Source of the DNA: Candidatus Melainabacteria bacterium
Lineage (GTDB): Bacteria > Cyanobacteriota > Vampirovibrionia > 2-02-FULL-35-15
Direction of reading: 5' to 3'
DNA length: 64,000 nt
Assembly (NCBI GenBank): GCA_016201905.1
Contig: JACQBQ010000010.1
Location: 69,184-133,183, forward strand
In this document: positions 1 through 64,000 of the stretch, piece after piece
Numbering within the stretch: the first letter of the stretch is position 1
Layout: the number at the start of each line of letters is the position of its first letter
Notes under the pieces: generated by a model
Told to the model about the DNA's origin: nothing
The model's input: the letters and a program-made list of their open reading frames with translations, nothing else
Database searches by the model: none
Position numbers and translations under genes: made by a program

Positions 1-415
1 CATTTAGCATTACCGGACTTACATCGGTAAGCTTTGCTGCATCTACCATAGCCTTAAAATCTAAACCATAGTAATTAACATCTGAGCGTATAGATTCTAT
101 TTCTTCTTTTTTTATAGTGCCTGCATTATAAAACACAATGCCACCAGATTTAACATCAGGCACATGTACTGCTGGTGAAGTTTTATTGAAAAGCAAAACC
201 ACCTCAGGCTCTTCACCATGGTCATATTGTTTCTCTGTACCAATTGCCATTTGCAACCAGACATGACCACCACGAATTGCTGATTGGAAAGAATTATATG
301 CTAGAACATGCAGACCCATACGCGAGCAAGTTTTACCAAGTAATTCTCCAGTAGACTGTATTCCATCTCCAGCTGCACCTGCAATTCTTACTATTATGTT
401 ATTTTTATTTGCCAT
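1..415 (-). CDS. 2-oxoacid:ferredoxin oxidoreductase gamma subunit (PorG-like); partial, 3' end runs off the window
   Basis: Minus-strand translation from the ATG at 415 gives MANKNNIIVRIAGAAGDGIQSTGELLGKT..., with the IAGxGGxG-type motif typical of pyruvate/2-oxoacid ferredoxin oxidoreductase gamma subunits. Confidence 0.6.
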   Translation of the reverse strand, partial: MANKNNIIVRIAGAAGDGIQSTGELLGKTCSRMGLHVLAYNSFQSAIRGGHVWLQMAIGTEKQYDHGEEPEVVLLFNKTSPAVHVPDVKSGGIVFYNAGTIKKEEIESIRSDVNYYGLDFKAMVDAAKLTDVSPVMLN

Positions 416-511
416 TTCAAATAATTATACTAAAAGAATTTTCCGTACTGATAATTATAGGATTTGTCTGATTTATTCGGCAAATCCGATAATATGTGAA
501 GCTTGACCGTT

Positions 512-537
512 AAAAGTGCAAACTTGTTTTGCACTTT
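512..537 (-). terminator. 10-bp-stem hairpin (AAAGTGCAAA/TTTGCACTTT, 5-nt loop) downstream of the suf operon; candidate intrinsic terminator or operator
   Basis: Perfect inverted repeat at 513-522 and 528-537. It lies about 85 nt past the sufT stop on the transcribed strand and is followed by a short U-rich tract on the minus strand. Confidence 0.35.
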
Positions 538-619
538 ATAAAAACAATTTTATCCGATTTTTAATTATAAATACCAGAAAATTTATTATGTATCTCACAG
601 TAAAAAAAGCTGCTTTCAG

Positions 620-937
620 TTAAAAAATCCCTAACTGATCCTTAGCCTCCTCACTTGCCATTGTTTTTGGGTCCCACTTTGGAGTCCAAACCAATTTTAC
701 TTCAGCATCTTCAATGCCTGAAAGACTAGCTGCTTTAGTATGAACTGCTGCCATAAGTTGTGGGCCTACAGGACAGCCAGGACTTGTTAAGGTCATCTCT
801 ACTAAGATTTTTTTACCATCATTTTGAAACTCAACATTATAAATCAACCCTAAGTCAACTATACTTACACTTAATTCAGGATCTTGAATTGGCTTTAATG
901 CTTCAAACACCTGCTCTTTTGTTAGTAATTCATTCAT
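620..937 (-). CDS. sufT: Fe-S assembly protein SufT (DUF59/MIP18 family)
   Basis: About 105-aa DUF59-like sequence (..LTSPGCPVGPQL..) as the last gene of the suf operon. I prefer the ATG at 937 (AAAGGA RBS 12 nt upstream) over the GTG at 955 used in the ORF track. Confidence 0.6.
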   Translation of the reverse strand: MNELLTKEQVFEALKPIQDPELSVSIVDLGLIYNVEFQNDGKKILVEMTLTSPGCPVGPQLMAAVHTKAASLSGIEDAEVKLVWTPKWDPKTMASEEAKDQLGIF

Positions 938-962
938 AATATTTATTCCTTTCACTCATTAT

Positions 963-989
963 CAGGGCAGGATAAATCCTGCCCCTACA
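963..989 (-). promoter_or_regulatory. Conserved palindromic hairpin element (copy 1) immediately upstream of the sufT RBS
   Basis: CAGGGCAGGATAAATCCTGCCCCTACA contains the palindrome GGGCAGGAT-AAA-TCCTGCCC. The same 22-nt core plus the flanking ATTTATTCCT (RBS region) recurs at 2745-2774. Confidence 0.4.
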
Positions 990-995
990 ATTATG

Positions 996-1463
996 TCACG
1001 AAATCTCTACATGTTCATGTCCAAGCAATGCCTCTTCAAAAGTAGTCCACGGTAAAAGGGCACATTTAATACGTACTGGAAATTTCTTAACACCACATAA
1101 TGCTTCTAAATCTCCAATGTCAATTTCAGTGTCGTTTATCTTATCATGCATAATTTCTTTTAAATATTTTGAGATTTCCTTAGCCTCAGCAATAGTTTTA
1201 CCCTTTAAAATATCTGCAAGCATAGAACCAGATGCAACACTGATTGAACACCCATGTCCTTCAATATGAACCTTTTCAATTTTTTTATCATTTTCACTGT
1301 CTAACTGTAGAGTAAGTTTCACTTCATCTCCACACAAAGGATTCATGCCTTCAGCCTGATAATTAACTTTTGACAAGGGTTCTCTGCCATGTGGATTACG
1401 ATAATGTTCAAGGATAATTTCCTTGTACAAATCATCTAGTTGTGGTAGCGTTTTGTTTTGCAT
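996..1463 (-). CDS. sufU: SufU/IscU-like Fe-S scaffold and sulfur-transfer protein
   Basis: 155 aa with NifU/IscU-type conserved Cys residues (CGD..., GHGCSIS). It lies directly downstream of sufS. Confidence 0.8.
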   Translation of the reverse strand: MQNKTLPQLDDLYKEIILEHYRNPHGREPLSKVNYQAEGMNPLCGDEVKLTLQLDSENDKKIEKVHIEGHGCSISVASGSMLADILKGKTIAEAKEISKYLKEIMHDKINDTEIDIGDLEALCGVKKFPVRIKCALLPWTTFEEALLGHEHVEIS

Positions 1464-2724
1464 TAATTTTACCTTTTATCAATTCATTACAAGCACCAAT
1501 TGCAAAATAATCAAATGCTTTTTTTAGAGCATAAACAAAGAGATCAATTTCCTCTTTAGTGTTATAAAAATAAAAGCTTGCTCTTGCTGTAGCAGAAACA
1601 TTTAATTTCTTCATTAACGGCTGTGCACAGTGGTGACCAGCTCTAATTGCAATACCATATTGATCAACTATTGTGGCAATATCATGCGGGTGTACAACCG
1701 GATTACTGAAAGTAATAATTCCTGCTCTTTTATTACAATCCTTTGCACCATATATTTTTAAAAAATCAAATTGTTTTAATTTATCCAGTGCATATTCTGT
1801 AAGTTCACACTCATATTTATAGATATTTTCCAAGCCTATATTTTGAAGATAATCAATAGCAACTCCAAAAGCAATAACATCAGCAATATTTGGTGTTCCA
1901 GCTTCAAATTTCCAGGGAAGATCGTTTGTAGTAAAATCTTCAAAAGTCACCTTGCGAATCATTTCGCCACCACCTAAAAAAGGCGGCATCTTTTCCAAAT
2001 ATTCTCTTCTTCCAACCAAAACACCAACACCTGTAGGTCCACACATTTTATGTGATGAAAAGACAAGAAAATCACAGCCCAAGTCTTGAAAATCAACACT
2101 TAAGTGAGGAGCGCTTTGAGCTGCATCTACAATAAATACTGCTCCATTAGCTTTTGCAATTTGAGCAATTTTTTTAATGTTATTGACAGTACCCAAAACA
2201 TTTGATTTATGAGTGAGTGAAATTATTTTTGTTTTCTTTGTGACTAATTGTTCTAAGCTTTTATAGTCCAATTCATAATTATCAGTTATCGGTATAAATT
2301 TTACTTTTATTTTTTTTCTACTTCTTAATATATACCATGGGATTATATTTGAGTGATGCTCCATTTCTGAGAGTAAAATCTCATCACCTTCATTCACAAA
2401 TAGCTCACCAAGAGAATAAGCAAGGAGATTAAGTGACTCAGTAGTATTTCTTGTGAAGATTACTTCATCTTCATTTCTTGCACCTATAAAGCTCTTAACT
2501 TTTTGCCTTACCTCTTCATATGCACAAGTAGCCTCTTCAGCCATTTTGTGAACACCACGATGAATATTTGCATTGTAATTTTCATAATATTTCACCAATG
2601 AATCAATAACAACTTTAGGCTTTTGAGAGGTAGCAGCATTATCAAAATAAATCAACTTGTTTCCATCAGTGATTTTACGTTCTAAAATTGGAAAATCTTT
2701 TCTTATTTTATTTATATCAAACAC
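1432..2724 (-). CDS. sufS: Cysteine desulfurase SufS (class V aminotransferase, group II)
   Basis: 430 aa with a PLP-Lys region (SSHKMCGPTG) and a C-terminal RAGHHCAQP active-site Cys loop. GTG start with an AGAGGAA RBS. Confidence 0.9.
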   Translation of the reverse strand: MFDINKIRKDFPILERKITDGNKLIYFDNAATSQKPKVVIDSLVKYYENYNANIHRGVHKMAEEATCAYEEVRQKVKSFIGARNEDEVIFTRNTTESLNLLAYSLGELFVNEGDEILLSEMEHHSNIIPWYILRSRKKIKVKFIPITDNYELDYKSLEQLVTKKTKIISLTHKSNVLGTVNNIKKIAQIAKANGAVFIVDAAQSAPHLSVDFQDLGCDFLVFSSHKMCGPTGVGVLVGRREYLEKMPPFLGGGEMIRKVTFEDFTTNDLPWKFEAGTPNIADVIAFGVAIDYLQNIGLENIYKYECELTEYALDKLKQFDFLKIYGAKDCNKRAGIITFSNPVVHPHDIATIVDQYGIAIRAGHHCAQPLMKKLNVSATARASFYFYNTKEEIDLFVYALKKAFDYFAIGACNELIKGKINAKQNATTTR

Positions 2725-2744
2725 GTTCTATTTATTCCTCTTGT

Positions 2745-2774
2745 CAGAGGGACAGGATAAATCCTGCCCCTACA
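2745..2774 (-). promoter_or_regulatory. Conserved palindromic hairpin element (copy 2) immediately upstream of the sufS RBS
   Basis: CAGAGGGACAGGATAAATCCTGCCCCTACA. It shares CAGGATAAATCCTGCCCCTACA with copy 1, and both precede an AGGAATAAATA RBS block. Confidence 0.4.
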
Positions 2775-2777
2775 CTT

Positions 2778-3098
2778 CTATTCCATAATTTCAATTTCCA
2801 ACTCATCACTTAATATTTTAACCTTATAAGTTTTAATCGGTGCTACAGCAGGCATTCTTGTTGCCTCTCCTGTTTTCACATTAAACCTTGCTCCATGTCG
2901 AGGACACTCAAGTTGACAATTTTCAACCAGTAAGCCTTGTCCTGAAACAAGCTCACCTTCATCATGAGAACAAACATCCTCAATGGCAAAGTACTCATTA
3001 TTTACATTACAAACAACAATTTTACTATCACCAAAACTATATGACTTTGCTTGTCCGGAAGTAATTTCAGATTTTTTAATTTTGGTTTTTGTTGTCAT
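2778..3098 (-). CDS. Rieske [2Fe-2S] ferredoxin-like protein embedded in the suf operon
   Basis: 106 aa with the two Rieske boxes CSH...(17)...CPRH. Confidence 0.75.
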   Translation of the reverse strand: MTTKTKIKKSEITSGQAKSYSFGDSKIVVCNVNNEYFAIEDVCSHDEGELVSGQGLLVENCQLECPRHGARFNVKTGEATRMPAVAPIKTYKVKILSDELEIEIME

Positions 3099-3100
3099 TT

Positions 3101-4294
3101 TTATAAAATTTGCAGCTTTGCATTTATTCTATCTTCAACTTCTTTTTTCAGGTTTTCATCAGGAATTTTCGAAATTGTTGGTTCAAGAAAGCCTTCTATA
3201 ATAAGCCTTTCCGCTTCTTTCTCAGTCAACCCCCTAGACATTAAATAATAAATCTGACTCTTATCTACCCGCCCAACAGTTACTCCATGATTACACCTAA
3301 TTACATCATTAGTTAATATTTCAAGCTCGGGTATTGATTCTGCTTTTGCATCTTCAGATAAAAGCAGATTTCTGTTTTCTTGATGTGCATCTGATTTTAT
3401 TGCTTCATGACTGATTTTTAAATTACCCGTATATGCTGAACGAGCTTTATCTTTTAATGCAACTCTAAAATCTAATTCTGATTTTGTATGTGGAGCCAGA
3501 TGATGAATCCTTGTATGGTGATCAAAGCGTTGCAGGGCATCACCTAAAACAATCCCGTGTATAGATGTAGCTGAATTGGTTTCTGCTAATTTCACTCCCA
3601 GATCACATTTTGATAATTTTCCACCCAAACCAATAATCAAATTAGTAAAATTTGAGTTCTTACCAACTTTTGTTCGCTGATATAAATGCTGAATAGCCTG
3701 CGAGCCCTGAGTATGAAGACTTAGATAATTAAGACTTACATCATTTTCTAAAACTATTTCTATAACAGCATTTATACATTGAGCATCGGCATCATTTGCA
3801 GTAAACTCACCAATTATATTTACGTCAGAACCTTGTTCAACTAGAATCAAACCTCTAACACATTCATATGCATTTAATGCCTGGCTGTGAAATTTATATC
3901 TAAGTGTTTTTTGCTTTGTACCACTTGGTATTCTTATAAAAAAGCCTTTATAAAATGCATCATTTATGCAAGTCAATCTGCTTGGAGTAATTAATTTCCC
4001 ATATAAATTTTTCTGAAAATGCTCTCCCAAATCAAGAGGATGGTAATAATCTGGCTCACCTTCATATTGTAAGCACTTATCAGTTGTTAATGAAATATTT
4101 CTTTGCCCAATCTCAAACCCTAATGGATCAGAATATTTCCACACATGGGAGACTCTGTCAGGAATTGGATATTGTTGAAGATCCTTTAAAGCATTAATCC
4201 TCATTTGCCTAACAGATTCTGGTTCATTTCTTGCCATTGAAATTGTTTGAACAATCTCTTCAAGGTTATTTACATTTTCAATCACGCTGGGCAT
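3101..4294 (-). CDS. sufD: Fe-S cluster assembly protein SufD
   Basis: 397 aa SufB/SufD-family beta-helix protein located between sufB and the Rieske/sufS genes. Confidence 0.8.
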   Translation of the reverse strand: MPSVIENVNNLEEIVQTISMARNEPESVRQMRINALKDLQQYPIPDRVSHVWKYSDPLGFEIGQRNISLTTDKCLQYEGEPDYYHPLDLGEHFQKNLYGKLITPSRLTCINDAFYKGFFIRIPSGTKQKTLRYKFHSQALNAYECVRGLILVEQGSDVNIIGEFTANDADAQCINAVIEIVLENDVSLNYLSLHTQGSQAIQHLYQRTKVGKNSNFTNLIIGLGGKLSKCDLGVKLAETNSATSIHGIVLGDALQRFDHHTRIHHLAPHTKSELDFRVALKDKARSAYTGNLKISHEAIKSDAHQENRNLLLSEDAKAESIPELEILTNDVIRCNHGVTVGRVDKSQIYYLMSRGLTEKEAERLIIEGFLEPTISKIPDENLKKEVEDRINAKLQIL

Positions 4295-4318
4295 AATTTA
4301 AAAAATCGCTCACTAAAC

Positions 4319-5719
4319 TTAACCAACAGACCCTTCCATTTCAAGTTCAATTAAACGATTAAGCTCAACTGCATATTCCATTGGAAGCTCTTTTACAAAC
4401 GGCTCCATAAAACCGTTTACTATCATTAGCTTTGATTGTTCTTCAGATAGTCCTCGACTCATAAGATAAAACAATTTTTCATCTTCAATTTTACTAACTG
4501 TAGCCTCATGCTCAATCCTTACATCTTTTTCATCAATTTCCATTGTCGGGTAAGTATCTGAACGAGACTTTTCATCAAGCATTAGGGCATCACACTTTAT
4601 AGTTGACTTAACATTGGTAGCTCCTTTGTGAACTTTCAATAAACCACGATAGCTTGCTCTGCCACCACCTCTTGAAATAGATTTGGAAGTAATAACAGAT
4701 GTAGTATCAGGTGCTACATGAATTATTTTTGCTCCAGCATCTTGATGCTGATCTGAGCCACTGGCAAGTGCTACTGAAACAACTTCACCATGCGCATGCT
4801 TACCAACCAAGTAAATCGATGGATATTTCATGGTTAATTTTGATCCCATGTTTCCATCCAGCCACTCTACGACTGCATTTTCATGTGCAACTGCTCTTTT
4901 AGTTACCAGGTTATAAACATTCTTTGACCAGTTTTGAATAGTGGTATATCTGATTTTTGCGCCTTTTAGAGCAATGAGCTCAACCACTGCTGAATGTAAT
5001 GAATCTGAGCTATAGGTAGGTGCAGTACAGCCTTCAATGTAGTGAACCGAACTGCCCTCATCAGCAATAATAAGAGTTCTTTCAAACTGACCCATATTTT
5101 CTGTATTAATCCTAAAGTATGCCTGCAAAGGTATCTCTACCTTTGTATTTGGTGGGATATAAACAAATGATCCACCAGACCAAACAGCGCTGTTTAATGC
5201 CGCAAATTTATTGTCTTCGGGAGGAATTATACTTGCAAAATATTTTTTGACAATTTCAGGATGATCTCGTAATCCACTATCCATATCTAAAAAAATCACA
5301 CCAAGCTTATTAAGATCTTCTCTTAGAGAGTGATAAACAACTTCTGATTCATATTGAGCAGATACACCTGCCAGAAATTTTCTTTCTGCTTCAGGAATAC
5401 CCAGCCTGTCAAAAGTGTTTTTAATTTCTTTTGGAACTTCCTCCCAAGTTTTACCTTGTTTTTCAGTAGGCTTTACATAGTAAAAAATATTCTCAAAATC
5501 AATTTCACTTAAAAGTTTTGTATTACCCCATTTTGGCATTGGTTTTTTAGAGAAAACATCAAGTGACTTTAATCGAAATGCTGTCATCCATTCAGGTTCT
5601 TTTTTCATTCGGGATATACTTGAGACTAGTTCGACTGACAGTCCTCTTCCTGACTTAAAGCTGTAATTTTCCGGATCATGAAATCCATACTGATATTCTT
5701 GATTTAATTCTAATGCCAT
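4319..5719 (-). CDS. sufB: Fe-S cluster assembly protein SufB
   Basis: 466 aa, strongly SufB-like throughout (..[22 protein letters not shown]..). Confidence 0.9.
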
Positions 5720-5745
5720 TTCTTTTTTCCTTTTCTCTTTTGACG

Positions 5746-6510
5746 CTATTGCTTAAATATCACCTCTTTGTCAGTAAGCCAGTCATATCCTTTCTTTTCC
5801 AACTCTAAAGCTAATTCTGCTCCACCTGACTCAACAATATTTCCATCCACAAACACATGTACCTTATCAGGTTTTATATAGTCCAGCATCCTCTGATAGT
5901 GAGTAATAAGCAAAATACTTACTTGTGGATTTTTCTTCTTATATTTATTTATACTCTCTGCAACAAGTTTCAGTGAATCAATGTCCAAGCCAGAGTCAGG
6001 TTCGTCCAAGATAGCTAGTTTTGGCTCTAACATTGCCATCTGTAGAATTTCCATACGTTTTTTTTCACCACCAGAAAATCCATCATTAACATAACGTGTT
6101 GCAAAAGCATGATCAATTTCAAGATCATCCATTTTTTCATATAATAACTTTCTGAAATCCTTTGGTGAAACAGAGTTTCCTTTCAAAGCTTTATTTGCCT
6201 GTCTTAAAAAGTTTGCTACAGTAACACCCGGTATACTTAACGGGTACTGAAATCCTAAAAACAGTCCAAGTTTTGCCCGTTCATTTGGTTTTAAATTATT
6301 GATTACTGTTCCATTAAAATTTATCTGACCTTGTGAAACCTTATATGCAGGATGCCCCATCAATGTATTTGAAAAAGTACTTTTCCCGGAACCATTACGT
6401 CCCATTACTGCATGAATTTCACCAACATTTACATGTAAATTAAGCCCGTGTAAGATTTGCTTACTATCAATTTCCACATGAAGGTTACTTATTTTTAATA
6501 GCTCTGACAT
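5746..6510 (-). CDS. sufC: Fe-S cluster assembly ATPase SufC
   Basis: 254 aa with Walker [13 protein letters not shown] signature FSGGEKKR and Walker [11 protein letters not shown]. Confidence 0.9.
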
Positions 6511-6635
6511 TTATCAATCTCTCCATTTTGTTTTTTATATTTTCTCTCTCATTTATTATACTTGACAAATTACTCAAGATTTAGAATATTTTAATTTTCG
6601 ATTTTTTCTTCTCCTTTTTTGTATATCCAATTTTG

Positions 6636-7106
6636 CTAAAAGCTTAATACTAATTGCTTTTTTAAGTACTTACTTAAAAGATCCTCTTTCTCCAAAAGAT
6701 CTTTTAAAGTAATTTGTTTAAAAATATTAAATAAAACTTGCGAAACAGATATCCATACAGATCTTATTGAACAGCAACTGATATGAACACATTTTGAATC
6801 ATTTCCAGGGAACTGCTGACAAGACTCTGTTTCAAATAATTCACCACTTAGTGATCGAATGACTTCATCTAAATAAATTTGTTCTGGCGGACGTAACAAT
6901 TTATACCCACCACTTTTTCCACGAACACTTGCTACCAGATCTTTCCGGCGTAAAACAGTTAATAATTTTGCAGCATAATCTGATGTAATATGCTCTGCTC
7001 TTGCAATATCTTCTAGTGATGCTAACTCATCCTTAGAAGTTATTTGGGCCACCTGTAAAAGGCACCGTAAGCCATATTCTTCCTGTGCTGTAATTTTCAT
7101 TTTCAA
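6636..7106 (-). CDS. Rrf2-family transcriptional regulator (IscR/SufR-like); first gene of the suf operon
   Basis: 156 aa with an N-terminal wHTH (LRCLLQVAQ...) and a C-terminal Cys cluster. Confidence 0.8.
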   Translation of the reverse strand: MKMKITAQEEYGLRCLLQVAQITSKDELASLEDIARAEHITSDYAAKLLTVLRRKDLVASVRGKSGGYKLLRPPEQIYLDEVIRSLSGELFETESCQQFPGNDSKCVHISCCSIRSVWISVSQVLFNIFKQITLKDLLEKEDLLSKYLKKQLVLSF

Positions 7107-7143
7107 TCCTCTAATTCTTCAGATTATACCTATATTATACACA

Positions 7144-7167
7144 AATGTTGACTTTTTATTCAACATT
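7144..7167. promoter_or_regulatory. Inverted repeat AATGTTGA-N8-TCAACATT in the divergent Rrf2 / A-type-carrier intergenic region; candidate Rrf2 operator
   Basis: Perfect 8-bp arms with an 8-nt spacer that overlap a TTGACT (-35-like) hexamer. Confidence 0.35.
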
Positions 7168-7240
7168 AATATTTCCCTTACTTTTAATGGGTATAATAGT
7201 GCTAGCCAAGGTTAATTTAAGCTTAATTAGAAGGTTTTAT

Positions 7241-7663
7241 ATGGAAACAAAAAAACAAAATAATCAAATTGTAAATGTGACTAGCACTGCTCTTGAAGAG
7301 CTTAAAAGGCTTATACAAAAAGAGACAGATAATCCAGATGGCGTCAGATTGAGCTTGCTTGCTGGTGGCTGTTCTGGACTTTCATATCACCTTCAGTTTG
7401 ACAAACTAAAAGAAAAAGATTATATCGATAATCTTGATGGATTGAAAATCATAATAGATCCAAAAAGTGCACTGTATATTAACGGAATTACACTTGATTA
7501 TCAAGGGGGGTTAAACGGAAGAGGTTTTGTTTTCTCAAATCCAAATGCTACAAAATCATGTGGCTGTGGCACTTCATTTTCAGTTGGTGACAAGGAAGTG
7601 ACACTTGAGTTTGTAAGCAGTAAAAAACCAATGAATGTTTGCCCAAGTAGTAATAATAAATAG
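7241..7663 (+). CDS. A-type Fe-S carrier (IscA/SufA/HesB family)
   Basis: HesB-like fold with the C...CGCG signature (KSCGCGTSF). The ORF track starts at 7145 through a hydrophobic artefact; the ATG at 7241 (METKKQ...) is the likely start. Confidence 0.7.
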   Translation: METKKQNNQIVNVTSTALEELKRLIQKETDNPDGVRLSLLAGGCSGLSYHLQFDKLKEKDYIDNLDGLKIIIDPKSALYINGITLDYQGGLNGRGFVFSNPNATKSCGCGTSFSVGDKEVTLEFVSSKKPMNVCPSSNNK

Positions 7664-7720
7664 AATATCTTTCTTAATACAACATTTGCAACAAATTAAT
7701 TAAATATTAGTCATATTTAT

Positions 7721-8170
7721 GTGATGTTACACATGATTGCTAAATTTTTACTTGTCCTTTTATTTATTTCTTCCAACAATCATTGCTATGCAAATCAAGA
7801 TTACCAAGCAATTGTTTTAGGAAAAATAATAAAAAAAGAAGTTAAAGTTGTAAACAACACTTATTTAACTGAGTATAAGTTAAAAACAAAAAAATGGTTT
7901 TTCAAAAAAGATGCAATTAAAAAAACAAAGTTTATAACAATAAAGGTACTTGGTGCTGATTTGCCAGAAAAGGGAATTGTAATTAAAGCATCAACAACAC
8001 CAGACTATATACCAGTTGGTAAAGAAGCAATTTTTTTTCTTGAGCAAAACAAATTGAGACAACCAAATATTTTTACCCTATCCAAAAACGGTGTTATTTA
8101 CAATGACAGTTCATTCAAATTAAAACCAAGTGAAATTGAACATTTATACCAAGAAATAGAGGAGCTTTAA
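7721..8170 (+). CDS. Hypothetical secreted protein (signal peptide)
   Basis: 149 aa with an N-terminal hydrophobic signal and no recognisable domain. Confidence 0.35.
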   Translation: MMLHMIAKFLLVLLFISSNNHCYANQDYQAIVLGKIIKKEVKVVNNTYLTEYKLKTKKWFFKKDAIKKTKFITIKVLGADLPEKGIVIKASTTPDYIPVGKEAIFFLEQNKLRQPNIFTLSKNGVIYNDSSFKLKPSEIEHLYQEIEEL

Positions 8171-8171
8171 A

Positions 8172-9896
8172 ATGAAATTTAGATTTTTCCTACTAGTAAT
8201 ATTTTATGCAATGGTTGTTGTTTGTCTTTTATGCTTAACACCAACAAACTCTTATGCATTCACAAGAATTGTTGATCTTGTATTTGATGGAATGTCTGTA
8301 GAACCAGATAAGTTACAAGAAGTCCTTTCTACTATTAAGAAAAATAAAATCAAAAACAAAAAGATAAAAAATTTAAAAAAGCTTAAACCGGATAAATTAT
8401 TTGTCATTACTGCCAAGCGAAGTAATCCAAAAAATATTCAACTTGAAATTGATACATCAGAAGTGGTTGTTAAAAGCAATAGTGATATTCAAGCACCAAT
8501 ATCAAATCAGGGATTTCTTGATGCTGTGTCAGAAGCTATCTCTTTATGGGGGAATGTTAATATTGCGGATATTTCATTTGCACCACTGAAGTTTGCTTCT
8601 GGTCAAGCTGATCCAAATGACGGAAGAAACATTATTACATTTAGAGGAATAAAAGCACCAGAAGGCGTAGCAGCTGGAAGCAATGTAGTAACCATAGTTA
8701 ATTATGCAAGAACAGACACTGTACAATTCATGAACAAGCTTATTATGGTAAAGCCAGGCACAATATTAGATGCTGACATTGTTTACGATCCAACAAATGA
8801 TCCCTGTTTAGCTCTTGAAACCACTACAGGTGATTTCAAAATTGGTGGAGAGAATGTCAGTGCTGCAGAAGGTGGTGTAGATCCTCAAGCAGATCTTTCA
8901 AGCTGCCAAGCTGTTTCTGGAGGAGATATAACTGATATTGCAGTACAGGGTATTGCCAGTGTGCTAGGACTGGAATCCTCAGCAATTGTAAGTGCTGCAA
9001 ATACACATGTTGCACAAATTATGGAAAGATATGCCCTGACTAATGACGATAAAATTAGTGTTGCAAACCTTTATCCAGCTATAGAGAATTTAAAAGATAG
9101 AGGCACAATAAAAGGAAAAGTTCTGCTAAATAAAAAACCCGTAAGAGGTGCTCATGTAGTTCTTGAAGACACGATGACTGGTGAGCCTGTTACTAGTGCA
9201 GTAACAACCATTTCTGGAAACTTCATAATTAAAGCAATTCCTGCAGGCACATATACAGCATATGCAGAGCCATTAGATGGACCAATCAGGAAAAATGCTC
9301 TCATGTTAAACTTTTTTACCTTTACTCCTGATTTAAATTTTACAACCGGTGTTAATCCAACACCAGTTACAATATCATCCCAAAAAACAACAAGTTTAAA
9401 TATAGAAGTCAAAGAACTTTCTGCATCAGCATTTAATATTAATGTTCAAACCAGCGCCCTAAATGAAACAGACATAAATGCTGCAGGAGGTGCAGCTCTA
9501 GCACCTATAAGAATAATGCCTGGTGAAACACTAACAAATGTTCAATTCTGGGGAGATAATATAAGCACTGACTTTGGAACACTTTCTATTAGCGGACCTG
9601 GCGTGACTTTAAGCAATATTAAGAATGCAAGTATTCCTGTTTCACCATTTGTAAGGTGCAGCAACTGCGAAGATACTCCGACTACTATGTGTAAAAGAGA
9701 TTCACGCTGTCCAGATACCCAGGAAATTACAGCTGAACCAGATCAAATACCAGGGCTTACAGCTGATATAACTTGTGATCCGGCAACAGCACCTGGTCCA
9801 AGAAACATAATTTTTACTGGCGATCAAGTAGACATGACCCACCCTAGCTTTGGACTAAGAGATCAAATTACCGGTGGACTGGTTATTACAGAGTAA
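8172..9896 (+). CDS. Large secreted protein with a carboxypeptidase-regulatory-like beta-sandwich and a Cys-rich C-terminus
   Basis: 574 aa with a signal peptide. The segment GKVLLNKKPVRGAHVVLED...GNFIIKAIPAGTYTAYAEP resembles CarboxypepD_reg. Confidence 0.4.
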   Translation: MKFRFFLLVIFYAMVVVCLLCLTPTNSYAFTRIVDLVFDGMSVEPDKLQEVLSTIKKNKIKNKKIKNLKKLKPDKLFVITAKRSNPKNIQLEIDTSEVVVKSNSDIQAPISNQGFLDAVSEAISLWGNVNIADISFAPLKFASGQADPNDGRNIITFRGIKAPEGVAAGSNVVTIVNYARTDTVQFMNKLIMVKPGTILDADIVYDPTNDPCLALETTTGDFKIGGENVSAAEGGVDPQADLSSCQAVSGGDITDIAVQGIASVLGLESSAIVSAANTHVAQIMERYALTNDDKISVANLYPAIENLKDRGTIKGKVLLNKKPVRGAHVVLEDTMTGEPVTSAVTTISGNFIIKAIPAGTYTAYAEPLDGPIRKNALMLNFFTFTPDLNFTTGVNPTPVTISSQKTTSLNIEVKELSASAFNINVQTSALNETDINAAGGAALAPIRIMPGETLTNVQFWGDNISTDFGTLSISGPGVTLSNIKNASIPVSPFVRCSNCEDTPTTMCKRDSRCPDTQEITAEPDQIPGLTADITCDPATAPGPRNIIFTGDQVDMTHPSFGLRDQITGGLVITE

Positions 9897-9907
9897 ATAA
9901 AATGCTT

Positions 9908-10225
9908 TTACTTCAAAGCTACACCTAAAAGTTTTTGCAGTTCACCACTTTGATAAAGTTCTCTCGTAATATCACAACCACCAATAAATTTTCCATTAAT
10001 AAAAACCTGTGGAATTGTAGGCCAATTACTATATTTTTTTATACCTTCACGCAGTTCATTGTCAGACAGCACATCTCTTGTCTGAAAAGAAACCCCAAGG
10101 CTATTAAAGGCATCAACTACAGCTGCTGAAAAGCCACACTGGGGAGCATCTTTAGTACCCTTCATATAAATAACCACCTTATTAGACTTAACATCTTTAT
10201 CAATTTTAGTTAAAATATCATCCAT
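9908..10225 (-). CDS. grxD: Monothiol glutaredoxin (Grx4 family)
   Basis: 105 aa with a CGFS active site. Confidence 0.85.
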
Positions 10226-10252
10226 TTCAAGTCCTCCTTATTTAAGCATTAA

Positions 10253-10534
10253 TTATATTTCATGACCTAGTTCTCTCTTAAAACCAGGTTTTGCTTTTTG
10301 CCACTGAGCAGGTGAGTAAGTCTTTAAAGTTAATGCATGGATTTCATTTGTTTTTATTTCATTTGCAAGAATATCATAAACAATTTTATGCTGCTCAACT
10401 AAACTTTTTTCTTCAAATTCAGGAGATACCAAAATAACCTGAATATGATCCCCACCTCTTAAATCAATAACTTCCAGATGAGATATTTTAATTCTCTGCT
10501 TTATTTTAGATTCTATGTCCGTTATCGGTATCAT
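10253..10534 (-). CDS. bolA: BolA-family protein
   Basis: 93 aa BolA-like protein adjacent to Grx4 (the classical Grx-BolA pair). Confidence 0.75.
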   Translation of the reverse strand: MIPITDIESKIKQRIKISHLEVIDLRGGDHIQVILVSPEFEEKSLVEQHKIVYDILANEIKTNEIHALTLKTYSPAQWQKAKPGFKRELGHEI

Positions 10535-10547
10535 TTAATTCCTAGCC

Positions 10548-11195
10548 TTACTTTGGCATTCTTTTTCCTATAAATGCCATCAAATTATCATACTGCATAT
10601 ATGGATTTGTAATTTTCTGGTTTGCTAAAGTGTCATGCTCTTTATCTGAGTAATTATGTCCCGGAAATATAATAGTATCATCGCTCATTTTCATTAGCTT
10701 ATTATAAATTGTGTCAAACATTTGTTCTACATCTCCACCAGGAAGATCGCATCTACCACAAGCATTGATAAAGAGAGTATCTCCAGATACCAGGTTATTA
10801 TTTACTAAAAAACACTGAGAGCCAGGTGTATGTCCAGGTGTATGAATAAATTGGATTTCAATATTTCCTAGTTTTAATTTATCTCCAGATTCAGTTTTTT
10901 TTACATTTTCATATCCCCAATTAAACTTAAAATAATCAGCTTCATGCTTATTGATATAAACAGGTATATCCAGAACTTTAAGCAGTCCTTCAACACCATT
11001 TGTATGATCATAATGACCATGAGTAACTAAAGCAGCTCTTATATTCAAATCATTTTTTTTAGCTTCTTCAAGAAGAAAGTTTATATCCCAGGCAGGATCG
11101 ATGAGTGCAACATCATTTGTCTCTTTATCACCAATAAAATAAATAAAATTTTCCATTGGACCAACTTCCATTTGTTTTAAAATTAAGTTTTTCAT
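10548..11195 (-). CDS. MBL-fold metallo-hydrolase (glyoxalase II-like)
   Basis: 215 aa with the HGHYDH metal-binding motif. Confidence 0.7.
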   Translation of the reverse strand: MKNLILKQMEVGPMENFIYFIGDKETNDVALIDPAWDINFLLEEAKKNDLNIRAALVTHGHYDHTNGVEGLLKVLDIPVYINKHEADYFKFNWGYENVKKTESGDKLKLGNIEIQFIHTPGHTPGSQCFLVNNNLVSGDTLFINACGRCDLPGGDVEQMFDTIYNKLMKMSDDTIIFPGHNYSDKEHDTLANQKITNPYMQYDNLMAFIGKRMPK

Positions 11196-11398
11196 CTTTA
11201 TTAACAGAAATCTAAAGTTCTTTTATTTGGATTGGTACATTCTTCAATTCACATCTTACAACTATTTTCCCATTTTCAACATTGAGCTCTCCTTTTAAGA
11301 ATTACTTGCCGAAAGAAAGGTTTAGACAGCAACATTCTTAAAGAAAGTGCTACTCCAGAGCTTTATCATTAATATGCCTAAATTTTTATTCCTGTTCC

Positions 11399-13174
11399 TT
11401 ATGTCAGACATAGTTTGTGGAATCTTCCGCTTTCTTTCGAATTAAGCCTGTTCCAGTTTCCTGATTCAATTATTTGCCCAGCTTCAATCACATAAATAAT
11501 ATCTGATTTTTGTACTGTTGATAATCTGTGAGTAATATGCAAAATTGTCATTGTTCCATGTAGCTCATTAATAGCATTCTGTATTCGTCTTTCATTCTCA
11601 ACATCAAGATGATTGGTTGCTTCATCTAAAACTAAAAGTGCTGGTCTACGTAATAGTGCACGTGCAAGAGCTAATCTTTGTCTTTCACCACTTGAAAGTA
11701 GAGCACCACGATCACCAATTACTGTATTAAGACCGTTCCGTAGTTTTGAAACAAAGTCATATGCCTGTGCTAACTTAAGAGCATTTTTAATTTCTTCTTC
11801 ACTTGCACCAGGACATGCCCAAAGAAGATTTGTGCGTATTGTGTCATGAAAAAGAAAAGTGTCCTGAGACACATAACCAATTTGATCTCGCCATGATTTC
11901 ATGAACTCTGAAACAAGAGGAAGATCATCAATAATAATTGATCCTTTTTGAGGAATAAGTAAACCAATTACAAGATCTGCTATTGTACTTTTTCCACTTC
12001 CAGAAGAGCCAACTATGCTAGTAGTCTCACCAAATTTTATTGTTAAATTAAGATTTAAAAATATTTTTTGTTCAGTATGTAAATCATAACCAAAGGAAAC
12101 ATCTTTCAATACTATTGAATTCTTGAAAATAATTTGTTTATTAGACTGTGCTATCAGTTTTGAGTTCTGCTCACAGAGTGAGATTAATTGAGTAACATTT
12201 TTAAATGCTGGTAACATAGCTAATATTTCATGGTAATTTTCTTGAATTGATAAAAATCTTGGAACAATACGTGTAAACAAGTAAAACAATAAGAGCATAT
12301 TGCTGGCAGGAGCATTAAGAACCTGAAAGGAAATAAAAACAAATATACTTAAAACTATTACAGTTCCTATTTCAAACATACATTTTATGCCAACTTGGTT
12401 CTTTATATGTTTAATATTTATGCCTGAAACTTTCTTGGCAGTCTCAGCAAAAATTGACAAATTGTGCTCTTCTGCATTATAACTTTTTGTAGTTTTAATG
12501 CTGCTGAAATGCTCTATACAGGCTGCATACAAGCCACTACTTTCAATCGAAAGCTCTTCTCCTGTCAAGCATGTATTTAACAACTTCTTTTTCTGGAGAA
12601 ATAAGAGTAATAATCCACCGGCAAAAGCAATCGTTGTCATAAGCAAAGAAAATTGAACAGATAGAATTAAATATACAAAAACAACAAATAAGCCAACTAC
12701 AAGCTGTAAAAGATGAACAGTACCTGAACCAACCCTCTCAATTTCCGTTGTCAGAGCATGAGTAAAATCTGATGCTTTACACCTTGAAGAGAAAAGCCAA
12801 TTTGAATTTAAAATTGCCTTATATAATTTTTGTCTTAAGTTAAGCACATAATCATGTTCTATGGAAAAACTTACTAGAGACTGATATTGATTAGTCAGGG
12901 CATGCAGAGTTATAACCATTACATAAATTCCAAGTACTGAAATCAAGTTAAAGTCAACACCTGAAGATCTAATGAAATCTATAATAAAACCAGTAACCCT
13001 ATCTGATGATGCTTCTTTAGGTCCTATACCAATAAGCTGTAGAATTGGCAGAAGAAGCATGAGCCCTACACCTTCAGTAAAACTCAGAAATACCATGAGT
13101 AATAATGCCAGAGCAATTTTTTTGTTCGCTGTTTTAAGAAGGCTTACTATATAATCAAAAAAAACTTTTTGCAT
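11399..13174 (-). CDS. ABC exporter (fused permease and ATPase); candidate RiPP/lasso peptide exporter (D protein)
   Basis: N-terminal 6-TM domain and a C-terminal NBD (GSSGSGKST, LSSGERQRLALARAL, LLVLDEAT). The ATG at 13174 is preferred over the TTG at 13198. Confidence 0.8.
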   Translation of the reverse strand: MQKVFFDYIVSLLKTANKKIALALLLMVFLSFTEGVGLMLLLPILQLIGIGPKEASSDRVTGFIIDFIRSSGVDFNLISVLGIYVMVITLHALTNQYQSLVSFSIEHDYVLNLRQKLYKAILNSNWLFSSRCKASDFTHALTTEIERVGSGTVHLLQLVVGLFVVFVYLILSVQFSLLMTTIAFAGGLLLLFLQKKKLLNTCLTGEELSIESSGLYAACIEHFSSIKTTKSYNAEEHNLSIFAETAKKVSGINIKHIKNQVGIKCMFEIGTVIVLSIFVFISFQVLNAPASNMLLLFYLFTRIVPRFLSIQENYHEILAMLPAFKNVTQLISLCEQNSKLIAQSNKQIIFKNSIVLKDVSFGYDLHTEQKIFLNLNLTIKFGETTSIVGSSGSGKSTIADLVIGLLIPQKGSIIIDDLPLVSEFMKSWRDQIGYVSQDTFLFHDTIRTNLLWACPGASEEEIKNALKLAQAYDFVSKLRNGLNTVIGDRGALLSSGERQRLALARALLRRPALLVLDEATNHLDVENERRIQNAINELHGTMTILHITHRLSTVQKSDIIYVIEAGQIIESGNWNRLNSKESGRFHKLCLT

Positions 13175-13188
13175 AATATAAAATTTCC

Positions 13189-14931
13189 CTAAGTACAAAC
13201 GGGGACTTGTTCTTTAGTTTCGTCTTGTTTTGAGCTAGGTTTCTTATTCTCACCAATTTTCCATAATCTTAACGTATGCACAAAGCCAGCATCATCAGAA
13301 AATAATTTAACTTTATCTGGAGACCAGTTCTGAACTTCACAACAGTGAGCCACGACCCTTGTTCCACTCTTTAGTTCCTTTAAAAGTTTATTTTTAAATA
13401 TAACAGGCTGGACATCTGATAAATAAAATATAACCACTGTTGCATCTGACAAATCAACTTCCATAGCGTCTTTTTGTACGAACTCAATAAGCTCGCTAAC
13501 TCCTTCTTTTTTTGCATTTACTCTTGCTTTGTCTAACAACTTAGAGTCTATATCTATGCCTACACCTCTTGCTCCAAACCTTTTTGCTGCTTCTACCAGT
13601 ATTCTTCCATCGCCACATCCTATATCGTAAATCACATCATTTGAATCAACCTGCCCAACTTCAAGTATATTTTTAATAATCTCATGCGGAGTAGCAACAA
13701 ATTCTGAAAGCTTGCTTCCACCAAATTTTCTAAAAAAGTACTTCCCAATAAGTCTAATTGGTCTAAAGAAATAATACAAAACTGATAAATCCTTTGGAAA
13801 TGTAACAGCCATTAAGTCATTCAGCGAAGGATAAAACATAAAGCAGAACAAATAGCGTAATTTTTGAAAAAGTGAGTCTCTTATCCATATCTGAAAGTCT
13901 CCAATATTATCAAACAAAGATGCACTAACTTTTCCATAAAAAATTCTGTTTTTTATTAATTCACCAAGGTGTTTAATATCCTTATCTGAATTAATAATTT
14001 TTAGTATATTATTCGGTAATTTAGCTTGCAGAAAATTATTTGCAAGATAAAGACCGAGAAGGAGCATTCTTTTACATTTAAGTTTCTTTGCTTTAGTTAA
14101 AAGCAAATCCCAATCCAGATTTTTTTTCGTGTCTATAATTTGAGCTATGTCACAAATAAGAGAGAAACTCTCCCATGCATCCTTTGCACCATTTAAGCAA
14201 AGCACAAGAAGTAGGTCTTCAAGATCAAGCACTGGCAATGGCTTATCAAAAATTGTTGTTTTTTCATAGTGCCACGACAAATTATCAAGTGTAGTCCCAA
14301 GTAAAAAATAAGAAGCCGTAATTCCCCAATGGATTTCCAGGTGTATACCATCCTCATTATCAAGCTCATAAGAATAGTCATACTTTAAGTAAGCATCTTC
14401 AGTATCTGGGTGTAATTTATGAAAAGGCGTGTATCCTTCTTGGATAAGTATCTCTTTCACTTTCAAAGCATCTCTCTCTAGGACAAGCAAATCAATATCT
14501 CCATACTCTCTTAAACCAAGGTTGTTATATAGAATTAAAGCTAAAATAGGACCCTTATAGGGCATTACAAAGATCTTGTTTTGCTCCAGCAGATTTAAAA
14601 CTTTAATTAATTCTTTAGTCAAGTACAGATTACTTTTAGTAGCTGCGCGAAAATGATTCTTTAATAATTCCATTACATTAAATGGAAGTAGCTCGACAGG
14701 AAGTGAATTAAGGTTCCTATATAACAAGGGAAACAATTTATGTGTTCTGGCAGTATTTATAATATAATCCCAGTCAAGGCTTTCATTTAAGAGATCTCTT
14801 AGTTTACTAATCATATTTGTATTTAAATTAGTTCTTGCACAAGACGTTATAAGTTCTATTTCAAGATTATAATTTTTCATAAAATCAATTTTTAAATTAA
14901 TTGCAGATAAGTTGCCTTTCCGCCTTATCAA
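13189..14931 (-). CDS. Fusion of a PF14907-like 'uncharacterised nucleotidyltransferase' and a class I SAM-dependent methyltransferase
   Basis: The N-terminal half has YKGPILALILY...GDIDLLV, typical of the nucleotidyltransferases found in kinase-type lasso clusters. The C-terminal ~170 aa has VIYDIGCGDGRILVEAAKRFGARGVGIDID (SAM motif I). The start may instead be the internal Met at 14880. Confidence 0.6.
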   Translation of the reverse strand: MIRRKGNLSAINLKIDFMKNYNLEIELITSCARTNLNTNMISKLRDLLNESLDWDYIINTARTHKLFPLLYRNLNSLPVELLPFNVMELLKNHFRAATKSNLYLTKELIKVLNLLEQNKIFVMPYKGPILALILYNNLGLREYGDIDLLVLERDALKVKEILIQEGYTPFHKLHPDTEDAYLKYDYSYELDNEDGIHLEIHWGITASYFLLGTTLDNLSWHYEKTTIFDKPLPVLDLEDLLLVLCLNGAKDAWESFSLICDIAQIIDTKKNLDWDLLLTKAKKLKCKRMLLLGLYLANNFLQAKLPNNILKIINSDKDIKHLGELIKNRIFYGKVSASLFDNIGDFQIWIRDSLFQKLRYLFCFMFYPSLNDLMAVTFPKDLSVLYYFFRPIRLIGKYFFRKFGGSKLSEFVATPHEIIKNILEVGQVDSNDVIYDIGCGDGRILVEAAKRFGARGVGIDIDSKLLDKARVNAKKEGVSELIEFVQKDAMEVDLSDATVVIFYLSDVQPVIFKNKLLKELKSGTRVVAHCCEVQNWSPDKVKLFSDDAGFVHTLRLWKIGENKKPSSKQDETKEQVPVCT

Positions 14932-15850
14932 TTTGCATGTCAGATAGTATTGCCAAACTTAGTTTTCCTGGCTCCAAAATGCTTGCCTCATAAGTTATTT
15001 TTTTTGTAACAGCAAACTCTGTGGTTTTATTAAGAATAGAAAATTGCCTTTTTAACATTTCAGGATTATAGAGATCTAATCGAAAAGAAGACTGTAACAA
15101 TTCAACAAGACTTTCTTGGGCTGACAATGGTTCAATTGAAACTTCTTTTACATTCTCAGATGGGTTTAAAAAGTAAATGTGAGAGAGCCTATACTCACCT
15201 GTAGAATATTGTCTTTGGGAAAGAGTTATCCTGCACTTTTCCGTCGGATCATCAATCTCAGCATCTGGATTTAAAAACTTTAATACTTCAGGCCAAAGCC
15301 CGACGTGTGGGGTACCACTACTTGTCCACACTTCATTATTTTTTAAAAAGATGGGGACTACATTGTCTGACAGTAAAGCTAATCCCTCTTTTATCAAGCC
15401 AGCTGTTATTGTAGATTTACCAAAACCACTTTTGCCAATAAATACAAGGACACCTTTTTTGCTTAGGACACTACTTGCATGAAGAGCCTCAATACCACTT
15501 AGATTTAAAGCTTTTGGAAGTACTTGTGTAAATAAAATATGCTTTACTGCTTCTGACTCATAATCATCAAAACACTTGTAATAAATGTACTTACTGTCAG
15601 GTGAAATTGCAAAATCTACTTTTTCATCAATAAAGTGAAGAACAAAGTAATCATTGTTTTTTTTTCCTGCTCTTAGACAGACATGACCATCTATCATGTG
15701 CCAGTCATGATACCAAAGTACATTGTCTGTAATATTTTCATGTTTTTTATCCCAGGGCAACACTCTTATATCAGGCTCTTTGAAGGTCTTCTCAAGCCCA
15801 GAAGCAATTTCCTCTTCCAGATCTATTGATAGCCCATAAACACTATACAT
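14897..15850 (-). CDS. HPr kinase/phosphorylase-like serine kinase (RiPP/lasso-associated HprK homolog)
   Basis: 317 aa with a P-loop GKSGFGKST resembling the HprK C-terminal domain. It sits immediately downstream of the candidate precursor. Confidence 0.6.
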   Translation of the reverse strand: MYSVYGLSIDLEEEIASGLEKTFKEPDIRVLPWDKKHENITDNVLWYHDWHMIDGHVCLRAGKKNNDYFVLHFIDEKVDFAISPDSKYIYYKCFDDYESEAVKHILFTQVLPKALNLSGIEALHASSVLSKKGVLVFIGKSGFGKSTITAGLIKEGLALLSDNVVPIFLKNNEVWTSSGTPHVGLWPEVLKFLNPDAEIDDPTEKCRITLSQRQYSTGEYRLSHIYFLNPSENVKEVSIEPLSAQESLVELLQSSFRLDLYNPEMLKRQFSILNKTTEFAVTKKITYEASILEPGKLSLAILSDMQIDKAERQLICN

Positions 15851-15861
15851 TTTTTTCTTAA

Positions 15862-16017
15862 TTAAGCGCTTCTTCTGGTAGTTTCTTTTCCCCTACTCCT
15901 TGTACCTTGAGTTAATTTTGCTATAGTTCCATACTTAATTAATACTGGTGTATTATATGGTTTTTTTTGGCCCTTGTTTAAGCTGGTATCTAAATTAGAT
16001 TTTGACTTGTTTTCCAT
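15862..16017 (-). CDS. Candidate lasso-peptide precursor (51 aa; not in the ORF track)
   Basis: Translation gives MENKSKSNLDTSLNKGQKKPYNTPVLIKYGTIAKLTQ|GTRSRGKETTRRSA. The leader matches YxxPxLx3Gx5Tx exactly. The core starts with Gly and has Glu at position 8. The ORF overlaps the 3' end of the cyclase gene by 23 nt in another frame. Confidence 0.5.
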   Translation of the reverse strand: MENKSKSNLDTSLNKGQKKPYNTPVLIKYGTIAKLTQGTRSRGKETTRRSA

Positions 16018-17962
16018 ATTTTTCAGTCCCCCTATGACTTATTATTCTACCAAAATTATTTCTTGCCCAATATTCAAGGCTAATAATCTGCCACATAATG
16101 TCGCTCCACGTAGAATCATCCAGGTTATTTGCATATTTTTGACAATATTGCTCATATGAATCTAAAACTTTTCCTTTATCTATTAACCCTATCTGATGTA
16201 AATATGAATCATTTAACAGTTCTTTCACTTCATTATGATTTTCATAAATAAGCAATTTATTAATTAATGAAGTAAAGTCAGCTTTATCCATTCTGTTTTT
16301 TATTTCAACTGGTAATAATTGTTTCATTGACTCTCTTAAAAAACCTTTTGGTTTCCATCCATACACAAGCATTTCTTCTGGTACACTTGACACAAACTCA
16401 ATTATTCTTCTATCACATAACGGGTGCCTAAGTTCAACTGTATTTGAACTGGCAGCCAATCTATCTAACAGCTCAAATCCACTGACTCTATAACCATTAA
16501 ATAATGAACTGTATGTTTCCTTGCGGCTTATTGTCTTAAATTTTTTGTTTTTAAGATACCAGGGTTCTTCTCTTAGCCTTTGAAAAAGATTTTCTCTGTG
16601 AGGCTGGTTAATCCAGTCATATGTTTTTATCGGACGAATAGTCCTATAAAGTTTTTTAAACCACCTTGGTAGCATTGAACGAAGTGAATTAAGCGACATT
16701 GACAAAACAAGTTTCAGCACAAGTGGATAAGAAGCTAGTTGATATTGTGAGTATGCATCAATAAATGCTAATCCTTGAGCAAATTTTCCTGTAAACAAAA
16801 GATCTGTTGCAAGATACATTGATGCATCAATGTAGTCATCTCCCCCTTCACCAGTAAAAATCACTTTTCTTCCTTCATTTTTTGCCAGGTCATAAACAGG
16901 TTTAGTTAGAATTATCCCTTCAACACTCCATAGTGCCTGACTTGCGTGTATAGCATCAGGTACTTCCCAGAGAGGTTTTGGTGCATGCGAATTAATCCGA
17001 TTTGATTTAATCTTATATTTTTTTTGTACTATATTTATAAAATCACTTTCATCAGCAGGTTTTGTATCAAAGACTGCAGAATACCCGGATGTTTCTACAT
17101 TGGTTTTCTTTTTTGATTTTAAATCATCAATTAATGCAAGTACCGAAGAAGAATCCAGCCCACCACTAAGTGTTATTCCAGGTTCACTATTTAATCTGAG
17201 CTTGGAAATCATTGATTTGGTAAAAACTTCCATAAAAGCTTCAGTATAATCTTCAATTTTTTTAAACTCATTTGTATAATTCAGATTGATATCCCAGTAT
17301 TGTCTAATTTTAAAGTCATCTTTTTTTACTGTCATGCAATGAGCTGGTCTAAGTTTGAAAATATTTTTAAATTCTGTTCTTTCTGAATTTTCAAAGTTGT
17401 TGGTTAAATAAAGTGCCATAGAATCTAAATCTGGCTCCTTTGGTATATCAGGATGTTTAAATAAAGGAATAGCGTCAGATGCAAATGCCAAAAACCTTTC
17501 ACACTTATAAAAGTAAAATGGCCTTACCCCTATAATATCTCTTGCACAAAAGAGCTGATTGTTTTTACTATCCCATATTGCAAAGGCAAAGTCACCTATT
17601 ATTTTTTTAAGACAGGCTTCTTTCCAGAGGAAATAAGAGTAAAGAACAATTGAAGCATCAGTTATAAGCTCTGCTTTTATTCCACATGACTTTAATTCTG
17701 AGCTCAGTTCATTTCTATTATCGATTCTTCCATCCATAACAAGTGTCAATCCTGTGTTTTTATCATGAAATGGTTGTCTTTCTATTTCTTGTTCAGTTGT
17801 AGTCCAGAAGGCTCTATGCGCCAGTCCAACAACCCCATTAACCCAAACATCTCTTGCATTCTGACCTCTATCTGAAAGGATTTTATCGTCTATAACTTTG
17901 TTAAGGACATTTATATCAAACTGTTCTCTGTCAAAATAAAAGATTCCTGTTATTGCACTCAT
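15995..17962 (-). CDS. Asparagine-synthetase-like protein; candidate lasso cyclase (C protein)
   Basis: 655 aa with the PP-loop SGGLDSS. The N-terminus is MSAITGI rather than the AsnB MCGI glutaminase nucleophile, as expected for an isopeptide-forming cyclase rather than a true AsnB. Confidence 0.7.
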   Translation of the reverse strand: MSAITGIFYFDREQFDINVLNKVIDDKILSDRGQNARDVWVNGVVGLAHRAFWTTTEQEIERQPFHDKNTGLTLVMDGRIDNRNELSSELKSCGIKAELITDASIVLYSYFLWKEACLKKIIGDFAFAIWDSKNNQLFCARDIIGVRPFYFYKCERFLAFASDAIPLFKHPDIPKEPDLDSMALYLTNNFENSERTEFKNIFKLRPAHCMTVKKDDFKIRQYWDINLNYTNEFKKIEDYTEAFMEVFTKSMISKLRLNSEPGITLSGGLDSSSVLALIDDLKSKKKTNVETSGYSAVFDTKPADESDFINIVQKKYKIKSNRINSHAPKPLWEVPDAIHASQALWSVEGIILTKPVYDLAKNEGRKVIFTGEGGDDYIDASMYLATDLLFTGKFAQGLAFIDAYSQYQLASYPLVLKLVLSMSLNSLRSMLPRWFKKLYRTIRPIKTYDWINQPHRENLFQRLREEPWYLKNKKFKTISRKETYSSLFNGYRVSGFELLDRLAASSNTVELRHPLCDRRIIEFVSSVPEEMLVYGWKPKGFLRESMKQLLPVEIKNRMDKADFTSLINKLLIYENHNEVKELLNDSYLHQIGLIDKGKVLDSYEQYCQKYANNLDDSTWSDIMWQIISLEYWARNNFGRIISHRGTEKYGKQVKI

Positions 17963-18912
17963 TGCTTTTCCAACTTTACCAAGCCTATATTGATTTGCTC
18001 ATTTAAGAAAGAAAGTATATCACCCTCACACTCTTCTTTTTTTATATCATATTCATTTAAGAGCATTTGGGTTATTTCTTTGATTTTAATTGTTTTTTTA
18101 GCTTGATTTAAAATATTTATTCCGATCTGGTCTGTTGCATAGCAAGATGAATCTTTAAAATTATAAATTAAAATCTGATTGCCCAGAGATCGCATGAAGT
18201 AGTCTCCAGTTGTTTTTATCAAAGAGTCCTGCGATAAATGAAAATGTTTATTTAATTTTCTTAAGCTAGTATTTATTTTTTTTCTGTGAATTGGCTTGTA
18301 AAGAGGTCTTGCTCTAAACCAGCCAGTTAAAACAGTTCTTGTAACTTTGCCGTATACCTTGTTTACTCTGTGCTCTAAATAAGGCGCTACTCTAAAAATC
18401 ACAGCATCACCAAAACCATTATTAATAACTTCTTTGACCAATTCTTTTGTTCTTGAATTACGAATTTGAATGGCTCCACCTATGTAAAAATCTGTACTTA
18501 GATTAATACTGATTGATATCATTCTGTTATTTGTTAAGTCGTCATGCCATTTGTCATATTGTTCTTTGTCCGGGATTTTACTGTAAACCCTGCCAGTAAA
18601 ACATCCGATTTTTTTACAGCCTGTGATTTGTTCTATAAACTTAAATAACTTTTCATCATTCATCAAGAAGTGAAGAAAGCCTAATATTTTTTCATCTTCA
18701 AATTTATAACCAACTGCTTCATCATCTCCAACTTTATATTTATCTTCCAAGAACTTCTCTTTCCTTAAGCAGTTCTGAATTAAGGACAGGAGATTAGGCT
18801 CTAAAAATCTTTTTAACTTTAAGCAATGATTTTCACTAAACTCACTTCGCAGTATTTCAAAATCAGACTCTATTTCTGAGATTAAAATACCTGATTTTGT
18901 TAATTTAACCAT
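17959..18912 (-). CDS. Prolyl-4-hydroxylase-like 2OG/Fe(II) oxygenase fused to a C-terminal PqqD-like RRE domain (paralog 1 of 5)
   Basis: WHDD...GGAIQI...FGDAVIFR...EHRV...GKVTRTVLTGWF fits the HxD...H...R 2OG-FeII_Oxy_3 pattern. The C-terminal ~85 aa (..NILNQAKKTIKIKEITQMLLNEYDIKKEECEGDILSFLNEQINIGLVK) is PqqD-like. Confidence 0.6.
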   Translation of the reverse strand: MVKLTKSGILISEIESDFEILRSEFSENHCLKLKRFLEPNLLSLIQNCLRKEKFLEDKYKVGDDEAVGYKFEDEKILGFLHFLMNDEKLFKFIEQITGCKKIGCFTGRVYSKIPDKEQYDKWHDDLTNNRMISISINLSTDFYIGGAIQIRNSRTKELVKEVINNGFGDAVIFRVAPYLEHRVNKVYGKVTRTVLTGWFRARPLYKPIHRKKINTSLRKLNKHFHLSQDSLIKTTGDYFMRSLGNQILIYNFKDSSCYATDQIGINILNQAKKTIKIKEITQMLLNEYDIKKEECEGDILSFLNEQINIGLVKLEKQ

Positions 18913-18923
18913 TTTAAATTGTT

Positions 18924-19892
18924 TTATCTCGTCATTTCAGTGCATACAAGCCTATTTATCTTCATTTGTCTTATTAGATTTCTTAAATCTATTTCACATT
19001 CTTTTCCACCTACATCATATTCTTTTAAAATTAAATTTCTTATTTCAAAAAACGATTTTGGTCTGTCAAGTATTTTAAGGATTTTTCCACCAATCGAGTC
19101 CAATCCAAAACATACTCCAGTCACAGGATTAAATACAAGCACTTTATCTTTTGAATCTTGAAAGAATAAGTTCTGACTTCTCGACAATACTATATCAGTA
19201 TTATATTTTTTAGCTTCGCTCAGATTCCTATCAAATGTAATACTTCTTGAACAGTCTTCAAAAACAGGTTTGTAGATTGGTTTTGATCTAAACCATCCCG
19301 CAAAAAATGTTCTGCTTGCTTTTCCAGTTACCTCAGTAAGTCTATGTACTAACTTTGGAGATATTCTAAAAATAACTGCATCACCAAAACCAGTATTTGC
19401 AACCTCCTTTACGACTTTTCCTATGTTTATATCTTTGAGCTGAAGAATTCCTCCTTCATAAGCTTTAGTACTTAGATTTATACTCATTGCAATCATCCTA
19501 TTATCGACCAAGTCATTGTGCCAAGCATCTCTATGACCAGTGCCTGGGCTCATACGGCAAATCCTGCCTGTAAAAGAACCAATCTTACAGCAACCTGTAA
19601 CTTTCTCAATAACCTGAAAGAGTTTTTTGTCATTCACAAAAAACCTAAGCAAGCATTCAAGATTTTTATCTTTTAGCCTGCACATTGGATTGTCCTGATT
19701 GCTTGCAGGATAATTCACAGTAAAAAAATCATCACATTCATCAATTTTTAATTGTATAAGTCCAAGTAAATCCTTCTCAAGGAAATTAGTTAATTTTATA
19801 CAATGCTTTTTATCAAATTCTTTTTTCAAAAGATTAAGATCTTTTTCATTTGCTGTTAAGTTAAAACCTGAACTGGTAATTTGGATATTCAT
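18924..19892 (-). CDS. 2OG/Fe(II) oxygenase-RRE fusion (paralog 2)
   Basis: AWHNDLVDNRM, GGILQL, FGDAVIFRISPKLVHRLTEV and GKASRTFFAGWF, with a C-terminal PqqD-like segment. Confidence 0.6.
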   Translation of the reverse strand: MNIQITSSGFNLTANEKDLNLLKKEFDKKHCIKLTNFLEKDLLGLIQLKIDECDDFFTVNYPASNQDNPMCRLKDKNLECLLRFFVNDKKLFQVIEKVTGCCKIGSFTGRICRMSPGTGHRDAWHNDLVDNRMIAMSINLSTKAYEGGILQLKDINIGKVVKEVANTGFGDAVIFRISPKLVHRLTEVTGKASRTFFAGWFRSKPIYKPVFEDCSRSITFDRNLSEAKKYNTDIVLSRSQNLFFQDSKDKVLVFNPVTGVCFGLDSIGGKILKILDRPKSFFEIRNLILKEYDVGGKECEIDLRNLIRQMKINRLVCTEMTR

Positions 19893-19907
19893 ATCAATAC
19901 TTAAAAA

Positions 19908-20873
19908 TTATTCAATACTTACAAGCCCATTCTCTTCCATCTCTTTAAGAAGATATAACAAATCTTTTTCACATTGCTCAGTTTCTATATCAAATTCTTT
20001 TAAAAGCACATTTTTAACTTCACTGACAGTAAATGGCTTGTCAATGACTTGCAATACTCTTTCTCCAACAGCATTCAAGGCAAAACAGCTAGTACTAAAT
20101 GGATTAAACACATGAAGTCGTTCATTAAAATATTTGGAAAATAAATTCCTGTTCTTTTTTACAGAGGCAGATAACTGTACTTGTGGCAATTTTTCGTAGC
20201 TATTGTCATTTGTGCGATTTTTGGCAACTGGCTTGAACACTGGTTTATAAAAAGGTTCCGAAAAAAACCAGCCTGCATAAGCAGTTCTATGAGCTTTTCC
20301 TTTTACTTCAGTTACTCTATGATCCAGGTAATTTGAAATCCTAAATATTACTGCATCTCCAAAGCCAGTATTCTTGACTTCCTGAATAATTTTGTCCGTA
20401 GTAAAATCCTTAATTTGCAGGCTTCCACCTTCGTACACTTCAGTACTTAGATTCACACTCATTGCAATCATCCTATTGTCCACATTGTCATCATGCCATG
20501 CATCAAGGGTGTCAGCATCCGGGCTTAATCGGTATATTCTCCCGCTAAAGCAGCCTATTTTCTTTGAAGAAGTGATTTTTTCAATAAGCTCAAAAAACTT
20601 TGGATCATTTGTCAAGAATTCCAAGAGTCCTATTGCCTGTTTATCCTTAAGTCTAAGTTCTTTTGAATCAAGACCTATCTTTTTCTTATAACTTTTTGAG
20701 TAAAAGTCTCCAATTTTTATTTTCTCTTGAATTAATCCTAGAATTTCTTCATCAAGTAATTTTGGTAGCTTAACCCAGTGATTTTCACTAAAGTGCTTGA
20801 GCAAATCATCTATGTCTTTTTCTGTATAAGAACATTTTATTCCTTCTCTTTTTAATTGAATTATTGACTGCAT
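19908..20873 (-). CDS. 2OG/Fe(II) oxygenase-RRE fusion (paralog 3)
   Basis: AWHDDNVDNRM, GGSLQI, FGDAVIFRISNYLDHRVTEV and GKAHRTAYAGWF, with a C-terminal PqqD-like segment. Confidence 0.6.
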   Translation of the reverse strand: MQSIIQLKREGIKCSYTEKDIDDLLKHFSENHWVKLPKLLDEEILGLIQEKIKIGDFYSKSYKKKIGLDSKELRLKDKQAIGLLEFLTNDPKFFELIEKITSSKKIGCFSGRIYRLSPDADTLDAWHDDNVDNRMIAMSVNLSTEVYEGGSLQIKDFTTDKIIQEVKNTGFGDAVIFRISNYLDHRVTEVKGKAHRTAYAGWFFSEPFYKPVFKPVAKNRTNDNSYEKLPQVQLSASVKKNRNLFSKYFNERLHVFNPFSTSCFALNAVGERVLQVIDKPFTVSEVKNVLLKEFDIETEQCEKDLLYLLKEMEENGLVSIE

Positions 20874-20888
20874 ATATTTTTGATTTTT

Positions 20889-21824
20889 TTAGTTTTTAAT
20901 TGTAAGTAATTTATTTACCTCCATTTCATTGAACAATGAAATTAAATCCTTTTCAAATATTTCTTCACCAATATCATATTCACTAGTAACTATTTTTTTT
21001 ATCTCGCTAAACATTATTGGTTTTTTAACTATTTCCCAGAGCCTTGTTCCCAGGTTCTCAAGACCAAATCCTGTTTCTTCAACTGGATTAAATATAAAGA
21101 GTTTGTTCTCAATATATTCTTCCATTAACCCTTTCTCTAACATTATGATTGAACCACTTTTAATCTTTGATTTTTTATTATTAACTAATAAGGTTTGATT
21201 ATTATCAAAGGATTTTAAGTCGATATGTGAACTAAGCCAACCTGCAAGTGCAATCTTTGGGATATTTCCTTCGACTTTAGTTAGCATATGTTGATAGTCA
21301 GTTGAAATAGAAAATATAATAGCATCTCCGGGTACTGTATTTTTTATCTCTTGAATTATTTTTTTTGTTTTTTTATCTCTAATTAGCAGTACTCCACCAG
21401 AATATATATCAGAACTCAGATTTATGCTTATGGTAAGTACACGATGCCATACAACATCAGAATGCCACATGTCATAGTGATCTTCACCAGGAATCATTTT
21501 GTAAACTCTTCCGCTAAAATACCTGATTTTTTTTAATCCTGTTATTTGTTCAATTGCTTTTAAAAATTTTTCATCATTAACTATTTCATGAAGTATCTGG
21601 TTCATTTCAGGATCTTTCATGACTAAATCTTTGCCAGCATCCTTGTGATCAAGTGTTATAAAATCAGCTTTATTAATTCTTTCTTGAATATCCTTTAAAA
21701 GGTCAGAAACTATAAGATTTGAAAGTTTAATATGTAAGTTTTTTTTAAATTCTTCTTGAAGTTTCTGAAGTTGAGTAGAACCTTCTGAGACATCGGTACC
21801 ATTTTTTGTAATTTGAATTTTCAT
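20889..21824 (-). CDS. 2OG/Fe(II) oxygenase-RRE fusion (paralog 4, most divergent)
   Basis: MWHSDVVWHRV, GGVLLI, PGDAIIFSISTDYQHMLTKV and a PqqD-like C-terminus. Lys replaces the downstream Arg. Confidence 0.55.
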   Translation of the reverse strand: MKIQITKNGTDVSEGSTQLQKLQEEFKKNLHIKLSNLIVSDLLKDIQERINKADFITLDHKDAGKDLVMKDPEMNQILHEIVNDEKFLKAIEQITGLKKIRYFSGRVYKMIPGEDHYDMWHSDVVWHRVLTISINLSSDIYSGGVLLIRDKKTKKIIQEIKNTVPGDAIIFSISTDYQHMLTKVEGNIPKIALAGWLSSHIDLKSFDNNQTLLVNNKKSKIKSGSIIMLEKGLMEEYIENKLFIFNPVEETGFGLENLGTRLWEIVKKPIMFSEIKKIVTSEYDIGEEIFEKDLISLFNEMEVNKLLTIKN

Positions 21825-22798
21825 AAGACTAAAGCAGCTTTTTTAATTGTTATTAGTTTGTTTTCTTGAAATTCATTAAGAATCGCAAATAAATCTTTTT
21901 TACAACTTTCTCTACTTATCTCGTATGTATTTATGAAGTGATTTTCAATATCTCTAAATGCTTGTGGTTTTTCAAGAAGATTTAATATATCAGCTCCAAC
22001 TTGATTTGTACTGTAACATGCATCATGTTCAAGATTCAAAACCATTGTTTCATTTTCAAAAGCTCTTGCAAAAGTGCTGTCATTTAAAGTAAGTATTGAG
22101 TTGTTATCAACAGAAAAAGTTGATTTTTTTTTCTCTTTACTTTTTTGTTCTATGTTACTTTCAAACTCTGGCTTAAAAGCAGGTTCTGATCGGAACCAGC
22201 CAGGAAAAGCAGTTTTAGCAACAGTTCCTGTTACTTCTGTAACCATATGCTCAAGATTCGGAGCAATTCTAAAAATTACACAGTCACCATATCCAATATT
22301 TGCTATTTCGTGTAATATCTCTTTCGTATTTCTATTTCTTATTTTAAGTATTCCACCGGAATAAATTCCCTTACTCAAGTTTATGCTTATGGATGCAAGT
22401 TGATTTTCACTGATATCCTGATGCCAATTATCATAATGACCTAAATTAGGAACAAGGCTATAAACACCACCGCTAAAGATTCGAATCTTTTCACAACCTG
22501 TTATTTGCTCTACCAGCTCAAATAAAAACGGATCGTTCATTAAAAACTCAAGGAGTGTGTTTACTGTTTCATCATTTAAACGATAATCAACTGCATCTGA
22601 CTCTGCAAGTTTATACTTATCTTCATAGAAACCCACATCATCCATTTTTTCCTGAACAAGCTCTAAAAGTTTGGGCTCTAAAAACTGTGGAAGCACTATA
22701 CAGTGTTGCCTATCGTAGAGTTTTTGCAAAGAAAATAAGTCTTCTTTAGTACCCAAAAACTTTGTACTAGTTTTCGTTGCTTGAATTATTGGTTTCAT
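21821..22798 (-). CDS. 2OG/Fe(II) oxygenase-RRE fusion (paralog 5)
   Basis: NWHQDISENQL, GGILKI, YGDCVIFRIAPNLEHMVTEV and GTVAKTAFPGWF, with a C-terminal PqqD-like segment. Confidence 0.6.
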   Translation of the reverse strand: MKPIIQATKTSTKFLGTKEDLFSLQKLYDRQHCIVLPQFLEPKLLELVQEKMDDVGFYEDKYKLAESDAVDYRLNDETVNTLLEFLMNDPFLFELVEQITGCEKIRIFSGGVYSLVPNLGHYDNWHQDISENQLASISINLSKGIYSGGILKIRNRNTKEILHEIANIGYGDCVIFRIAPNLEHMVTEVTGTVAKTAFPGWFRSEPAFKPEFESNIEQKSKEKKKSTFSVDNNSILTLNDSTFARAFENETMVLNLEHDACYSTNQVGADILNLLEKPQAFRDIENHFINTYEISRESCKKDLFAILNEFQENKLITIKKAALVL

Positions 22799-24315
22799 TG
22801 TTTTATCCTATCCAGACTTTCTAGAAGTTCTGAAAAAATATTTATTACTTCCTCAGGAAAAACCTTAACTGATTCTAGTAATTCACTCAATGCTTGCTTA
22901 ACTTTTTTTTCTTTTAAATAAAGCAGTGCTAGGTGAATATAAATCATAGTACTGTAGTGTCCGCCTGCAATACCTATTTTATAGCTACTGATTGCTTTTG
23001 TAGTAAGATTTTTCTTTGCATAAAGTTTGGCAAGTTTTACATGCACTTCAAAATAATCAGGATCGGTTAAAAAATTTTCCTTGGCTCTGCTTAATATAAA
23101 GGCATTTAAGGATCTGTACCCTTTAAGAGATAATTTTAGTGACTTTTCAAATAAATTTATTGCTTCATTAGTCTTATTTTGCTTTTTTTGTATATCTCCA
23201 AGAGCATGATAAGCATCTGGAAGGTTTTCATTTAATCTTATGGAATTGCAAATAAAGTCCTCTGCCTCTTTCCAGTTTTTCTTTTTCATTGCAATTAGTC
23301 CTAAGATTAAATGTGCATTAGCGTCTTCAGGATCTAGTGAAAGAACTTTATTTACTTCGATTTCTGCCTTGCGGAAAAGCTTATCTTCAAAATATACATA
23401 TGCCAGATTATTGTAAGCAGTCCTATATGAAGGATCTATATTTAGTGCCTGCTTATAATAACTTTGGCTTTCTTGTACTTTGTTCATATTTTGGTTTAAA
23501 AGCGCAAGGTGGAAGCAAGGGACTGGAGAGGCAGGCATAAGATCTTTAGCTTCAATATATTTTGCCTCAGCTAAAAGAAACTTATCATCGTTTGCCAATA
23601 TAGATGCTTCTTTTACCATTTCCATCATTCTTAAGGATGAGCTGTTGCCATTTTTTATTCTAAGAGCAAGTTCATCTCCAAGATATTTCCATTTCAATGG
23701 CGTATATCCACCTTCTACAGAATATGCAATAGTAATAATATCTGAATGTATTTTTTTTAGATTTATCCTATTTAAAAGTTCATTGGGCCAACACCAGGGA
23801 ATCTCAGAATGTTTATCAGTCTTGCCATACGACACGTGTGGAATAATCATATAGTCAACATCAATGTCCAGTAAAACATCTTCAGTAATCTCTGGTATAG
23901 AATCCAAAGTGCATATCCTGAGAGGTTTATTGAGAACAAAAGCAGAAATTTCATCTTTATCTATTTTTATTTTTTTAGAACTTTCAGGATAGCGTCTGAT
24001 TATTCTTTTCAAGTGTTGTAATATAGCTTTCTTATTTTTTTGTGATTCCATGCTCTCATCCGGTACAATCCAAAAGACTTCTTTTAAAATATCTTCTTCA
24101 AGCGCTCTGCATATAAAATTGGCAATTGTAATTTGAGAACCTTTTTTTATAAACCACATATCGTGATGCGCATCGATATGAACCAATCTTCTATTTTTTA
24201 CTCCGGATTCTTTCCACACATAGTATGAACGATCATGATTTTCCATGATATGAACACTAGCACTACGCTGGTTTGCATATTCTGATTTTATTTCTTTTTT
24301 GGAAGCAGTACTCAA
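22795..24315 (-). CDS. Two-domain protein: N-terminal ureohydrolase (arginase/deacetylase)-fold-like domain and C-terminal TPR repeats
   Basis: H27, D48-A-H50-H-D52 (a DAHxD-like motif) and D150-I-D152-V-D154, with arginase-like spacing (about 21 and about 102 residues). The C-terminal ~280 aa are TPR-like (..AYNNLAYVYFEDKLFRKAE..). TTG start with an AAGGAG RBS. Confidence 0.45.
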   Translation of the reverse strand: MSTASKKEIKSEYANQRSASVHIMENHDRSYYVWKESGVKNRRLVHIDAHHDMWFIKKGSQITIANFICRALEEDILKEVFWIVPDESMESQKNKKAILQHLKRIIRRYPESSKKIKIDKDEISAFVLNKPLRICTLDSIPEITEDVLLDIDVDYMIIPHVSYGKTDKHSEIPWCWPNELLNRINLKKIHSDIITIAYSVEGGYTPLKWKYLGDELALRIKNGNSSSLRMMEMVKEASILANDDKFLLAEAKYIEAKDLMPASPVPCFHLALLNQNMNKVQESQSYYKQALNIDPSYRTAYNNLAYVYFEDKLFRKAEIEVNKVLSLDPEDANAHLILGLIAMKKKNWKEAEDFICNSIRLNENLPDAYHALGDIQKKQNKTNEAINLFEKSLKLSLKGYRSLNAFILSRAKENFLTDPDYFEVHVKLAKLYAKKNLTTKAISSYKIGIAGGHYSTMIYIHLALLYLKEKKVKQALSELLESVKVFPEEVINIFSELLESLDRIKQ

Positions 24316-24362
24316 GCTATTAACTTAACTCCTTTCCAATCAAATGAAAAGATTTAATTAAT

Positions 24363-24653
24363 TTAGGCATTTTTCACTTCGACTAAGCCTGATTCTTCTA
24401 AATTTTTTACAAGTTCTATTAAATCGCATTCAAGTTGCCTGGCATCTACATCATACAATTCAAGTATGTAACTTTTTACTTCTTTTAATTTCTTAGGTGT
24501 TTGAATTATATTCCATACTTCTGTACCAAGATTATCCAAGCCATAATAAACGCCATCTTTATGATTTAATATAACTGACTCTCCAGATAAATCACAAGAG
24601 AGCTGATTACTGGAAACAGTTAAAATTGAATCTTCAGAAATTATGTTTTGCAT
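24363..24653 (-). CDS. Standalone PqqD-family protein (RiPP recognition element; lasso B1-like)
   Basis: 96 aa: ..ILNHKDGVYYGLDNLGTEVWNIIQTPKKLKEVKSYILELYDVDARQLECDLIELVKNLEESGLV. Confidence 0.7.
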   Translation of the reverse strand: MQNIISEDSILTVSSNQLSCDLSGESVILNHKDGVYYGLDNLGTEVWNIIQTPKKLKEVKSYILELYDVDARQLECDLIELVKNLEESGLVEVKNA

Positions 24654-24733
24654 AAGTCTATATTTTAAACTATTTTTTTACACGACACTTAGTAATGACA
24701 TGTAAAAGCAAAATACTATGGACTTCTTAAAAT

Positions 24734-26170
24734 CTACTCAATCAATCTTTCATTAAGCAGGTAAGAGGCTATACATTTAGATAGTGCTTCATAGCCATAT
24801 CTATTAAAATGCCCCCAATCAAGTGGTCCATGTACTAGTTTTTTACTTGCAGCAAGTTTTATAGATGGGCGAGTATCTAGAAATTTCACCGCTAAGCTAT
24901 TAGATATTTGACTAATATGATTTGCTATTAAGTTACTCCTAGCTGTTACATAATATGGAGTATAAACACTTCCTTCTTTAATGGAAAAATTGCTATAAGA
25001 ACCATATTTTATATTAGTTTTTAAAGAGTAAGAAGAAAAAAGAGATGGTATGTAAACCACTATAATTTTCGAATTTGGGAAGTGGTTTACTAAAAAGTTC
25101 AGACTATATTTCAATATTTTAAACGATGTTTCTAATTCATTTTTAGTTAAGCCCCGACCAGCTAAATCATCCACATTAAGACTAATCGCATATTTTACAT
25201 CATCACTTAATTTATTAACTTTTTCACTATTTATAAAAGTACAGTCTGGTAGTGAGAAAATCTTACCATTTACCTCCACTACGTTATGAGATAAGCTGTT
25301 TTCACATTTTGGAATTTTAAATTCCTCTGTTATTTCTTTTTTCATTATGTTTGAGAGATTAAATCTAAACAAATTAATAAAAAAACTGGTTGCTATAAAA
25401 TTATTGTTTGTAATAGATTTTTCATATTTAATTTTTTCAAGAAGGGAACGACTAAAAGCCAGACTGTCTGCAGTTATATTAACCCTTTCCTTATTGACTA
25501 AATTATCCTCTAAATCATTCCCTTCAAAAAAATAAAAAAGTATTACTTCTGGAGCTTCTATATGAAACCTTGATCTCAGCATTTCTATACTATAAACAAT
25601 ATTTTTTACAGCAGTAGGGCTTCCAGCACCACCAACCCCAAAAGAAATAACATCTTTTTTCAAGAGGTCATGCAAAACATGTGCTGAGTAATATTTTGGA
25701 TTTTTATTTTTATCCACTTCAAAGAACCAATCACCCTCACCATCTGCATAAGAGTCGCCAATGATGGCTATATATTCTTTAGGAATTAAATGTTTCTTTG
25801 AGGATTGGCATAATATACTGGAAGGATGCATAAGATGATCCTGCAATTTAAGTGAAAAGAATGGTAATGATAATGGAAATAAAAGTTCAAGAATGAATAC
25901 AGCTAGTAAAAGGGAAGAGACACCTAACCCAACTCTTACAGAAAATTCATAAAAGAATTTTCTTTTCTTATTTAGAACAATATTCAATCCACAAATAAGA
26001 ACCATTAGGTCAAATGAGTAAATTATTAGTTTTGTAAAAACAGATTTTATTTTTCCATCTTCATACAACAAGCTATTTATAGTAGATTCATTTAATAAGA
26101 AGGAAACAATGATTAGCATCAATCCTATTAGAAGCTCGATTTTTCTTTGATTTTTCTTTATTAATTCCAT
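24734..26170 (-). CDS. Membrane-anchored SGNH/GDSL-like hydrolase
   Basis: 478 aa with about 3 N-terminal TM helices, a block I motif IAIIGDSYADGEG and a block III motif FFEGNDL. Confidence 0.45.
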   Translation of the reverse strand: MELIKKNQRKIELLIGLMLIIVSFLLNESTINSLLYEDGKIKSVFTKLIIYSFDLMVLICGLNIVLNKKRKFFYEFSVRVGLGVSSLLLAVFILELLFPLSLPFFSLKLQDHLMHPSSILCQSSKKHLIPKEYIAIIGDSYADGEGDWFFEVDKNKNPKYYSAHVLHDLLKKDVISFGVGGAGSPTAVKNIVYSIEMLRSRFHIEAPEVILFYFFEGNDLEDNLVNKERVNITADSLAFSRSLLEKIKYEKSITNNNFIATSFFINLFRFNLSNIMKKEITEEFKIPKCENSLSHNVVEVNGKIFSLPDCTFINSEKVNKLSDDVKYAISLNVDDLAGRGLTKNELETSFKILKYSLNFLVNHFPNSKIIVVYIPSLFSSYSLKTNIKYGSYSNFSIKEGSVYTPYYVTARSNLIANHISQISNSLAVKFLDTRPSIKLAASKKLVHGPLDWGHFNRYGYEALSKCIASYLLNERLIE

Positions 26171-26360
26171 TAAAAGTTATTTCTTATAGCTTTCTTTTGT
26201 TATTAAAGTTCTCGTACTACCAGCTGTCTTTTTTTTATCAATGCAGCAAGCAATAGTTAAAAGTAAAATTAGTAAAACAAATAAAATAAAAACATTTAAG
26301 ACACTTATTCCAAGGCACTTATAAAAATTTAAAGTTGATTGAAATAAATCCATAAGCTAA

Positions 26361-28028
26361 TTATAGTTTGTAAAAAAAGTAAGGAGTATCTTCTATGTGT
26401 TTCCAGCCAAATCTGGAGGAATAACCAGGTGCTCTTCCAGCAATTAAAATCTTTGCACCTGCATTTTTAAATACATTTAAAACACTTGTCTTCAAAGTAT
26501 TATCAGCTATCCAAAAATTACTAATATCTTCATCAGAGGGTATCTCAGCTATAATATGTAACTTTGCTAATCGTGCCCAGTAATAATCATCATAAATCCC
26601 TATAACACCAACTTTTTCACCTTCTTTAATGCCTGCTTTTTGTAACCCTTTAGCTACACGTAAATTTACTTTTAATTCCTGAGCTAACGGACGATTTTCA
26701 AGTAAATCTTTTGAAAGGATACCCCCCAGAACCATAGAAAACATTGAAACCAATACTAAAGATTTTTTTACTGACTGCACTTCTTCTACCAGTGGTAATT
26801 TTAAAGCAGAAAATAAACCAAGCAAAAAAATCACCACATAAGCACCAAGATACCTAAACTCTACATGTACTAAAGAATACATAAGCATCACAAATATAGG
26901 GACTGTAAGCATTACCCAGTTTTCAAGCAAATCTTTAATTACTTTCAATTTTCTTCCACTTAAAACCAAAAGAGCCAGATAAGAAGTAAGCAAAACAATT
27001 TGCATTAAAAAAAACAGATAAAAATATTCTCTTAAATTAATTAATATTGCTTTTATTTGTCCAATTAAATCAAAATAAGGTTTACTCCCCTGACACCAAT
27101 AGGAAGTATCATATACAAGCGGATAAGTCACATTAAAAGGAGTAGAATATTCGAAAACTGTAGGATCATTAAATAGAACTCTAAGCGGATGAGTAAGGTT
27201 ACTACAGCCCGGAAAACCATTTTCAAAACATTCACATACATTCCTATCAGCGTACCAGTGATAGTTTAATTTTCCTGTTTCACCATAAGTAAAATATCCT
27301 CTTGATTTAGATAGAGAAAAAACAAATGGACCTGCTATCAGCAAAAAACAAGCTAAAGCCACTACAGATTTTAAAAACTTATATTTTTTGTCTGGTACTG
27401 CAAAAAAACTTAAAATAATAAAAACAAATGCAATAGGAAACATAGCTTCTTTTGTAAGGTAACCCAGTCCAAGGACTAATCCAAGGAGTACAAAATTAAC
27501 CCAGTTTTTCAATCCTACTTTTATTTTAAGTAATAGTCCACTGGCTAAATACACAAACCCAGATAGAAGCATATCTGGAGTTACTCCTGATATGGTTATT
27601 AAGTTTGTTGAAGACCAGATAAAAAGACTATACCCAAGACACATCCACATCCAGACTTCTTCCTCTTGTTTATCTTCAATAAATCTTCGGAAAAAGAATT
27701 CAAAACAAAATAAAGCAAAAGCATAAGTAAAAAAGTTTACTATATGGACAACTATAATTTCTGAATACAAACCAGGCTTCAGAAGAAAAAGAAAAAAACC
27801 CTGGATAATAGCATAAATAGGATTCCAGACCCCGTTAACAAGTGCCCCAAAATCACCACGAAAAACTGCATCCCCAATATCCAGAAATGGTATGCTGTCA
27901 GATTCAATAAAATATCTTAAAAGCCAGGTATGAATAAGTCCAATAAAAATAGCTAAGAATAAAAAAAATGCTCTAATTTGTTTAATTGAAAACTTATAAA
28001 ACATAATAGTAATAAGGTGTATCATCAA
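26361..28028 (-). CDS. Polytopic membrane protein, GT-C-fold glycosyltransferase-like (PMT/ArnT-like), paralog 1 of 8
   Basis: 555 aa with about 11-13 TM helices, a first-loop motif IPFLDIGDAVF and a conserved ~130-aa C-terminal soluble domain (..YWARLAKLHIIAEIP..). Confidence 0.45.
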   Translation of the reverse strand: MMIHLITIMFYKFSIKQIRAFFLFLAIFIGLIHTWLLRYFIESDSIPFLDIGDAVFRGDFGALVNGVWNPIYAIIQGFFLFLLKPGLYSEIIVVHIVNFFTYAFALFCFEFFFRRFIEDKQEEEVWMWMCLGYSLFIWSSTNLITISGVTPDMLLSGFVYLASGLLLKIKVGLKNWVNFVLLGLVLGLGYLTKEAMFPIAFVFIILSFFAVPDKKYKFLKSVVALACFLLIAGPFVFSLSKSRGYFTYGETGKLNYHWYADRNVCECFENGFPGCSNLTHPLRVLFNDPTVFEYSTPFNVTYPLVYDTSYWCQGSKPYFDLIGQIKAILINLREYFYLFFLMQIVLLTSYLALLVLSGRKLKVIKDLLENWVMLTVPIFVMLMYSLVHVEFRYLGAYVVIFLLGLFSALKLPLVEEVQSVKKSLVLVSMFSMVLGGILSKDLLENRPLAQELKVNLRVAKGLQKAGIKEGEKVGVIGIYDDYYWARLAKLHIIAEIPSDEDISNFWIADNTLKTSVLNVFKNAGAKILIAGRAPGYSSRFGWKHIEDTPYFFYKL

Positions 28029-29661
28029 TATTTACCCAGCCAAACTTTGATGCACCAGAAGGTGCTCTACCAGCTACAACTATTTTCATATCAAATTTTC
28101 TAAATGCATTTAGTGCTTCTATTCTAAGTGAATTATCCGCTGCCCAAAAATTATTTATCTCTTCTTCGGATGGGACTTCAGCTATAATTCTTACTTTTAG
28201 TAACCTAGCCCAGTAGTAATCATCATAAATCCCGATAACACCAACTTTTTCTCCCTGCTTAATACCAATATTTTTAAAATAATCTGCCACCTGCCAATTA
28301 ACAGCTAAACTTTTGCCTTCTTCTCTATATTCAAGTAAATCTTTTGAAAATATGCTTGTTATGAGCATCATGGCACAAGCTACTAAAGTAACTTTTGCAA
28401 GTATCTCTTGCAAGTTTTTTACATGAGAGAACTGTAAGGCAGAAAACAATCCCAGCCAAAAGACTACCCAGAAAGCAGCAATGTACCTATACTCTACATG
28501 AATAGTAAAATACATTATCATTGAAAATAGTGAAGGAAAAATTAATACCCATTGTTTATTTATATCTTTTAAACACAGCCATCTTTTCTTACCGATAAAA
28601 AAAAGACTAACTAAAGCCAATAACATTCCTTGCATATTAAAAAGTAAATTAAAATATTCTTTGGTATTTTCTATTAATGCTTTTAATTGTCCTTTTATAT
28701 CAAAATAAGGAACCGTCCCACCTTCAAACCAATATGAGGCATCAAAAACAATGGGGTATGTAACTTTAAGCGGCTCTGAATATTCTAAAATTATAGGGTC
28801 TTTAAAGATTACATTTAATGGATGTAGTAATTTTTTACAGTAGGGAAAATCTTTTTTCCAGATCTTGCACGTATTGCTATTTGTATGCCATGCATAATTT
28901 ATAACCCCAATATCACCAAATGTTAGCCTTCCTTTATTCTTAGAAAGCAAAATTATATATGGAGTACTGATTAGAAAAAAAGATAGAAGAAATATTGATA
29001 AATAAAAAACCCGTTTTGGGATTTTACAAGTAGCAAAAAAAACAATTCCAAAGAAAATAAAAGCCACTGGAAACATTGCTGCTTTTGACAAATATCCCAG
29101 TCCAAGCACTATACCTAGCAAACAAAAAACAAGCCAATTTAAATTACCAGATTTTACTTTAAGTAAAATCCCAGCTGCAAGATAAAAGAATAACGCTACC
29201 AACATATCTGGTGTTACTGCTGAAATGGTAATCATGTTCATTGACGACCATATAAATAAGGTATAACCAAGGCACATTAAAGTCCATTCAGGTAAAAGTA
29301 GATGCTTTTCCTCTTTTTCTGCCCCTTTGTAAACTCTAACTAACTGCATGATAAAAAAATCAAAAGTAAAAAATGTTAAGAGACATATAAAGAAGTTAAT
29401 AAAATGTACAAGTGTTGATTCCCAAATATAGGATGGTTTAAAGAAATAAAAAAATAGTCCTATAATTAAAGAATACAATGGACTCCAAAAACCGTTTATA
29501 AGAGCTCTCCAGTTTCCTTTCAGAATCTCATCTGCAGTATCAAAATACGAAATGCAGTCAGAGTCAATAACATTTCTAGTAAGCCATGCATGGGAAAGAC
29601 CTATCACAAAAGTTGCAAGAAAAAACAATATTCTGATTTTTATGAAATTATTTATCTTCAT
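27994..29661 (-). CDS. GT-C-fold glycosyltransferase-like membrane protein, paralog 2
   Basis: 555 aa with loop motif ISYFDTADEIL and the same architecture and C-terminal domain as paralog 1. Confidence 0.45.
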   Translation of the reverse strand: MKINNFIKIRILFFLATFVIGLSHAWLTRNVIDSDCISYFDTADEILKGNWRALINGFWSPLYSLIIGLFFYFFKPSYIWESTLVHFINFFICLLTFFTFDFFIMQLVRVYKGAEKEEKHLLLPEWTLMCLGYTLFIWSSMNMITISAVTPDMLVALFFYLAAGILLKVKSGNLNWLVFCLLGIVLGLGYLSKAAMFPVAFIFFGIVFFATCKIPKRVFYLSIFLLSFFLISTPYIILLSKNKGRLTFGDIGVINYAWHTNSNTCKIWKKDFPYCKKLLHPLNVIFKDPIILEYSEPLKVTYPIVFDASYWFEGGTVPYFDIKGQLKALIENTKEYFNLLFNMQGMLLALVSLFFIGKKRWLCLKDINKQWVLIFPSLFSMIMYFTIHVEYRYIAAFWVVFWLGLFSALQFSHVKNLQEILAKVTLVACAMMLITSIFSKDLLEYREEGKSLAVNWQVADYFKNIGIKQGEKVGVIGIYDDYYWARLLKVRIIAEVPSEEEINNFWAADNSLRIEALNAFRKFDMKIVVAGRAPSGASKFGWVNIDDTPYYYYVL

Positions 29662-31349
29662 TGTAGTTTATAAAAATAGTAAGAAGTTCCATTTATATTC
29701 TCCCATTTAGCATTTGAAGCATACGATGGGATTTTTTCAGTAACAACTGTTTTTATACCATATTGTTTTAGTGTTTTAAAAACCTGAGATTTAACATGAT
29801 CACTTGCTGCCCAAAACTCATAAACTGGCTCATCAAAGATCTCAGCAATAATCTGAACTTTTAATAATCTAGCCCAATATAAATGATCATAATAATTTCC
29901 AATAATTGCAACCTTATCTCTCTTTTTAATTCCTGCTTTTTCTAACTTTTCTGCTATTTGCCAGTCTATAATTTCATCTTTTGCTGCCTGATAATTTTCT
30001 TCTAAATCTTTAGAAAAGACAGACATAATGTTTAAAGAAAACACCAAAACAACTGCTAAAAGTGATGTAACCCTTTTTACATTACTAAAATACTTCAATT
30101 TTACTGATGAAAAGAGTACTAACCAGAATACTACCAGGAAGGCTCCAATATATCTGGACTCTAAATGCACAAGCAGGTATATAAGTACTGGTATAACTGC
30201 AGGTATAAACAGTAACCATTTCCTGCGTGCTTCTCTGAAAAATTCTACTTTTCTTTCCTGCAAAAAAAACAATATTAAAAACAAAACAATTAAAACATTT
30301 TGATCATAAAGAAACAATTTAAACAATTCTCTTATATTTTTTACTAAAGCTATAATTTGTCCCTTAATATCAAAATAAGGAGTAGTTCCCTCACTCCAGT
30401 AAGACGGATCATGTATAAGAGGATACGTTACAGGTAATGGGTAAGAATATTCGATAAGGCGAGGCTCATCGTAGATTTCCCTGACAGGGTGCACAAGTTT
30501 CTTACAACCAGGAAAACCTCTGTGAATATAATTACAGGGATTAGGATTTATATACCAATGATAATTTAATTTTCCAGTCTCTCCAAAAGTGAAATAACCT
30601 TTTTCTTTGGATAAAGCGATGATAAGAGGACTTGAAATTACTACAAATGTAAATAAAGCCACAATCATTTTTAATAATCCTGCTTTGGACTTATAAACAG
30701 AAACAAAACCTGCAAAAAGAAAAATAAAAGCCATTAAAAAAAATACTTCCTTTGTGAAATAGCCAAGTCCCAGTACAACACCCAGCATAATGAAATTAGC
30801 CAGATTTAAACTACCTGAATTAATCCTAAGTAAAATCCCAAAAGCCAAATATATAAATGCTGTTACAAAAACATCAGGAGTTATTCTCGATGTATGAAGC
30901 ATATTCATAGAAGACCAGATAAAAAGAGAGTATCCAATAAGAGTTAGAGTCTCTTCTGAAAGTAAGTAAGAATTGTCTTTAATAGAATGAAGATTGTTCT
31001 TTTTATAAGATACAATGAATTGAGAAAGAAAAAAATCAAATGCTAAGAAAGACAGCATGTAAATAGAAAAATTCGCAAAGTGTACAATGGTAGACTCCAT
31101 CTGATAAGAAGGTTTAAATAAAAACAAAAACAAACCTTGAACAATAGCATACAGAGGGCTCCAGATACCATTAACAAGAGCCTCCCATCTTCCCTGAAAA
31201 ACAAGATCTCCTATATCTAGATACGGTATACCATCTCCTTCTATATAAGATCTCAACAAATAGCTGTGAAATACTCCGACAACAATAGCAAATAGCATAT
31301 AAAAAAATCTTATGCGAAAATTTAAAATCTTAAAATAGGATGAGTCCAT
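29658..31349 (-). CDS. GT-C-fold glycosyltransferase-like membrane protein, paralog 3
   Basis: 563 aa with loop motif IPYLDIGDLVF. Confidence 0.45.
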   Translation of the reverse strand: MDSSYFKILNFRIRFFYMLFAIVVGVFHSYLLRSYIEGDGIPYLDIGDLVFQGRWEALVNGIWSPLYAIVQGLFLFLFKPSYQMESTIVHFANFSIYMLSFLAFDFFLSQFIVSYKKNNLHSIKDNSYLLSEETLTLIGYSLFIWSSMNMLHTSRITPDVFVTAFIYLAFGILLRINSGSLNLANFIMLGVVLGLGYFTKEVFFLMAFIFLFAGFVSVYKSKAGLLKMIVALFTFVVISSPLIIALSKEKGYFTFGETGKLNYHWYINPNPCNYIHRGFPGCKKLVHPVREIYDEPRLIEYSYPLPVTYPLIHDPSYWSEGTTPYFDIKGQIIALVKNIRELFKLFLYDQNVLIVLFLILFFLQERKVEFFREARRKWLLFIPAVIPVLIYLLVHLESRYIGAFLVVFWLVLFSSVKLKYFSNVKRVTSLLAVVLVFSLNIMSVFSKDLEENYQAAKDEIIDWQIAEKLEKAGIKKRDKVAIIGNYYDHLYWARLLKVQIIAEIFDEPVYEFWAASDHVKSQVFKTLKQYGIKTVVTEKIPSYASNAKWENINGTSYYFYKLQ

Positions 31350-31350
31350 T

Positions 31351-32703
31351 TTAAAAATCTCTATTAATTAGCATAACCCTCACAGACTCTGGAGATTTTG
31401 ACTCATCAAACACTTCATCTAACACTGGCAGGGTATTCAGATTTATATTTGAAGCAATCTGCTCAGCCAAAAATTTACCAAATGCAGGTGAATAATGATA
31501 GTCATCAATATAAGCTTTTTTATTCGAACCAAATTTTTCATACACTGTTGAAAGATCTAAATATTCTTTGTTTTTTCTAATGGCATTGTATAAAGTGTCA
31601 ATGCTCAGTTGATCATTGTCTGACTGTAGTTTTTCTGCTAAGCCATCTCTAAAAAGATTAAGATTATATTTATATCTTGGGTGTGGCTGTAAAACAAACA
31701 TAGTTTTAGCACCATAAACTGAACAAATTGCTTTTGCCAACTTCCTGTTTAAGTCAAAGTGATTTGTAACATGTCGCATATCATCTAATGGCCTTGGCTG
31801 AAAGCTTGGCTGTGAACTATTGTCTTGAGGTTTTTCAAAATTAAGATTTAATGCCTTCTGTAATCTAAAAGACAGAGACTGAATGGTTTTATAAACAGGC
31901 AGATACTGTAAAGAAAGAGCTAAACACTTGACGCTAAAGTGTTTATTATAATAGCAAGCTAACAATTCATCTGAAATAACCGTGCTTAATCCTGGGACGT
32001 CATCTTCATAAGTCTGCCAGTTAAAACCATCTTCAAAAATAACCAGGCTAGGGCGATGTCCACTTCTTAAAAGATTAAAAATTAATGTTGTTTCCTGACC
32101 CGGATAATAGCTTGCTCTGCCAAAATTAGTTACTTCTACATTAAAAGATTTTCCTTCTTTCTTTGCTCTTTCATTAAGAATATAAGAGAGATAAGAAGAC
32201 CATGTATGCTCATCAGAAACAAAAAGACCAAAAGTAGTACTTGAACCTAACGTATATATTCTAATAACTGGTTTATTAACTTCTCTAGCAGGATTTAAAG
32301 TTTTTCTCCTAGGGAATCCTTTTTCACCTAAAACAATATTTACTTTTTTACCATGAAAAGGCGGATAATAAAATCTAACCCATTGCTGGGGACGCTTGCC
32401 TAGCTGATAAAAGTCATCCAGAACATCTGAAGCGTATTTCTCTCCTATTTCCTTACAGGCATTAAAATCAAACCACTCTAACTGATATAAATCGCGTTGA
32501 CCCGTTTGCACAGGAGATCCATTCTCTTTAAATAATTTTTCCCCAGAGTACGACAGTGGATGTCTTTTTACATAACCAGTAGCCAGATATAAAAATCCTA
32601 ATACAATATTTGCAAGAATAAAAAAAATTATTATACCTAAAGTTATTTTTGCCAGTACAGTATATGTCTTATCTAACAATGCGCCAACTTTCATTTTGGT
32701 CAA
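31351..32703 (-). CDS. SGNH-hydrolase-like protein with an N-terminal membrane anchor (paralog A)
   Basis: 450 aa with RIYTLGSSTTFGLFVSDEHTW (block I-like) and LVIFEDGFN. Paralogous to 39073..40455. Confidence 0.4.
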   Translation of the reverse strand: MTKMKVGALLDKTYTVLAKITLGIIIFFILANIVLGFLYLATGYVKRHPLSYSGEKLFKENGSPVQTGQRDLYQLEWFDFNACKEIGEKYASDVLDDFYQLGKRPQQWVRFYYPPFHGKKVNIVLGEKGFPRRKTLNPAREVNKPVIRIYTLGSSTTFGLFVSDEHTWSSYLSYILNERAKKEGKSFNVEVTNFGRASYYPGQETTLIFNLLRSGHRPSLVIFEDGFNWQTYEDDVPGLSTVISDELLACYYNKHFSVKCLALSLQYLPVYKTIQSLSFRLQKALNLNFEKPQDNSSQPSFQPRPLDDMRHVTNHFDLNRKLAKAICSVYGAKTMFVLQPHPRYKYNLNLFRDGLAEKLQSDNDQLSIDTLYNAIRKNKEYLDLSTVYEKFGSNKKAYIDDYHYSPAFGKFLAEQIASNINLNTLPVLDEVFDESKSPESVRVMLINRDF

Positions 32704-32721
32704 TTACATCTAACCTTACTA

Positions 32722-34410
32722 CTATAAAACATAATAATAGAAAGAGGTGTCTTTTATATTTATCCAACCTTCTTGTGTAATGTATTTAACAGGAGGATTT
32801 TCGGCTAAAACGACTTTTACCCCTACTCTCTTAAATGCTTCCAATATTTCTGATTTTATAAGACTGCTGGAACCCCAAAACATTTCATAGTCTTCCAAAG
32901 ACACCTCTGCAATGATATTAACTTTTGCAAGCCTTGCCCAATAAACATCACATTCTCCAGGTATAACGGCAGCCTTATCCCCCTTTTTAATTCCAATTTT
33001 TTTTAACTCTAATGATACTAACCAATCTTTATATGCATCATTATTTTTTATGTTTGATAATATATCAAGCGAAACAATACTGGTAGATAAGAAAAAAACT
33101 ATTACCATAGAGACCAAACATAAGATTGCTTTTTTAAAAGCTTTATAATTATTAAACTTTAAAGCAGATAACAAAGCTAGTATTAAAACCGGAACAAAAG
33201 CTCCAAAATATCTAAACTCAGCATGAATTAAAGAACACATGAGAATTGGCACTACGGTTGAGACTAGTAAAACCCACTCCTCAAAAATATCTTTTAGACA
33301 TAAAATACCTCTTGAACTTATAAAAAAAAGCATAAATAAACCAACTAAAACGATTTGCATATAAGAGATTAAATCCATATAAATTGGCAGGTTTTTTTTA
33401 ATTGCTCTAAGTTCTCCCATTAAATCAAATTTTGTTTTTAATCCATGCCACCAAAAAGAAGGATCATAATACGGCGAATAAGTCACTTTAAATGGAGTCG
33501 AGTATTCATATACTGCAGGACTAGCATAGATCTTTTTTACAGGATGAGTAAGATTACTAAGCTGGGGAATATAGTTCATAGAAGTTGGGCAAATGGTTAT
33601 TTCATTTGTCACTTCTTCTATGTAATTTAATTTTGTAGCATCTCCAAAAGTAAAGTATCCCTTCTCCCTGGAAAGTAAAAAAACAAAAGGACTTATAAGA
33701 ACAAGAAAAACAATTAGAGAAAGTAAGACACGAGGCAGCATTAGTCGAAGGTTTACACCCATAAAAAAACATAAGAAAAGAAAAAGGAAAACAAGAGAAA
33801 GAAATGACAGCTTGGCCAAGTAAAAGCAGCTAAAAGCAAATCCCAATAAAATAAATAAAAACCAATTAGTGTTTCCTAACCTGATTTTAAGCAAGAGTCC
33901 TGATATAAAATAAAATATAGCTGCAGCAGATAGATCTGACATTATTCTTGAAATAGTTATCAGGCTAACCGAAGTCCATATAAAAACCGAGTAACCTAGA
34001 GTAATAAGTGCCCATTCAGGTAATGTATTAAGTCCTAGTTTTAAAACTTCTTTTTCTTTTTGTTTTTGTTTTTGACATTTGACTAGCTCATTAAGAAAAA
34101 AAGTAAAACTAAAAAAGCTAATAAGAAAAATAAAAAAGTTAATAAAATGTACAAATATTGATTCCCAACAAGGAGAATGTTTAAACAAATAAAAAAAGGA
34201 CCCGAGTATGATCGGATACAATGGGCTCCAGTATGAAATGAAAACCGACTTAGGATTTCCATTAAATAATTCTTCAGCAATATCAATATTAGCCATACCA
34301 TCAAAATCAACAGCATACCTGGAAAAGTAAGTATTTATAAATCCAATCACAAAGGCTACAGCAAAGAAAAAAAACTTTAGCTTTGAAGGTGAATACTTAA
34401 AACAAGTCAT
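32722..34410 (-). CDS. GT-C-fold glycosyltransferase-like membrane protein, paralog 4
   Basis: 562 aa with loop motif MANIDIAEELF. Confidence 0.45.
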   Translation of the reverse strand: MTCFKYSPSKLKFFFFAVAFVIGFINTYFSRYAVDFDGMANIDIAEELFNGNPKSVFISYWSPLYPIILGSFFYLFKHSPCWESIFVHFINFFIFLISFFSFTFFLNELVKCQKQKQKEKEVLKLGLNTLPEWALITLGYSVFIWTSVSLITISRIMSDLSAAAIFYFISGLLLKIRLGNTNWFLFILLGFAFSCFYLAKLSFLSLVFLFLFLCFFMGVNLRLMLPRVLLSLIVFLVLISPFVFLLSREKGYFTFGDATKLNYIEEVTNEITICPTSMNYIPQLSNLTHPVKKIYASPAVYEYSTPFKVTYSPYYDPSFWWHGLKTKFDLMGELRAIKKNLPIYMDLISYMQIVLVGLFMLFFISSRGILCLKDIFEEWVLLVSTVVPILMCSLIHAEFRYFGAFVPVLILALLSALKFNNYKAFKKAILCLVSMVIVFFLSTSIVSLDILSNIKNNDAYKDWLVSLELKKIGIKKGDKAAVIPGECDVYWARLAKVNIIAEVSLEDYEMFWGSSSLIKSEILEAFKRVGVKVVLAENPPVKYITQEGWINIKDTSFYYYVL

Positions 34411-34461
34411 AAATTGTTAAACCTAATTGAAACATAAAGAACTATAATTATCAATAAATTT

Positions 34462-35532
34462 ATGAAAGCGTACACAAAAAAAAGCATATTTATTCTAACT
34501 GGACTTGTGCTTTTATTTGTTTTTACTGAAGGAATATTTAGTACATTACTGTCTCTTAAATATTTGCTCAGCACATACGAAGTAGACACAAAAGAAGCCT
34601 ATACTAAACATGACAGCTTATTAGGCTGGACAAGTATATCTAATTTTTCCGATAATAATTTTTTTGGTCCCGGAATAAACCTAAGAACTAATTCACAATC
34701 TTTCCGTAACGATCATGATTTTAATGTAGAAATTCCAAAAAACATGATCAGGGTTATATGTTGTGGGGATTCATTTACTTTCGGCTATGGAGTAGATAAT
34801 GCTCATACATGGTGCGAAAAACTTGCTCTTTCAGATAAAAGACTAGAAACAATTAACATGGGACAAGTTGGGTTTGGTATAGATCAGTTTTATCTCTGGT
34901 ACATGCGAGACGGCAAAAGATTTAACCACAATATTCATTTGCTTGCATTTATTACAGAAGACATTTATAGAATAAATGATGACAGATTTTCACTTTATAA
35001 CAAACCAAAGTTAAAATTAATCAATGAAAAGCTTTCTACTACAAATACACCAGTACCAAAACACTCAGATTTTTACTATAAGTTACAAGACTACTCAAAC
35101 AAATTATGTGAGTTTAGAACCTACCAATTCATTAGCAGGTTAATAACATCAACTCGTTTTACAGGAAAGAAGAATCAAAATGGAGCAAATGAACCAGAGC
35201 TCCAAAAGATTTTGTCTTTAATATTTAAAGCACTATATAAAGAGAACAAGGCTAAGAATAGCAATTTAGTGCTGATTTATTTACCTCAATACTCTGATTG
35301 CTTTGAAGTTAATGGTAGAACTGCTTATTGGAGAAACTGGATTAAAGATGAAGCTAAAAATAAAGATATTTTCTTTATAGATTTAGTCAGCGAGTTTCAA
35401 AAACTACCATCAGAAGACATATATTCATTATTTACTGAGACAGACAGGCACTTCTCCAATAAAGGGAATAAACTTATAGCAACGATACTATACAAAAAAT
35501 TAATTTCTTTAGGTTTAATAAATGCAAAATAA
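34462..35532 (+). CDS. SGNH/GDSL-like hydrolase with an N-terminal TM anchor
   Basis: 356 aa with block I motif VICCGDSFTFGYGV. Confidence 0.45.
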   Translation: MKAYTKKSIFILTGLVLLFVFTEGIFSTLLSLKYLLSTYEVDTKEAYTKHDSLLGWTSISNFSDNNFFGPGINLRTNSQSFRNDHDFNVEIPKNMIRVICCGDSFTFGYGVDNAHTWCEKLALSDKRLETINMGQVGFGIDQFYLWYMRDGKRFNHNIHLLAFITEDIYRINDDRFSLYNKPKLKLINEKLSTTNTPVPKHSDFYYKLQDYSNKLCEFRTYQFISRLITSTRFTGKKNQNGANEPELQKILSLIFKALYKENKAKNSNLVLIYLPQYSDCFEVNGRTAYWRNWIKDEAKNKDIFFIDLVSEFQKLPSEDIYSLFTETDRHFSNKGNKLIATILYKKLISLGLINAK

Positions 35533-37198
35533 AGCAACCATTAAGTTTTTTTTTAGAATCCTTGCTGTTATTCTTGGAATCTTGCAGGCATGGGGTAGTC
35601 AGTTTAATCTATCTATAGATGGAGTAACTTATTTAGATATTGCTGATGCATACTTAAGAAAAGACTGGGAAAGTGCTATTAACGGAGGATATAGTCCTTT
35701 ATATTCATGGATATTAGCTTTATTCACTTTCATTTTAAAGCCCTCCCCATACTGGGAAAGCTCATGTGTAGTTTTAGTTAATCTTATAATTTATTTTTTG
35801 ACAATCTGGTCTTTTGAGTTTTTTTTAACCAACCTCCTTTCCTATTATAAGAACAATGATCACTTAGCTATCCCTAAATGGCTTATAGAAACTTTTTCTT
35901 ATGTACTGTTTATTTTCTGTTCTTTAAATTTAATTGGCATATCTGAGCAATCTCCTGATATGTGCATAAGTGGATTCATTTATTTACTAACAGGAATCTT
36001 ATTGCTCTTTAAAAAAAAGGGAGAAGGCAATCTTATTTTTTTCTTTTTTGGAATAACGCTTGGGTTAGGATGCTTAACAAAAGAAATCATGTTTCCTTTA
36101 GCTATAATTTTCATATTAACAGGAATGTTTTTATTAAAGACTTCTCAAATAAGAGTAAATTACATCCTTATTGTTTTATTTGTTTTTTCTCTTATAGCAT
36201 CTCCATTTATTTATATGCTTTCTGCTTCTAAAGGAAGATTTACTTATGGTGATGCAGGCAGACTAAACTATGCCTGGTTTGTAAATGGGATTCATGATAA
36301 GTGGTTTAGCGGTATAGCTGGTCATGGCTCTCCAGTTCATCCACCTGAAAAGATTTTTGACAATCCACTGATTTACAATTTCCAGTCACATTTTAAAAAT
36401 GCCACTCATCCATATGTATACGATCCATCTTACTGGTGGGAAGGAGTGAAAACACGTTTTGAATTTAAGAAACAAATAAATATCCTGCTTGAACATTTCA
36501 GATTCTACTTGAATTTCTTTTTCCAAAATCAAAGTGAGCTAGTCATTGGTTTTATTGTTTTGTTTTACTATTCAGGCAGAGGACTAAAAATTCTGGAAGA
36601 TATTTCCAAACAATGTATACTACTGCTCCCATCTGTTTTTACGCTTGGACTTTATTCTTTTGTCAATGTGGAAAAGAGGTATCTTGCGGCTTTTATTTTT
36701 CTTTTCTGGCTTGGATTATTTTTATCATTAGCTCTTTCAAAGACAAAAGAATCAGAAAAATTATTTACAAACATCTTAATAGCAATGTTAAGCATAACCT
36801 TAATAAGGATTTCCTTTTCTACCACCCGAGATATTTATCACATAACAGAAAATTTGATTAGTGGTACCAAAGCAAACAAACCTTGGGTTATTGCCCATGA
36901 ATTAAAAAATTTAGGGTTAAATCCAAAAGATAAAATAGCTACACTTTGGGAAGGAAATAGTACAAACTGGGCAAGACTTGCAAAACTAAGAATAACTTGT
37001 GAACCCTGGTATGGACCAAAAGTTTTCTGGCAGGCAACTTCCAGCACTAAATCACAAATCATAAAAGTATTCAAAGAATTTGGTATAAAAGCAATTATTG
37101 CAAAAGAGATACCTTCTTACACACTGATTGAAGCTAAAGAAAAAGGCTGGCAAAATATAGGTGGTTTAGAAAGTTATATTTATATTATAAGAAACTAA
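35522..37198 (+). CDS. GT-C-fold glycosyltransferase-like membrane protein, paralog 5
   Basis: 558 aa with loop motif VTYLDIADAYL. Confidence 0.45.
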   Translation: MQNKATIKFFFRILAVILGILQAWGSQFNLSIDGVTYLDIADAYLRKDWESAINGGYSPLYSWILALFTFILKPSPYWESSCVVLVNLIIYFLTIWSFEFFLTNLLSYYKNNDHLAIPKWLIETFSYVLFIFCSLNLIGISEQSPDMCISGFIYLLTGILLLFKKKGEGNLIFFFFGITLGLGCLTKEIMFPLAIIFILTGMFLLKTSQIRVNYILIVLFVFSLIASPFIYMLSASKGRFTYGDAGRLNYAWFVNGIHDKWFSGIAGHGSPVHPPEKIFDNPLIYNFQSHFKNATHPYVYDPSYWWEGVKTRFEFKKQINILLEHFRFYLNFFFQNQSELVIGFIVLFYYSGRGLKILEDISKQCILLLPSVFTLGLYSFVNVEKRYLAAFIFLFWLGLFLSLALSKTKESEKLFTNILIAMLSITLIRISFSTTRDIYHITENLISGTKANKPWVIAHELKNLGLNPKDKIATLWEGNSTNWARLAKLRITCEPWYGPKVFWQATSSTKSQIIKVFKEFGIKAIIAKEIPSYTLIEAKEKGWQNIGGLESYIYIIRN

Positions 37199-37201
37199 TT
37201 T

Positions 37202-38920
37202 ATGTCAGATGATAATAAATCAAAAGCAACCAGAATGATTTTCTACTTCATAGCTATTATTGGAGCTGCACTTGAGCTTTTTGCGTACAGATATCATTTT
37301 GACACTAGAATGGCTGTTCCTTATATGGACATAGCTGATGCGTATTTAAATCGTGATTGGAATAATGCAATCAACACTACATGGAGTCCTATGTATTCAT
37401 GGTTAATTGCACTGTGCTTTTTCACTCTAAAACCAACATCATATTGGGAGACCAGTTGCGTGCATGTGGTAAATTTTTTTATTTTTCTATTCACATTAAT
37501 ATCATTTGAATATTTTTTAAACAACTTACTGATTTTTTACAAAAACGTTTCAAGCAAAGCAGAGCACGATAAAGTTTTAATTCTACCCGAATGGTTAATA
37601 AGAGCTTTAAGCTATAATATTTTCCTTTTATCCTCATTCTTTCTTATCAAGGTTTCAAAACAGTCACCTGATATGTGCTTGTTTGCATTTGTTTATTTAA
37701 TATGTGCTTTGCTTTTAAAGTTAAAATTTGAAATGAATAAATCATTGGTTTTTTGTTTTTTAGGAGTCAGTTTTGCACTGGGTTATTTAACAAAATCAGT
37801 GATGCTGCCAATTTCAGTATTTTTTTTCATTTCTGGGTTTTTCATAGTCAAAGGAAATCTTAAAAAGTTACAGTATGTAATTATTTCACTTTTCACTTTT
37901 TGCCTGATCGCAGGACCTTTTATAAACGCTATTTCAAAAAAAAATGGACATTTTACCTTTGGAGGACCAGGAAAATTAAATTATGCATGGTATATTCATG
38001 ATCTTGAAGATTGGATTATAAATGACAACTTTAAAGGATATGGAAAGCCTGTTCACCCACTAAACAAAATTTATGCAGATCCCTTAATTTATAAATTTAA
38101 TACACCATTTACAAATGCAACATATCCTCCTACCTATGATGAAAATTATTTAATGGAAGGAGTTAAATTGCATTTTGATTTAGCAAGGCAAATAAAAGCC
38201 TTTTTTGTAAATCTTCATGTGTACTATAAAACATTTTTCCAACACCAGTCAGAATTACTTATTGGATTATTTGCACTTTTATTTTTATCAAAAAATGCTA
38301 ATTTATTTGTAAAAGAGATGAGGAATTATTGGTTTCTTATTATTCCGTGCTTATTTGTTCTAATACTTTATTCGCTTGTACATGTAGAAGAGAGATATGT
38401 GGCTGGTTTTATTGTAATTTTATGGATTTGCATAATATTAAGTTTAAGGTTTGAAAAAAACAAGGAAACGATCAATCTGATAAATAAAGTAACAACTGCT
38501 CTTCTTGTTTTTACAATTATTAAATTATCTTTTTTGCAATCTTATTATGTTTTAAAAATTACTAGTGACTTTTTTAAAGCCAACCCAAATGAGATTTGGA
38601 CAATTTCAGAAAAGTTAAAAGAATCAGGTATTGGACCTGGAGATCAAATTATATCTATAAATGATGATAAAAATATTTATTGGGCAAGACTTTCTAAGGC
38701 AAAAATTAGGGCTGAATTGTTTTCTGATAATGCTTATGCTTTCTGGGAATTAAGTGAAGGTGCCAGAAATAATATAATTAAGCTTTTAAAAAATCTCGGT
38801 GCAAGAGCAATAGTAACTCAGGATATTCCGAGTTATATACGTAGCAGTGCATTGAAAAATGGCTGGCAACAAGTTACTCCTTTAAATTTAAATTATTTTA
38901 TTTTATTTTTGAACCAATAG
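37202..38920 (+). CDS. GT-C-fold glycosyltransferase-like membrane protein, paralog 6
   Basis: 572 aa with loop motif VPYMDIADAYL. Confidence 0.45.
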   Translation: MSDDNKSKATRMIFYFIAIIGAALELFAYRYHFDTRMAVPYMDIADAYLNRDWNNAINTTWSPMYSWLIALCFFTLKPTSYWETSCVHVVNFFIFLFTLISFEYFLNNLLIFYKNVSSKAEHDKVLILPEWLIRALSYNIFLLSSFFLIKVSKQSPDMCLFAFVYLICALLLKLKFEMNKSLVFCFLGVSFALGYLTKSVMLPISVFFFISGFFIVKGNLKKLQYVIISLFTFCLIAGPFINAISKKNGHFTFGGPGKLNYAWYIHDLEDWIINDNFKGYGKPVHPLNKIYADPLIYKFNTPFTNATYPPTYDENYLMEGVKLHFDLARQIKAFFVNLHVYYKTFFQHQSELLIGLFALLFLSKNANLFVKEMRNYWFLIIPCLFVLILYSLVHVEERYVAGFIVILWICIILSLRFEKNKETINLINKVTTALLVFTIIKLSFLQSYYVLKITSDFFKANPNEIWTISEKLKESGIGPGDQIISINDDKNIYWARLSKAKIRAELFSDNAYAFWELSEGARNNIIKLLKNLGARAIVTQDIPSYIRSSALKNGWQQVTPLNLNYFILFLNQ

Positions 38921-38932
38921 TTTTATTTAAAA

Positions 38933-39092
38933 TTATTATGAAGAAGCGTAATACTCCGTGGCTTGCCACGAGAGATATAAGCGACGAATAACAAACCGAC
39001 TTCTCCGACGACTGGTGACGAAGTCATTAACTTCGCGAAATACCCTGCGGGCTTGCCCCAGGGATAGCGAAGTTAAAAAGAAGTCGGTTTAT
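38933..39092 (-). mobile_element. MITE-like repeat, copy 1 (reverse orientation relative to copies 2-4)
   Basis: About 160 bp, more than 95 percent identical to the elements at 41817, 49174 and 56363. It has internal stem-loops (CCCTGGGGCAAGCCCGCAGGG; AACCGACTT...AAGTCGGTT) and supplies the C-terminal ..KPTSF* of the adjacent gene. Confidence 0.6.
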
Positions 39093-40455
39093 TTCTTAAA
39101 ACAGGAATACGTTTATCTCCCGGAAGTTTTGCTTTATCAATCAGCTCTGGAAAAACCTTTAATTCATCCAGATTTATATAGCTGGCTATCTGTGAAGCCA
39201 CTAATTTGCTAAATCTTGGAGAATAATGAGCTGTATCAACAAATGCCCTATTATCTTTTCCAAAAGTATCAAACAAAGTTGAGAGATCTATATAGCTACT
39301 ATTTGATTTCATACCTTTATGAAATAAGCTTAATGCATCTAAATCTTTTTTATTATTGTTAAATTCTTTTTTCACTATATCAGGTCTAAATAACTTTAAG
39401 TTATAACTATATGCAGAGTTAGGTTGTAGAAAAAAAAGAGTTTTTATCCCATACAACGAACAAATAGAATTTATATTTATCCTATTTCTTTCAAACCTGT
39501 TTATTAAACGACTGATATCTTGATCTTCATATCCTGAAGAATTTTCTATTCCTCTAAGGTTTTCAAAATATTCTTCCAAGTGAAATTTTAGTGAAGTTAC
39601 CAGTCTAAACATTGGTAGCCATTTATATGTATAAAGCAATCCTTGTACTTTATGCTCTTGTTCTTTTATGAATAGCTTGCCAAGCTGAGGAGTAAATTCT
39701 GCAGTGTCATCATTTAATCCCCAATTTACACCATCAAGAAAAATTACAAGGCTGGGCCTGTGTCCCTGGTTTAGAAGATCTATAAGCAAGAAGCTTTCCT
39801 GTGTAGGGAAATATGAGCCTCTACCATAATTTACAACCTCAATATTTACAGGCTTACCCAATGATTTTGCTTTTTCATTGATAATTCTTGAAAGAAATGA
39901 TGGCCATGTATGCTCATCTGAAACACTGTAGCCAAATGTGGTACTCCCACCAAATGTAAATATCCTTATTGTCTTTTTATTATTAACCCTTTCAGGATTA
40001 ATAGTTTTTCTAATCGGAAAGCCTCTTTCATCCAAAAGAACATTCACCTTTTTACTTCTAAACGGTGGCTCAGAAAATTGAATCCACGGCTGATATATCA
40101 ATCCAATTTTCCCAAATTCAAAAAAATCATCAAGTAAATCCGAGGCATATTTTTCCCCTAATTCTTTACAGGCATTAAAATCAAATGTCTCCACAGTAGA
40201 TGCATTGCGCTTACTAGTACTTACCGGTGAGCCATTCTGATTAAAAAAGTGACCGGATTTTAAGACCATTCTGTTATTAATTTCTACGATTTGAGATCTA
40301 AAAGCATATAAAGCACCTAGAAAAATATTAGACAAAATAAAAATCAGCACCAATGCTAATAAATTTGAGGCTATCCAGAAGTATAATTTCTTCAATGAAG
40401 AATAAGCATTAGTCTTGGATAGGTTAGATTTATAAGACATAAAGGTAATATTCAC
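39073..40455 (-). CDS. SGNH-hydrolase-like protein with an N-terminal membrane anchor (paralog B)
   Basis: 460 aa with RIFTFGGSTTFGYSVSDEHTW and LVIFLDGVN. Its last six codons (NKPTSF*) lie within the MITE-like repeat. Confidence 0.4.
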   Translation of the reverse strand: MNITFMSYKSNLSKTNAYSSLKKLYFWIASNLLALVLIFILSNIFLGALYAFRSQIVEINNRMVLKSGHFFNQNGSPVSTSKRNASTVETFDFNACKELGEKYASDLLDDFFEFGKIGLIYQPWIQFSEPPFRSKKVNVLLDERGFPIRKTINPERVNNKKTIRIFTFGGSTTFGYSVSDEHTWPSFLSRIINEKAKSLGKPVNIEVVNYGRGSYFPTQESFLLIDLLNQGHRPSLVIFLDGVNWGLNDDTAEFTPQLGKLFIKEQEHKVQGLLYTYKWLPMFRLVTSLKFHLEEYFENLRGIENSSGYEDQDISRLINRFERNRININSICSLYGIKTLFFLQPNSAYSYNLKLFRPDIVKKEFNNNKKDLDALSLFHKGMKSNSSYIDLSTLFDTFGKDNRAFVDTAHYSPRFSKLVASQIASYINLDELKVFPELIDKAKLPGDKRIPVLRNKPTSF

Positions 40456-42088
40456 TATCTTCGATTTTTATCCAATTTGATCTAAGAAGATCATATGCTG
40501 GTATTTTTGCTATAACCGCTTTAACACCAATAGATTTAAATGTCTTCAGAACTTGTAACTTAATAGAATCATTAGAATTCCAAAAGTTATTTATTTCTTC
40601 TTCCGGAATCTCTGCAACAATATTTACTTTAGCTAGCCTAGCCCAGTAAATATCCTGATAACGCTCGAATATAGTAGCAATCTTATCTCCTTTATTAATA
40701 TCATGGACTTTTAAAAACTTTGCAATTTGATGGTTGGTGTTATGTGGACCCATTGTTATTACACCCTCTGAAAAAATACTTGTAATAATTAGGAGTGCTG
40801 AAAGAACTCCTATAAAACATGAAGTGATTCTTTTTACTTCTTTATTATCTGGCAACTTTAAAGCAGAAAATAACCCCAGCCAGAAAATAATCATAAATGC
40901 ACCTATATATCTAGGTTCAAAATGTACAAATGAATACATAAGCATGGATAACACTGCTGGTATAAATATTAACCATTGTTCTCTTATGTCTTTAAAAGAT
41001 TTTATCCCCCTTCTACTAATGAAGAAAAAACACAGAGAAACTATAACTACAATTCCCTGCATGTAAAACAATAAATAAAATTCTCTAATACTTCTTACTA
41101 AAGCTTTTACTTGACTTCTAAAATCAAAATACGGCTCGGTATCCCCCTGACACCAATATGAAGGATCATAATGAAGTGGGTAAGTTACCATAAAAGGTGA
41201 TGAGTACTCAAAAACGGTAGGCTTATGAAAAATTATTCTTGGTGGATGGATAAGTTTTCCACATCCAGGAAATCCCGGTTTCCAGGATTCACAAAAACTT
41301 CTATCAGCATCCCACTCATAGTTAAGTTTCCAGACCTCACCAAAGGTAAAATAGCCTTTAGTTCTTGACAACTCATAAACATAAGGAGATATTAACAACA
41401 GAAAAGTAATTAATGAAATTAAAACTTGTGGCAAGTTTATTTTCTTTGGTATTGCAAAAATCGCTGTACAAATAAAAATAAAAGCTATGGGAAACATAAC
41501 TGTTTTAGAAAAATAACCAAAGGCAAGAACAATGCCCAGAATAAGAAATGTAAACCAACGAGCTTTGTCTAATTTGATCTTAATCAATAATCCTGATGCT
41601 AAATAAAAAAATCCACTGACAAGCATATCTGGTGTTACTGACAAAATAGTAATCATATTTATTGAAAACCAGATAAAAAGCGAATATCCTAGCAATAGCC
41701 AATTAAAGTCTGATAAATCTTCAAAGCCAGCTTCAGAAAGGACTTTTCTCCTTTGTTCGTGATAAAGAAGCAGTTGTCTGAGAAAAAAATCAAAGCAAAA
41801 GAAAGCAAAAATATAAATAAACCGACTTCTTTTTAACTTCGCTATCCCTGGGGCAAGCCCGCAGGGTATTTCGCGAAGTTAATGACTTCGTCACCAGTCG
41901 TCGGAAAAGTCGGTTTGTTATTCGTCGCTTATATCTCTCGTGGCAAGCCACGGAGCTATATCAAGCATGTGAATGCCATCAGAATCTACCAAAAACCGAA
42001 CACACCAGGTATTAATAAAACCAATTATAAAAACGGCAAGAAAAAAATATAATCTTAATCTCAAGCTTATATTTCTATTAAATAGCAC
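40430..42088 (-). pseudogene. GT-C-like paralog 7, interrupted by the MITE-like repeat
   Basis: The N-terminal fragment (about 41955-42088, ..LRLRLYFFLAVFIIGFINTWCVRFLVDSDGIHMLDIA) ends inside the conserved LDIAD loop motif exactly at the repeat. The rest of the gene resumes in-frame-equivalent after the repeat. The ORF track shows only the truncated 421-aa product from a TTG. Confidence 0.5.
41817..41954 (+). mobile_element. MITE-like repeat, copy 2 (3'-truncated), inserted within GT-C paralog 7
   Basis: Identical to the core of copies 3 and 4 up to ..GGCAAGCCACGGAG. Confidence 0.6.
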
Positions 42089-42090
42089 TG

Positions 42091-43038
42091 TTATTTAGAG
42101 TCTCCTTTAAGGGATTTTATCACTAACGGATATAAGTTCTCAGCAACTATTTTATGCAACTTTTTACTTGGGTGCGGATCATCATCACTAACAACTAGTT
42201 CCTTTTTTTTCACATCAGAAATTAATTTAGATATGTCTAAAACGGGTACATTAAGAGCATTAAAAACTTTGTTGATTTTTACTAGCATAGCCTGACTTTC
42301 TGGAATATGTGACAGGATAGGAAAAAGAACTACAAGAAGCTTTGAATTCTGGGCTTCACACAGCTTGTAGATTTCTTCCAGTTCTTGTTTATGATTTTTC
42401 CATACAGAAGGATCATCAAACTGTTCTTTTAGCCATATCAGGTAATTTTTCTTGCTATTTATAATTTTCCATTTAGTTAACTTCCAGTATATATAGTTAA
42501 CAAAGTAAGAAGAGGATACTAACCAGTCTATATTTTTAGGAGGATCAATATTAGAAAAAGAATAGTCTTCTTTAAAATTTGCCCCTTCAATATCATTTGG
42601 ATAGTATGACCATATAATAAGATCTGCTTTATACGGGAAATTTCTAAAGTGCTGTATTTCTTCACCAGTATCCAGTCCGCATTCAGAGACATTAATTACC
42701 GCATATTTTGCTCCAAGTTTATTAACCAATATATCCGAAAAACGATCGGACACATTTTCAATTCCCTCTCCTGCAACAAGTGAATCCCCAACTATCAACA
42801 CAATAGACTTGTTCTTTAAATCATCTTTTGTCCATTCTCTATCTCTATACCCAAAAGAATTTAGAGGCTTATAATATTTCTTAAACCAATGCTTACATGC
42901 TAACGATAAACCAAAACCATCAGTATGTATGTGACAAAATCTAAAATATATCTCAGAGACAATAAAGCACAAAAGTATTGAAAATATACCTATGACGCAG
43001 TTTAAAACAAAACCTTTTGTACACAGCTTATTTCTCAT
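42091..43038 (-). CDS. SGNH/GDSL-like hydrolase with an N-terminal TM anchor
   Basis: 315 aa with block I motif LIVGDSLVAGEG and block V motif DDDPHPS. Confidence 0.45.
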   Translation of the reverse strand: MRNKLCTKGFVLNCVIGIFSILLCFIVSEIYFRFCHIHTDGFGLSLACKHWFKKYYKPLNSFGYRDREWTKDDLKNKSIVLIVGDSLVAGEGIENVSDRFSDILVNKLGAKYAVINVSECGLDTGEEIQHFRNFPYKADLIIWSYYPNDIEGANFKEDYSFSNIDPPKNIDWLVSSSYFVNYIYWKLTKWKIINSKKNYLIWLKEQFDDPSVWKNHKQELEEIYKLCEAQNSKLLVVLFPILSHIPESQAMLVKINKVFNALNVPVLDISKLISDVKKKELVVSDDDPHPSKKLHKIVAENLYPLVIKSLKGDSK

Positions 43039-43179
43039 TTAAGTGTCATAAGAACAACTATAACAAGTCTACAACAAAGCACTTACAAAGTGCTAATAAT
43101 ATATTAGAAAATATGAATCCTTTAATAACCAAGATTCTGAATTCTTAATAAAGAACGAACGATTCAAACTAAGCATGAA

Positions 43180-44865
43180 ATGGATAATATAAAAAGAGCC
43201 TTTAGATTATTTGCCATATTGCTTGGTTTACTTCAAGCATGGGCACTACAAAATCAATATTATGGCGACATTATTTCTTATATTGAAATTGGAGAGGCTT
43301 ACCTGCATGGTGATTTCAATTCAGCCATTAACGGATATTGTAGCCCTCTTTATTCCTGGATACTTGCAGTTTTTCTCTCTTTTTCAAGACCATCACCGTA
43401 TTGGGAGTATCCATTCACAATATTTATTAACTTTTTAATTTATTTATTTACGCTTATATGTTTTGAGTATTTTTTAAAAGAGTTTATTAGATATTTAAAC
43501 AAAAATTCAAATAACAGCTTAAATACCTTCCAGGAAAAAGAATTAACCATACTCGGTTATATTTTATTTATATACTCTTCATTAGTTATGATTACAGTTC
43601 TATCAACAACACCAGATCTCCTCGTGTCTGCTTTTATTTATCTAATAGCAGGAATCTTACTTCAATTCAAACCAGGAACAGCTAGCAAAAAAAAATATAT
43701 TATTTTTGGATTAATTTTAGGCTTTTCATATTTAGCAAAAGCTGTGATGTTTCCGATGGTGTTTATTTTTTTACTCGTAGGATATTTTTTGGTTCGCGGA
43801 CTTAGACAGAAATTATCATATCTGATACTATCACTGATCACATTTTGTTTAATCTCATCACCTTTTATTTTTGCCTTATCAAAAGAAAAAGGACATTTGA
43901 CCTTTAGTGAGGTTGGAAAACTAAATTACCTATGGCGTTCGACTAAGTTTCCTGAAAAATGGGACTGGTACGACAGAGTACCTTTTAGCAGTGGTAAACC
44001 AGTTCATTTAATGAAAAAGATTTTTGATAATCCAACTATTTTCAAATTTCAGAATGAGTTTAGAAATGCCACTTATCCTCCAGCCTATGACATTTCATAC
44101 TGGTATGATGGTGCAAAGCTTCAATTTGATTTAAAAGAACAAATAAACGCACTCATATCAAACATCCACATCTATTATTATATTTTCATTTATTCACAAA
44201 AAGAACTTTTTATTATTTTTATCTTTTTGTTTTATCTTACAGGACAAAAAATAATCTGTCTAAAAAATATTCTTAAAAACTGGTTTTTGATTTTACCTTC
44301 ATTATGTGTTTTTTTTATGTACTCATTAATAGTCGTTGAGGAGAGATATTTGGGAGGATATGTAGTGCTTTTGTGGCTTAGTTTATTTTCAGGAATATCT
44401 TTAAAAAGCAAAGAAGATTCAAAACATGTGCTGTCTTGTTCAGTTTTGACGATTCTGACTGTTATGTTAATTAGATTTACTTGTATGGGTTTTGATTATC
44501 TCTCTTTAACTGCACAAAATTTAAACCTTGGAAAGAATGCAAATAGAATGTGGTGTGTAGCTAATGAACTAAAGAAATTAGGGCTTAAAGAAGGTGATAA
44601 TGTAGCAACCTTTATCGATGAAACAAATCAATATTGGGCAAGAATAGGAAGATTTAGAATCATTTCTGAAATACCACTTAATGAAGAAACTAAGGATTTC
44701 TGGGAATCAAATCAAACCAAAATACCTGAAATAATTAAAACCATTGCAAAAACAGGAGCAAAAGTTATCGTAACAGAAAACATACCTACACCTTTACTTA
44801 GAGAAGCTAAACAAAAAGGATGGAGGACTCTGGGAAACACGAACTATTTTGCATTGTTTTTATAG
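43180..44865 (+). CDS. GT-C-fold glycosyltransferase-like membrane protein, paralog 8
   Basis: 561 aa with loop motif ISYIEIGEAYL. Confidence 0.45.
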   Translation: MDNIKRAFRLFAILLGLLQAWALQNQYYGDIISYIEIGEAYLHGDFNSAINGYCSPLYSWILAVFLSFSRPSPYWEYPFTIFINFLIYLFTLICFEYFLKEFIRYLNKNSNNSLNTFQEKELTILGYILFIYSSLVMITVLSTTPDLLVSAFIYLIAGILLQFKPGTASKKKYIIFGLILGFSYLAKAVMFPMVFIFLLVGYFLVRGLRQKLSYLILSLITFCLISSPFIFALSKEKGHLTFSEVGKLNYLWRSTKFPEKWDWYDRVPFSSGKPVHLMKKIFDNPTIFKFQNEFRNATYPPAYDISYWYDGAKLQFDLKEQINALISNIHIYYYIFIYSQKELFIIFIFLFYLTGQKIICLKNILKNWFLILPSLCVFFMYSLIVVEERYLGGYVVLLWLSLFSGISLKSKEDSKHVLSCSVLTILTVMLIRFTCMGFDYLSLTAQNLNLGKNANRMWCVANELKKLGLKEGDNVATFIDETNQYWARIGRFRIISEIPLNEETKDFWESNQTKIPEIIKTIAKTGAKVIVTENIPTPLLREAKQKGWRTLGNTNYFALFL

Positions 44866-45043
44866 TTATTTTATGTTTTTAGAGTTAAGAGTTGAAGTAG
44901 CGCTAGTTCTTAATTTATTAAAAAAATTTAATCTTCTCAGTAAAGTAATTTAAGATTTTGTTTATTTTTTCAATAGATTTCTTAAAGCTTAATTAGTTAG
45001 GATTAGATTAGCACTGATTCTTAACCTTTAAGGAGAAAACTAG

Positions 45044-47023
45044 ATGTTTGTTACACCACCAGATGGAATAGTCGGACGGACAAGAATAAATTTTACAATT
45101 GGAAATATCAATTTAAAGAAAAAAGGTTTAGATGTTGTACTTACAAGCCAACCTGGAATGCTTCAAGGAAGAGATGAACAGGAGTTGGTTGGTATTCCAC
45201 AAAATTTGCAAGTTGGTGGTGCTGCAAGAGAAGCTACCGGTACAGAACTTGGAAAAATTTTGGCAGGGCATCTGGGACATTTAAATGTGCCATCTAAATT
45301 AGATAACCTTGTTATTCTGATAGATACATCCACCAGTATGACTTTTGGCAATAGGCTGGCTCTTATAGAGCAACAAATAGAAAAACTTGGTCCATTTATT
45401 CCAGCAGGAACAAAAGTTAGTGTGGTTCAATTTGATAAAGAAGCACGCACTGTAGTAAATACTGTGACAATTGATAATGCAAATGAATTTGATAAAAAGA
45501 TAGTAAGATCTATTGAACAGCTTGATGTAAGGGGTGGAACTAGAATTGATAAGGCTTTAGTAGCAGCATCGAACCAAATCAGATCAGCAGATGGATATGA
45601 CCATGAACACCCGGAAAGAAATTTAATTGTACTTATTACAGATGGAGATCACAGACCAAGAGTTTTGGAAGAGTATAAAAAAGTATATGGACTTGCTCAA
45701 GGAATTACACCTTTTAGAAATGCACCGCTCGTTGTAGTAGGCGTTGGTACTGACTACAATGCTGAACTAGTTCAGTCAATAGCTGGTTTTAGTGGAGGAT
45801 TTTTTTTCCATACATCTAAAGATAACAAAGCCGACATCTTTGGGAAGCTGATTCCTTCTCTAATAAAACAAATTACAGGAAGTGACTTTTATATTAGATG
45901 TGATGCTTATGAAAGTAATCGAGTCTGGGCTACTGATCCTTCTATACAAGAAGTAGCATTTAGAGGAGAGAGGCAAGGTATACATGGCACGCAGGGTGCA
46001 CATGAGCTTAGAGGAGGGTTTTTAGAAAAACCAACTTTTATTAGTGTTTTTGATCCTGACAATTCAGAAAGTGTAGTGTATTTTTTAGCAGGACAACAAG
46101 ATGCAAGACTTTGCTTTGGAAGTCCAAACGAAATAATTATTCCAGATGATCCTGGCAGAGAGTTAGAAATAGTACCACTTGGAGACTTACCTCCTGAGCT
46201 TAGAGCTGATGCCAAAGGGAATATTGCTAAGTGGTTAGAAGTTTTGGCTATTCAAAAAAGAGATTTAGCTGCACTGTATGCTCTTCATAAAGCAGGTATT
46301 GTAAGTGATAAGCTCTATGAACGCTTGAATGATCTACTAAAGGCTCATAAAGAGGATAATTGTAGATCTGCAGAGACTGACATTGGTACTGGACACCTAA
46401 GTATTGGACCTGGTATTTCTCAGATCAAACCTTCAGGTGAAGAGTCAGAAGAAGGTTTATCTAGTGTTAAAGATCCTGGCTTTGAAGATAAATTAAAGGA
46501 CCTTGGTAAGATTAAAATCCCGAATGAATTAAGAATAAGCTCTCCTAAAATATTTCTTCCAGAAAGTATGATAGGAGGTCATTCTTTTGTCGATGAAAAC
46601 CATGGACTAACATTACATTCAGGAGTTTTAGGCCCTTTATCCATTGAGCCTCAAAATACAATTCTTCCATTTGTACAGAGGGCAGTAGAAGCTTATAATC
46701 AAGCACAACCAGCTGGTCCCATTATAAAATTTGAAATTGAAAAAGTTCTCGGCACTGGAAATATTATTCCAATCGGCCTTTTCAATTTTTCAAATAAAAC
46801 AACTTATACAATTGGCAGAAATAAAGCATGCGATATACGAGTAAGTAACGAATCCGCTAGCAAGCGTCATTGTGAAATAATCAAACTTGGAGATGAAATC
46901 ATAATAAGAGATCTAAATTCAAGAAATGGTACATATGTAAACGGGAATAAAATAACTGAAGCAAAACTTAAAAATGGCGATCAAGTAGCAGTAGGGCTTT
47001 TAGTTTTCAAAGTAACAATTTAA
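45044..47023 (+). CDS. von Willebrand factor A domain protein with a C-terminal FHA domain
   Basis: A vWA domain with a MIDAS motif (LIDTSTSM), followed by a C-terminal FHA domain (..GRNKACDIRVSNESASKRHCEI...RNGTYVNG..). Confidence 0.6.
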   Translation: MFVTPPDGIVGRTRINFTIGNINLKKKGLDVVLTSQPGMLQGRDEQELVGIPQNLQVGGAAREATGTELGKILAGHLGHLNVPSKLDNLVILIDTSTSMTFGNRLALIEQQIEKLGPFIPAGTKVSVVQFDKEARTVVNTVTIDNANEFDKKIVRSIEQLDVRGGTRIDKALVAASNQIRSADGYDHEHPERNLIVLITDGDHRPRVLEEYKKVYGLAQGITPFRNAPLVVVGVGTDYNAELVQSIAGFSGGFFFHTSKDNKADIFGKLIPSLIKQITGSDFYIRCDAYESNRVWATDPSIQEVAFRGERQGIHGTQGAHELRGGFLEKPTFISVFDPDNSESVVYFLAGQQDARLCFGSPNEIIIPDDPGRELEIVPLGDLPPELRADAKGNIAKWLEVLAIQKRDLAALYALHKAGIVSDKLYERLNDLLKAHKEDNCRSAETDIGTGHLSIGPGISQIKPSGEESEEGLSSVKDPGFEDKLKDLGKIKIPNELRISSPKIFLPESMIGGHSFVDENHGLTLHSGVLGPLSIEPQNTILPFVQRAVEAYNQAQPAGPIIKFEIEKVLGTGNIIPIGLFNFSNKTTYTIGRNKACDIRVSNESASKRHCEIIKLGDEIIIRDLNSRNGTYVNGNKITEAKLKNGDQVAVGLLVFKVTI

Positions 47024-47054
47024 TTTCTTATTTCTTTAATAAGTTAACAAAACC

Positions 47055-47128
<74 letters not shown>

Positions 47129-47138
47129 TTTCTTATTG

Positions 47139-47221
47139 AAGCTCAAGACAAGCTTGAGCTTCTTTCGATCAATTCATTCCATCGGATAGGATTTGTCCGC
47201 CTAGGCGGAACAAATCCTATC
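47139..47221. other. Two strong stem-loops next to the tRNA: a 9-bp hairpin followed by a T-tract, and a 17-bp near-perfect palindrome
   Basis: Hairpin 1 is AAGCTCAAG-ACAAG-CTTGAGCTT followed by CTTTC. Hairpin 2 is GATAGGATTTGTCCGCC-TA-GGCGGAACAAATCCTATC. Confidence 0.4.
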
Positions 47222-47352
47222 TTTGCAAGAAAGGTTTAAAAATCAGAATTCAAAACCAATTTTATTATAGCTTGCAGTATTCTCAAAGTAAGAAAGGCTA
47301 AACTAAGTACCTCTCTAGAATATGCTTGACATAGAAGCCTCAACTTGGTTTA

Positions 47353-48306
47353 ATGTATATTAATATTATTAGTTGTAATTGGAGATATATGTTAATAACA
47401 TCAGTAGGTTCTTTTTGTACTAATAAAGATAGGTATGATGCTGCATTAGCCAGATATCCTCTTGCTGCAGTAACTTTTGATGAGTTGCTTTGCGAGCCAA
47501 TTACACCACCATCCATTTCAGATGGTGTTTTTGATATTCCAGGCACTAAATATGGCTCACAAGAAGTAGGTTATAGAAAAGAAGCTGTTAATGGATATGC
47601 TACCGAAGTATACGATTTAAGTCCTATTTTTCATTATGCACTAGCTGGAAAAGAGCAGATCTCTAAGGAATTCATACTCCTATCAGGATATGATCTTAAA
47701 GTTGATGATTTTTATAAAGGCATAAGAGAGCCAAAAAGAAATGCAAAAAAGATATTTGAGCCGGGCGAAATAGAAAGATTAAATGAAGAAGAAAAAGCCA
47801 AAGCTAAAAGAAGAACAGGAAGAGGAGCAAAAAGAATTCAAGGATATAATCCAGACTTCAGGGAGTTCAAGATAAAAACTGGTGTTGCAACTGATGCAGA
47901 ACTAGTTAGTAATTTTTATGGATCTGCAATACCTACTATAAAGCTTTTAGATAAAAGGTTTGTTCTTCTACTACTTAATTCAGTCGGACTTGGATTAAAT
48001 AGTTTTAGTGATGAAGAAAGAATTGGTGCTTTAAACATTGTTGCTCAACTTTTAATAGATACACATGGTGAGATTCAAAGACAAATAGCAATTGATGATA
48101 AGTTTAAAGAAAACATTAAAACTCTTAGACAAGTAAGAACTGTACTTAAAGACCTGATCAGTGATCCAAATAAAAGACTAAGTAGAAATGCACGAATCCT
48201 TGATGATTGTGCAAGTGCTTTAACAGATGACTGTTTGAGAAATGTAACTAGATTCAAAGAGCTTAAAGAACTTAATCAAAATCCAGACTCTCATTCAGTT
48301 AATTAA
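47353..48306 (+). CDS. Hypothetical protein
   Basis: 317-aa ORF, mostly alpha-helical and charged, with no recognisable domain. The start is uncertain (possibly the Met at 47389). Confidence 0.35.
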   Translation: MYINIISCNWRYMLITSVGSFCTNKDRYDAALARYPLAAVTFDELLCEPITPPSISDGVFDIPGTKYGSQEVGYRKEAVNGYATEVYDLSPIFHYALAGKEQISKEFILLSGYDLKVDDFYKGIREPKRNAKKIFEPGEIERLNEEEKAKAKRRTGRGAKRIQGYNPDFREFKIKTGVATDAELVSNFYGSAIPTIKLLDKRFVLLLLNSVGLGLNSFSDEERIGALNIVAQLLIDTHGEIQRQIAIDDKFKENIKTLRQVRTVLKDLISDPNKRLSRNARILDDCASALTDDCLRNVTRFKELKELNQNPDSHSVN

Positions 48307-48439
48307 TTTATCTTCTTACGCATCTTTTACTAACCACATACCAGCATCTACAAAATTCAATTGACATCTGTATTATAAAATGATTAAATATATACTAATT
48401 AGTCAGTAACGAAAATCAACCTTACCAATAGGAGAAATT

Positions 48440-49192
48440 ATGGTATCCGTACCAGCCATTATCTCTACTTCTAGAGCTTTAGTACCAAGGCTTCAAGCAG
48501 AAGAACCTAAACTAGAAGATACATTTCCTTTGGCAATTGATACTCTTGAAAAATTAATTTTAGCCAGACATGAAATTGATGACTATGGCTTCCCTATAAT
48601 TCCAGAGTATCTAAAGCTAGATCGGGTAACTGAAAGAGAAGGTGAAGTTATTCAATATGTATCAAATATTTATGCTGCAAATAATGGGCTTAGAGAAAAA
48701 CTTACTACAGAAAACGGAAAATTAAATTTAAATTTAATGCTTAAAAAATTATCTGCTTATAATCCAGGCATATTACTAATTCAACCCGTTTCATTTTTAG
48801 ATACTCTCGATTTAGTGAGAAGACCTGATTTGTCTGCTTTATTCCAAAGAGATCCAAGGGTTGTACTTTCACTTATAACTGCAAATGACTGTGGACTTAA
48901 AAACTATGATCCTCTGGCAAAAGTTGGTGCATTAAATGTAATCATTATTGTTTGCAAAAACATTGAGCGTAAAATTTCAAATGCAGTTCAGATCGATAAA
49001 AATCTCCTAGATAACATTTCAATATTATTAATTATAAGAAAGTTACTTGAACAAGTAAAAGATAAAGAGTCAGATGCAAGAATTAGGGAGCATGCATCTA
49101 AAATCAACTACGACATAGAACTGCTCGAAGAGTTTACTTACTACAAATGTAGTGAATTAAAGAGAGAAAAGAATAAACCGACTTCTTTTTAA
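48440..49192 (+). CDS. Hypothetical protein; C-terminal ..NKPTSF* supplied by MITE copy 3
   Basis: 250-aa ORF whose last 6 codons lie within the repeat element. Confidence 0.35.
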   Translation: MVSVPAIISTSRALVPRLQAEEPKLEDTFPLAIDTLEKLILARHEIDDYGFPIIPEYLKLDRVTEREGEVIQYVSNIYAANNGLREKLTTENGKLNLNLMLKKLSAYNPGILLIQPVSFLDTLDLVRRPDLSALFQRDPRVVLSLITANDCGLKNYDPLAKVGALNVIIIVCKNIERKISNAVQIDKNLLDNISILLIIRKLLEQVKDKESDARIREHASKINYDIELLEEFTYYKCSELKREKNKPTSF

Positions 49193-49333
49193 CTTCGCTA
49201 TCCCTGGGGCAAGCCTGCAGGGTATTTCGCGAAGTTAATGACTTCGTCACCAGTCGTCGGAAAAGTCGGTTTGTTATTCGTCGCTTATATCTCTCGTGGC
49301 AAGCCACGGAGTATTACGCTCCTTCATAATAAA
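49174..49333 (+). mobile_element. MITE-like repeat, copy 3
   Basis: About 160 bp, near-identical to copy 4 (3 mismatches). Confidence 0.6.
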
Positions 49334-49341
49334 AACTAAAA

Positions 49342-49578
49342 TTATTTTCGAATAAAAATTTTAAAGTAATTTCCTGCCGGAATTTGTGACAGTATCGTAT
49401 AACCTTCTTCAATTACACTTGGTGGAACACTTTCAATTGCTTCACCAGGATCAAGTAAAACTTCAAGAACTTCTCCTTCTTCCATTTTTTCAAGCTGAAT
49501 TTTTGTTTTAACAAAGTTTAGAGGACAGGCAATACCTCTCAAGTCAAGGAAAAAATTGGATTTTATAATATTTTCCAT
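49342..49578 (-). CDS. TusA-like sulfurtransferase domain protein
   Basis: FFLDLRGIACPLNFVKTKIQLEKM resembles the TusA LDxRGxxCP motif. I prefer the start at MENIIK over the longer ORF-track start at 49632. Confidence 0.45.
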   Translation of the reverse strand: MENIIKSNFFLDLRGIACPLNFVKTKIQLEKMEEGEVLEVLLDPGEAIESVPPSVIEEGYTILSQIPAGNYFKIFIRK

Positions 49579-49583
49579 CAATC

Positions 49584-49853
49584 TCATCCGCAAAAACATT
49601 TGTGTATAACACAGGATTTTGGAAGAGGACATTCGCTTTTTTCTTTCATCTTAAACCACTCTTTTTTAAAACAATCTCTACTGCTAACATATCCAAAAAC
49701 AAAATCATAAAGACTTTCCATATCCTGATTATGCATCTTTGATAAACAGTTCAAACATATCTGTTCCTCTGCATATCCTAATGCAAGGTTCATTGTATAT
49801 GCTCTACGACATATATTTTGACTACACTGTGGACATGGAAACGGGAAGTCCAT
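49584..49853 (-). CDS. Small Cys-rich protein (possible DUF1289-like metal-binding protein)
   Basis: 89 aa with about 11 Cys residues, including CPQC and CLNC pairs. Confidence 0.3.
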   Translation of the reverse strand: MDFPFPCPQCSQNICRRAYTMNLALGYAEEQICLNCLSKMHNQDMESLYDFVFGYVSSRDCFKKEWFKMKEKSECPLPKSCVIHKCFCG

Positions 49854-49872
49854 TCATTACTTATAACATAGT

Positions 49873-50637
49873 TTATTTCTTAGCTGGTTTAGCATCTGGT
49901 GCTTTACCTGCCTGTGGAGCTGCTTGCTTAGCAGCAGCAGGAGCTTGTTTACCAGCAGTAGGAGCTTGTTTGCCAGCAGCAGGAGCTTCTTTACTACCAG
50001 CTACTGGAACTGCTTGTGCGCCTTCAACTGGAGCTGCTGCTACAATTCCTTCAGCAACAGTTGGCGCTTTTTCTTCTTCGACTTCATGTGTCTTTGGAAT
50101 TTCTACTTTAGCTAAAACTTCTTCTTTCCTATGCAACAAATTAATTTTGTCTGAGACTTTTAGATCTTTAACTTGGATTGACTGCCCAATTTCTAGAATC
50201 TGTCCTAGATCTGCATCAATTGCATCTGGAATATCATTTGGTAAACATTGAATTTCAAGTTCACTTAAAGAAACTATCAACACACCACCAACTACTACTG
50301 CTGGTGAGTGCCCCATGTAGTTTATAGCCACTTTGACTTTGATTTTTTCATCACTCTTAATTCTATAAAACTCTATATTTAAATAATTATCTTTAACAGG
50401 ATCGACTTGTACATTTCTAATCAAAACAGGATATTTTTCTTTACCTTCAACATCTAACTGGTTTATATGTGAGTATGCCTTGTGTGGAATTTTAGAAAAA
50501 TCTTTAGCATTTACTTGAACAGACTCAGAAGAAAAACCATGACCGTAAATGGTAGCTGGTACATAACCAAGGGCACGAAGTGCATTTGGTTTTTTATCTT
50601 CACGAGGCTTTGCTTTAATTGTTAACTGCTTTGCCAT
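49873..50637 (-). CDS. ctc: 50S ribosomal protein L25 / general stress protein Ctc with an Ala/Lys/Pro-rich C-terminal tail
   Basis: The N-terminal ~190 aa are L25/Ctc-like (MAKQLTIKAKPRED...). The C-terminus carries AGKQAP-type low-complexity repeats. Confidence 0.75.
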   Translation of the reverse strand: MAKQLTIKAKPREDKKPNALRALGYVPATIYGHGFSSESVQVNAKDFSKIPHKAYSHINQLDVEGKEKYPVLIRNVQVDPVKDNYLNIEFYRIKSDEKIKVKVAINYMGHSPAVVVGGVLIVSLSELEIQCLPNDIPDAIDADLGQILEIGQSIQVKDLKVSDKINLLHRKEEVLAKVEIPKTHEVEEEKAPTVAEGIVAAAPVEGAQAVPVAGSKEAPAAGKQAPTAGKQAPAAAKQAAPQAGKAPDAKPAKK

Positions 50638-50739
50638 TTTTTCTCCGATAGAACTTATATCTTACCGTAAAAGGGTAAAAATTCAAGGAAACATTTTGTA
50701 TGACAGGAATTTTTAAAATTATCTGGCTTGAATTTTTTA

Positions 50740-51759
50740 TTATGAAGCTATATGTTCAAGCCTATTTTGATCATGCATATTTAAATAATTCCCACAACCC
50801 AGAAGTGGGATTTTATCATTTAAAATAACCTTTACAGGCATTTGAGAAACCATAACTGACAGCCTACCCTTATGTGTAAATGCCTGAATAAAACTACCTT
50901 CTTTTAATTTCTCTAGAATCTTTGGAGCAATTCCACCACCAATATAAACCCCTCCTGTAGCTAAACCAGTTAATGCCAGATTACCAGCCTCTGCACCATA
51001 AACAGATACAAAAAGTTCAAGAGCCTTTTCACAACACTCATCTTTTTTTAACATTGCAACTTCAGATATAACTGCGCTTGGATCTTCTTTTTTCAAGCGC
51101 TCTAAAAGCCAGGGTGGCATATTCTGATAAGCTGTATCTTTAAAAAAACTATAGACGTTTAACAGTCCTGGACCAGAGAGAATTCTTTCATAGCTGATTC
51201 GTCCATATTTATTTATCAAATAATTTAGAAGATCGATTTCAGTTTTATTTCTAGGTGCAAAATCTGTATGCCCGCCTTCTGAAGGAGAAGGTTTATATTT
51301 ACGACCATCCCAAAAAATAATTGACTCACCAAGCCCTGTACCTGCACTAATTAATACTCTGCTTCCATTTTTTTGTGGTATTCCTTTATTTAAGACATAA
51401 ACATCTTTTTCTTCCAGCACATCTATTCCATATGCAGCAGATTCTAAATCATTTAATAAATGAACTAAGTTAGCTTCAAAATTTAATACTTCAGCAATTT
51501 TTTTAGCATCAACAAGCCACGGCAGGTTAGTAGCATCGCATAAGCCATCTTTAACAGGCCCTGCTACACCAAAGCATGCACCTGCAATCGTAAATTTACT
51601 TTTTATATCTTCATCAAAAACTTTCTTTACAATTGTCCTTAGACTGTCATAATCCTTACTTATAAAATTTTTCTCAAAGCGAGTTACAAACTTTCTACTA
51701 ACTAATTCTAGAATTGCTATATTTGTTTTTGTACCACCTATATCACCAACCAAATACAT
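50740..51759 (-). CDS. glk: Glucokinase (Glk family)
   Basis: The N-terminal MYLVGDIGGTKTNIAI ATP-binding motif is typical of bacterial Glk. Confidence 0.7.
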   Translation of the reverse strand: MYLVGDIGGTKTNIAILELVSRKFVTRFEKNFISKDYDSLRTIVKKVFDEDIKSKFTIAGACFGVAGPVKDGLCDATNLPWLVDAKKIAEVLNFEANLVHLLNDLESAAYGIDVLEEKDVYVLNKGIPQKNGSRVLISAGTGLGESIIFWDGRKYKPSPSEGGHTDFAPRNKTEIDLLNYLINKYGRISYERILSGPGLLNVYSFFKDTAYQNMPPWLLERLKKEDPSAVISEVAMLKKDECCEKALELFVSVYGAEAGNLALTGLATGGVYIGGGIAPKILEKLKEGSFIQAFTHKGRLSVMVSQMPVKVILNDKIPLLGCGNYLNMHDQNRLEHIAS

Positions 51760-51840
51760 AGAGCATCTTCTTTCTTATAAACCGTCATTAGAACTCAAAA
51801 ATCTTACAGAAGAAACTGATGTTTTTCTAGTAAAACTTCA

Positions 51841-51945
51841 AATGGGCTTATTTTTTTTGCTCACCCATACCCTTCGCTCCACTTGTGCGAACAATGCACA
51901 CGTTCCGCTTAAGGGTATGGGTTTTGTTTTTATATAAGCCCATTT
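51841..51945. repeat. Composite nested palindrome of about 105 bp between glk and typA
   Basis: The outer stem AATGGGCTTAT pairs with ATAAGCCCATT. The inner stem CCCATACCCTT pairs with AAGGGTATGGG. The central arms are TGTGC and GCACA. Confidence 0.4.
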
Positions 51946-52057
51946 TGCCAGAAAAATGTTGCATTTTTATATAGGTATTTTTGAGATGAGTTCTTAGGAC
52001 CTAATAAATTACACTTCTATATTATACAGTTATCCAGGAAATCAATGCTGTTAATGA

Positions 52058-53878
52058 TTATGCTAATTCTTTAGAGGCATTTTTACGTTTATTTGGATCT
52101 AGAATTGCTTTTCTAAGCCTGATTGATTTTGGTGTGACTTCTAACAGCTCATCGCTATTAATATATTCAAGCCCTTCTTCCAGTGACATTTCAATTGGTG
52201 GGGGCAACCCTTCTAAAACCTCTGCCCCAGCCGATCTCATATTTGTGAGTTTTTTTGTTTTACAGACATTTATTTCTAAGTCCTGTGGTTTTGTGTGTTC
52301 ACCTACAATCATCCCCTGATAAACACTTATTCCAGGATGAAGAAAAAACTGTCCACGATCAAGAGCATTTAAAATTGCATAAGAAGTGCTAACACCTGAC
52401 TCAAATGCAATTAAAACTCCATTTCTGGTTTTATTAATCGAGCCAGCATAAGGACGGTACTCATAAAAGCAATGGTTCATAACTCCACGCCCTTTAGTCT
52501 GCCTTATAAACTCAGTTCGGTAGCCAATCAGTCCACGAGTAGGAATTTCAAACTCAAGCACTGTCATTGCTCCATCTGAATGCATATTTTTTAATTCACC
52601 TTTTCTTTTACCCATAGCCTCTATGCATGAACCAACAAACTCATCAGGTACATCCAACACAAGACTTTCATATGGCTCATGTTTTTCACTACTAATAGTC
52701 TTAAAAATTACTTCCGGTTTGCTTACTTGAAATTCATATCCTTCTCTTCTCATTGTCTCTATTAAAATCCCCAGATGAAGCTCCCCTCTTCCACTTACTA
52801 AGAGCTTATCCGTGGAAGATGAGTCTTCTACACGAAGTGCAACATTACTTTCCAGTTCTTTAAAAAGCCTTTCCCTGATTTGTCTTGAAGTGACATACTT
52901 TCCTTCCTGACCAGCAAATGGACTGTCGTTTACAGAAAATGTCATCTGCATTGTTGGTTCATCTATTTTAATTAAAGTTAAAGCAGCTGGATTTTCACCA
53001 TCTGCAACAGTTTCACCAATGTTTGCATCAGGCAAACCTGTCATTGCAATAATCATGCCAGCGCTTGCAAATTCTATTTCAACCTTTTTAAGATTTTCAA
53101 AACTATACAACTTATAAACTTTTTCTTTTTTTATAGAACCATCTGCCTTTATTAAAGCTGCCTGTTGTCCAGTTTTTACAACACCATTATGTATGCGCCC
53201 AATTAATATTCTGCCTAAATAGTCACTATAGTCAATGCTTGTAACCTGGAACTGAAACGGTTTACTTGCATCACCTAGTGGTGGTGGTACATGGTGAATG
53301 ATCATATCCAGCAATGGCTTAATATCTTTTGTCTCATCTTCTAATTTTAATTTTGCTGCACCTTTCAAGCCACTTGCATAAACAATAGGAAACTCTGCCT
53401 GATCATCATCAGCACCAAGTTCTATAAAAAGGTCCAACACCTGATCAATGACTTTATTTGCATCAATATTTTGCCTGTCAATTTTATTTATTACAAGAAT
53501 TGGTCTAAGTCCCTGCTCAAGCGCTTTCTTTAAAACAAAACGTGTTTGAGGCTTTACACCCTCAAATGCATCTACAATTAACAAGCAGCCATCTACCATT
53601 CCAAGTACACGTTCAACCTCTCCTCCAAAATCAGCATGCCCAGGAGTATCCACAATATTTATTAAATAATCCTGATACTTAACTGCTGTATTCTTTGCAA
53701 GAATTGTAATCCCACGTTCACGTTCAAGCTCATTTGAATCCATCACACACTCTGCTACTTCCTGATTTGCACGAAAAGCACCAGTGTATTTTAGGATTGA
53801 ATCTACAAGGGTAGTTTTCCCATGATCAACGTGAGCAATAATGGCAATGTTTCTTATCTTTGAACTTATTAAATCCAT
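52058..53878 (-). CDS. typA: Translational GTPase TypA/BipA
   Basis: 606 aa with G1 AHVDHGKTT and G3 DTPGHADF, and BipA-type C-terminal domains. Confidence 0.9.
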
Positions 53879-53955
53879 ACTTTTAAGTTATCCAATGTAA
53901 TGATGACGTGCAATCTCAGAATAAGTAAGAATTTTTATAAGAATTTTATATTTGC

Positions 53956-55410
53956 TCAATTATTTAGAGTAATTGGGAGCAATCTGTCTTCCTTCAGAGT
54001 TACAACAGGAAAATAAAGCCCCTTTAACTCTCGCTTCCACAAGTTGCCTGTCCGATGCTTAGTATCCATATCAGTGAACTTGTAGTCATATATAAGTGCT
54101 CGCAAATAATGTGGTGGTGAATCAGAAAAAGGATTGTATGCAATTAATTTAAGAACATCCTTTGATCCCTGAAGCAGCCGTACACAGAAATTTATAAACC
54201 ACTGGTTATTTCTATAACTTCCCAGTGCAGCAAACCACATTTGCCAATCAAGTCGGGGTTGATGTGGTGCAACAAAGCAAGGAAACTTTTTTAAGTCACC
54301 TGGTTTATATTTAAATTCATATGCAAACCAATTTTTAAGATCATTGCTACCTTCAATAATAATTTCAGAACGTGATGTAGTCATAACAGCAAACAAACCA
54401 TATGTGTTTACACTACGAAACGGCAAGACCAATGAATATAACTGTTTTAAAGGCATTGGCCAATCTATCTGTATTTGAAAAACTATTGAAAACTGCATAG
54501 TTGTAATAATTAAAATTAAAGAAGCAATAGGTACAGTAATCCATTTTTGTTTTTTGGGATCTATTTTTATAGGATCTTTTTTACTTTCTGTAAATTTTTG
54601 TAATAAAGAATTATCGTCCAATAATAAAACACAAAGCAATATTGTCAGCAAATTAAAAAAGCAATAATTCCCAGTAACCATAATAATTAACTGAAAAGCT
54701 ATCAAAATAATGCTTCCAAAGACCCTATATCTTCTCTTTATAAAAATAAAAAACGGAACGATTAATTCAATTGCAAACATTAGCTTGCAAGAAAGACTGT
54801 GAAACCAGTTTGGGAATTGATGAAAGTAATAGCTAAACAGGTTCGGTAAGGGCTGAGTCTCATAATGATATGTAAGAGCTGTAAAACTTTTCCATGCAAC
54901 ATCACCGCTCAATAATTTTACAATTCCAGAAAAAAACATAAGTTTAAATAAAACTAACCGTAATAACCAAAGGACTATCTTTGAAGACGGACACAGTGCA
55001 TAAAATATTGATAAAAAACCAACCTCAAGCAATAAATTATCCCATTGAAAACTAAAAAAATCTCCCGACACATTTACAAAGGACAAATAAAATATCCAAA
55101 GAAAAAGCAAACACACCGGCTGAAAAAACTCAAAAATTAATAAAACTGAAAGGAGCATTCCTACACAACATAAAAAAATCAAAAAAACATCACTTGAGTT
55201 AAGCCAAAAAAGCGTTGGTACAAACCAATATCGCTCATATCCCATCTGAGCACAAAGCATCTCAAGAAACTGTGAAGCCGGTAAAATACCATTACTTCCA
55301 ATTAAGCCAGGGATTTGGACCCCTAAGGAAGCAAATGCAATTAAATAAATTGCTCCCAAAAGTTTTAAAAACAAAAACCGGATATTATTGTTCTTCATAT
55401 CTTGAGACAT
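53956..55410 (-). CDS. Polytopic membrane protein, lipase-maturation-factor/HTTM-like
   Basis: 484 aa. The N-terminal segment IRFLFLKLLGAIYLIAFASLGVQIPGLIGSNGILP resembles the LMF/HTTM family. Confidence 0.4.
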   Translation of the reverse strand: MSQDMKNNNIRFLFLKLLGAIYLIAFASLGVQIPGLIGSNGILPASQFLEMLCAQMGYERYWFVPTLFWLNSSDVFLIFLCCVGMLLSVLLIFEFFQPVCLLFLWIFYLSFVNVSGDFFSFQWDNLLLEVGFLSIFYALCPSSKIVLWLLRLVLFKLMFFSGIVKLLSGDVAWKSFTALTYHYETQPLPNLFSYYFHQFPNWFHSLSCKLMFAIELIVPFFIFIKRRYRVFGSIILIAFQLIIMVTGNYCFFNLLTILLCVLLLDDNSLLQKFTESKKDPIKIDPKKQKWITVPIASLILIITTMQFSIVFQIQIDWPMPLKQLYSLVLPFRSVNTYGLFAVMTTSRSEIIIEGSNDLKNWFAYEFKYKPGDLKKFPCFVAPHQPRLDWQMWFAALGSYRNNQWFINFCVRLLQGSKDVLKLIAYNPFSDSPPHYLRALIYDYKFTDMDTKHRTGNLWKRELKGLYFPVVTLKEDRLLPITLNN

Positions 55411-56308
55411 CTATATTTTTTAATTTCTCTGAAAGGTTAATTACTTTTTCTCTGGCTAAATCATATTTTGCTCTTGCATTATTTAGGTGGCTACCAAGAG
55501 TGTTAAATTCCACAGAAAAGACGTCTAAACTATTTCTTAAATCTCCAATTTTTCCCAATATTTGTTTTGCATTCTTTTCAACTCCCATCCCTTTTAGACC
55601 AATTAAAATCGTAGACAAATAAGAATAAAGACTAAGAGGCGATACAGGAATTATATGTTTTTCCCTTGCATAATTCATAATCTTATCGTCTCTCAGAATT
55701 ATTTGGTAATAAACATTTTCTGCAGGAATATACATAAGAGCAAAATCCAGTGTCCCTTCTTTAGGCAGAATATATTTACTTGAAATTGCATCAATATGTC
55801 TTTTTACATCTCTTACAAATTGACTCGGGATTTCATCAGAATTTTTATTGTTGTCATTTTTAATATATTCTCTTATTGAATCCAGAGGAAACTTTGCATC
55901 TATACAGAGCATTTGCGAATCCTTCAATTTCACAACTGCATCAACAATATTACCTGTTTGAAATTTATAAAAAATCGTATAGTGCTGTGGTGGCAAAATT
56001 TGTTCAAGGATTTGCTCAAGAAATATTTCTCCAAGCATCCCTCTAAGCTTTGGTGGTTTTAAAATATCCTGGAGGCTTTGTATATCCTTTCCAACTTCCA
56101 GAATATTTTGAGCTGCAGATTTTAATTCTGAAACATTTTCAGTAACTGTATTTAATGTATTATGAGAACTGGTTAAGTGTTTTGTAAAATCATCTTTAAC
56201 TTCAGAAAGCTTTTGATTTAAAGTTTCATTTATTTTGTTCAAGGCAAATAAAACAAAAAATATTAATATAGCAAGTAGCCCAAATACAAGATAATTTAAG
56301 ACATCCAT
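55385..56308 (-). CDS. rmuC: RmuC-like DNA recombination protein
   Basis: 307 aa with an N-terminal TM helix, a coiled-coil region and an RmuC-like C-terminal region. Confidence 0.5.
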   Translation of the reverse strand: MDVLNYLVFGLLAILIFFVLFALNKINETLNQKLSEVKDDFTKHLTSSHNTLNTVTENVSELKSAAQNILEVGKDIQSLQDILKPPKLRGMLGEIFLEQILEQILPPQHYTIFYKFQTGNIVDAVVKLKDSQMLCIDAKFPLDSIREYIKNDNNKNSDEIPSQFVRDVKRHIDAISSKYILPKEGTLDFALMYIPAENVYYQIILRDDKIMNYAREKHIIPVSPLSLYSYLSTILIGLKGMGVEKNAKQILGKIGDLRNSLDVFSVEFNTLGSHLNNARAKYDLAREKVINLSEKLKNIDVSRYEEQ

Positions 56309-56362
56309 CTATGACATTCTCTTTTACTAATGAGTTTAACCTCAATTAGTAGCTGTGTCAAA

Positions 56363-56523
56363 ATAAACCGACTTCTTTTTAACTTCGCTATCCCTGGGGC
56401 AAGCCCGCAGGGTATTTCGCAAAGTTAATGACTTCGTCACCAGTCGTCGGAAAAGTCGGTTTGTTACTCGTCGCTTATATCTCTCGTGGCAAGCCACGGA
56501 GTATTACGCTCCTTCATAATAAA
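56363..56523 (+). mobile_element. MITE-like repeat, copy 4, followed by a degenerate partial copy at about 56530-56575
   Basis: Near-identical to copy 3. The downstream sequence CTATCCCTGTGGCAAGAGCACAGGGTATT resembles the internal hairpin of the element. Confidence 0.6.
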
Positions 56524-56598
56524 GCGCCTTCACTTTAATTTGCTATCCCTGTGGCAAGAGCACAGGGTATTACACAAAAGAACGACTAAGAGCAAGCA

Positions 56599-57441
56599 CT
56601 AGTCACCTATAGGTGGTATAAGAGTTACATTTTTTTCATCTCCAGCACCATTTACACAAGATACACTTACCGTAATATCTTCCGAAGAGCCATTATCTAT
56701 GATGTCAGATACTAAACTGCGAGATAGTCTTACAAGAACCGATTTTTTATTTCTAGCTGGACTTAAAACAAATATTTTTGGTTTTATCTTTATAAGTGAA
56801 TCGTCAGAGCTTGTTGCCTGACATTTGCTTATAGATTTAAAGTTCAAGCCAACTATGTTTATTTTAAATACATTTAATCCTCTTGGTTTTAAGCTAAGCG
56901 AGTCTGGTGTAATTATAGTCAACCCTGCATCACTAAGTGGAGTAGCAGTTGGCGTTGGAGTTGGCATTTCTGGAGTCGGGGTAGGTGTTGGAGTTGCTAA
57001 AGAATTTAATGTTGTAACATTAGCAACTACAGAGCCTGTTATATCTCTACCTCCAGATGCTTCAACCTTTATAATCATAATAGAAGCATTGTCCACTTGT
57101 GAATTTGGTTTTAACATACCAGTAATAGTAACTTTAGAATCTGAAACTGCTCCACTCCATACAACTGTAAGTAAACCAGTGGAAACATTCACATCAGTTA
57201 ATAACTGCGATGCACCATTAGCCATAAAAGTAAGTCCTGTATCAAGCTGAGCACCGGAAGGTAAACCAATCGTTATATTTAAACCACTTGCTGAGCTTAA
57301 TGTGGAGCCATTTAAAGAAATAGTAAAGGTGTCTACCTTGCCTGCAGGATTTTGCGTTTGAGAAAAAACTGACGGACTTAAAAAATTAAAGCTTATTACT
57401 GAAACAAATAAAAAGATTGAAATGATCTTTATTTTACTCAC
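56599..57441 (-). CDS. Secreted protein with a Pro/Thr-rich linker
   Basis: 280 aa with a signal peptide and a TPTPTPTPEMPTPTPTATP linker. Confidence 0.4.
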   Translation of the reverse strand: MSKIKIISIFLFVSVISFNFLSPSVFSQTQNPAGKVDTFTISLNGSTLSSASGLNITIGLPSGAQLDTGLTFMANGASQLLTDVNVSTGLLTVVWSGAVSDSKVTITGMLKPNSQVDNASIMIIKVEASGGRDITGSVVANVTTLNSLATPTPTPTPEMPTPTPTATPLSDAGLTIITPDSLSLKPRGLNVFKINIVGLNFKSISKCQATSSDDSLIKIKPKIFVLSPARNKKSVLVRLSRSLVSDIIDNGSSEDITVSVSCVNGAGDEKNVTLIPPIGD

Positions 57442-58097
57442 CTTATTACCCTTTCAAATTTTTTTCTATCTTTGTTTTTACTATGACTAAAAATAAATAT
57501 GCTCATTAATGCTTACTTTAACTTAGGGTTAGCATTAAATATTAAATAAACACTAAAAATTTAGGGGTAAACTATAATTTATCCCTACTATCTTAGCCAA
57601 AATTACTTATATTGCAAACATCAACAACTCATCAACACACAGTCACATTTTGATAGACTCACTTTACTAAAAATCTTTTTTATTTTCCGCTTGCATAAAG
57701 TCCACAACACTTACAGGATTTTCACCACACTAAGTTCCATCACCTGCACAATTAGATATCGGATTAGGGCAGTTACCTTTGTAAGAAGTGTAAGCAATAT
57801 TTATACTTAAATAGTTATCAAAGTTTACGAAGAGCAAAACACTTGTATAAGAATTGGCCACTTTATTTGCAAGGCTAGGAACATATAAACCTAACTAACC
57901 TCTAAGACACACAGTTCAAAGTCTAAATATGACGAAAGCCTCATGAAAAGTGGTTTTCACCTGTTTTTGAGTAAAAAAACAATAGTTTTACCCTTTGGAA
58001 ACTTAATTTTGTTACAAAAGTCAGAGAGCTTGGCATATATAAATCGCAGTAACATGCACTCTTAATAAGAGATTGTTAAGAGAAAAAGGAGTAAATT

Positions 58098-58781
58098 ATG
58101 AATATCTTAAAAGCAGTAACAACTGACACAGTAACCAGCTTGCATCACGGCTTCAACCTACTGTGGTCAAAGATATCACCGATTTTGCTACCCCTAATTC
58201 TAATCCTTGTTTTTCTATCTATTGGACTTTGGGTTGCAAATTTTTTAAGTGATAAAATTGGCGCCTTGGTTAAAAAAGCTAAGTTAGATGATCTGTTGGA
58301 TAGAATCTTTGCCCCTGTTTTAAAACTAACAGGAACAAAAATCAATTCTTCTAGCATGATTCAAGGAACGATAAAATGGTTCTTGATTGGTACAGTACTA
58401 ATTGCTGCCTTAGATTTAGCAGATTTGAAAAGTGTGATTAATTTCTTAAATCAAATACTGTCATATTTGCCAAGTGTCTTTATCGCAGCACTAATACTTG
58501 CTGTCGGCTCAATGGTTTCTAATTTAGCAGCAGTTATAGTTGGCACTGTTTCAAAAGGCAACTTTGCAACCACAGCAAAGGTTGCGGTTAATGTTTTGGC
58601 ATTTATTGCCGCATTAAGCCAGCTAGTCACACCAATTATAGGTTCACTAGGCCAGTTTATAGGACATCTAAGCCTCTCAAAACTACAGGCTGATGTTTTA
58701 TTTGTTGGTGTACTGGTTTTAGCACTTCTAGCCAGTAAAAATGCAGTAGCAAAGACTGTTGAAAGTTTATATAAAACCTAA
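58098..58781 (+). CDS. Small multi-pass membrane protein
   Basis: 227 aa with about 4 TM helices and an internally duplicated conserved TM-helix-like segment. Confidence 0.35.
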   Translation: MNILKAVTTDTVTSLHHGFNLLWSKISPILLPLILILVFLSIGLWVANFLSDKIGALVKKAKLDDLLDRIFAPVLKLTGTKINSSSMIQGTIKWFLIGTVLIAALDLADLKSVINFLNQILSYLPSVFIAALILAVGSMVSNLAAVIVGTVSKGNFATTAKVAVNVLAFIAALSQLVTPIIGSLGQFIGHLSLSKLQADVLFVGVLVLALLASKNAVAKTVESLYKT

Positions 58782-58892
58782 GGCTGTGACTAAAGCTCTC
58801 TACTAAAGTGATACTTTTGCAAATTTAGGATTGCAAGGAAATATTTTGTACTTTTCAGTTGGTCTTTTGCAGGAAGAGGTAAATATTCTAGT

Positions 58893-60626
58893 TCAAGCTT
58901 TTATCTTTATTAGCTCTTCCAGTTTTGTATATTGAATAAGTTCACCAACTCTATCACAGGTATTTAAAATTATTTTAGTGAGATGTTCATCAGGTATTTT
59001 AACTTCACTGCTAAAAAAGCTTAGCACTCCTAAAATTTTATTTGAAGCTTTAATAGGAAAAGCAAAATTACTGGATAATTTAAGATTTTTTAGAATTTCT
59101 TTTCTTTTTAAGTTCTCTTCCATGGCTAGACTTGTAGCTAAAAGATGATTTCCACTTGTCCAAACTTGACCCAGTACTCCAGCACCAGGTGAAAACGCTA
59201 TCTGCTTACTCTCTGCTATAAATTCTGTAGGCATTAAAGTTGGTTCATACCAAACCTCTGCACAACGCAATACATTGCACTTTTGATCAACTTCCCAAAA
59301 TTCACCTATACTCCATTTTGTAGTTTCACAAATTACTTTAAGAAGCTTTGTCATTGCTTCACTTGTAATAGGAGGCTTAGCCAGTATTTTCCCAAGAGTA
59401 AGCTGAAACAACTTGTCTTTTTCATTTTGCTTAAGTTCTGTAACATCATGCAAAAAAACGAAACATCTTATAGCATTTCTAATTCTAACTACATGAAATA
59501 TGCTTTCTACAGGAAATTTATATCCATCTCTATGTAATGCAGTAAGCTCAACTTTTTTATCAATAAATGACATGATTTTATCATAAATATTATTTCCATT
59601 TCCATTTGTTTCTTTTATTTCAGGAAGAAAAATAATATCCTCTATTGTTTTTTTTTCTAATACTTCCGGCTTTAACCAAGCAAATGTTTTCTCTGCCTTA
59701 TGATTCCAGGCTTGGATTAAGCCATTTGTATCAAAAGAAATAAAGGCTTCATTTGCCGAATCAAAAACCAATTGATTCCACTCTTTTACTTCATTAACTA
59801 TCTCCTGCATTCGCTCATGCTCAAGAACAGCAAATTTTACATTTGCATAATTATTTAAATATGCTTTAATTATAAAAACACCTGCAATCAAATAAGCTAT
59901 AGCACTAAGAATATTTCTAAGCCACCAGACCGGATTCCAAAGACTAGAATAAAAGACAAGTACACCACTTAAACCAAATAAAATACACATACTGGAAATA
60001 AAGTAAGATTCCAACTTGTCATTTTTGAAAAAATCATATAAAAACCCAAGTGAAGAGAAAATAAATATTATTCCACATATACTGTAAATTACAATATTGG
60101 ACCTTGTAAATTTTGTATCATTTACCATAGTCAGGCTTGCATCTGGATAAGACAAGAAACAAAGTCCTAATAAAACAGAGGCTGTAAAAACAAATAAAGC
60201 AAACCTACTCTTTTTTATTAGAAGATAATTATCTAACTCAGGAATATAAGTAAGCATAAAAAAGAAACTACCAGCAAGATAACCAATATTTTTTAAAAAG
60301 ATTGTTGTGTTAGTAGCATCAGACACAGCATCAAAAAAACGAAAAACACCCATTATTAATAAACCAATTGAAAGCAAATAAAGTTTTGAATCATCTTTGC
60401 TACTTTGCTCCTGAAAGGTTGTAGAAATTATCGCTGCAACACCAATTCCTGTACCGATTACATTGAGTGTGGCATTTAAAGACTCATTTACTATCTTTAT
60501 GTTAGGAAAATATACAGATAGTAACCAGGTAACTCCCAATGAACCAATAACTATCAATCCTAATAATTGAAACAGTAAAAGTTGTCTGATTTTTATTGAC
60601 ATAGGCATATTTTTATCCTGGAACAA
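58893..60626 (-). CDS. Membrane-bound sensor protein with PAS and GAF domains and no recognisable output domain
   Basis: N-terminal ~280 aa with about 7 TM helices, then a PAS-like region (..FISFDTNGLIQAWNHKAEKTF..) and a GAF-like C-terminus. Confidence 0.5.
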   Translation of the reverse strand: MFQDKNMPMSIKIRQLLLFQLLGLIVIGSLGVTWLLSVYFPNIKIVNESLNATLNVIGTGIGVAAIISTTFQEQSSKDDSKLYLLSIGLLIMGVFRFFDAVSDATNTTIFLKNIGYLAGSFFFMLTYIPELDNYLLIKKSRFALFVFTASVLLGLCFLSYPDASLTMVNDTKFTRSNIVIYSICGIIFIFSSLGFLYDFFKNDKLESYFISSMCILFGLSGVLVFYSSLWNPVWWLRNILSAIAYLIAGVFIIKAYLNNYANVKFAVLEHERMQEIVNEVKEWNQLVFDSANEAFISFDTNGLIQAWNHKAEKTFAWLKPEVLEKKTIEDIIFLPEIKETNGNGNNIYDKIMSFIDKKVELTALHRDGYKFPVESIFHVVRIRNAIRCFVFLHDVTELKQNEKDKLFQLTLGKILAKPPITSEAMTKLLKVICETTKWSIGEFWEVDQKCNVLRCAEVWYEPTLMPTEFIAESKQIAFSPGAGVLGQVWTSGNHLLATSLAMEENLKRKEILKNLKLSSNFAFPIKASNKILGVLSFFSSEVKIPDEHLTKIILNTCDRVGELIQYTKLEELIKIKA

Positions 60627-60859
60627 ATGTCCCGTTAAAAAGAAAAATCAATCTAATAAAAAGCACGCTAATCCTTCTAAAGAATTGAAGCGGCTTCTAA
60701 TTTAATTATCGAAAGAAAAAAAAAAAATGGAACCTGAATAAGGATATCCCTAAAAAGATTTATTTTTAGGAAACGAATTTGTTTATTTTAATTTTTATTT
60801 ATCGGGTAAGCCCTATAAGCTAGCGGAAATAACCACTAGGTGCTTAACTATAACGTACA

Positions 60860-63766
60860 CTATACTTCTACTTCCTCTTCTGAGTTTTCTTCTTGTGGTT
60901 CTTGTGGTTCTATCTGAGCATGCATGAGTAAAACCACTACATCCCGTTTTATATCTATCAGTAATTGTTCAAACATATCAAAGGCTTCTCTTTTGTATTC
61001 CATAAGTGGATCTTTTTGTCCATATCCTCTAAGGTGTATACCTTCGCGAAGAGCATCCATATTATGAAGATGTTCTACCCATTTATTGTCTATAACATGC
61101 AGCATTACCTGCCTTTCAATTTCTTTTATATTTTCTTTACCGAGAGCATTTGCCTTCTCTAAATAAATTTTTTCTACTACTTCACTTAAAGTTTCTCTTA
61201 TTTCTTCAAATGATTGGTTGTTTAAATCATTTAAAGTCAGAACTTTTACTATACCTGGTATTTCACTTGTCATTGCTTTGTAAAAGTTCGGCAGTGCTTC
61301 GTCAATCCAACTTTCCTGAGGTGTTGCAGGATTTATGTGAGAATAAAGAACATTGTCCAGATATATTTTCAGCATTTCAATTACTGAATCACTAATATCT
61401 GCTCCTTCTAATATTTTTCTTCTCTCACGGTAAATTACTTCTCTTTGCGTATTCATTACATCGTCATACTGAAGAACATGTTTTCTTAAGTCAAAGTTAT
61501 GTGCCTCAACTCTTTTTTGCGCACTTTCAACTGCTGTTGTTACCATTTTTGCTTCTATCGGTAAATCTTCTTCAGCCTTTAAGAATGTCATCACGTTTGA
61601 GATCTTGTCTCCACCAAATATTCTCATTAAATTATCTTCTAGTGAAAGGAAAAAATTTGTTGAACCAGGATCGCCCTGTCTTGCTGCACGACCACGTAAC
61701 TGATGATCTATTCTTCTTGCTTCATGTCTTTCTGTCCCAATTATATGTAAACCACCAGCCTCTATAACCTTTTCATGCTCTGCATCACATTCTTGTTTAA
61801 ATTTTTGAATTAGTTCTTTCATTTTTTCTTTATATTCTGCACTATTTTCATCCAGCTTAAACTTTGCAATAGCTTCTTTAGCTAAGTACTCTGGATTTCC
61901 ACCAAGAATAATATCTGTTCCACGACCAGCCATATTTGTCGCAATGGTTACCGTACCGAGCCTTCCTGCTTGAGCTACGATATATGCTTCTTTTTCATGA
62001 TTCTTTGCATTTAAAACATTATGAGAAATTCTATTTCTTATAGCTTCAACAACAATAACAGATTTTTCCAGCGCATCCAGAGCAAACTCTAATTCACCAC
62101 CGCCATGCTTTTCCTTCATTTGAAGCAGTAATGGTTTCAAATCATTGTCTTTTAGGTTTCCTGGTCTATCTAAAAGTTTCAGCAGCTTTTCCGTGTATTC
62201 ATTTTCTATTTTTTTATCTTTTAAAAGTTTTAAGACCCTGTTGGCTTTTTCTTGCATTACTTTTGTCATTGCCTGTGGCTTGGCAAGCAATTCAGAAATC
62301 AGCTCTGATTTTTCTATACTGGTCGTACCTACAAGTACTGGTCTACCAATAAGACTTGCTTCAACAATTTCTTCTATAACAGAGTAAAACTTATATTTTT
62401 CCGTTCTATAAACCTGATCGTCATAATCTTTTCTAATATTTTTTTTATTTGTAGGCATGCATACTACATCAAGGTTATATATTTTTCTAAACTCATCTCT
62501 TTCAGTAAGTGCTGTACCAGTCATACCACTTAGCTTTGGATAAAGTCTGAATAGATTTTGAAAGGTTATACTTGCAAGTGTTAGAGTCTCTTCCTGAATT
62601 GGAACAGACTCTTTTGCTTCAACAGCCTGGTGTAACCCATCGCTCCAGCGCCTGCCCATCATAAGCCTTCCAGTGAATTCATCCACTATTACAACTTCAG
62701 GTTTATTATTTGCTTCGGGGTTTGGTTTTATCACATAATCAATATCTTTTTTAAATAATTCTTTTGCTTTTAGTCCCTGTAGAAGATGATGTGCAAGATT
62801 CCACTTCATATCCCAGAGATCATCCACGTTTAATAATTTCTCTGCATTGTTAATTCCCTTGTCTGTTAAGATTACGTTTTTTGCTTTTTCATCTACCCAG
62901 TAATCACAATTTTGATCATCCTTGTCTTTTCCTTTTTTTAACCTTGTGGAAAGGTTAGCCATTGTTATATAAATTTCCCTTTGTCCCTCTGCTGGCATAC
63001 CTGAAATAATAAGCGGTGTTCTTGCTTCATCTATTAAAATACTATCTACTTCATCTACTATGGCATAAAAATAATCTCTTTGAGCACAGTTTTTTAAATT
63101 TGATTCCATGTTATCTCTCAGATAATCAAACCCAAATTCATTATTAGTCCCATAAGTAATATCAGCTCTATAAGCATGAAACTTTTCAGATTTTTTTTGA
63201 TGTGGCACAACAACTCCAACATCCATACCAAGGAATTTATAGATTCTACCCATCCATTCTGCATCTCGCTTTGCAAGGTAATCATTTACTGTAACCACAT
63301 GTACCCCTCTGCCACTAAGAGCATTTAAGTAAACCGGCAAAGTAGCTACCAGGGTTTTCCCCTCGCCAGTTTTCATCTCTGCAATTTTTCCCTGATGAAG
63401 TGTGATTCCGCCTACGAGCTGAACATCAAAATGCCTCATGTTCAATACTCTTTTTGAAACTTCCCTTACCGCAGCAAAGGCTTCAGGCAGGATTTGCTCT
63501 AATATTTCATATGTTGCTTTATCTTTCGTATTTCTAATGATTCCGGGAATCTTAGGAGTTTCTTCAGAAACTAAAGGAGTACTCACCACATCTTTTATCT
63601 TATTTTCAATTATATTTTTAAAATGAGGCGTTTTTGCTTTTAATTCATCATCGCTAAGCTTATTAAACTCAGCCTCTAAGTTATTTATTTTTTCAACAAT
63701 TGGTTGAATAGCCTTTACTTTTGCTTCATTGTTTTCTCCAAATAGTTTTTCCAAAAGTTTAATCAT
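60860..63766 (-). CDS. secA: Preprotein translocase ATPase SecA
   Basis: 968 aa with DEAD-motor motifs (MKTGEGKTLVA, LIDEARTPLIISG) and full-length SecA architecture. Confidence 0.95.
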   Translation of the reverse strand: MIKLLEKLFGENNEAKVKAIQPIVEKINNLEAEFNKLSDDELKAKTPHFKNIIENKIKDVVSTPLVSEETPKIPGIIRNTKDKATYEILEQILPEAFAAVREVSKRVLNMRHFDVQLVGGITLHQGKIAEMKTGEGKTLVATLPVYLNALSGRGVHVVTVNDYLAKRDAEWMGRIYKFLGMDVGVVVPHQKKSEKFHAYRADITYGTNNEFGFDYLRDNMESNLKNCAQRDYFYAIVDEVDSILIDEARTPLIISGMPAEGQREIYITMANLSTRLKKGKDKDDQNCDYWVDEKAKNVILTDKGINNAEKLLNVDDLWDMKWNLAHHLLQGLKAKELFKKDIDYVIKPNPEANNKPEVVIVDEFTGRLMMGRRWSDGLHQAVEAKESVPIQEETLTLASITFQNLFRLYPKLSGMTGTALTERDEFRKIYNLDVVCMPTNKKNIRKDYDDQVYRTEKYKFYSVIEEIVEASLIGRPVLVGTTSIEKSELISELLAKPQAMTKVMQEKANRVLKLLKDKKIENEYTEKLLKLLDRPGNLKDNDLKPLLLQMKEKHGGGELEFALDALEKSVIVVEAIRNRISHNVLNAKNHEKEAYIVAQAGRLGTVTIATNMAGRGTDIILGGNPEYLAKEAIAKFKLDENSAEYKEKMKELIQKFKQECDAEHEKVIEAGGLHIIGTERHEARRIDHQLRGRAARQGDPGSTNFFLSLEDNLMRIFGGDKISNVMTFLKAEEDLPIEAKMVTTAVESAQKRVEAHNFDLRKHVLQYDDVMNTQREVIYRERRKILEGADISDSVIEMLKIYLDNVLYSHINPATPQESWIDEALPNFYKAMTSEIPGIVKVLTLNDLNNQSFEEIRETLSEVVEKIYLEKANALGKENIKEIERQVMLHVIDNKWVEHLHNMDALREGIHLRGYGQKDPLMEYKREAFDMFEQLLIDIKRDVVVLLMHAQIEPQEPQEENSEEEVEV

Positions 63767-63884
63767 AAATATATTTCTATGTTATCCTAAATTACGATAT
63801 CATATGATATGCCAGAGTATAGTAATGTAATATCCTGAATACCCAGAAAAACAGTACAGTTGAACTTGTAATATTTCTAGCAAA

Positions 63885-64000
63885 ATGACTACATTGATTA
63901 AATCAATTAATGATATTAAAAATGTACTTGCAAAATCTGATAGATCTGTAGGTTTGGTTCCAACAATGGGGGCTTTACATGCTGGACATATTTCTCTTAT
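63885..64000 (+). CDS. panC: Pantoate--beta-alanine ligase, N-terminal part (continues beyond the window)
   Basis: MTTLIKSINDIKNVLAKSDRSVGLVPTMGALHAGHISL carries the PanC PTMGxLHxGH motif. Confidence 0.6.
   Translation, partial: MTTLIKSINDIKNVLAKSDRSVGLVPTMGALHAGHISL

Follow-up and report, generated by a model that had tools for sequence, protein, structure and literature searches.

A predicted lasso peptide operon with a peptide-arginase-like protein and five oxygenase-RRE fusions in an uncultured melainabacterium

What product is made by an operon that joins the genes of a lasso peptide cluster with an arginase-like protein and five oxygenases, and in which no B2 leader peptidase can be recognised? 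The operon, of about 13 kb, belongs to an uncultured 'Candidatus Melainabacteria' genome and lies on the minus strand at 11399-24653 of the window, by which we mean the whole 64-kb stretch of DNA that was analysed. Its gene set consists of B1, an arginase-like/TPR protein, five 2OG-oxygenase-RRE (RiPP recognition element) fusions, C, A, K, N-MT and D. An earlier note on this DNA had proposed a lasso-type RiPP cluster with K, a PsmN-like nucleotidyltransferase (NTase) and D, and Pfam and NCBIfam domain matches agree with this proposal: PF00733, PF05402, PF14907 and PF13640 were all matched, and PF07475 weakly (E 8e-5). We estimate the probability that the region is an intact operon whose product is a very small, strongly cationic lasso peptide of 14 residues, made by the pathway proposed below, at about 0.7.

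Operon, precursor and lasso core enzymes

All 12 ORFs were confirmed in this interval; all are full length and none is interrupted. Neighbouring genes overlap by 4-35 nt or are separated by gaps of at most 47 nt, and the Fe triads, Mn ligands, PP-loop and NTase GDxD motif are intact. Promoter and terminator scans gave scores no better than those of shuffled sequence. Of the six PqqD-type recognition domains encoded, B1 stands alone and the other five are parts of Fe/2OG oxygenase proteins.

The precursor gene A (15862-16017, minus strand) encodes 51 amino acids, has a Shine-Dalgarno-like run GGGGGA about 10 nt 5' of the ORF, and passes the NCBIfam model NF033521 'lasso RiPP family leader peptide' (22.4 bits, cut-off 19). 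The leader part (37 aa, 15907..16017) ends in KKPYNTPVLIKYGTIAKLTQ, and its motif YxxPxLxxYGxxxxLTQ, with Thr at position -2, is kept in L004, L008, L009 (L and P numbers designate related loci) and dozens more. The 14-residue core GTRSRGKETTRRSA (15865..15906) has the orthologues GTRSRGKETRRRKA, GTRSKGTETTRRAL and GTSLKNGEASRSKL; G1, T2, E8, R11 and the core length are invariant in the four clusters. Synonymous and non-synonymous codon differences number 10/8 and 17/12 over 35 codons of the precursor, a synonymous excess that suggests purifying selection. The profile match and the conservation of core and leader in relatives indicate that the 51-aa candidate of the earlier note is a real and conserved precursor, whose core is predicted to form a G1-E8 isopeptide ring with a six-residue tail; the calculated mass of the dehydrated core without other modifications is 1543.83 Da. 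The core contains neither Pro nor Asp. The precursor ends in RRSA and its orthologues in KA, AL and KL, so that a C-terminal Ser is lacking throughout.

The cyclase C (15995..17962, minus strand) finds its best NCBIfam model in NF033535 'lasso peptide isopeptide bond-forming cyclase' (419 bits, short of the cut-off of 525), its Pfam matches are Asn_synthase and GATase_7 (PF00733, PF13537), and its PP-loop reads SGGLDSS (within LSGGLDSSS). Since the protein begins MSAITG, Ser2 stands in place of the Cys2 of AsnB, whose absence the earlier note had seen, and more distant homologues in cyanobacteria carry a lasso cyclase annotation. By homology, C is a lasso-type, Cys2-less Asn-synthetase homologue. 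The exporter D (11399..13198, minus strand; 599 aa) combines the TMD and NBD of an ABC transporter (PF00664, ABC_membrane; PF00005, ABC_tran), has no C39 peptidase domain and is 48% identical to the exporter of L004.

Tailoring enzymes

The arginase-like/TPR protein (22795..24315, minus strand) consists of a peptide-arginase-like domain (about aa 20-225), with a weak match to Arginase/NF052474 profiles (46 bits against the peptide-arginase cut-off of 350 for NF052474), and a TPR domain (about aa 226-506). Arginase homology of its N-terminal domain is found at the level of sequence, profile and fold. Judged by the peptide-arginase motif definition of PMC12703449, all six binuclear-Mn ligands are invariant in the arginase-TPR family, and the H-(21)-DxHxD spacing equals that of PbsE, an experimentally validated TPR-rich peptide arginase (PMC12257519). 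The position of OspR Glu11, which has been proposed to hold the guanidinium group, is occupied by Asn in the window protein and by Asn or Asp across the family. Arg occurs in 21 of 22 cores of arginase-TPR-positive lasso loci and in 17 of 38 cores of loci without this gene (Fisher p = 6e-5, uncorrected for phylogeny); it is absent from one precursor, a second copy, of the arginase-TPR locus L036. We predict that the N-terminal domain is an OspR/PbsE-type peptide arginase that hydrolyses Arg to ornithine on the precursor. The arginase-fold/TPR assignment of the earlier note is thus confirmed and sharpened. The protein is no oddity of this cluster: the gene is conserved in many lasso clusters of uncultured bacteria. 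Most of these arginase-TPR loci have no oxygenase, while the same oxygenase family adjoins the arginase-TPR gene in the Acidobacteriota loci L049 and L069 and in L025, from a 'delta proteobacterium' MAG. The succession of an arginase and an Fe/2OG ornithine hydroxylase is documented for PhaR/PhaI (PMC8784127) and for PbsE/PbsQ (PMC12257519).

The five Fe(II)/2OG oxygenases with a fused RRE occupy 17959-22798 on the minus strand: H1 (21821..22798, 325 aa, with the RRE at its C-terminus; PF13640 and PF05402), H2 (20889..21824, 311 aa; PF13640 E 4e-7, PqqD weak with E 0.004), H3 (19908..20873, 321 aa; Pfam and AF2), H4 (18924..19892, 322 aa; Pfam) and H5 (17959..18912, 317 aa; Pfam). The 2OG-FeII_Oxy_3 and PqqD matches confirm the five hydroxylase-RRE fusions read from the sequence earlier, and the HxD...H iron triad of H1 is kept in all five. 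The AF2 model of H3 (pLDDT 92.9) comprises a jelly-roll domain and a beta3-alpha3 PqqD-like domain; its top Foldseek matches are the protein prolyl hydroxylases Tpa1, OGFOD1 and PHD2, and the Orn/Lys enzymes HalD, HalB and BesD are also found. The closest folds are thus those of prolyl hydroxylases, yet there is no Pro in the window core. In a neighbour-joining tree H2 pairs with L006_324, with L004_314 as sister to the pair; H4 shares 54% identity with the second half of a 545-aa double oxygenase of L005/L006, and H5 groups with L006_221 (60% identity, without RRE) and L008_339. Four of the five can be paired one-to-one with oxygenases of another metagenome cluster, so the paralogues are maintained separately. 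The fusion to an RRE can be explained by analogy with the lasso hydroxylase CanE, which acts on the linear precursor and is helped by an RRE (PMC9266682).

K (14897..15850, minus strand; 317 aa) is an HprK-related P-loop protein with weak profile matches (TIGR04352, E 9e-7, beside PF07475) that are limited to the P-loop region. In the alignment to HprK (3TQF), 'llsDN' faces 'lvcDD'. Across 36 homologues, H, GxxGxGKST and DD show a conservation of 90% or more, while DN occurs only in the window and in L004. The 'HprK-like kinase' of the earlier note therefore stands as to its relationship, but its catalytic Asp-Asp is replaced by Asp-Asn. This D-to-N exchange at the presumed catalytic base suggests that K may be weak or inactive; as the L004 orthologue (54% identical) has it too, the variant is old and maintained. 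N-MT (13189..14931, minus strand) likely starts at the ATG at 14880, and a gene call of 563 aa exists in a Logan contig. Its PsmN-like nucleotidyltransferase part (aa 51-301) matches PF14907 (NTP_transf_5, E 8e-60), for which PsmN sets a precedent in a lasso cluster (PMC6993621). Its C-terminal part (aa ~420-563) matches NF041081 (protein-lysine N-methyltransferase, E 1.7e-35) and PDB 5JWJ/5FA8/5BXY (E ~1e-34) and is, by these matches, an aKMT-like protein-lysine N-methyltransferase domain. Both matches corroborate the NTase-methyltransferase fusion noted before, and L004 has an NTase-NTase-MTase fusion.

Leader peptidase and alternative explanations

B1 (24363..24653, minus strand; 96 aa) is a standalone PqqD-type RRE (PF05402, E 4.5e-12; NF033536 lasso PqqD chaperone, 60 bits, below the 80-bit cut-off). 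It is 47% identical to the PqqD preceding B2 in L005, a locus with a second PqqD. Within the 64-kb window the earlier finding of no recognisable B2 is upheld: neither a tblastn search with a related cluster's B2 (best E 0.87) nor a B2 HMM (--max) on all six-frame segments of at least 60 aa (best E 0.94) found one, and the window ORFs scanned with Pfam (nearly all of at least 110 aa) include no PF13471 or other protease family. In the close relative L005/L006 and in L009 B2 is the neighbour of B1, and so it is in 24 of the 32 loci that combine arginase-TPR with a cyclase and in 39 of the 43 that make up the wider cyclase clade. As this is the case in almost all relatives, the cluster family is not intrinsically B2-free, and the B2 of the window cluster is either elsewhere in the genome or lost. 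On the one hand, the lineage may have lost B2, with a housekeeping protease cutting the leader or a cyclase that needs no cut. Besides the lack of B2 in 64 kb, this reading draws on B1 abutting the arginase-TPR gene (47 nt between them), on L008 (49% identity), which has the same junction without B2, and on pseudomycoidin, for which psmCAD alone suffices in both E. coli and B. subtilis; a cluster devoid of B proteins has also been noted in Stanieria (PMC6993621). The earlier note was right that pseudomycoidin can be made without a leader peptidase, but its cluster does encode psmB1 and psmB2, both of them dispensable in these two hosts (PMC6993621). We nevertheless regard a B2-free pathway as rather unlikely: B1, known as the partner of B2, is kept, as are the Thr(-2) and YxxP determinants of the leader; L005/L006 has the B1-B2 pair; B2 can lie far from B1 or on the opposite strand, as in the P0057 locus, L016, L036 and L039; and the search spanned 64 kb of a 141-kb contig from an incomplete MAG, L008 being just 8.8 kb long. 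Alternatively, a deletion that took B2, together with the second PqqD that L005 has, might have disabled the pathway, the D-to-N exchange in K being part of the decay. B2 is indeed missing where relatives have one and K deviates at a catalytic residue, but the 12 full-length ORFs with their intact metal-binding, PP-loop and GDxD motifs, the sharing of DN with L004 and the synonymous excess in the precursor make a decaying cluster very improbable.

The arginase prediction has its own competitor, in which the arginase-like/TPR protein is another metal hydrolase or a TPR scaffold or chaperone for the lasso machinery, and no ornithine intermediate arises. The score far under the curated cut-off, the Asn/Asp at the Glu11 position, the Arg-free second precursor of L036 and the many arginase-TPR loci without an oxygenase would fit such a role. 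The six invariant Mn ligands, the catalytically active TPR-arginase architecture of PbsE (PMC12257519) and the marked enrichment of Arg in the cores of such loci speak against it, and we consider it unlikely; the same holds for the corollary that the oxygenases have Thr, Ser, Lys or Arg as their direct targets, or beta-carbons in the manner of CanE.

Proposed pathway

For a peptide-arginase-containing lasso pathway, we infer the substrates and modification sites of the arginase, oxygenases, MTase, K and N from sequence as follows. The RRE domains would hold the linear precursor via its leader while the arginase-TPR protein hydrolyses at least one Arg to ornithine, the prime candidate being R11, which does not vary among the four orthologous cores. 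The five anciently diverged oxygenase paralogues would then hydroxylate one particular side chain apiece, with Orn, Arg and Lys as the most plausible targets, in line with the arginase-then-Orn-hydroxylase pairs of the phaeornamide and biphenomycin-like pathways (PMC8784127, PMC12257519). The methyltransferase would N-methylate a Lys or Orn amine, and the K/N pair may put phosphate plus hexose on Ser or Thr, T2 being invariant. Finally, a B2 whose gene lies elsewhere in the genome, or else a host protease, would cut off the leader behind Gln(-1), C would form the G1-E8 isopeptide ring and D would export the product. The cluster is a good lead for genome mining.

Comparison with known systems

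The earlier note knew of no lasso cluster with this tailoring set (five hydroxylase-RRE fusions, an NTase-MTase fusion and an arginase-like enzyme), and no account of it for lasso peptides was found in a 2022 PTM review, a 2026 review and full-text searches of the literature. Paeninodin/pseudomycoidin-type clusters, of the order C-A-K-B1-B2-(N)-D (Zhu et al. 2016; Zyubko et al. 2019, PMC6993621), share with the window the lasso cyclase, a split-B-type PqqD B1, the ABC exporter, an HprK-related K right after A, the PF14907 PsmN-like nucleotidyltransferase and the leader motif with Thr(-2). The earlier placement with this type holds only in part: the precursor lacks the conserved C-terminal Ser on which the known lasso kinases depend, and K has D-N for the essential D-D. 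The window further differs in having no B2 in cis, in the NTase fused to a lysine-MTase-like domain, in the additional peptide arginase-TPR and five oxygenase-RRE fusions, and in its host, a Melainabacteria MAG rather than Bacillota or Proteobacteria.

With the peptide arginases OspR (landornamide), FlmR/OhkR and PbsE (PF12640) the window protein shares the arginase fold, the six Mn ligands, DxHxD and DIDxDY; its TPR fusion resembles the TPR-rich PbsE of a biphenomycin-like pathway, and its position beside Fe/2OG hydroxylases parallels PhaR/PhaI and PbsE/PbsQ. In contrast, it is only about 22% identical to OspR and under the NCBIfam cut-off, and has ENHD instead of EEH(N/H). Known substrates are NHLP, N11P, SCIFF, SCCRRSCN and DD(I/V)LF (PMC12703449) and, for PbsE, FHAFRF precursors (PMC12257519), whereas the window protein goes with lasso precursors, a class listed in neither source. 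The partner hydroxylases are PHD-like (PF13640) in the window and cupin/JmjC in the known systems.

CanE, of the 14-mer lasso peptide canucin, is likewise an Fe/2OG oxygenase for a 14-residue lasso precursor, on which it acts in linear, RRE-aided form. It is, however, a single beta-hydroxylase, which makes use of CanB1 in trans and acts on the C-terminal Asp, whereas the window has five paralogues of another 2OG subfamily, each with its own fused RRE, and a core without Asp. A further close system is an uncultured-bacterial lasso clade, B1-B2-(arginase-TPR)-C-A-K, in MAGs of Acidobacteriota, Desulfobacterota, Nitrospirota and Binatia. Its loci nearly always have B2, rarely have oxygenases (6/80; seemingly without fused RRE, by length and by matches confined to the 2OG domain) and, unlike the window, have an NTase not fused to an MTase; they share with it the cyclase clade (25-40% identity), the leader motif, K and the arginase-TPR protein (33-51% identity).

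Gene content and class of the cluster

The cluster consists of 12 contiguous ORFs on the minus strand (11399-24653); neighbouring ORFs either overlap (4-35 nt) or leave gaps of at most 47 nt. Pfam and NCBIfam searches of its proteins bore out all the domain assignments that the earlier note had made from the bare sequence. The minus strand encodes an ABC exporter (D), a nucleotidyltransferase fused to a methyltransferase (PF14907, E 8e-60), an HprK-related P-loop protein (K) with a weak match (E 8e-5 and 9e-7), a 51-aa ORF (A, the precursor) that passes the lasso-leader model NF033521 (22.4 bits vs a cut-off of 19), an Asn-synthetase-like protein (C, the cyclase), five fusions of a 2OG-FeII_Oxy_3 domain with PqqD (H1-H5), a TPR protein with weak arginase matches (22795-24315), and a standalone PqqD (B1, 24363-24653; PF05402 E 4.5e-12; NF033536, 60 bits). 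Of the features expected of a lasso cluster, B1 provides the PqqD-like recognition element (RRE), otherwise found as the N-terminal domain of B, and a transglutaminase-like leader protease (B2, PF13471) is missing from the 64-kb window. C begins with MSAITG and thus carries Ser2 in place of the glutaminase Cys2 of AsnB, as had been read before, together with an SGGLDSS PP-loop. Its best model is NF033535, 'lasso peptide isopeptide bond-forming cyclase' (E 4e-125, 419 bits, under the exception-level cut-off of 525), an outcome in favour of the lasso assignment. A metagenome scan returned no closer cyclase relative above 39% identity.

Two related loci have unusual cyclase genes. A 'delta proteobacterium' MAG (L025:532-6524) contains three tandem lasso-cyclase paralogues of 704, 638 and 631 aa; downstream lie genes for a precursor, K, an arginase-TPR protein and a member of the oxygenase family of the window that seemingly has no RRE. 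In the cyclase ORF of L004 (3-2081) the first ~60 residues are replaced by ComM/Mg-chelatase-like sequence (YGPPGTGKTMLAK...); this start is probably a chimeric assembly.

The cluster proteins are identical to those of a Candidatus Melainabacteria bacterium MAG (locus tag HY094_01240, 141-kb contig), and the sequence is also identical to Logan contigs from SRR12113409 and SRR12113410. The flanks are ordinary chromosome (SUF operon, Grx/BolA, SecA, BipA and others). The MBL-fold, BolA and Grx genes downstream of D were rejected as cluster members, being housekeeping genes that are not conserved beside the L004 exporter, and so was the GDSL-like 478-aa protein upstream of B1 (24734-26170), which belongs to a neighbouring membrane/GDSL paralogue array and is missing from related clusters. 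This array (24734-44865) comprises eight paralogous polytopic membrane proteins of ~555 aa each (26361-28028, 27994-29661, 29658-31349, 32722-34410, 35522-37198, 37202-38920, 40430-41695 and 43180-44865), three of which were searched against Pfam and gave no match even at E 1. GDSL-like proteins are interleaved at 24734-26170, 34462-35532 and 42091-43038, and weakly at 31351-32703 and 39073-40455. L005 also has two proteins of this membrane family, immediately upstream of its related lasso cluster. Beyond the array follow a 659-aa protein with VWA and FHA domains (45044-47023) and three ORFs (47353-48306, 48440-49192, 49739-50251) that had no Pfam match at the thresholds used. Scans for promoters (65 vs 70 expected) and terminators (8 vs 6 expected) were uninformative.

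The precursor and its core

Judged from its sequence, the 51-aa ORF is a real precursor gene. Its leader shows the YxxP...Thr(-2) pattern, and the core begins with Gly, where G/A/S/C is expected, and has Glu at position 8, within the 7-9 expected for Asp/Glu (...PYNTPVLIKYGTIAKLTQ|GTRSRGKE...). A GGGGGA run resembling a Shine-Dalgarno sequence precedes the ATG, and related metagenome clusters code for a peptide at the same place, directly after the cyclase. Separated into leader and core, the precursor of the window reads ...KKPYNTPVLIKYGTIAKLTQ|GTRSRGKETTRRSA, that of L004 ...PYKSPTLIQYGTVAKLTQ|GTRSRGKETRRRKA, that of L008 ...PYKPPTLVQYGTVTKLTQ|GTRSKGTETTRRAL and that of L009 ...VYTSPTLVQYGALSELTQ|GTSLKNGEASRSKL; all four leaders contain the lasso signature YxxPxL...T(-2). 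Codon differences between precursors lean towards synonymous changes (10 vs 8 and 17 vs 12 synonymous vs non-synonymous, 35 codons). A loose regular expression for further precursors mostly returned noise in GC-rich loci.

The core is 14 residues long in all four precursors, with G1, T2, E8 and R11 invariant; the ring predicted from this is a G1-E8 macrolactam, which leaves six residues for the tail. A threaded lariat with an eight-residue ring and six-residue tail would be feasible at this length, because canucin is likewise a 14-mer.

The arginase-like/TPR protein

In the PDB, the N-terminal domain of the arginase-TPR protein matches one sequence only, the peptide arginase OspR (8BRP; E 2e-7 alone, 2e-16 with a family profile), with an agmatinase next at E 0.024; the NCBIfam peptide-arginase model is hit at E 3.5e-12, far under its cut-off. 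The predicted fold is the arginase alpha/beta/alpha fold, similar to OspR. The Mn ligands of OspR are H12, D39, H41, D43, D165 and D167 (PMC10028609); they correspond to H27, D48, H50, D52, D152 and D154 in the window protein, all invariant or nearly so across the family. Three hallmark motifs of peptide arginases have been described (PMC12703449), two of which are clear here. The DxHxD motif is present as D48-A-H50-H-D52, its ligands being invariant in an N-domain alignment of 17 sequences and at least 90% conserved among 43 homologues, and LDIDLDYFSC, which holds two Asp ligands, appears as L-D150-I-D152-V-D154-Y-M with all three Asp invariant. In the third, EEH(N/H)EAF, the His is a Mn ligand and the preceding Glu contacts the guanidinium group; the window reads M-E-N-H27-D-R-S-Y (ENHD, not EEH(N/H)), so that the ligand His is kept and the place of Glu11 is taken by Asn (Asn or Asp across the family). 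PbsE, a 'TPR-rich' protein for which Arg to Orn conversion was shown experimentally, has its ligands (H10, D31, H33, D35, D165, D167) at the same H-21-DxHxD spacing (PMC12257519). Conversion of peptidyl-Arg to Orn with release of urea is the predicted activity; the invariant R11 of the cores supports it indirectly, as does the Arg content of associated cores given below.

A search through the GTDB representatives turned up 123 loci that encode an arginase-TPR protein, all of them in MAGs. At 33% identity or more the gene sits in lasso clusters with the order B1-B2-arginase/TPR-C-A-K, which occur in Acidobacteriota, Desulfobacterota, Nitrospirota, Binatia and others. Arg is present in 21 of 22 cores from loci that have the gene vs 17 of 38 cores from related loci that lack it (Fisher p = 6e-5, on data that are not phylogenetically independent). 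Lasso precursors are absent from the peptide-arginase substrates in the searchable literature, which are confined to NHLP, N11P, SCIFF, SCCRRSCN, DD(I/V)LF and FHAFRF, and ornithine is not listed in reviews of lasso modifications.

More distant homologues (at most 31% identity) are found in a subset of loci from Omnitrophota, Elusimicrobiota and other MAGs (within L041-L091; e.g. L043, L044, L051, L054, L066, L072), where a PF14907-like nucleotidyltransferase lies ~4-5 kb away and no lasso cyclase, B1/B2 or K is detectable. These loci may represent a different, undescribed peptide-modification system.

Five oxygenases fused to recognition elements

All five oxygenases combine a double-stranded beta-helix and an HxD...H iron triad with a PqqD-type RRE. 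H127, D129 and H185 do not vary across an alignment of 47 sequences that includes the five paralogues, and PF05402 is present in each, weakly in H2. In the AF2 model of H3 (pLDDT 92.9) a PqqD-like beta3-alpha3 domain follows the jelly-roll. The folds that Foldseek places nearest to this model belong to protein prolyl hydroxylases (Tpa1/OGFOD1, PHD2, P. putida P4H), and the free Lys/Orn enzymes HalB, HalD and BesD are also among the matches. Pro is absent from the core.

Mutual identity among H1-H5 is only 34-46%, and four of them pair one-to-one with genes of L005/L006 (H5 with a 221-aa protein, H4 with the second half of a 545-aa protein, H3 and H2 with proteins of 325 and 324 aa); the paralogues are therefore old and individually maintained, as site-specific enzymes would be. 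The 545-aa protein (L005:6043-7680, L006:2451-4088) has two consecutive oxygenase domains followed by one RRE, and from the H5 orthologue the RRE has been lost, the oxygenase domains totalling five as in the window.

The family is small, with 46 word-indexed matches; an exhaustive HMMER search gave 223 clusters at E <=1e-30, and ~45 of the best 150 are full-length fusions. In L025, L049 and L069, all lasso loci, the arginase-TPR gene has beside it a 2OG protein of this family, seemingly without RRE (the match covers the 2OG domain only). One member (P0045) has its RRE at the N-terminus. An orphan fusion in GCA_027403385.1 (L002:10001-10987), 30-34% identical to the window paralogues, has a type III PKS, an ABC exporter and genes related to F420 as neighbours, and no lasso gene lies closer to it than 10 kb.

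The missing leader peptidase

The earlier note had found no B2 in the window, and none turned up in any of the searches across the 64 kb. With B2 of the close relative L005 as query, tblastn gave a best E of only 0.87; a two-sequence B2 HMM, run with filters off on all six-frame segments of at least 60 aa, gave 0.94; a regular expression for the HAW motif found nothing; and Pfam scans of nearly all window ORFs of at least 110 aa yielded neither PF13471 nor another candidate protease. A 149-aa ORF (7721-8170) has the right size, but looks secreted and is without the Cys/His/Asp signature.

The absence of B2 is no family trait. The gene order is PqqD-B2-PqqD-arginase/TPR-oxygenases-cyclase in L005/L006 and B1-B2-C-A-K in L009, and of the 32 arginase-TPR loci with a cyclase, 24 have B2. 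In the wider cyclase clade B2 is present in 39 of 43 metagenomic loci of at least 7 kb, usually directly between B1 and C. In the window, B1 is most similar to the PqqD preceding B2 in L005 (47%) and lies 47 nt from the arginase-TPR gene. The protease could have been lost or could be encoded elsewhere in the genome. The same B2-less junction is found in L008, a relative with 49% identity, within the 8.8 kb known, and in some relatives B2 lies several kb off or on the other strand. We favour a B2 acting in trans over its loss, because B1 and the Thr(-2) determinant are kept and every other gene is intact. If B2 were truly absent from the genome, the cluster would be a natural test case for B2-independent lasso maturation. 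The earlier note had named pseudomycoidin as a system that functions without a leader peptidase, which needs correction: its cluster does encode psmB1 and psmB2, although both genes and the leader are dispensable for pseudomycoidin in E. coli and B. subtilis, and a Stanieria cluster without B genes is mentioned in the same work (PMC6993621).

A possible pathway and its implications

The genes present, their folds and synteny, and the conservation of both the catalytic residues and the precursor are established; on this footing maturation can be pictured as follows. The leader would be held by the RRE domains while Arg is converted to Orn, R11 first; several site-specific hydroxylations and the N-methylation of an amine would follow, and addition of phosphate and hexose is possible. 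The leader would then be cleaved after Gln(-1), by B2 in trans or by a host protease, C would close the G1-E8 ring, and D would export the product. An arginase acting before a hydroxylase has precedents in PhaR and PhaI (PMC8784127) and in PbsE followed by PbsQ/BpmG (PMC12257519). Together with CanE, a known lasso hydroxylase that is RRE-assisted as we propose for the window oxygenases, they support such a route on a leader-bound linear precursor.

Lasso peptides are prized scaffolds, and the tailoring known for them so far is a short list: disulfide, phosphate/hexose, methyl ester, acetyl, one type of hydroxylation, epimerisation, citrulline and succinimide. If our reading is right, conversion of Arg to ornithine, RRE-guided hydroxylation at multiple sites and amine methylation on a 14-residue ring-and-tail peptide would be added, the product would be an NRPS-like polycationic lasso, and the five self-targeting oxygenases would constitute a ready toolbox for site-selective peptide hydroxylation. 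As dozens of lasso clusters (in Acidobacteriota, Desulfobacterota, Nitrospirota and other groups) conserve the arginase-TPR gene, lasso peptides with ornithine may be frequent and have escaped notice. In the boldest reading, this is a natural lasso pathway that works with no dedicated B2, and its product would be the first lasso peptide to combine N-methylation with ornithine or hydroxy-ornithine; the arginase-TPR gene would be the mark of a large lasso subclass in uncultured phyla that has gone unrecognised, with a 'kinase' directed at something else than a C-terminal Ser. We regard this reading as improbable, at roughly one chance in five.

Comparison with kinase-containing lasso clusters

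The earlier note had placed the cluster with the paeninodin/pseudomycoidin type, and the nucleotidyltransferase agrees with this: the PF14907 match covers 247 of 249 profile positions, and the GDID metal motif is present. The pseudomycoidin counterpart, PsmN, is needed to hexosylate phospho-Ser (PMC6993621). The two other features of the type speak against it. In lasso kinases the residues His-Lys-Asp-Asp are essential and the C-terminal Ser is the conserved target (PMC9266682). The alignment of K with HprK is confined to the surroundings of the P-loop, and although His, GxxGxGKST and Asp-Asp are at least 90% conserved in 36 K homologues of related loci, K of the window and of L004 has the His, the P-loop Lys and the first Asp, with Asn as the second (LLSDN). 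The core of the window ends in ...RRSA and its orthologues in KA, AL or KL; no core of this subclade ends in Ser. K may have become weaker or taken on another role.

A large environmental lasso clade from metagenomes (L092-L171) has the order B1-B2-C-A-K(-N)(-D), N being the PsmN-like nucleotidyltransferase, and cores that are often Met-rich with Cys-Leu ends (e.g. GGQGTGSDSGTTMMMMCL). Of 40 cores, 21 have a C-terminal Leu and only one a C-terminal Ser, so that the associated 'kinase' cannot obey the C-terminal-Ser rule of the characterised lasso kinases.

By its matches the fused methyltransferase appears closest to the crenarchaeal aKMT, a class I SAM-fold enzyme (PDB 5JWJ/5FA8, E ~1e-34). 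It matches the protein-lysine N-methyltransferase model NF041081 over its full 142 positions, at a score under the cut-off (E 1.7e-35, 122 bits vs 200). This similarity points to N-methylation of K7 or an ornithine as the candidate role, not to a C-terminal ester as in lassomycin.

The lasso class and every single enzyme family of the cluster are already known; what is new is their combination, the link between lasso peptides and an arginase, and the arrangement without B2. Compared with the paeninodin/pseudomycoidin type, the cluster works alike but does not qualify as a member.

Follow-up and report, generated by a model that had tools for sequence, protein, structure and literature searches.

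A probable lasso peptide precursor gene in a kinase-type operon of Candidatus Melainabacteria

A small open reading frame of 51 codons and a stop codon is located at 15862-16017 on the minus strand of a 64-kb stretch of DNA from Candidatus Melainabacteria, hereafter called the window, between a gene for an Asn-synthetase-like cyclase and a gene for an HprK-like kinase. The locus raises the question whether so short a frame encodes the precursor of a lasso peptide, and what the enzymes encoded around it would make of it. The ORF is very probably the precursor gene (A) of a paeninodin-like, kinase-type lasso operon. Taken alone, the precursor is an ordinary lasso A gene that is already recognised by the NCBI pipeline. 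The nr database holds an identical protein, 'MAG: lasso RiPP family leader peptide-containing protein [Candidatus Melainabacteria bacterium]', from a 141-kb contig, and the precursor was also predicted by gene callers on two Logan assemblies. The description of the ORF as unannotated in the first-pass annotation of this DNA is therefore false for the public record, in which the adjoining cyclase is still labelled 'hypothetical protein HY094_01240'. Viewed as a whole, the operon is a kinase-type lasso cluster of variant composition: it has five RRE-fused oxygenases, an arginase-like/TPR enzyme and a fusion of the nucleotidyltransferase N with a methyltransferase, and it lacks B2. The interest of the cluster lies in the predicted chemistry of these neighbouring genes rather than in the precursor gene.

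The coordinates and the translation of the ORF had been given exactly. The encoded protein, MENKSKSNLDTSLNKGQKKPYNTPVLIKYGTIAKLTQGTRSRGKETTRRSA, consists of a 37-residue leader (residues 1-37, 15907-16017, minus strand) and the 14-residue core GTRSRGKETTRRSA (residues 38-51, 15865-15906, minus strand), and the stop codon occupies 15862-15864. The first 23 of the 156 nucleotides of the gene lie on the 3' end of the cyclase gene, which confirms the overlap noticed earlier, and 11 nt separate the stop codon from the HprK-like gene (14897-15850), with cyclase, precursor and kinase all on the minus strand. A Shine-Dalgarno-like AGGGGGA (16027-16033, minus strand) is found 9 nt 5' of the precursor ATG, within the final codons of the cyclase, an arrangement that would fit translational coupling of the precursor with the cyclase. 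In the related locus L003, AAGGAGGA precedes a GTG start codon of the precursor. Promoter and terminator scans gave counts not above those of shuffled sequence, and an Rfam scan of the window yielded one tRNA and nothing else.

Judged from its sequence, the leader carries the YxxPxL...G.....T motif bound by lasso RREs. The residues Y21-N-T-P24-V-L26-I-K-Y-G30-T-I-A-K-L-T36-Q37 match YxxPxLx3Gx5Tx with a threonine at position -2, just as the first-pass annotation had it. Translated in six frames, the window contains the pattern Y..P.L...G.....T. a single time, compared with a chance expectation of 0.017 per simulated 64-kb sequence with the dinucleotide frequencies of the window (0.09 for a relaxed motif). 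The NCBIfam model NF033521 (lasso_leader_L3) scores the precursor at 22.4 bits (E 8.4e-5), which clears the curated cutoff of 19. With NF033528 (lasso_cyano), the model of cyanobacterial lasso precursors, it reaches 25.8 bits, below the cutoff of 33. The core begins with a small residue, Gly1, and has an acidic residue at one of positions 7-9, Glu8. Because Glu8 is the sole acidic residue of the core, a ring between Gly1 and Glu8 is the only one possible, and the computed monoisotopic mass of the unmodified lasso with this ring is 1543.829 Da. As expected of a lasso A gene, the precursor is encoded beside an Asn-synthetase-like cyclase and RREs, one of them discrete and five fused. The identification of a different precursor had been named in advance as grounds for abandoning the assignment; no further precursor-like ORF, and no other small gene besides B1, was found among the ORFs of the cluster and the window. 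The leader model, the unique motif and the conservation described below support the earlier proposal of a lasso precursor with Gly1-Glu8 ring geometry.

The same small gene is found in the same place in relatives whose cyclases are about 39-57% identical to that of the window. Its absence from syntenic clusters had likewise been named in advance as grounds for abandoning the assignment; instead, a comparison with related clusters, which had been suggested as a check, located it in the loci L003, L086, L109, L004, L005 and L112-L115. The cores of L086, L003 and L109 are near-identical to that of the window. The closest is GTRSRGKETRRRIA of L086, where the precursor is flanked by fragments of a cyclase and of a kinase. 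L003, with a cyclase 49% identical to that of the window, has the core GTRSKGTETTRRAL in an ORF missed by the gene caller, and L109 (cyclase 40% identical) has the 13-residue core GTSRKTKETTRKA. The cores of L004 (cyclase 40% identical) and L005 (39%) are GTSLKNGEASRSKL and GTSIKPGDAGNFTAL. On the short contigs L112 and L113 the gene overlaps its upstream neighbour and is followed by an 11-nt spacer as in the window, and in L114 and L115 it is situated between the flanking genes without overlap. A HMMER search of 1.84 billion representative proteins returned seven relatives at E <= 1e-3, including P0174 (core GTRSKGVEGVRKQV), P0176 (GTSRRTREGSRRR) and P0179 (GTGSKGKEAVGRKNE). The core family, Arg/Lys-rich, 13-15 residues long and with Gly1 and Glu8, is thus small and rare. 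Gly1 and Glu8 are invariant in seven of seven cores of the short-core subfamily, which also keeps the hydroxyl residues Thr2, Ser3 or Ser4, and Thr9.

Over 33 alignable codons, the precursors of the window and L086 differ with pN 0.126 and pS 0.528, and those of the window and L003 with pN 0.195 and pS about 1.0. In these comparisons saturation has been reached at the synonymous but not at the replacement sites; with pN far below pS, this indicates purifying selection on the precursor protein. An ORF with the leader motif is present in 66 of 85 fetched cyclase loci, nearly always directly 3' of the cyclase, and the precursor itself is conserved on at least eight independent contigs. These data show a genuine, conserved precursor gene that is kept under purifying selection.

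In minus-strand order, the operon consists of B1, the arginase-like/TPR gene, five oxygenase-RRE fusions, C, A, K, the N-methyltransferase fusion and D, and all 12 ORFs are intact. B1 (24363-24653, minus strand) is a discrete PqqD-type RRE of 96 residues that matches PF05402 with 46.5 bits and NF033536 (lasso_PqqD_Bac) with 60 bits, below the cutoff of 80. The macrolactam cyclase C (15995-17962, minus strand, 655 residues) is Asn-synthetase-like and contains the Pfam domains Asn_synthase, GATase_7 and GATase_6. It scores 419 bits with NF033535 (lass_lactam_cya), below the cutoff of 525, and its SGGxDSS PP-loop as well as Met1-Ser2 are invariant across the 13 closest homologues. The 580-residue fusion of an NTP_transf_5 nucleotidyltransferase (N) with a SAM methyltransferase (13189-14931, minus strand), which is also present in L109, matches PF14907 with 203 bits over residues 51-301 and Methyltransf_25/31 over residues 422-563, the latter region giving 122 bits, below cutoff, with the protein-lysine N-methyltransferase model NF041081. 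The ABC exporter D (11399-13198, minus strand, 599 residues) has the Pfam domains ABC_membrane and ABC_tran only, with no C39 peptidase domain. In a census, the window proteins were used as phmmer queries against six-frame translations of 80 genome loci with related cyclases. K was found in 71 of the 80 loci and B2 in 62, B1 in most, and N and D in many, by which content the related cyclase clade is a kinase-type lasso family. The clade spans Cyanobacteria, Acidobacteriota, Chloroflexota, Nitrospirota and methanogens. C-A-K is its usual gene order, in agreement with the remark in the first-pass annotation that the ORF is placed between C and K as in kinase-type clusters.

Upstream of the cyclase, five 2OG-Fe(II) oxygenase paralogues are encoded in tandem on the minus strand between 17959 and 22798 (17959-18912, 18924-19892, 19908-20873, 20889-21824 and 21821-22798). 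Each has an N-terminal PF13640 and a C-terminal PF05402 domain, and the iron triad HxD...H is kept in all five. The best PDB match of the fused RRE is the lasso B1 protein TbiB1 (E 4.5e-6), and by this similarity the RREs fused to the oxygenases are classed as lasso B1 type. Such fusions are rare, with about 25 two-domain proteins in a search of 5.8 billion clusters. An AlphaFold2 model of the oxygenase (pLDDT 88.7) has Tpa1, OGFOD1, PHD2 and bacterial P4H as its nearest folds, with a further likeness to the BesD/HalA/HalD group, whose substrates are free Lys or Orn; the core of the window contains no proline. The oxygenase paralogues are old, being 40-55% identical within a genome, and at least one orthologous trio (W5, N5 and T3) adjoins the cyclase in each of the three clusters. 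The age of the paralogues, together with this cyclase-adjacent trio, would fit a distinct role for each oxygenase. A rule by which the number of oxygenases equals the number of basic core residues was considered and rejected, as it holds for the window (5/5) and L109 (5/5) but not for L003 (3/4) or L110 (1/6).

The gene between B1 and the oxygenases (22795-24315, minus strand) encodes 506 residues, of which approximately residues 1-235 form a peptide-arginase-like ureohydrolase domain that is followed by TPR repeats (Pfam TPR). The sole significant PDB match of the domain is 8BRP, the peptide arginase OspR (E 2.2e-7). With NF052474, the model of the FlmR/OhkR family, it reaches 46.4 bits over profile positions 68-163 only, far from the cutoff of 350, and it is not assigned to that family. 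The Mn ligands of OspR are His12, Asp39, His41, Asp43, Asp165 and Asp167 (PMC10028609). All six have equivalents in the window enzyme: H27 (in MENH27), D48, H50 and D52 (in D48-A-H50-H-D52), and the DIDVD at 150-154, which aligns with DIDID of OspR and provides the last two ligands. Homologues of the domain were found in eight fetched clusters, and the core contains arginine in seven of these, compared with 8 of 36 well-flanked clusters lacking the enzyme (Fisher p 0.001, with clusters counted without correction for phylogeny). The exception is L066, in which the homologue is present and the core has no arginine. A soil family with cores of the form 'GTRT...CL' combines a PRMT-like methyltransferase, a kinase, an unfused oxygenase and an arginase-like/TPR gene, so that the tailoring set recurs around cores that start with GTR.

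The HprK-like kinase K (14897-15850, minus strand, 317 residues) has the P-loop GKSGFGKST, over which region weak matches to Hpr_kinase_C and TIGR04352 are found. It is 34% identical over its full length to the product of the gene 3' of the L005 precursor, and kinase orthologues follow A in L005, L086 and L109, so that an HprK-like kinase gene stands beside the precursor in these loci as in the window. A DD pair of the kinase is DD in 85 of 90 homologues and reads DN in the window, in L086, which is its nearest relative, and in L110. In lasso systems with a characterised kinase, it is a C-terminal Ser of the linear precursor that is phosphorylated (PMC8498205). The core of the window ends in RRSA, with its Ser penultimate rather than C-terminal as in paeninodin, as had been pointed out earlier, and the endings RRIA, RRAL and TRKA are found in its closest relatives; none has the C-terminal Ser of paeninodin, a residue that is present in 24 of 77 cores from kinase-bearing loci. 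The penultimate Ser had been put forward as a possible kinase target. However, position 13 is Ser, Ile, Ala or Lys among the four closest cores, and Ser13, not being conserved, is a poor candidate; its predicted role as the kinase target in the window peptide is not supported. In the LPP family, the kinase phosphorylates Ser3 (PMC13381572).

The absence of a B2 peptidase was overlooked in the first-pass annotation. No transglutaminase-like B2 (PF13471) was found in the 64 kb with phmmer, hmmsearch --max and tblastn and three B2 queries, among them the B2 of L109; these are the same queries that recover B2 in 62 of 80 related loci. Nor did any other recognisable peptidase emerge when the window ORFs were scanned with Pfam and NCBIfam. 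The step that frees Gly1 is therefore left without an enzyme from the window, and the gene for the leader peptidase may lie elsewhere in the genome, may have been lost, or may be replaced by something unrecognisable. The complete cluster most like that of the window, L109, shares its tailoring set and has B1-B2 besides, and in L003, of a separate lineage (cyclase 49% identical), the arginase-like gene comes directly after B1 without an intervening B2. A 478-aa gene upstream of B1 was considered as a peptidase and rejected: its one match, to GDSL, stays below threshold, two neighbours that look like its paralogues lie further upstream, and it is treated as part of the adjoining membrane-protein array. 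The missing B2 makes the cluster a natural test of leader removal without a canonical peptidase in the cluster.

Taken as a working pathway, the 37-residue leader would dock first on the discrete RRE and then on the five RREs fused to the oxygenases, and tailoring would take place on the linear, leader-bearing precursor. Both the characterised lasso kinases and the Fe/2OG enzyme CanE are reported to act at this stage (PMC8498205). Going by domain homology, the oxygenases probably hydroxylate the precursor, its Arg residues would probably be turned into ornithine by the arginase-like enzyme, and the kinase together with the N-methyltransferase fusion may add phosphate, sugar or nucleotide, and methyl groups. 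A protease not encoded in the window would then cut after Thr(-2)-Gln(-1), the ATP-dependent cyclase would link the Gly1 amine to the Glu8 side chain, giving an 8-residue ring and the 6-residue tail TTRRSA, whose RR had been put forward earlier as a possible plug, and the strongly cationic product would be exported by the ABC pump. Ornithine and hydroxylations in the product are features that we only infer from the predicted enzymes. The first-pass annotation had placed the 14-residue core at the small end for a lasso, and the range of 13-33 residues published in a 2026 review (PMC13352647) bears this out. With core and 6-residue tail at the short extreme, threading is not assured. For pseudomycoidin, bulky C-terminal modifications have been proposed to hold the tail threaded (PMC6993621), and by analogy such modifications could also aid threading of the window peptide.

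Several other explanations of the locus were weighed against that of a functional kinase-type lasso precursor, against which it counts that the cyclase, B1 and the arginase-like domain all fall below the cutoffs of the named NCBIfam families. The idea that the frame arose by chance where the cyclase gene ends is effectively refuted. The ORF is short, AT-rich and partly overlaps another gene, but the overlap comprises just 23 of its 156 nt, the motif is expected by chance only 0.017 times per window, the leader model scores above its cutoff, and the ORF is conserved through saturated synonymous change on eight or more independent contigs. A genuine precursor in a crippled cluster, in which B2 has been lost, the leader is retained, no lasso is formed and the genes are decaying or otherwise used, is unlikely. 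The lack of B2 in the window, when 62 of 80 related loci and L109 possess it, and the DN in place of the kinase DD pair would agree with such decay. On the other hand, all 12 operon ORFs are intact, the HxD...H triads of the five oxygenases and the metal ligands of the arginase-like enzyme are kept, and the precursor is under purifying selection in comparison with its relatives. Moreover, B2 is also missing between B1 and the arginase-like gene in the separate lineage of L003, and it could be situated elsewhere on the 141-kb contig or in the genome.

The LPPs described by Popov et al. (2026) are linear phosphorylated peptides that co-localise with lasso clusters (PMC13381572). It is very unlikely that the window encodes mainly a linear, non-lasso tailored RiPP of this kind, even though the LPP core set of K, N, RRE and ABC pump is present, B2 is absent, and the subfamily has Thr2 and Ser3 or Ser4 and lacks a C-terminal Ser, where the LPP kinase acts on Ser3 rather than on a C-terminal Ser (PMC13381572). 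A full-length cyclase with an intact PP-loop is encoded directly upstream of, and overlapping, the precursor, and Gly1 and Glu8, needless for a linear product, are invariant in the seven subfamily cores. [quoted passage not shown] LPPs, however, have a WxxP leader, an SpI-like leader peptidase and no cyclase of their own, whereas the window has YxxP, a cyclase, and no signal-peptidase (SpI)-like gene that could be found, and the locus is not classed as LPP. The kinase-type lasso operon remains the preferred reading. An extended form of it, in which the product would be the first ornithine-bearing, multiply hydroxylated, ultra-short (13-14 aa) cationic lasso, with one site per oxygenase, a TPR-tethered arginase and B2-free leader removal, is doubtful.

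The pade genes are said, in the 2016 work of Zhu et al., to be ordered padeCAKB1B2D. The window shares its C-A-K placement with the clusters for paeninodin and pseudomycoidin in Bacillota and Proteobacteria (PMC6993621, PMC8498205), and likewise a discrete RRE B1, an ABC exporter, the YxxPxL leader and Thr at -2, as well as, with psm, an NTP_transf_5 gene, there an extra N gene. Unlike those clusters, it lacks B2 and a C-terminal Ser, carries DN in the kinase, has N fused to a methyltransferase, and adds six tailoring genes; the core has 14 residues in place of 20 or more, and the host is represented by a Melainabacteria MAG instead of a member of the Bacillota or Proteobacteria. In canucin A, the C-terminal Asp of the lasso is hydroxylated by the stand-alone Fe/2OG enzyme CanE while the precursor is still linear (PMC8498205). 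The two systems thus share a 2OG-Fe(II) oxygenase encoded in the lasso cluster, but CanE is a single gene product for which no RRE fusion is mentioned, whereas the window has five paralogues with a fused lasso-type RRE, its core contains no Asp, and the oxygenase fold is closest to prolyl-hydroxylase and BesD/HalD-type enzymes. The arginase-like enzyme resembles OspR, FlmR and OhkR, which convert Arg to ornithine in proteusin and orphan RiPPs, in the residues of the DxHxD and DxDxD motifs that align with the Mn ligands of OspR (PMC10028609) and in its co-occurrence with Arg-containing cores. Compared with OspR (309 residues), it is very distant (34 bits), has an extra C-terminal TPR domain of about 270 residues, and has an Asn aligned with Glu11 of OspR.

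In the literature searched, whose coverage left most subscription journals outside, no account of this type of cluster was found under lasso peptides with arginase or ornithine, with RRE-fused oxygenases or in Melainabacteria, and none of the N-methyltransferase fusion, the oxygenase-RRE fusion, the arginase-like/TPR enzyme and the lack of B2 from the cluster was described there for lasso peptides. A 2026 review of interlocked peptides makes no mention of ornithine or arginase, and lasso peptides go unmentioned in two papers on peptide arginases (PMC12703449, PMC10028609). If the proposed chemistry is real, ornithine and multi-site hydroxylation would be added to the known lasso modifications, and the leader-guided enzymes could be used in peptide engineering. 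The natural products of the host group, the non-photosynthetic Melainabacteria, have barely been explored.

Around the cluster, an array of paralogous membrane proteins is encoded upstream, with no similarity to the 433-aa membrane protein of L109. A look-up of the sequence beyond the window reached only Fe-S and PFOR housekeeping genes, and the genes downstream of the cluster are housekeeping genes as well (MBL-fold hydrolase, BolA, Grx).

The HprK-like kinase of the lasso operon (14897-15850, minus strand) carries the pair DN within the motif LLSDNVVP, at a site where an otherwise invariant DD pair is seen in 85 of 90 homologues from the fetched loci. Among these homologues, the substitution of DN for DD is common only to the window kinase, its nearest relative in locus L086 and the kinase of L110. 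The activity of the window kinase may be altered or lost.

Across the whole window (1-64000), neither a transglutaminase-like B2 leader peptidase nor any other peptidase was found to be encoded near the lasso operon (11399-24653). B2 is present in 62 of the 80 related loci and in L109, the closest full cluster. The operon of L109 also contains a 433-aa membrane protein (7798-9099) with a weak match to PMT_2 (GT-C glycosyltransferase-like), located between the oxygenases on one side and the cyclase on the other; the window's operon lacks a counterpart of it. In a further related locus, L003, the first of three genes for oxygenase-RRE fusions is split in two (3719-4751), with the oxygenase part at 3719-4522 and the RRE part at 4413-4751 in different frames, which is due to a frameshift or else to a mistake in the assembly.

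A related family from soil metagenome contigs (L087-L108) has cores of 19-21 aa with the pattern GTRT..[DE]...CL. Its gene order is B1-(B2)-cyclase-precursor-PRMT-like methyltransferase-kinase-unfused 2OG oxygenase-arginase-like/TPR, for example in L098 (7744-15069), and the same tailoring theme as in the window thus named recurs here around cores starting with GTR. In two called proteins, P0173 and P0175, a single ORF contains two tandem copies of the lasso leader motif, exemplified by MEEEKKPYNTPKLIKHGTIEQITG followed by MEEEKKPYQTPILIKHGTIEHITG and then a core. Duplication of the leader or fusion of precursor genes may account for this arrangement.

Immediately upstream of the lasso operon, an array (26361-44865) encodes eight polytopic membrane proteins that are paralogues of one another and about 420-570 aa long (26361-28028, 27994-29661, 29658-31349, 32722-34410, 35522-37198, 37202-38920, 40430-41695 and 43180-44865), none of which has a Pfam or NCBIfam match. 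Interleaved with them are two paralogous proteins of ~450 aa and three proteins with weak GDSL/SGNH-like resemblance.

The sole Rfam match in the window is a single tRNA gene (47055-47128, minus strand; RF00005, 70 bits). An intergenic repeat, for which no Rfam family reached the gathering score, lies at 38954 (plus strand) and, on the minus strand, at 41815-41960, about 49278 and 56361-56506. Its 34-nt core is found four times, in each case between genes. Two copies of ~145 nt differ from each other at 2 positions, and the repeat contains hairpin-like segments.

Follow-up and report, generated by a model that had tools for sequence, protein, structure and literature searches.

In a 64-kb stretch of an uncultured Melainabacteria genome (hereafter the window), we found five consecutive minus-strand genes, at 17959-22798, whose products all combine an N-terminal 2OG/Fe(II) oxygenase domain of the P4H/PKHD type with a C-terminal PqqD-type RRE. 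The genes are part of a compact operon, a lasso peptide cluster of the kinase type (paeninodin/pseudomycoidin-like). We consider it fairly probable that the five proteins are leader-dependent hydroxylases of this pathway, each acting most likely at a different position of the core peptide.

Table 1. Genes of the lasso peptide operon in the window, in order of transcription
Feature	Coordinates	Strand	Basis
Stand-alone RRE (lasso B1)	24363..24653	-	PqqD E 4.5e-12; NCBIfam lasso_PqqD_Bac E 1.4e-16
Peptide-arginase-like ureohydrolase domain + TPR repeats	22795..24315	-	NCBIfam NF052474 E 3.5e-12
wA, oxygenase-RRE, 325 aa	21821..22798	-	PF13640 E 2.2e-5; PqqD E 2.1e-9
wB, oxygenase-RRE, 311 aa	20889..21824	-	PF13640 E 4.1e-7; PqqD E 4e-3
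wC, oxygenase-RRE, 321 aa	19908..20873	-	Copy used for structure model
wD, oxygenase-RRE, 322 aa	18924..19892	-	PF13640 E 4.8e-8; PqqD E 3.6e-8
wE, oxygenase-RRE, 317 aa	17959..18912	-	PF13640 E 4.3e-10; PqqD E 2.9e-7
Lasso macrolactam cyclase (C), Asn-synthetase homolog	15995..17962	-	Pfam Asn_synthase, GATase_7; NCBIfam NF033535
Precursor, 51 aa	15862..16017	-	ORF and sequence; downstream of the oxygenase array
HprK-related kinase (K)	14897..15850	-	Pfam Hpr_kinase_C E 8e-5; NCBIfam HprK_rel_A E 9e-7; both weak
NTP_transf_5 nucleotidyltransferase + methyltransferase fusion	13189..14931	-	NTP_transf_5 E 8e-60; methyltransferase domains
ABC exporter (D)	11399..13198	-	Pfam ABC_membrane + ABC_tran

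Domains and catalytic residues of the oxygenase array

The ORFs lie exactly where the initial annotation had placed five tandem oxygenase-RRE paralogs, and its estimates of about 320 residues each and roughly 30-45% identity were close. The proteins are 311-325 aa long and share 34-46% pairwise identity by BLASTP (E 1e-58 to 1e-102), far beyond chance. Pfam 2OG-FeII_Oxy_3 (PF13640) matches all five at approximately residues 115-203 (E 4e-10 to 2e-5) and Pfam PqqD (PF05402) matches all five at approximately residues 250-316 (E 5e-11 to 4e-3). The curated cutoff is 27 bits for PF13640 and 23.4 bits for PqqD, and four of the five paralogs pass each of them: wA is just under the first (25.8 bits; the others score 31.3-40.9 bits) and wB, the most diverged paralog, is under the second (17.9 bits). 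The names given by NCBI to three of the five are PqqD-family chaperone or protein.

The catalytic pattern previously read from the sequence, HxD...GG...GD..F...H...(K/R), is present in every paralog in the form WH.D ... GG ... GD.(I/V)IF ... H ... (R/K). The HxD...H residues that bind iron, as well as a basic residue for 2OG, are invariant across the five paralogs and 46 relatives. At the basic position, which binds the C5 carboxylate of 2OG, wA and wB carry Lys and the other three paralogs Arg. All five also keep the invariant Gly/Asn framework of the subfamily. A family profile compared with PDB sequences had OGFOD1 as its best match, with the HxD, the distal His and the Arg aligned, and the proposed membership of the N-terminal domain in the 2OG oxygenase superfamily stands. 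The domain has the double-stranded beta-helix fold, and its top structural matches (Tpa1, OGFOD1, PHD2 and P4H) are all bona fide protein hydroxylases. Non-hydroxylating 2OG enzymes, among them the carbocyclase SnoK and AsqJ, follow at lower Z scores, and HalB/HalD, a family acting on Lys/Orn, is also among the structural neighbours. HxD instead of HxG/A argues for a hydroxylase rather than a halogenase.

The C-terminal domain had been assigned to the PqqD/RRE family, which the profile searches bore out. A profile built from the six RREs of the window matched the lasso B1 protein TbiB1 best (E 9.5e-14), followed by the lasso PqqD chaperone 9x90 (E 2.5e-12) and then by TfuB1 and PqqD. In the wC model, DSSP assigned strands at residues 245-249, 252-257 and 262-266 and helices at 268-276, 283-293 and 298-314, which is the winged-helix layout of three strands and then three helices expected of an RRE.

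A kinase-type lasso cluster with a single precursor

From B1 through the ABC exporter, adjacent genes are separated by 11-47 nt or overlap by 4 nt, and wA overlaps each of its two neighbours in this way. The cluster encodes both an HprK-related kinase, with the P-loop GKSGFGKST, and an NTP_transf_5 nucleotidyltransferase, the pair that defines the kinase-type subclass. The methyltransferase part fused to the nucleotidyltransferase resembles protein-lysine methyltransferases (NCBIfam archaeal protein-lysine N-methyltransferase, E 1.7e-35). The best NCBIfam match of the cyclase is the lasso isopeptide cyclase family NF033535 (E 4e-125; 418.9 bits, against a cutoff of 525 bits). B1 shares 47% identity with its counterpart in the sister cluster L006, and the C-A-K gene order is common to the window and the clusters L005, L009, L026 and L028. 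We found no transglutaminase-like B2 leader peptidase in the 64-kb window by tblastn with the B2 that is present in L006, with an HMM of four B2 sequences run against all six-frame ORFs (best E only 0.31), or in Pfam scans of the remaining ORFs. The lasso pathway may therefore be incomplete or unusual. Pseudomycoidin is a precedent for a lasso pathway without B2 (PMC6993621).

Scanned for precursor motifs over its full length, the window yielded just one plausible precursor, the same number that was visible to the initial annotation. Its leader has Thr at -2 and contains YNTPVL, which conforms to YxxPxL; the leader/core junction reads ...PYNTPVL...KLTQ/GTRSRGKE.... The predicted core, GTRSRGKETTRRSA, has 14 residues with a predicted ring closure between G1 and E8, so that the expected small residue at position 1 and acidic residue at positions 7-9 of a lasso precursor are both in place. 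An identical protein is named 'lasso RiPP family leader peptide-containing protein' by NCBI. As had been pointed out, the core contains no Pro, Asp or Asn. It includes four Arg, and the five basic positions R3, R5, K7, R11 and R12 are conserved. The homologous precursor in L005 has the core GTRSRGKETRRRKA. The C-terminal Ser that is the phospho-acceptor of the paeninodin-like subclass is absent from both, the core ending in -RRSA and its L005 homolog in -RRKA. The cores encoded beside single-copy relatives of the oxygenases have no obvious residue in common. We also observe that the nearest structural relatives of the array are prolyl hydroxylases and yet its predicted core has no Pro, which counts against the role proposed below.

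A diverged arginase-like protein

The gene upstream of the array encodes an arginase-like domain joined to TPR repeats. Its score against the peptide arginase family NF052474 is 46.4 bits, far below the cutoff of 350 bits, and PF12640, which some homologs carry, was not reported for it at E 0.01. Among PDB sequences, the N-terminal domain matched OspR (8brp) alone (E 1.7e-7), and OspR is also the top Foldseek match of the AF2 model (pLDDT 93; TM ~0.55). The metal-ligand motifs ENH, DAHHD and LDIDVDY are near-invariant across 29 homologs, and the same fusion occurs in the lasso clusters L006, L026 and L028. The domain has the metal motifs ENH, DxHxD and LDIDxDY in common with the peptide arginases OspR, FlmR and OhkR (PF12640), of which OspR is the best structural match, but the window protein is very diverged from them and is TPR-fused. 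It may convert core Arg to ornithine. Lasso precursors are absent from the reported substrate types of peptide arginases (PMC12703449).

Relatives, recurrence and orthology

We surveyed the fusion architecture and found that the RRE-fused oxygenase is not unique to the window. The subfamily comprises roughly 650-1,400 representative clusters, and the RRE fusion is present in 40 of the best 150 representatives, about a quarter. Alternative fusions (PqqD-2OG, NTP_transf_5-2OG and 2OG-2OG-PqqD) also link the subfamily to lasso components. In Acidobacteriota, Planctomycetia, Actinomycetes and Flavobacteriales, members adjoin lasso cyclases and kinases; most of these are unfused and occur singly. 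A cyclase and/or a kinase lies within 10 kb of the oxygenase in 10 out of 16 GTDB loci, and the metagenomic loci are alike.

Two other low-GC metagenomic clusters also have five oxygenase domains upstream of a single cyclase. Four of the five window copies have orthologs in L006-L008, forming four orthogroups with bootstrap values of 97-100; in the tree, no sister-cluster protein is clearly orthologous to wA. The orthologs of wB are m4_324 and P0007 (bootstrap 100), and wD clusters with the C-terminal halves of double-oxygenase proteins of 545/548 aa (bootstrap 98.5). wE is always the final copy ahead of the cyclase. Its ortholog m5_221 (bootstrap 100) has lost the RRE and kept the oxygenase; the ortholog in L031 is fused. 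Because the sister clusters hold five domains and well-supported orthologs of four copies, the copies, which fall into distinct orthogroups of ancient separation, are old and probably not redundant.

Proposed mechanism and alternatives

We propose that each protein, a Tpa1/OGFOD1-like 2OG/Fe(II) domain joined to a lasso-B1-type RRE, would bind iron through HxD...H and 2OG through Arg or Lys. Each RRE would dock on the YxxPxL of the 51-aa precursor leader and thereby place the still-linear core at the oxygenase active site, and the oxygenases would act ahead of leader removal and G1-E8 cyclisation. With one position per enzyme, up to five hydroxyls could be installed on the 14-residue core. Hydroxylation would most likely fall on side chains of Lys, of Arg or of ornithine derived from Arg, since conserved Arg and Lys dominate a core that has no Pro, Asp or Asn, and since the operon also encodes the arginase-like enzyme and a lysine-methyltransferase-like domain. 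A more elaborate version, which we regard as speculative and on the whole unlikely, predicts a densely modified polycationic lasso peptide. The arginase-like enzyme would turn some of the four Arg into ornithine, the five tethered hydroxylases would add one hydroxyl each to R3, R5, K7, R11 and R12, and the kinase and the nucleotidyltransferase/methyltransferase would then methylate, phosphorylate or glycosylate the new hydroxyls or amines. If true, this would amount to a hydroxylation code resembling that of collagen, but on a RiPP of 14 residues. No report of ornithine or of hydroxylated Lys, Arg or Orn in lasso peptides was found in the literature searched.

The five oxygenases could instead serve different precursors encoded elsewhere in the genome, each RRE having diverged toward its own leader. 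The RRE domains of the window copies are just 27-34% identical to one another, the window takes in only 64 kb of the contig (141 kb), itself part of a MAG, and L026 has two cyclase-precursor-kinase sets. RREs are also known to discriminate similar leaders in co-resident lasso and LPP pathways (PMC13381572). We nevertheless judge separate precursors to be improbable: the motif scan gave one candidate, translational coupling ties the five genes to one cyclase and that one precursor, and in two further clusters the same five-domain set precedes just one cyclase. We favour the reading in which one core is modified at several sites, because the sister clusters keep the orthogroups and the window holds a single precursor.

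Ring formation, desaturation and epimerisation are also within the reach of 2OG oxygenases. The window domains, in part or all, might perform desaturation, epimerisation, oxidative cross-linking or Arg/ornithine side-chain processing, as could be suspected from the lower-Z SnoK, AsqJ and other non-hydroxylating enzymes, from HalB/HalD among the structural neighbours, and from a core devoid of the classical hydroxylation targets. This seems to us unlikely, given that the best structural matches are protein hydroxylases, that HxD argues against halogenation, and that CanE and CorC, the only characterised RiPP enzymes of this kind, are hydroxylases (PMC9266682, PMC13097080). That some copies are without catalytic activity and serve as extra leader-binding chaperones or scaffolds would suit the name 'PqqD family peptide modification chaperone' used in the database, borne in similar form by three of the five proteins, and the lowest Pfam scores in wA and wB. 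It is a very improbable explanation, as the catalytic residues and the Gly/Asn framework are intact in every copy, and as it was the RRE, not the oxygenase, that disappeared from the wE ortholog of a sister cluster.

Comparison with known systems and significance

One of the two closest precedents for the hydroxylases proposed here is CanE of the canucin A pathway in Streptomyces canus, an Fe/2OG lasso hydroxylase whose substrate is the linear precursor with its leader attached rather than the folded lasso, and which is strongly stimulated by the RRE protein CanB1 (PMC9266682, PMC8498205). The RRE fusion would be the covalent counterpart of this cooperation. CanE is a single stand-alone enzyme with B1 in trans and makes one modification, the beta-hydroxylation of a C-terminal Asp, whereas the window encodes five diverged, RRE-fused copies and a core without Asp. 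In the reviews consulted, the reaction of CanE is the single enzymatically characterised lasso hydroxylation; RES-701 also contains 7-hydroxy-Trp, for which the enzyme is merely proposed. CorC of the corallotide graspetide pathway, the other precedent, is, like the window enzymes, a PF13640 2OG/Fe(II) oxygenase in a RiPP cluster with a non-proline target, and converts Lys to 5-hydroxylysine at the delta-carbon in five positions of one precursor (PMC13097080). It is one iterative enzyme without an RRE that acts on five repeats after macrocyclisation, in contrast to five RRE-bearing enzymes and one short core in a lasso pathway. Tpa1/OGFOD1/Ofd1 and PHD2/PPHD are just 14-20% identical to the window oxygenases, lack an RRE and, in folded proteins, hydroxylate Pro, a residue missing from the substrate predicted here.

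Paeninodin and pseudomycoidin clusters share with the window the HprK-like kinase, NTP_transf_5, split B1, cyclase, ABC exporter and YxxPxL leader (PMC6993621, PMC8498205, PMC13381572). The described clusters of this type have neither 2OG oxygenases nor an arginase-like protein, both of which the window has; their cores have a C-terminal Ser instead of ending in -SA, and their hosts are Bacillota or Proteobacteria rather than Melainabacteria. An array of RRE-fused oxygenases was not found described in the literature searched.

The diverged arginase-like/TPR protein is a second recurrent accessory of these lasso clusters and hints at ornithine-containing lasso peptides. The five leader-tethered and probably non-redundant hydroxylases proposed here predict a new level of oxidative decoration and an unusually heavily hydroxylated small peptide. 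They would supply a toolkit of regiospecific peptide hydroxylases sharing a portable YxxPxL leader tag, which is attractive for peptide engineering. Our survey further delimits an oxygenase subfamily, so far unstudied, whose members accompany kinase-type lasso clusters across uncultured phyla.

Five oxygenase–RRE fusions in tandem

We assessed the domain composition of five adjacent paralogs, named wA (farthest upstream) to wE (last before the cyclase). In all five, Pfam matches PF13640 (2OG-FeII_Oxy_3) to the N-terminal two thirds and PqqD (PF05402), i.e., a PqqD-type RiPP recognition element (RRE), to the last ~70 residues. The curated cutoffs were slightly missed twice, by wA for the oxygenase model and by wB for PqqD. 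The copies share 34-46% pairwise identity, with E-values as low as 1e-102. All five copies retain WHxD and the distal His, and their 2OG-binding position is occupied by a basic residue, Lys in wA and wB and Arg in the other three; these catalytic positions are invariant across 46 relatives. The best solved relative of the family profile is human OGFOD1, with HxD, the distal His and Arg aligned. When the five fused RREs and the stand-alone one were combined in a profile, its top match was the lasso B1 protein TbiB1 (E 9.5e-14); next came a protein named "lasso peptide biosynthesis PqqD family chaperone", then TfuB1 and PqqD. For wC, AlphaFold2 gave a confident model (pLDDT 92, pTM 0.88), in which the C-terminal part consists of strands followed by three helices.

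The initial annotation had read five ORFs as diverged 2OG oxygenases fused to an RRE, and had named beforehand the two findings that would count against it: an N-domain outside the 2OG oxygenase superfamily or a C-domain unlike PqqD. The positions, identity range and domain matches of all five ORFs agree with it. The N-domain falls within the superfamily by its PF13640 matches and the OGFOD1 alignment, and the C-domain is a PqqD/RRE domain by its PqqD and TbiB1 matches and the fold of the wC model.

Features of the lasso operon and its surroundings (window positions in nucleotides)
Feature	Position	Strand	Remarks
Stand-alone RRE, lasso B1 type	24363-24653	-	first in transcription order
Peptide-arginase-like domain with TPR repeats	22795-24315	-	second; directly upstream of the oxygenase array
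Five oxygenase-RRE genes	17959-22798	-	third in transcription order
wA, oxygenase-RRE	21821-22798	-	325 aa
wB, oxygenase-RRE	20889-21824	-	311 aa
wC, oxygenase-RRE	19908-20873	-	321 aa
wD, oxygenase-RRE	18924-19892	-	322 aa
wE, oxygenase-RRE	17959-18912	-	317 aa
Asn-synthetase-like lasso cyclase	15995-17962	-	best NCBIfam match lasso isopeptide cyclase, E 4e-125
Precursor	15862-16017	-	51 aa; after cyclase
HprK-related kinase	14897-15850	-	after precursor
NTP_transf_5 nucleotidyltransferase fused to methyltransferase	13189-14931	-	after kinase; best NCBIfam match archaeal protein-lysine N-methyltransferase, E 1.7e-35
ABC exporter	11399-13198	-	last in transcription order
SUF iron-sulfur operon	996-7663		SufB/D, SufC-like ABC ATPase, cysteine desulfurase, NifU-like, Rrf2 regulator
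Eight paralogs of a polytopic membrane protein	26361-44865		~555 aa
One membrane protein copy	40430-41695 + fragment 41954-42061		appears truncated or frameshifted
Four GDSL/SGNH-like proteins	24734-26170, 34462-35532, 39073-40455, 42091-43038		interspersed among membrane paralogs

A lasso peptide operon

The genes form a tight operon (locus proteins MBI3589986-MBI3589991) in the metagenome-assembled genome of an uncultured Candidatus Melainabacteria, with neighbours overlapping by 4 nt or sitting 11-47 nt apart. The gene set is of the same type as paeninodin/pseudomycoidin-type lasso clusters (PMC8498205, PMC13381572). The precursor ORF begins inside the cyclase gene, 23 nt before its 3' end (15995-16017), and the kinase and nucleotidyltransferase genes overlap by 35 nt, which suggests translational coupling along the operon. 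A scan for promoters and terminators gave counts not above those of shuffled sequence.

The transglutaminase-like leader peptidase B2, one of the components that define lasso clusters, was not detected in the 64 kb by tblastn, a custom HMM and Pfam over all window ORFs, nor in ~5.6 kb past the left edge of the window. It could be encoded elsewhere in the genome, and pseudomycoidin, which forms a lasso in the absence of B2, sets a precedent (PMC6993621). We considered the oxygenase array as a B2 substitute and rejected this because L006, a metagenomic sister cluster, carries both; its B2 gene is flanked by B1 on one side and by a second PqqD gene on the other. Substitution is also disfavoured in that C-alpha hydroxylation would not be expected to yield the free Gly1 amine that cyclisation requires.

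The SUF operon, which the lasso operon's end approaches to 3 kb, is probably unrelated housekeeping. The membrane paralogs on the other side have no Pfam match; L006 carries two copies upstream of its B1, to which they are 33-52% identical, and a homolog in locus L003 is annotated PMT_2.

The N-domain of the arginase-like protein contains the motifs ENH, DAHHD and LDIDVDY, near-invariant in 29 homologs, whose equivalents are metal ligands in PF12640 peptide arginases (PMC12703449). The domain is very diverged, falling far under the NCBIfam cutoff. Its sole PDB sequence match is OspR (8brp, E 1.7e-7), also the top Foldseek match for a confident AF2 model (TM about 0.55). The acidobacterial loci L026 and L028 have kinase-type lasso clusters with the arginase/TPR fusion or a split pair, and the fusion also occurs in the kinase-type cluster of L006; reported peptide-arginase substrate types do not include lasso precursors (PMC12703449). 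L026, a Vicinamibacterales contig without an oxygenase of this family, has two cyclase-precursor-kinase sets (1513-4526 and 11250-14120) ~8 kb apart, between which lie an arginase-like/TPR gene, NTP_transf_5 and PrmA/PRMT-like methyltransferases.

Precursor and core

The precursor (leader, then core: MENKSKSNLDTSLNKGQKKPYNTPVLIKYGTIAKLTQ|GTRSRGKETTRRSA) has the usual lasso features: a YxxPxL recognition motif, Thr at -2, Gly1 and Glu8. NCBI annotates an identical protein as lasso leader-containing. A homolog search returned only the precursor itself, and a cyclase alignment, used to scan metagenomes for further sister clusters and their precursors, returned one irrelevant short contig. Locus L005 encodes a near-identical core (GTRSRGKETRRRKA) behind the same leader motif; the first gene of that contig (3-2081) joins a Mg-chelatase-like AAA N-terminus to a lasso cyclase and is probably a product of chimeric assembly, in which the region preceding the cyclase has been lost. 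Both known cores are basic at R3, R5, K7, R11 and R12, five positions in all. The window core holds four Arg and lacks Pro, Asp and Asn, as already noted in the initial annotation. To our knowledge, the phospho-acceptor of the HprK-like kinases characterised so far is a C-terminal Ser; the window core ends in -SA and the L005 core in -KA, and the window kinase gene adjoins the precursor.

Distribution of the oxygenase family

A HMMER search of 1.84 billion representative proteins gave 1,378 relatives at a threshold of E ≤ 1e-3, of which 644 also passed E ≤ 1e-30. A C-terminal RRE is present in 40 of the 150 best relatives. The family is thus small and RRE fusion is a recurrent minority form. 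The subfamily also contains NTP_transf_5-2OG, 2OG-2OG-PqqD and, with an N-terminal RRE, PqqD-2OG proteins, which are independent evidence of a tie between the oxygenase and lasso components; relatives in other fusion arrangements are P0045, P0098 and P0002/P0003. In GTDB representative genomes (Acidobacteriota, Planctomycetia, Actinomycetes and Flavobacteriales), a lasso cyclase and/or HprK-like kinase lies ≤10 kb from the oxygenase in 10 of 16 loci. Metagenomic loci show the lasso association too, with one to three unfused oxygenase copies beside separate PqqD genes. Five oxygenase domains lie directly upstream of the cyclase in two further low-GC metagenomic clusters, L006-L008 and L031; L006 has the B1 and arginase/TPR genes as in the window, plus B2.

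Proposed function and alternatives

The closest characterised system is CanE, an Fe/2OG hydroxylase that acts on the linear canucin precursor, not on the folded lasso, and is greatly stimulated in trans by the RRE protein CanB1 (PMC9266682). Whereas CanE and CanB1 pair in trans, the window proteins are seemingly the covalent form of this pairing. From this likeness we propose that each oxygenase would dock on the leader YxxPxL via its own RRE and then hydroxylate one position of the linear core, before leader removal and the predicted G1-E8 cyclisation. We infer that the targets may be basic side chains, from the five shared basic core positions, the arginase-like neighbour and the methyltransferase domain akin to protein-lysine methyltransferases (PRMT-like methyltransferases are also present in relatives' clusters, e.g., L026) and the precedent of CorC, likewise a PF13640 protein, which makes 5-hydroxylysine in a graspetide pathway (PMC13097080). 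That there are as many basic residues as enzymes, five of each, may be coincidental, and the cores beside single-copy relatives, compared for a target residue, showed no residue in common.

Halogenation was rejected because all copies have HxD instead of HxG/A. The domains might carry out other 2OG chemistry, but CanE and CorC, the two RiPP precedents, are hydroxylases, as are the nearest relatives. Since every catalytic residue is kept, it is unlikely that some copies are inactive chaperones. The five enzymes might instead serve separate precursors encoded elsewhere, given that the genome is seen here in part, as a 64-kb window; however, the window contains one precursor only and the array is coupled to a single cyclase in three clusters.

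Lasso pathways with a 2OG hydroxylase and RiPP enzymes that carry a fused RRE are already known. Our literature search found no report of a P4H/PKHD-type (PF13640) oxygenase fused to an RRE, of an array of RRE-fused oxygenases (consistent with the initial annotation, which knew of none in a RiPP system), of an oxygenase array in a lasso cluster or of multiple hydroxylation of a lasso core. The initial interpretation stands; new to it are the setting in a lasso cluster, the family at large and an arginase-like partner. In a bootstrapped neighbour-joining tree, four of the five window copies pair with specific array members of L006-L008 and L031 (wE 100, wD 98.5, wC 97, wB 100). Because these ortholog pairs are copy-specific, the duplications are older than the split of the lineages and the copies have been kept apart since. 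Such long-separated copies are what distinct, non-redundant functions would predict.

Follow-up and report, generated by a model that had tools for sequence, protein, structure and literature searches.

A TPR-fused ureohydrolase-fold protein, putatively a peptide arginase, in a lasso-peptide cluster of Candidatus Melainabacteria

The locus and its two-domain protein

The window, i.e. the whole 64-kb stretch of DNA analysed here, holds a gene cluster of the kinase-type lasso-peptide class, with an HPr-kinase-like gene (Table 1). The preliminary description of this DNA had spoken of a RiPP cluster with four arginines in the candidate core. This is correct, as the predicted core does contain four Arg, and the class can now be specified. 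The precursor fits the leader pattern YxxPxLxxxGxxxxxTx and its core, GTRSRGKE..., places Glu at position 8, inside the acidic window 7-9. It scores 22.4 bits with the NCBIfam model lasso_leader_L3 (NF033521), above the cut-off of 19. The cyclase passes Pfam Asn_synthase and stays under the cut-off of NF033535 (418.9 bits vs 525), and the lasso B1 protein is matched by the NCBIfam lasso PqqD chaperone model (E=1.4e-16). An HPr-kinase-like gene accompanies the cyclase in related loci too. Some components were looked for and not found. A profile built from 17 B2 leader peptidases of related loci gave a best E of 0.8 against the six-frame translation of the 64-kb window, where tblastn likewise returned nothing. 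Domain searches detected no acetyltransferase in the cluster, and the membrane-protein paralogues had no match in PDB, Pfam or NCBIfam.

Table 1. Features of the cluster, with coordinates in the 64-kb window
Feature	Coordinates	Strand	Basis and remarks
ABC exporter	11399..13198	(-)	domain search
NTP_transf_5::methyltransferase fusion	13189..14931	(-)	methyltransferase part resembles protein-lysine N-methyltransferase
HPr-kinase-like protein	14897..15850	(-)	Pfam Hpr_kinase_C E=8e-5; typical of lasso subtype
Lasso precursor, 51 aa	15862..16017	(-)	leader motif YNTPVLIKYGTIAKLTQ; predicted core GTRSRGKETTRRSA (codons 15865-15906), likely G1-E8 ring
Lasso cyclase (C)	15995..17962	(-)	Pfam Asn_synthase and GATase_7; NCBIfam lasso isopeptide-bond-forming cyclase E=4e-125
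Five tandem 2OG-Fe(II) oxygenase::PqqD fusion genes	17959..22798	(-)	domain searches
The same five genes singly	17959-18912, 18924-19892, 19908-20873, 20889-21824, 21821-22798	(-)	
Arginase-like::TPR ORF	22795..24315	(-)	506 aa, TTG start; translation
TPR domain	22801..23643	(-)	residues about 225-505; about seven helix pairs and a capping helix
Catalytic ureohydrolase-fold domain	23650..24258	(-)	residues about 20-222; AlphaFold2 pLDDT 91, Foldseek, profile vs PDB
S199-V-E201-G-G-Y-T-P loop	23698..23721	(-)	alignment to OspR and homologue conservation
D150-I-D152-V-D154 (LDIDxDY motif)	23854..23868	(-)	D152/D154 = OspR D165/D167 by alignment
D48-A-H50-H-D52 (DXHXD motif)	24160..24174	(-)	= OspR D39/H41/D43 by alignment
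E25-N26-H27	24235..24243	(-)	HMMER alignment IMENHDRSYYVW vs OspR YIMEEHNEAFFIW
Stand-alone PqqD/RRE (lasso B1)	24363..24653	(-)	47 nt upstream of the arginase-like::TPR ORF; Pfam PqqD E=4.5e-12

The gene of interest sits on the same strand between lasso B1 and the oxygenase and cyclase genes, and the nearest oxygenase::PqqD gene overlaps its stop codon by 4 nt. The GenBank entry for its product in this metagenome-assembled genome, MBI3589992.1, is annotated solely as 'tetratricopeptide repeat protein'. A stop codon lies in frame 12 nt upstream of the TTG start. The ATG at M24 was considered as a start and excluded because the conserved first strand spans residues 20-24. AlphaFold2 models the whole protein with a pLDDT of 92.4 and a pTM of 0.87. 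Fusion to a TPR module, as previously described, is evident: Pfam TPR models match strongly over about residues 270-400 (TPR_2 E=1e-22, and others) and the full-length model displays paired helices from 225 to 505. With that model Foldseek returns generic TPR proteins alone, among them the TPR superhelices of CTPR, OGT and SPINDLY.

Fold, family and metal site of the N-terminal domain

The N-terminal domain has a genuine ureohydrolase fold, and among solved structures OspR comes nearest to it in both sequence and fold. A single-sequence phmmer search of the PDB matched OspR (8BRP) as the sole enzyme, at E=1.9e-7, and a family profile reached it at E=5.5e-15. Chains of 8BRP take the first three places when the domain model is searched with Foldseek (probability 1.00, E about 3e-7), with TM-scores of 0.56-0.58 after normalisation to the query. 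They are followed by agmatinases, arginases and guanidino-hydrolases alone, so that all of the 50 best matches listed are ureohydrolases, 49 of them with E<=0.001. The relationship to OspR-type peptide arginases that had been suggested at the outset is thus upheld by phmmer, profile and Foldseek, OspR ranking first in the fold comparison. A likeness to UPF0489 had been noted as well. It holds, but UPF0489/PF12640 is the OspR family itself (PMC10028609), so that the two leads are one and lend each other no independent support. All characterised PF12640 enzymes named in two recent papers are peptide arginases (PMC12703449; PMC12707348).

The protein is a distant member of this group. It misses the PF12640 gathering threshold of 27 bits (14.9 bits for the whole protein, 17.8 for the domain alone); the model matches 21 of 32 family members at E<=0.01, with a best E of 4e-9. 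The NCBIfam model NF052474 ('peptide arginase, FlmR/OhkR family') aligns to residues 61-156 with 46.4 bits (E=3.5e-12) against a cut-off of 350: at the level of sequence, the protein is homologous to the members of that narrow model and falls outside it. Conventional arginases and agmatinases (PF00491) share its fold and the pattern of ligands of a binuclear metal site, DAHHD being an exact DAHxD. The likeness in sequence ends there. PF00491 also stays below its gathering threshold (about 16-17.6 bits vs 22), the motifs GGDHS and SxDxDxxDP are missing, no counterparts can be recognised for the residues in contact with the alpha-amino and carboxylate groups, and the oligomerisation elements are different. 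In an hhalign comparison of the family profile with human arginase-1, DAHxD (VDAHTD) alone was aligned, with negligible probability, a result to be taken as a pointer only. Within UPF0489/PF12640, the peptide-arginase family, the protein most likely stands on a divergent branch marked by the TPR fusion.

The residues first singled out as a metal-site pattern, H27, D48, H50, D52, D150, D152 and D154, are all found at these positions of the translation. Their reading as an arginase-like ligand set needs one amendment. Six of them (H27, D48, H50, D52, D152 and D154) match the six Mn ligands of OspR one-to-one in the alignment, while D150, also conserved, is the first Asp in LDIDxDY, a position where no ligand is listed for OspR. 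H27 aligns with His12 of OspR, which binds MnA (PMC10028609). In OspR the same six residues hold the Mn2 cluster, and mutation of D39/H41/D43 abolishes activity (PMC10028609). Among 32 homologues no exchange occurs at D48, H50, D52, D150, D152 or D154, and at least 90% of them retain H27. The gathering of the six ligands in one binuclear site is read from the alignment to OspR.

What target and PF12640 enzymes (OspR, FlmR, OhkR, BipC/PbsE) have in common goes beyond the alpha/beta/alpha fold and the six ligands (H; DxHxD; DxD in LDIDxDY). Both have Ile in the TIANFI segment, where arginase has its proton-shuttle His, a GYTP loop, and Ser at the position of arginase-1 Glu277: S199 aligns with OspR Ser264, which occupies that place (PMC10028609, Figure 6 legend). 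Both also belong to RiPP clusters with Arg-containing cores. There are also differences. Identity to OspR is about 15-17% only. Where PF12640 has the motif EEH(N/H)EAF, the target reads M-E-N-H-D-R-S-Y, with Asn26 in place of the Glu that precedes His (Glu11 in OspR); across the arginase-TPR family this position is occupied by N, D, K or H. Conversely, E201 is conserved in homologues where OspR has Leu, and is specific to the family. The target lacks the dimerisation domain of OspR (Ser170-Ser234), thought to form the substrate cleft: its residues 155-179 (about 25) stand where OspR has about 77. By contrast, OspR has no counterpart of the C-terminal 280 residues or so that make the seven TPR repeats.

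Related loci and arginine in the cores

A protein of about 500 residues with this arrangement recurs beside PqqD, B2 and lasso cyclase in many MAGs. The branch comprises about 440 representatives (50%-identity clusters, E<=1e-10). The majority have a length of about 500 aa, and fusion to TPR repeats is a conserved trait. Over a range of 25-56% identity the six ligands are invariant or nearly so. Within the close clade, defined by at least 42% identity and made of 27 loci including that of the window, 22 loci have a lasso cyclase no more than 10 kb away. There the usual gene order is B1-(B2)-arginase::TPR-C-A-K, and the adjacency of PqqD to the arginase-TPR gene is repeated in related loci. A more distant clade is found in radical-SAM RiPP clusters of Omnitrophota and Verrucomicrobiota, the cores of which contain Arg as well. 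The branch is thus associated with lasso and radical-SAM classes, in contrast to the known PF12640 enzymes, which go with NHLP, Nif11, SCIFF, SCCRRSCN, DD(I/V)LF and biphenomycin. A single locus comes from a named cultured strain, Ramlibacter albus, and the homologue there has no lasso genes nearby.

Presence of the arginase gene tracks with Arg-containing cores. Among the cores that pattern matching recovered in arginase-containing loci, all 18 distinct ones have Arg (11.2% of residues), against 18 of 59 where no arginase could be detected in the locus (2.5% of residues; Fisher p=5.6e-8) and 4 of 12 for strict negatives (p=8.5e-5 vs the arginase-containing set), in a comparison that treats loci as phylogenetically independent and in which the two sets were sampled differently. 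The metagenome scan for the control set was seeded with a kinase alignment of 6 sequences (A3), an alignment of 12 (A2) being too divergent. Leaders show no such difference (Arg 7.3% in arginase-containing vs 8.1% in arginase-free loci), nor does locus GC (0.59 vs 0.57). Two further precursors, both with Arg in the core, were recognised by eye between the cyclase and kinase genes (L019, L007), and in two relatives (L006, L011) the core begins with Arg. Five arginase-containing loci with a cyclase lack a confident precursor: the candidate of L005 is truncated by a frameshift, that of L007, found by eye, has no acidic residue in the ring range, and in L024, L026 and L081 none was found, even on manual inspection. 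Relaxing the leader pattern to recover more precursors brought noise alone.

A putative peptide arginase, its alternatives and its meaning

We propose a peptide arginase dependent on Mn, which would convert at least one Arg of the lasso core into ornithine, with release of urea, a reading to which we give a probability of roughly 0.7. The fold, the six ligands, OspR as closest relative, the placement in a lasso cluster and the link between gene and core arginine all speak for it. Against it stand the scores below the PF12640, PF00491 and NF052474 cut-offs, Asn at the place of Glu11, the missing dimerisation domain, the presence of Arg in some cores of arginase-free loci, the five arginase-containing loci that lack a confident precursor, and the Ramlibacter albus homologue with its lasso-free surroundings. 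The enzyme would hydrolyse the guanidino group of core Arg under the guidance of the leader, a mode of action suggested by the conserved PqqD adjacency, and would do so before cyclisation, on the linear precursor. The TPR superhelix would replace the dimerisation domain of OspR as the substrate-binding element: it would hold the leader, or the complex of leader and PqqD (B1), and feed the core into the active site. OGT and SPINDLY also join a TPR superhelix that binds extended peptides to a catalytic domain. They differ in having an unrelated catalytic domain and the opposite order of domains, so that the analogy concerns mechanism alone. Glu11 is proposed to stabilise the guanidine in OspR; with Asn26 in its place, the family-conserved Glu201 possibly takes over. 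Ornithine may then be modified further, whether through the five 2OG oxygenases with their fused RRE or through the Lys-methyltransferase-like domain. Precedents exist in biphenomycin, where the arginase BipC is followed by the ornithine hydroxylase BipG, and in enteropeptin, with its N-methyl-Orn. In the latter case KgrD makes ornithine on a RiPP before N-methylation, and the present cluster also has a methyltransferase gene. KgrD, however, is of the conventional arginase family (PF00491) and requires a thiomorpholine-modified substrate (PMC12703449), whereas our protein is nearer PF12640.

The same chemistry could be performed on another substrate, an Arg already modified, e.g. hydroxy-Arg made by the 2OG oxygenases, or the folded mature lasso peptide. 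The timing and the state of the substrate are what distinguishes this situation from that just described. Peptide arginases of the Ps_BipC/PbsE type, which take pre-hydroxylated substrates only (PMC12707348; PMC12703449), are a precedent; five RRE-fused oxygenase genes lie directly downstream, and the arginase itself lacks an RRE. Yet an oxygenase match is found in just 5 of about 27 arginase-containing loci, and the conserved PqqD neighbour points to action that depends on the leader; we see this variant as unlikely on balance. The TPR fusion, the absent Glu11 and the scores under family cut-offs might also befit a scaffold deprived of hydrolytic activity, with an arginase-like domain that binds the Arg-rich peptide while the TPR part organises a maturation complex or provides immunity or export. 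The conservation of the six ligands over 25-56% identity is the pattern expected of an active enzyme, not of a pseudoenzyme, and we see such a role as very unlikely. Hydrolysis of a small molecule, by an agmatinase, a guanidino-acid hydrolase or a free arginase whose gene is close to the cluster by chance or to serve supply, is suggested by Foldseek scores of agmatinases and guanidino-hydrolases nearly equal to those of OspR. Here sequence points to a peptide arginase alone, the Ile of TIANFI is that of OspR, and both the TPR fusion and the location inside lasso and radical-SAM RiPP operons are conserved, leaving little room for this option.

Two further activities have hardly any credit. Acetylated lasso peptides exist, and HDAC-like deacetylases or deacylases share a superfamily with arginases; a deacetylase had indeed been proposed in the preliminary description as the alternative to a peptide arginase. 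It is not supported: the 50 best PDB matches that Foldseek lists for the domain model include no HDAC, Pfam finds no match to PF00850 (HDAC-like deacetylases) in the 506-aa protein, the cluster is devoid of acetyltransferase, and the six His/Asp ligands make a binuclear Mn pattern, not the Asp-His-Asp of a single Zn. It is just as hard to believe that the protein stands in for the B2 leader peptidase, undetectable in the 64-kb window. In related loci arginase-TPR and B2 are found together, which leads us to reject this reading, and to our knowledge no ureohydrolase cleaves peptide bonds.

Returning to the putative peptide arginase, a bolder and decidedly tentative extension can be entertained. 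The arginase::TPR pair may be a portable module working with a PqqD/RRE partner, common to two RiPP classes that are unrelated to each other, kinase-type lasso and radical-SAM, with a TPR superhelix in charge of substrate delivery instead of a dimer cleft. In the present cluster the five oxygenases and the Lys-methyltransferase-like domain might hydroxylate or methylate the resulting ornithines, and the outcome might be a heavily modified lasso peptide, the first to bear ornithine. If this is true, ornithine at core position 1, as could arise in L006 and L011, might even alter ring closure.

Seven peptide arginases had been shown to be active by late 2025 (PMC12703449), and such enzymes are sought as tools for the installation of ornithine in ribosomal peptides. 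In a 2026 review of lasso peptides (PMC13352647) the sole editing of Arg side chains listed is that of the citrulassin-type peptidyl arginine deiminase, an enzyme of another family that yields citrulline (+1 Da), while the product predicted here is ornithine (-42 Da). Ornithine does not appear among the modifications in that review or in the literature searched, where we also found no report of an arginase-TPR enzyme in lasso clusters. The branch would offer a mode of substrate binding by monomer plus TPR, a test by nature of the need for Glu11, and a way into ornithine-containing lasso peptides. The association between gene and core composition may serve as a predictor for genome mining: where the gene is present, Arg is expected in the core, and where it is absent, a core depleted in Arg.

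Fold, active site and architecture of the arginase::TPR protein

The target ORF starts at a TTG codon, 12 nt downstream of an in-frame stop, and encodes 506 residues. Its GenBank record (MBI3589992.1, from a Candidatus Melainabacteria MAG) carries the sole annotation 'tetratricopeptide repeat protein'. In the translation, H27, D48-A-H50-H-D52 and D150-I-D152-V-D154 lie exactly where the preliminary description, which proposed a peptide arginase or deacetylase, had placed them, and the TPR fusion it reported is borne out by strong Pfam TPR repeats at about residues 270–400. Pfam matches to Arginase (PF00491, E=0.008) and UPF0489 (PF12640, E=0.036) are sub-threshold, the latter family matching 21 of the 32 members of the target's own family, while the NCBIfam model 'peptide arginase, FlmR/OhkR family' matches at E=3.5e-12, far under its cut-off. 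Searching all PDB chains with the single sequence retrieved one enzyme only, 8BRP 'Peptide arginase' (OspR; E=1.9e-7), a match that improves to E=5.5e-15 with a profile built from 32 homologues. The 'UPF0489-like' and 'OspR-type' leads proposed earlier both stand, as one family and not two, because the OspR papers equate peptide arginases with pfam12640 (PMC10028609; PMC12703449). A confident AlphaFold2 model of residues 1–232 (pLDDT 91, pTM 0.88) has the ureohydrolase fold: Foldseek against the PDB ranks three OspR chains at the top, followed within the best 50 matches by agmatinases, arginases, proclavaminate amidinohydrolase, guanidino-acid hydrolases, formiminoglutamase and guanidine hydrolases and nothing else. 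The alternative of a deacetylase finds no counterpart there, HDACs being absent from these 50 matches.

The Mn ligand pattern recognized by eye is that of OspR. In the HMMER alignment, adjusted for a +1 offset in PDB chain numbering, six residues pair one-to-one: H27 and D52 with the MnA ligands H12 and D43, H50 and D154 with the MnB ligands H41 and D167, and D48 and D152 with the bridging D39 and D165. These OspR residues bind its Mn2 cluster, and a D39N/H41Q/D43N mutant is inactive (PMC10028609). All 32 aligned homologues keep D48, H50, D52, D150, D152 and D154, and at least 90% keep H27. As in OspR, Ile (segment TIANFI) occupies the proton-shuttle His site of conventional arginases, and S199 pairs with OspR Ser264, at the position of arginase-1 Glu277. 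By contrast, OspR Glu11, a proposed guanidine stabilizer (PMC10028609), is replaced by Asn26 (N, D, K or H across the family), and Glu201 (S-V-E-G-G-Y-T-P), at least 90% conserved in the family, is Leu in OspR; this Glu may make up for the loss of Glu11.

The OspR dimerization domain (Ser170–Ser234) is also missing, and the TPR domain stands in its place, C-terminal to the catalytic domain. The full-length model forms one confident body (pLDDT 92.4, pTM 0.87), where about seven helix pairs and a cap resemble, by Foldseek, the CTPR, OGT and SPINDLY superhelices. Since the protein scores under the curated cut-offs for PF12640, PF00491 and NF052474 and lacks two PF12640 hallmarks (the Glu before His and the dimerization domain), we regard it as a divergent sister branch, not an ordinary member.

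The lasso cluster and its relatives

The 51-aa precursor has a canonical lasso leader (Y-17, P-14, L-12, T-2) and a predicted core, GTRSRGKETTRRSA, whose ring is likely G1–E8. It does contain the four Arg previously counted, and with one Lys these make exactly five basic residues. The transglutaminase-like leader peptidase B2 was undetected anywhere in the 64-kb window (cluster core 11399–24653), unlike in related arginase-containing clusters, where it is present. The five tandem oxygenase paralogues, equal in number to the basic residues of the core, are 34–46% identical, each with a C-terminal PqqD/RRE domain. The methyltransferase resembles protein-lysine N-methyltransferase of archaea (NF041081, at E=1.7e-35 but short of the cut-off) and could methylate Lys or newly formed Orn. 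The first 23 nt of the precursor ORF lie within the 3' end of the cyclase gene (15995–16017), and the target stop codon overlaps the first oxygenase gene start by 4 nt (22795–22798); these overlaps suggest translational coupling in one operon. Directly beside the cluster (24734–44865) is a set of eight polytopic membrane paralogues, each about 420–570 aa long and without a match in Pfam, NCBIfam or PDB.

Coordinates of features in the window and in loci from other genomes or metagenomes (L handles)
Feature	Position	Strand
ABC exporter	11399-13198	-
NTP_transf_5::methyltransferase fusion	13189-14931	-
HPr-kinase-like protein	14897-15850	-
Lasso precursor	15862-16017	-
Lasso cyclase	15995-17962	-
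Five 2OG-Fe(II) oxygenase::PqqD fusions	17959-22798	-
Target (arginase::TPR)	22795-24315	-
Stand-alone PqqD	24363-24653	-
Membrane paralogues	26361-28028, 27994-29661, 29658-31349, 32722-34410, 35522-37198, 37202-38920, 40430-41695, 43180-44865	
SGNH/GDSL-like genes interleaved with membrane paralogues	24734-26170, 31351-32703, 34462-35532, 39073-40455	
Ramlibacter albus GTP1 locus	L023 10010-17522	
Distant-clade loci (Omnitrophota, Verrucomicrobiota)	L047 11475-11678; L048 9607-15085; L050 9487-17482; L065 7935-15892	
Glycosyltransferases adjoining the arginase::TPR gene	L001 8230-9963; L002 4351-8316	
Cores with Arg/Lys first	L006 about 7537; L011 about 5814; L025 about 4261 and about 4746	

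A word-indexed protein search yielded 54 homologues; scanning 1.84 billion cluster representatives exhaustively gave 666 at E<=1e-3 (444 at E<=1e-10), most of them 480–550 aa, the length of the fused architecture. We recovered 80 genomic loci, from Acidobacteriota, deltaproteobacterial MAGs, Nitrospira, Omnitrophota, Elusimicrobiota and others. The TPR part is in-frame with the arginase domain in nearly all; the few split genes belong to assemblies that, judging by their contig names, are probably based on long reads, and are taken to be frameshift errors. Of the 27 close-clade loci (at least 42% identity, window included), 22 have a lasso cyclase no more than 10 kb from the arginase gene; the others are a Ramlibacter albus locus and short contigs. 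The commonest order is B1 (PqqD/RRE), sometimes B2, arginase::TPR, cyclase, precursor and kinase; alternatively, the arginase gene follows the kinase gene. The R. albus homologue is the only one among the loci whose source is a named strain in culture; there are no lasso genes up to 10 kb away from it, and after it comes a gene for a 1980-aa protein bearing a TPS (two-partner secretion) domain. Glycosyltransferases (GT41 OGT-like, GT4, GT2) immediately beside the arginase::TPR gene in some relatives hint at glycosylated products.

The distant clade (25–35% identity) lacks the cyclase. Its neighbours are PqqD, S24-like and U32 peptidases, several radical SAM enzymes, NTP_transf_5 and a conserved precursor family (M..KFKPxxxRVKLNPEQAVLxCxCY) with a Cys-rich core also containing Arg. 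To our knowledge this radical-SAM RiPP cluster fits no known type.

Core arginines and the presence of the arginase

Precursors from arginase-containing loci, extracted by the lasso leader pattern, were compared with those from 80 further metagenomic kinase-type lasso loci (L086–L165) gathered with the kinase gene as bait. At least one Arg is present in 18/18 distinct cores from the former and in 18/59 where no arginase was detected (Fisher p=5.6e-8); among strict negatives (contigs of at least 6 kb carrying B1, cyclase and kinase) the count is 4/12 (p=8.5e-5), both p-values being optimistic because related sequences are counted and sampling differed between the two locus sets. Two extra candidate cores found by eye in arginase-containing loci also carry Arg, and Arg does occur in some cores from arginase-free loci. 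Arg makes up 11.2% of core residues with the arginase versus 2.5% where none was detected. Base composition fails to explain the difference, since leader Arg (7.3% versus 8.1%) and mean locus GC (0.59 versus 0.57) are the same in both sets. Relative to their own leaders the arginase-free cores are Arg-depleted, and almost all of them terminate in ...K-T-x, which is presumably where the kinase acts. Arg or Lys, an unusual residue to open a lasso ring, stands first in some of the cores linked to the arginase (RGRTGGD..., RGMSGLD..., KGSGDTHAD...); in one of them (L011), residue 1 is the sole Arg.

Proposed function

The best-supported reading is that of an Mn-dependent, leader-guided peptide arginase that would turn at least one core Arg into Orn and is predicted to work as OspR, FlmR and BipC do. 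Substrate would bind to the TPR superhelix, which would take over this role from the dimer cleft of OspR. That the gene is conserved next to PqqD suggests that the enzyme works on a linear precursor bound by the RRE. Published work associates peptide arginases with NHLP, Nif11, SCIFF, SCCRRSCN, DD(I/V)LF, MGXRRSSE and biphenomycin-type precursors (PMC12703449); our literature search found no mention of them in lasso clusters or with a TPR fusion, and ornithine is absent from the many modifications catalogued in a 2026 lasso peptide review (PMC13352647). More speculatively, the Orn formed might be modified downstream, as there is precedent for its hydroxylation (BipC/BipG, biphenomycin; PMC12707348) and its N-methylation (enteropeptin; PMC12703449).
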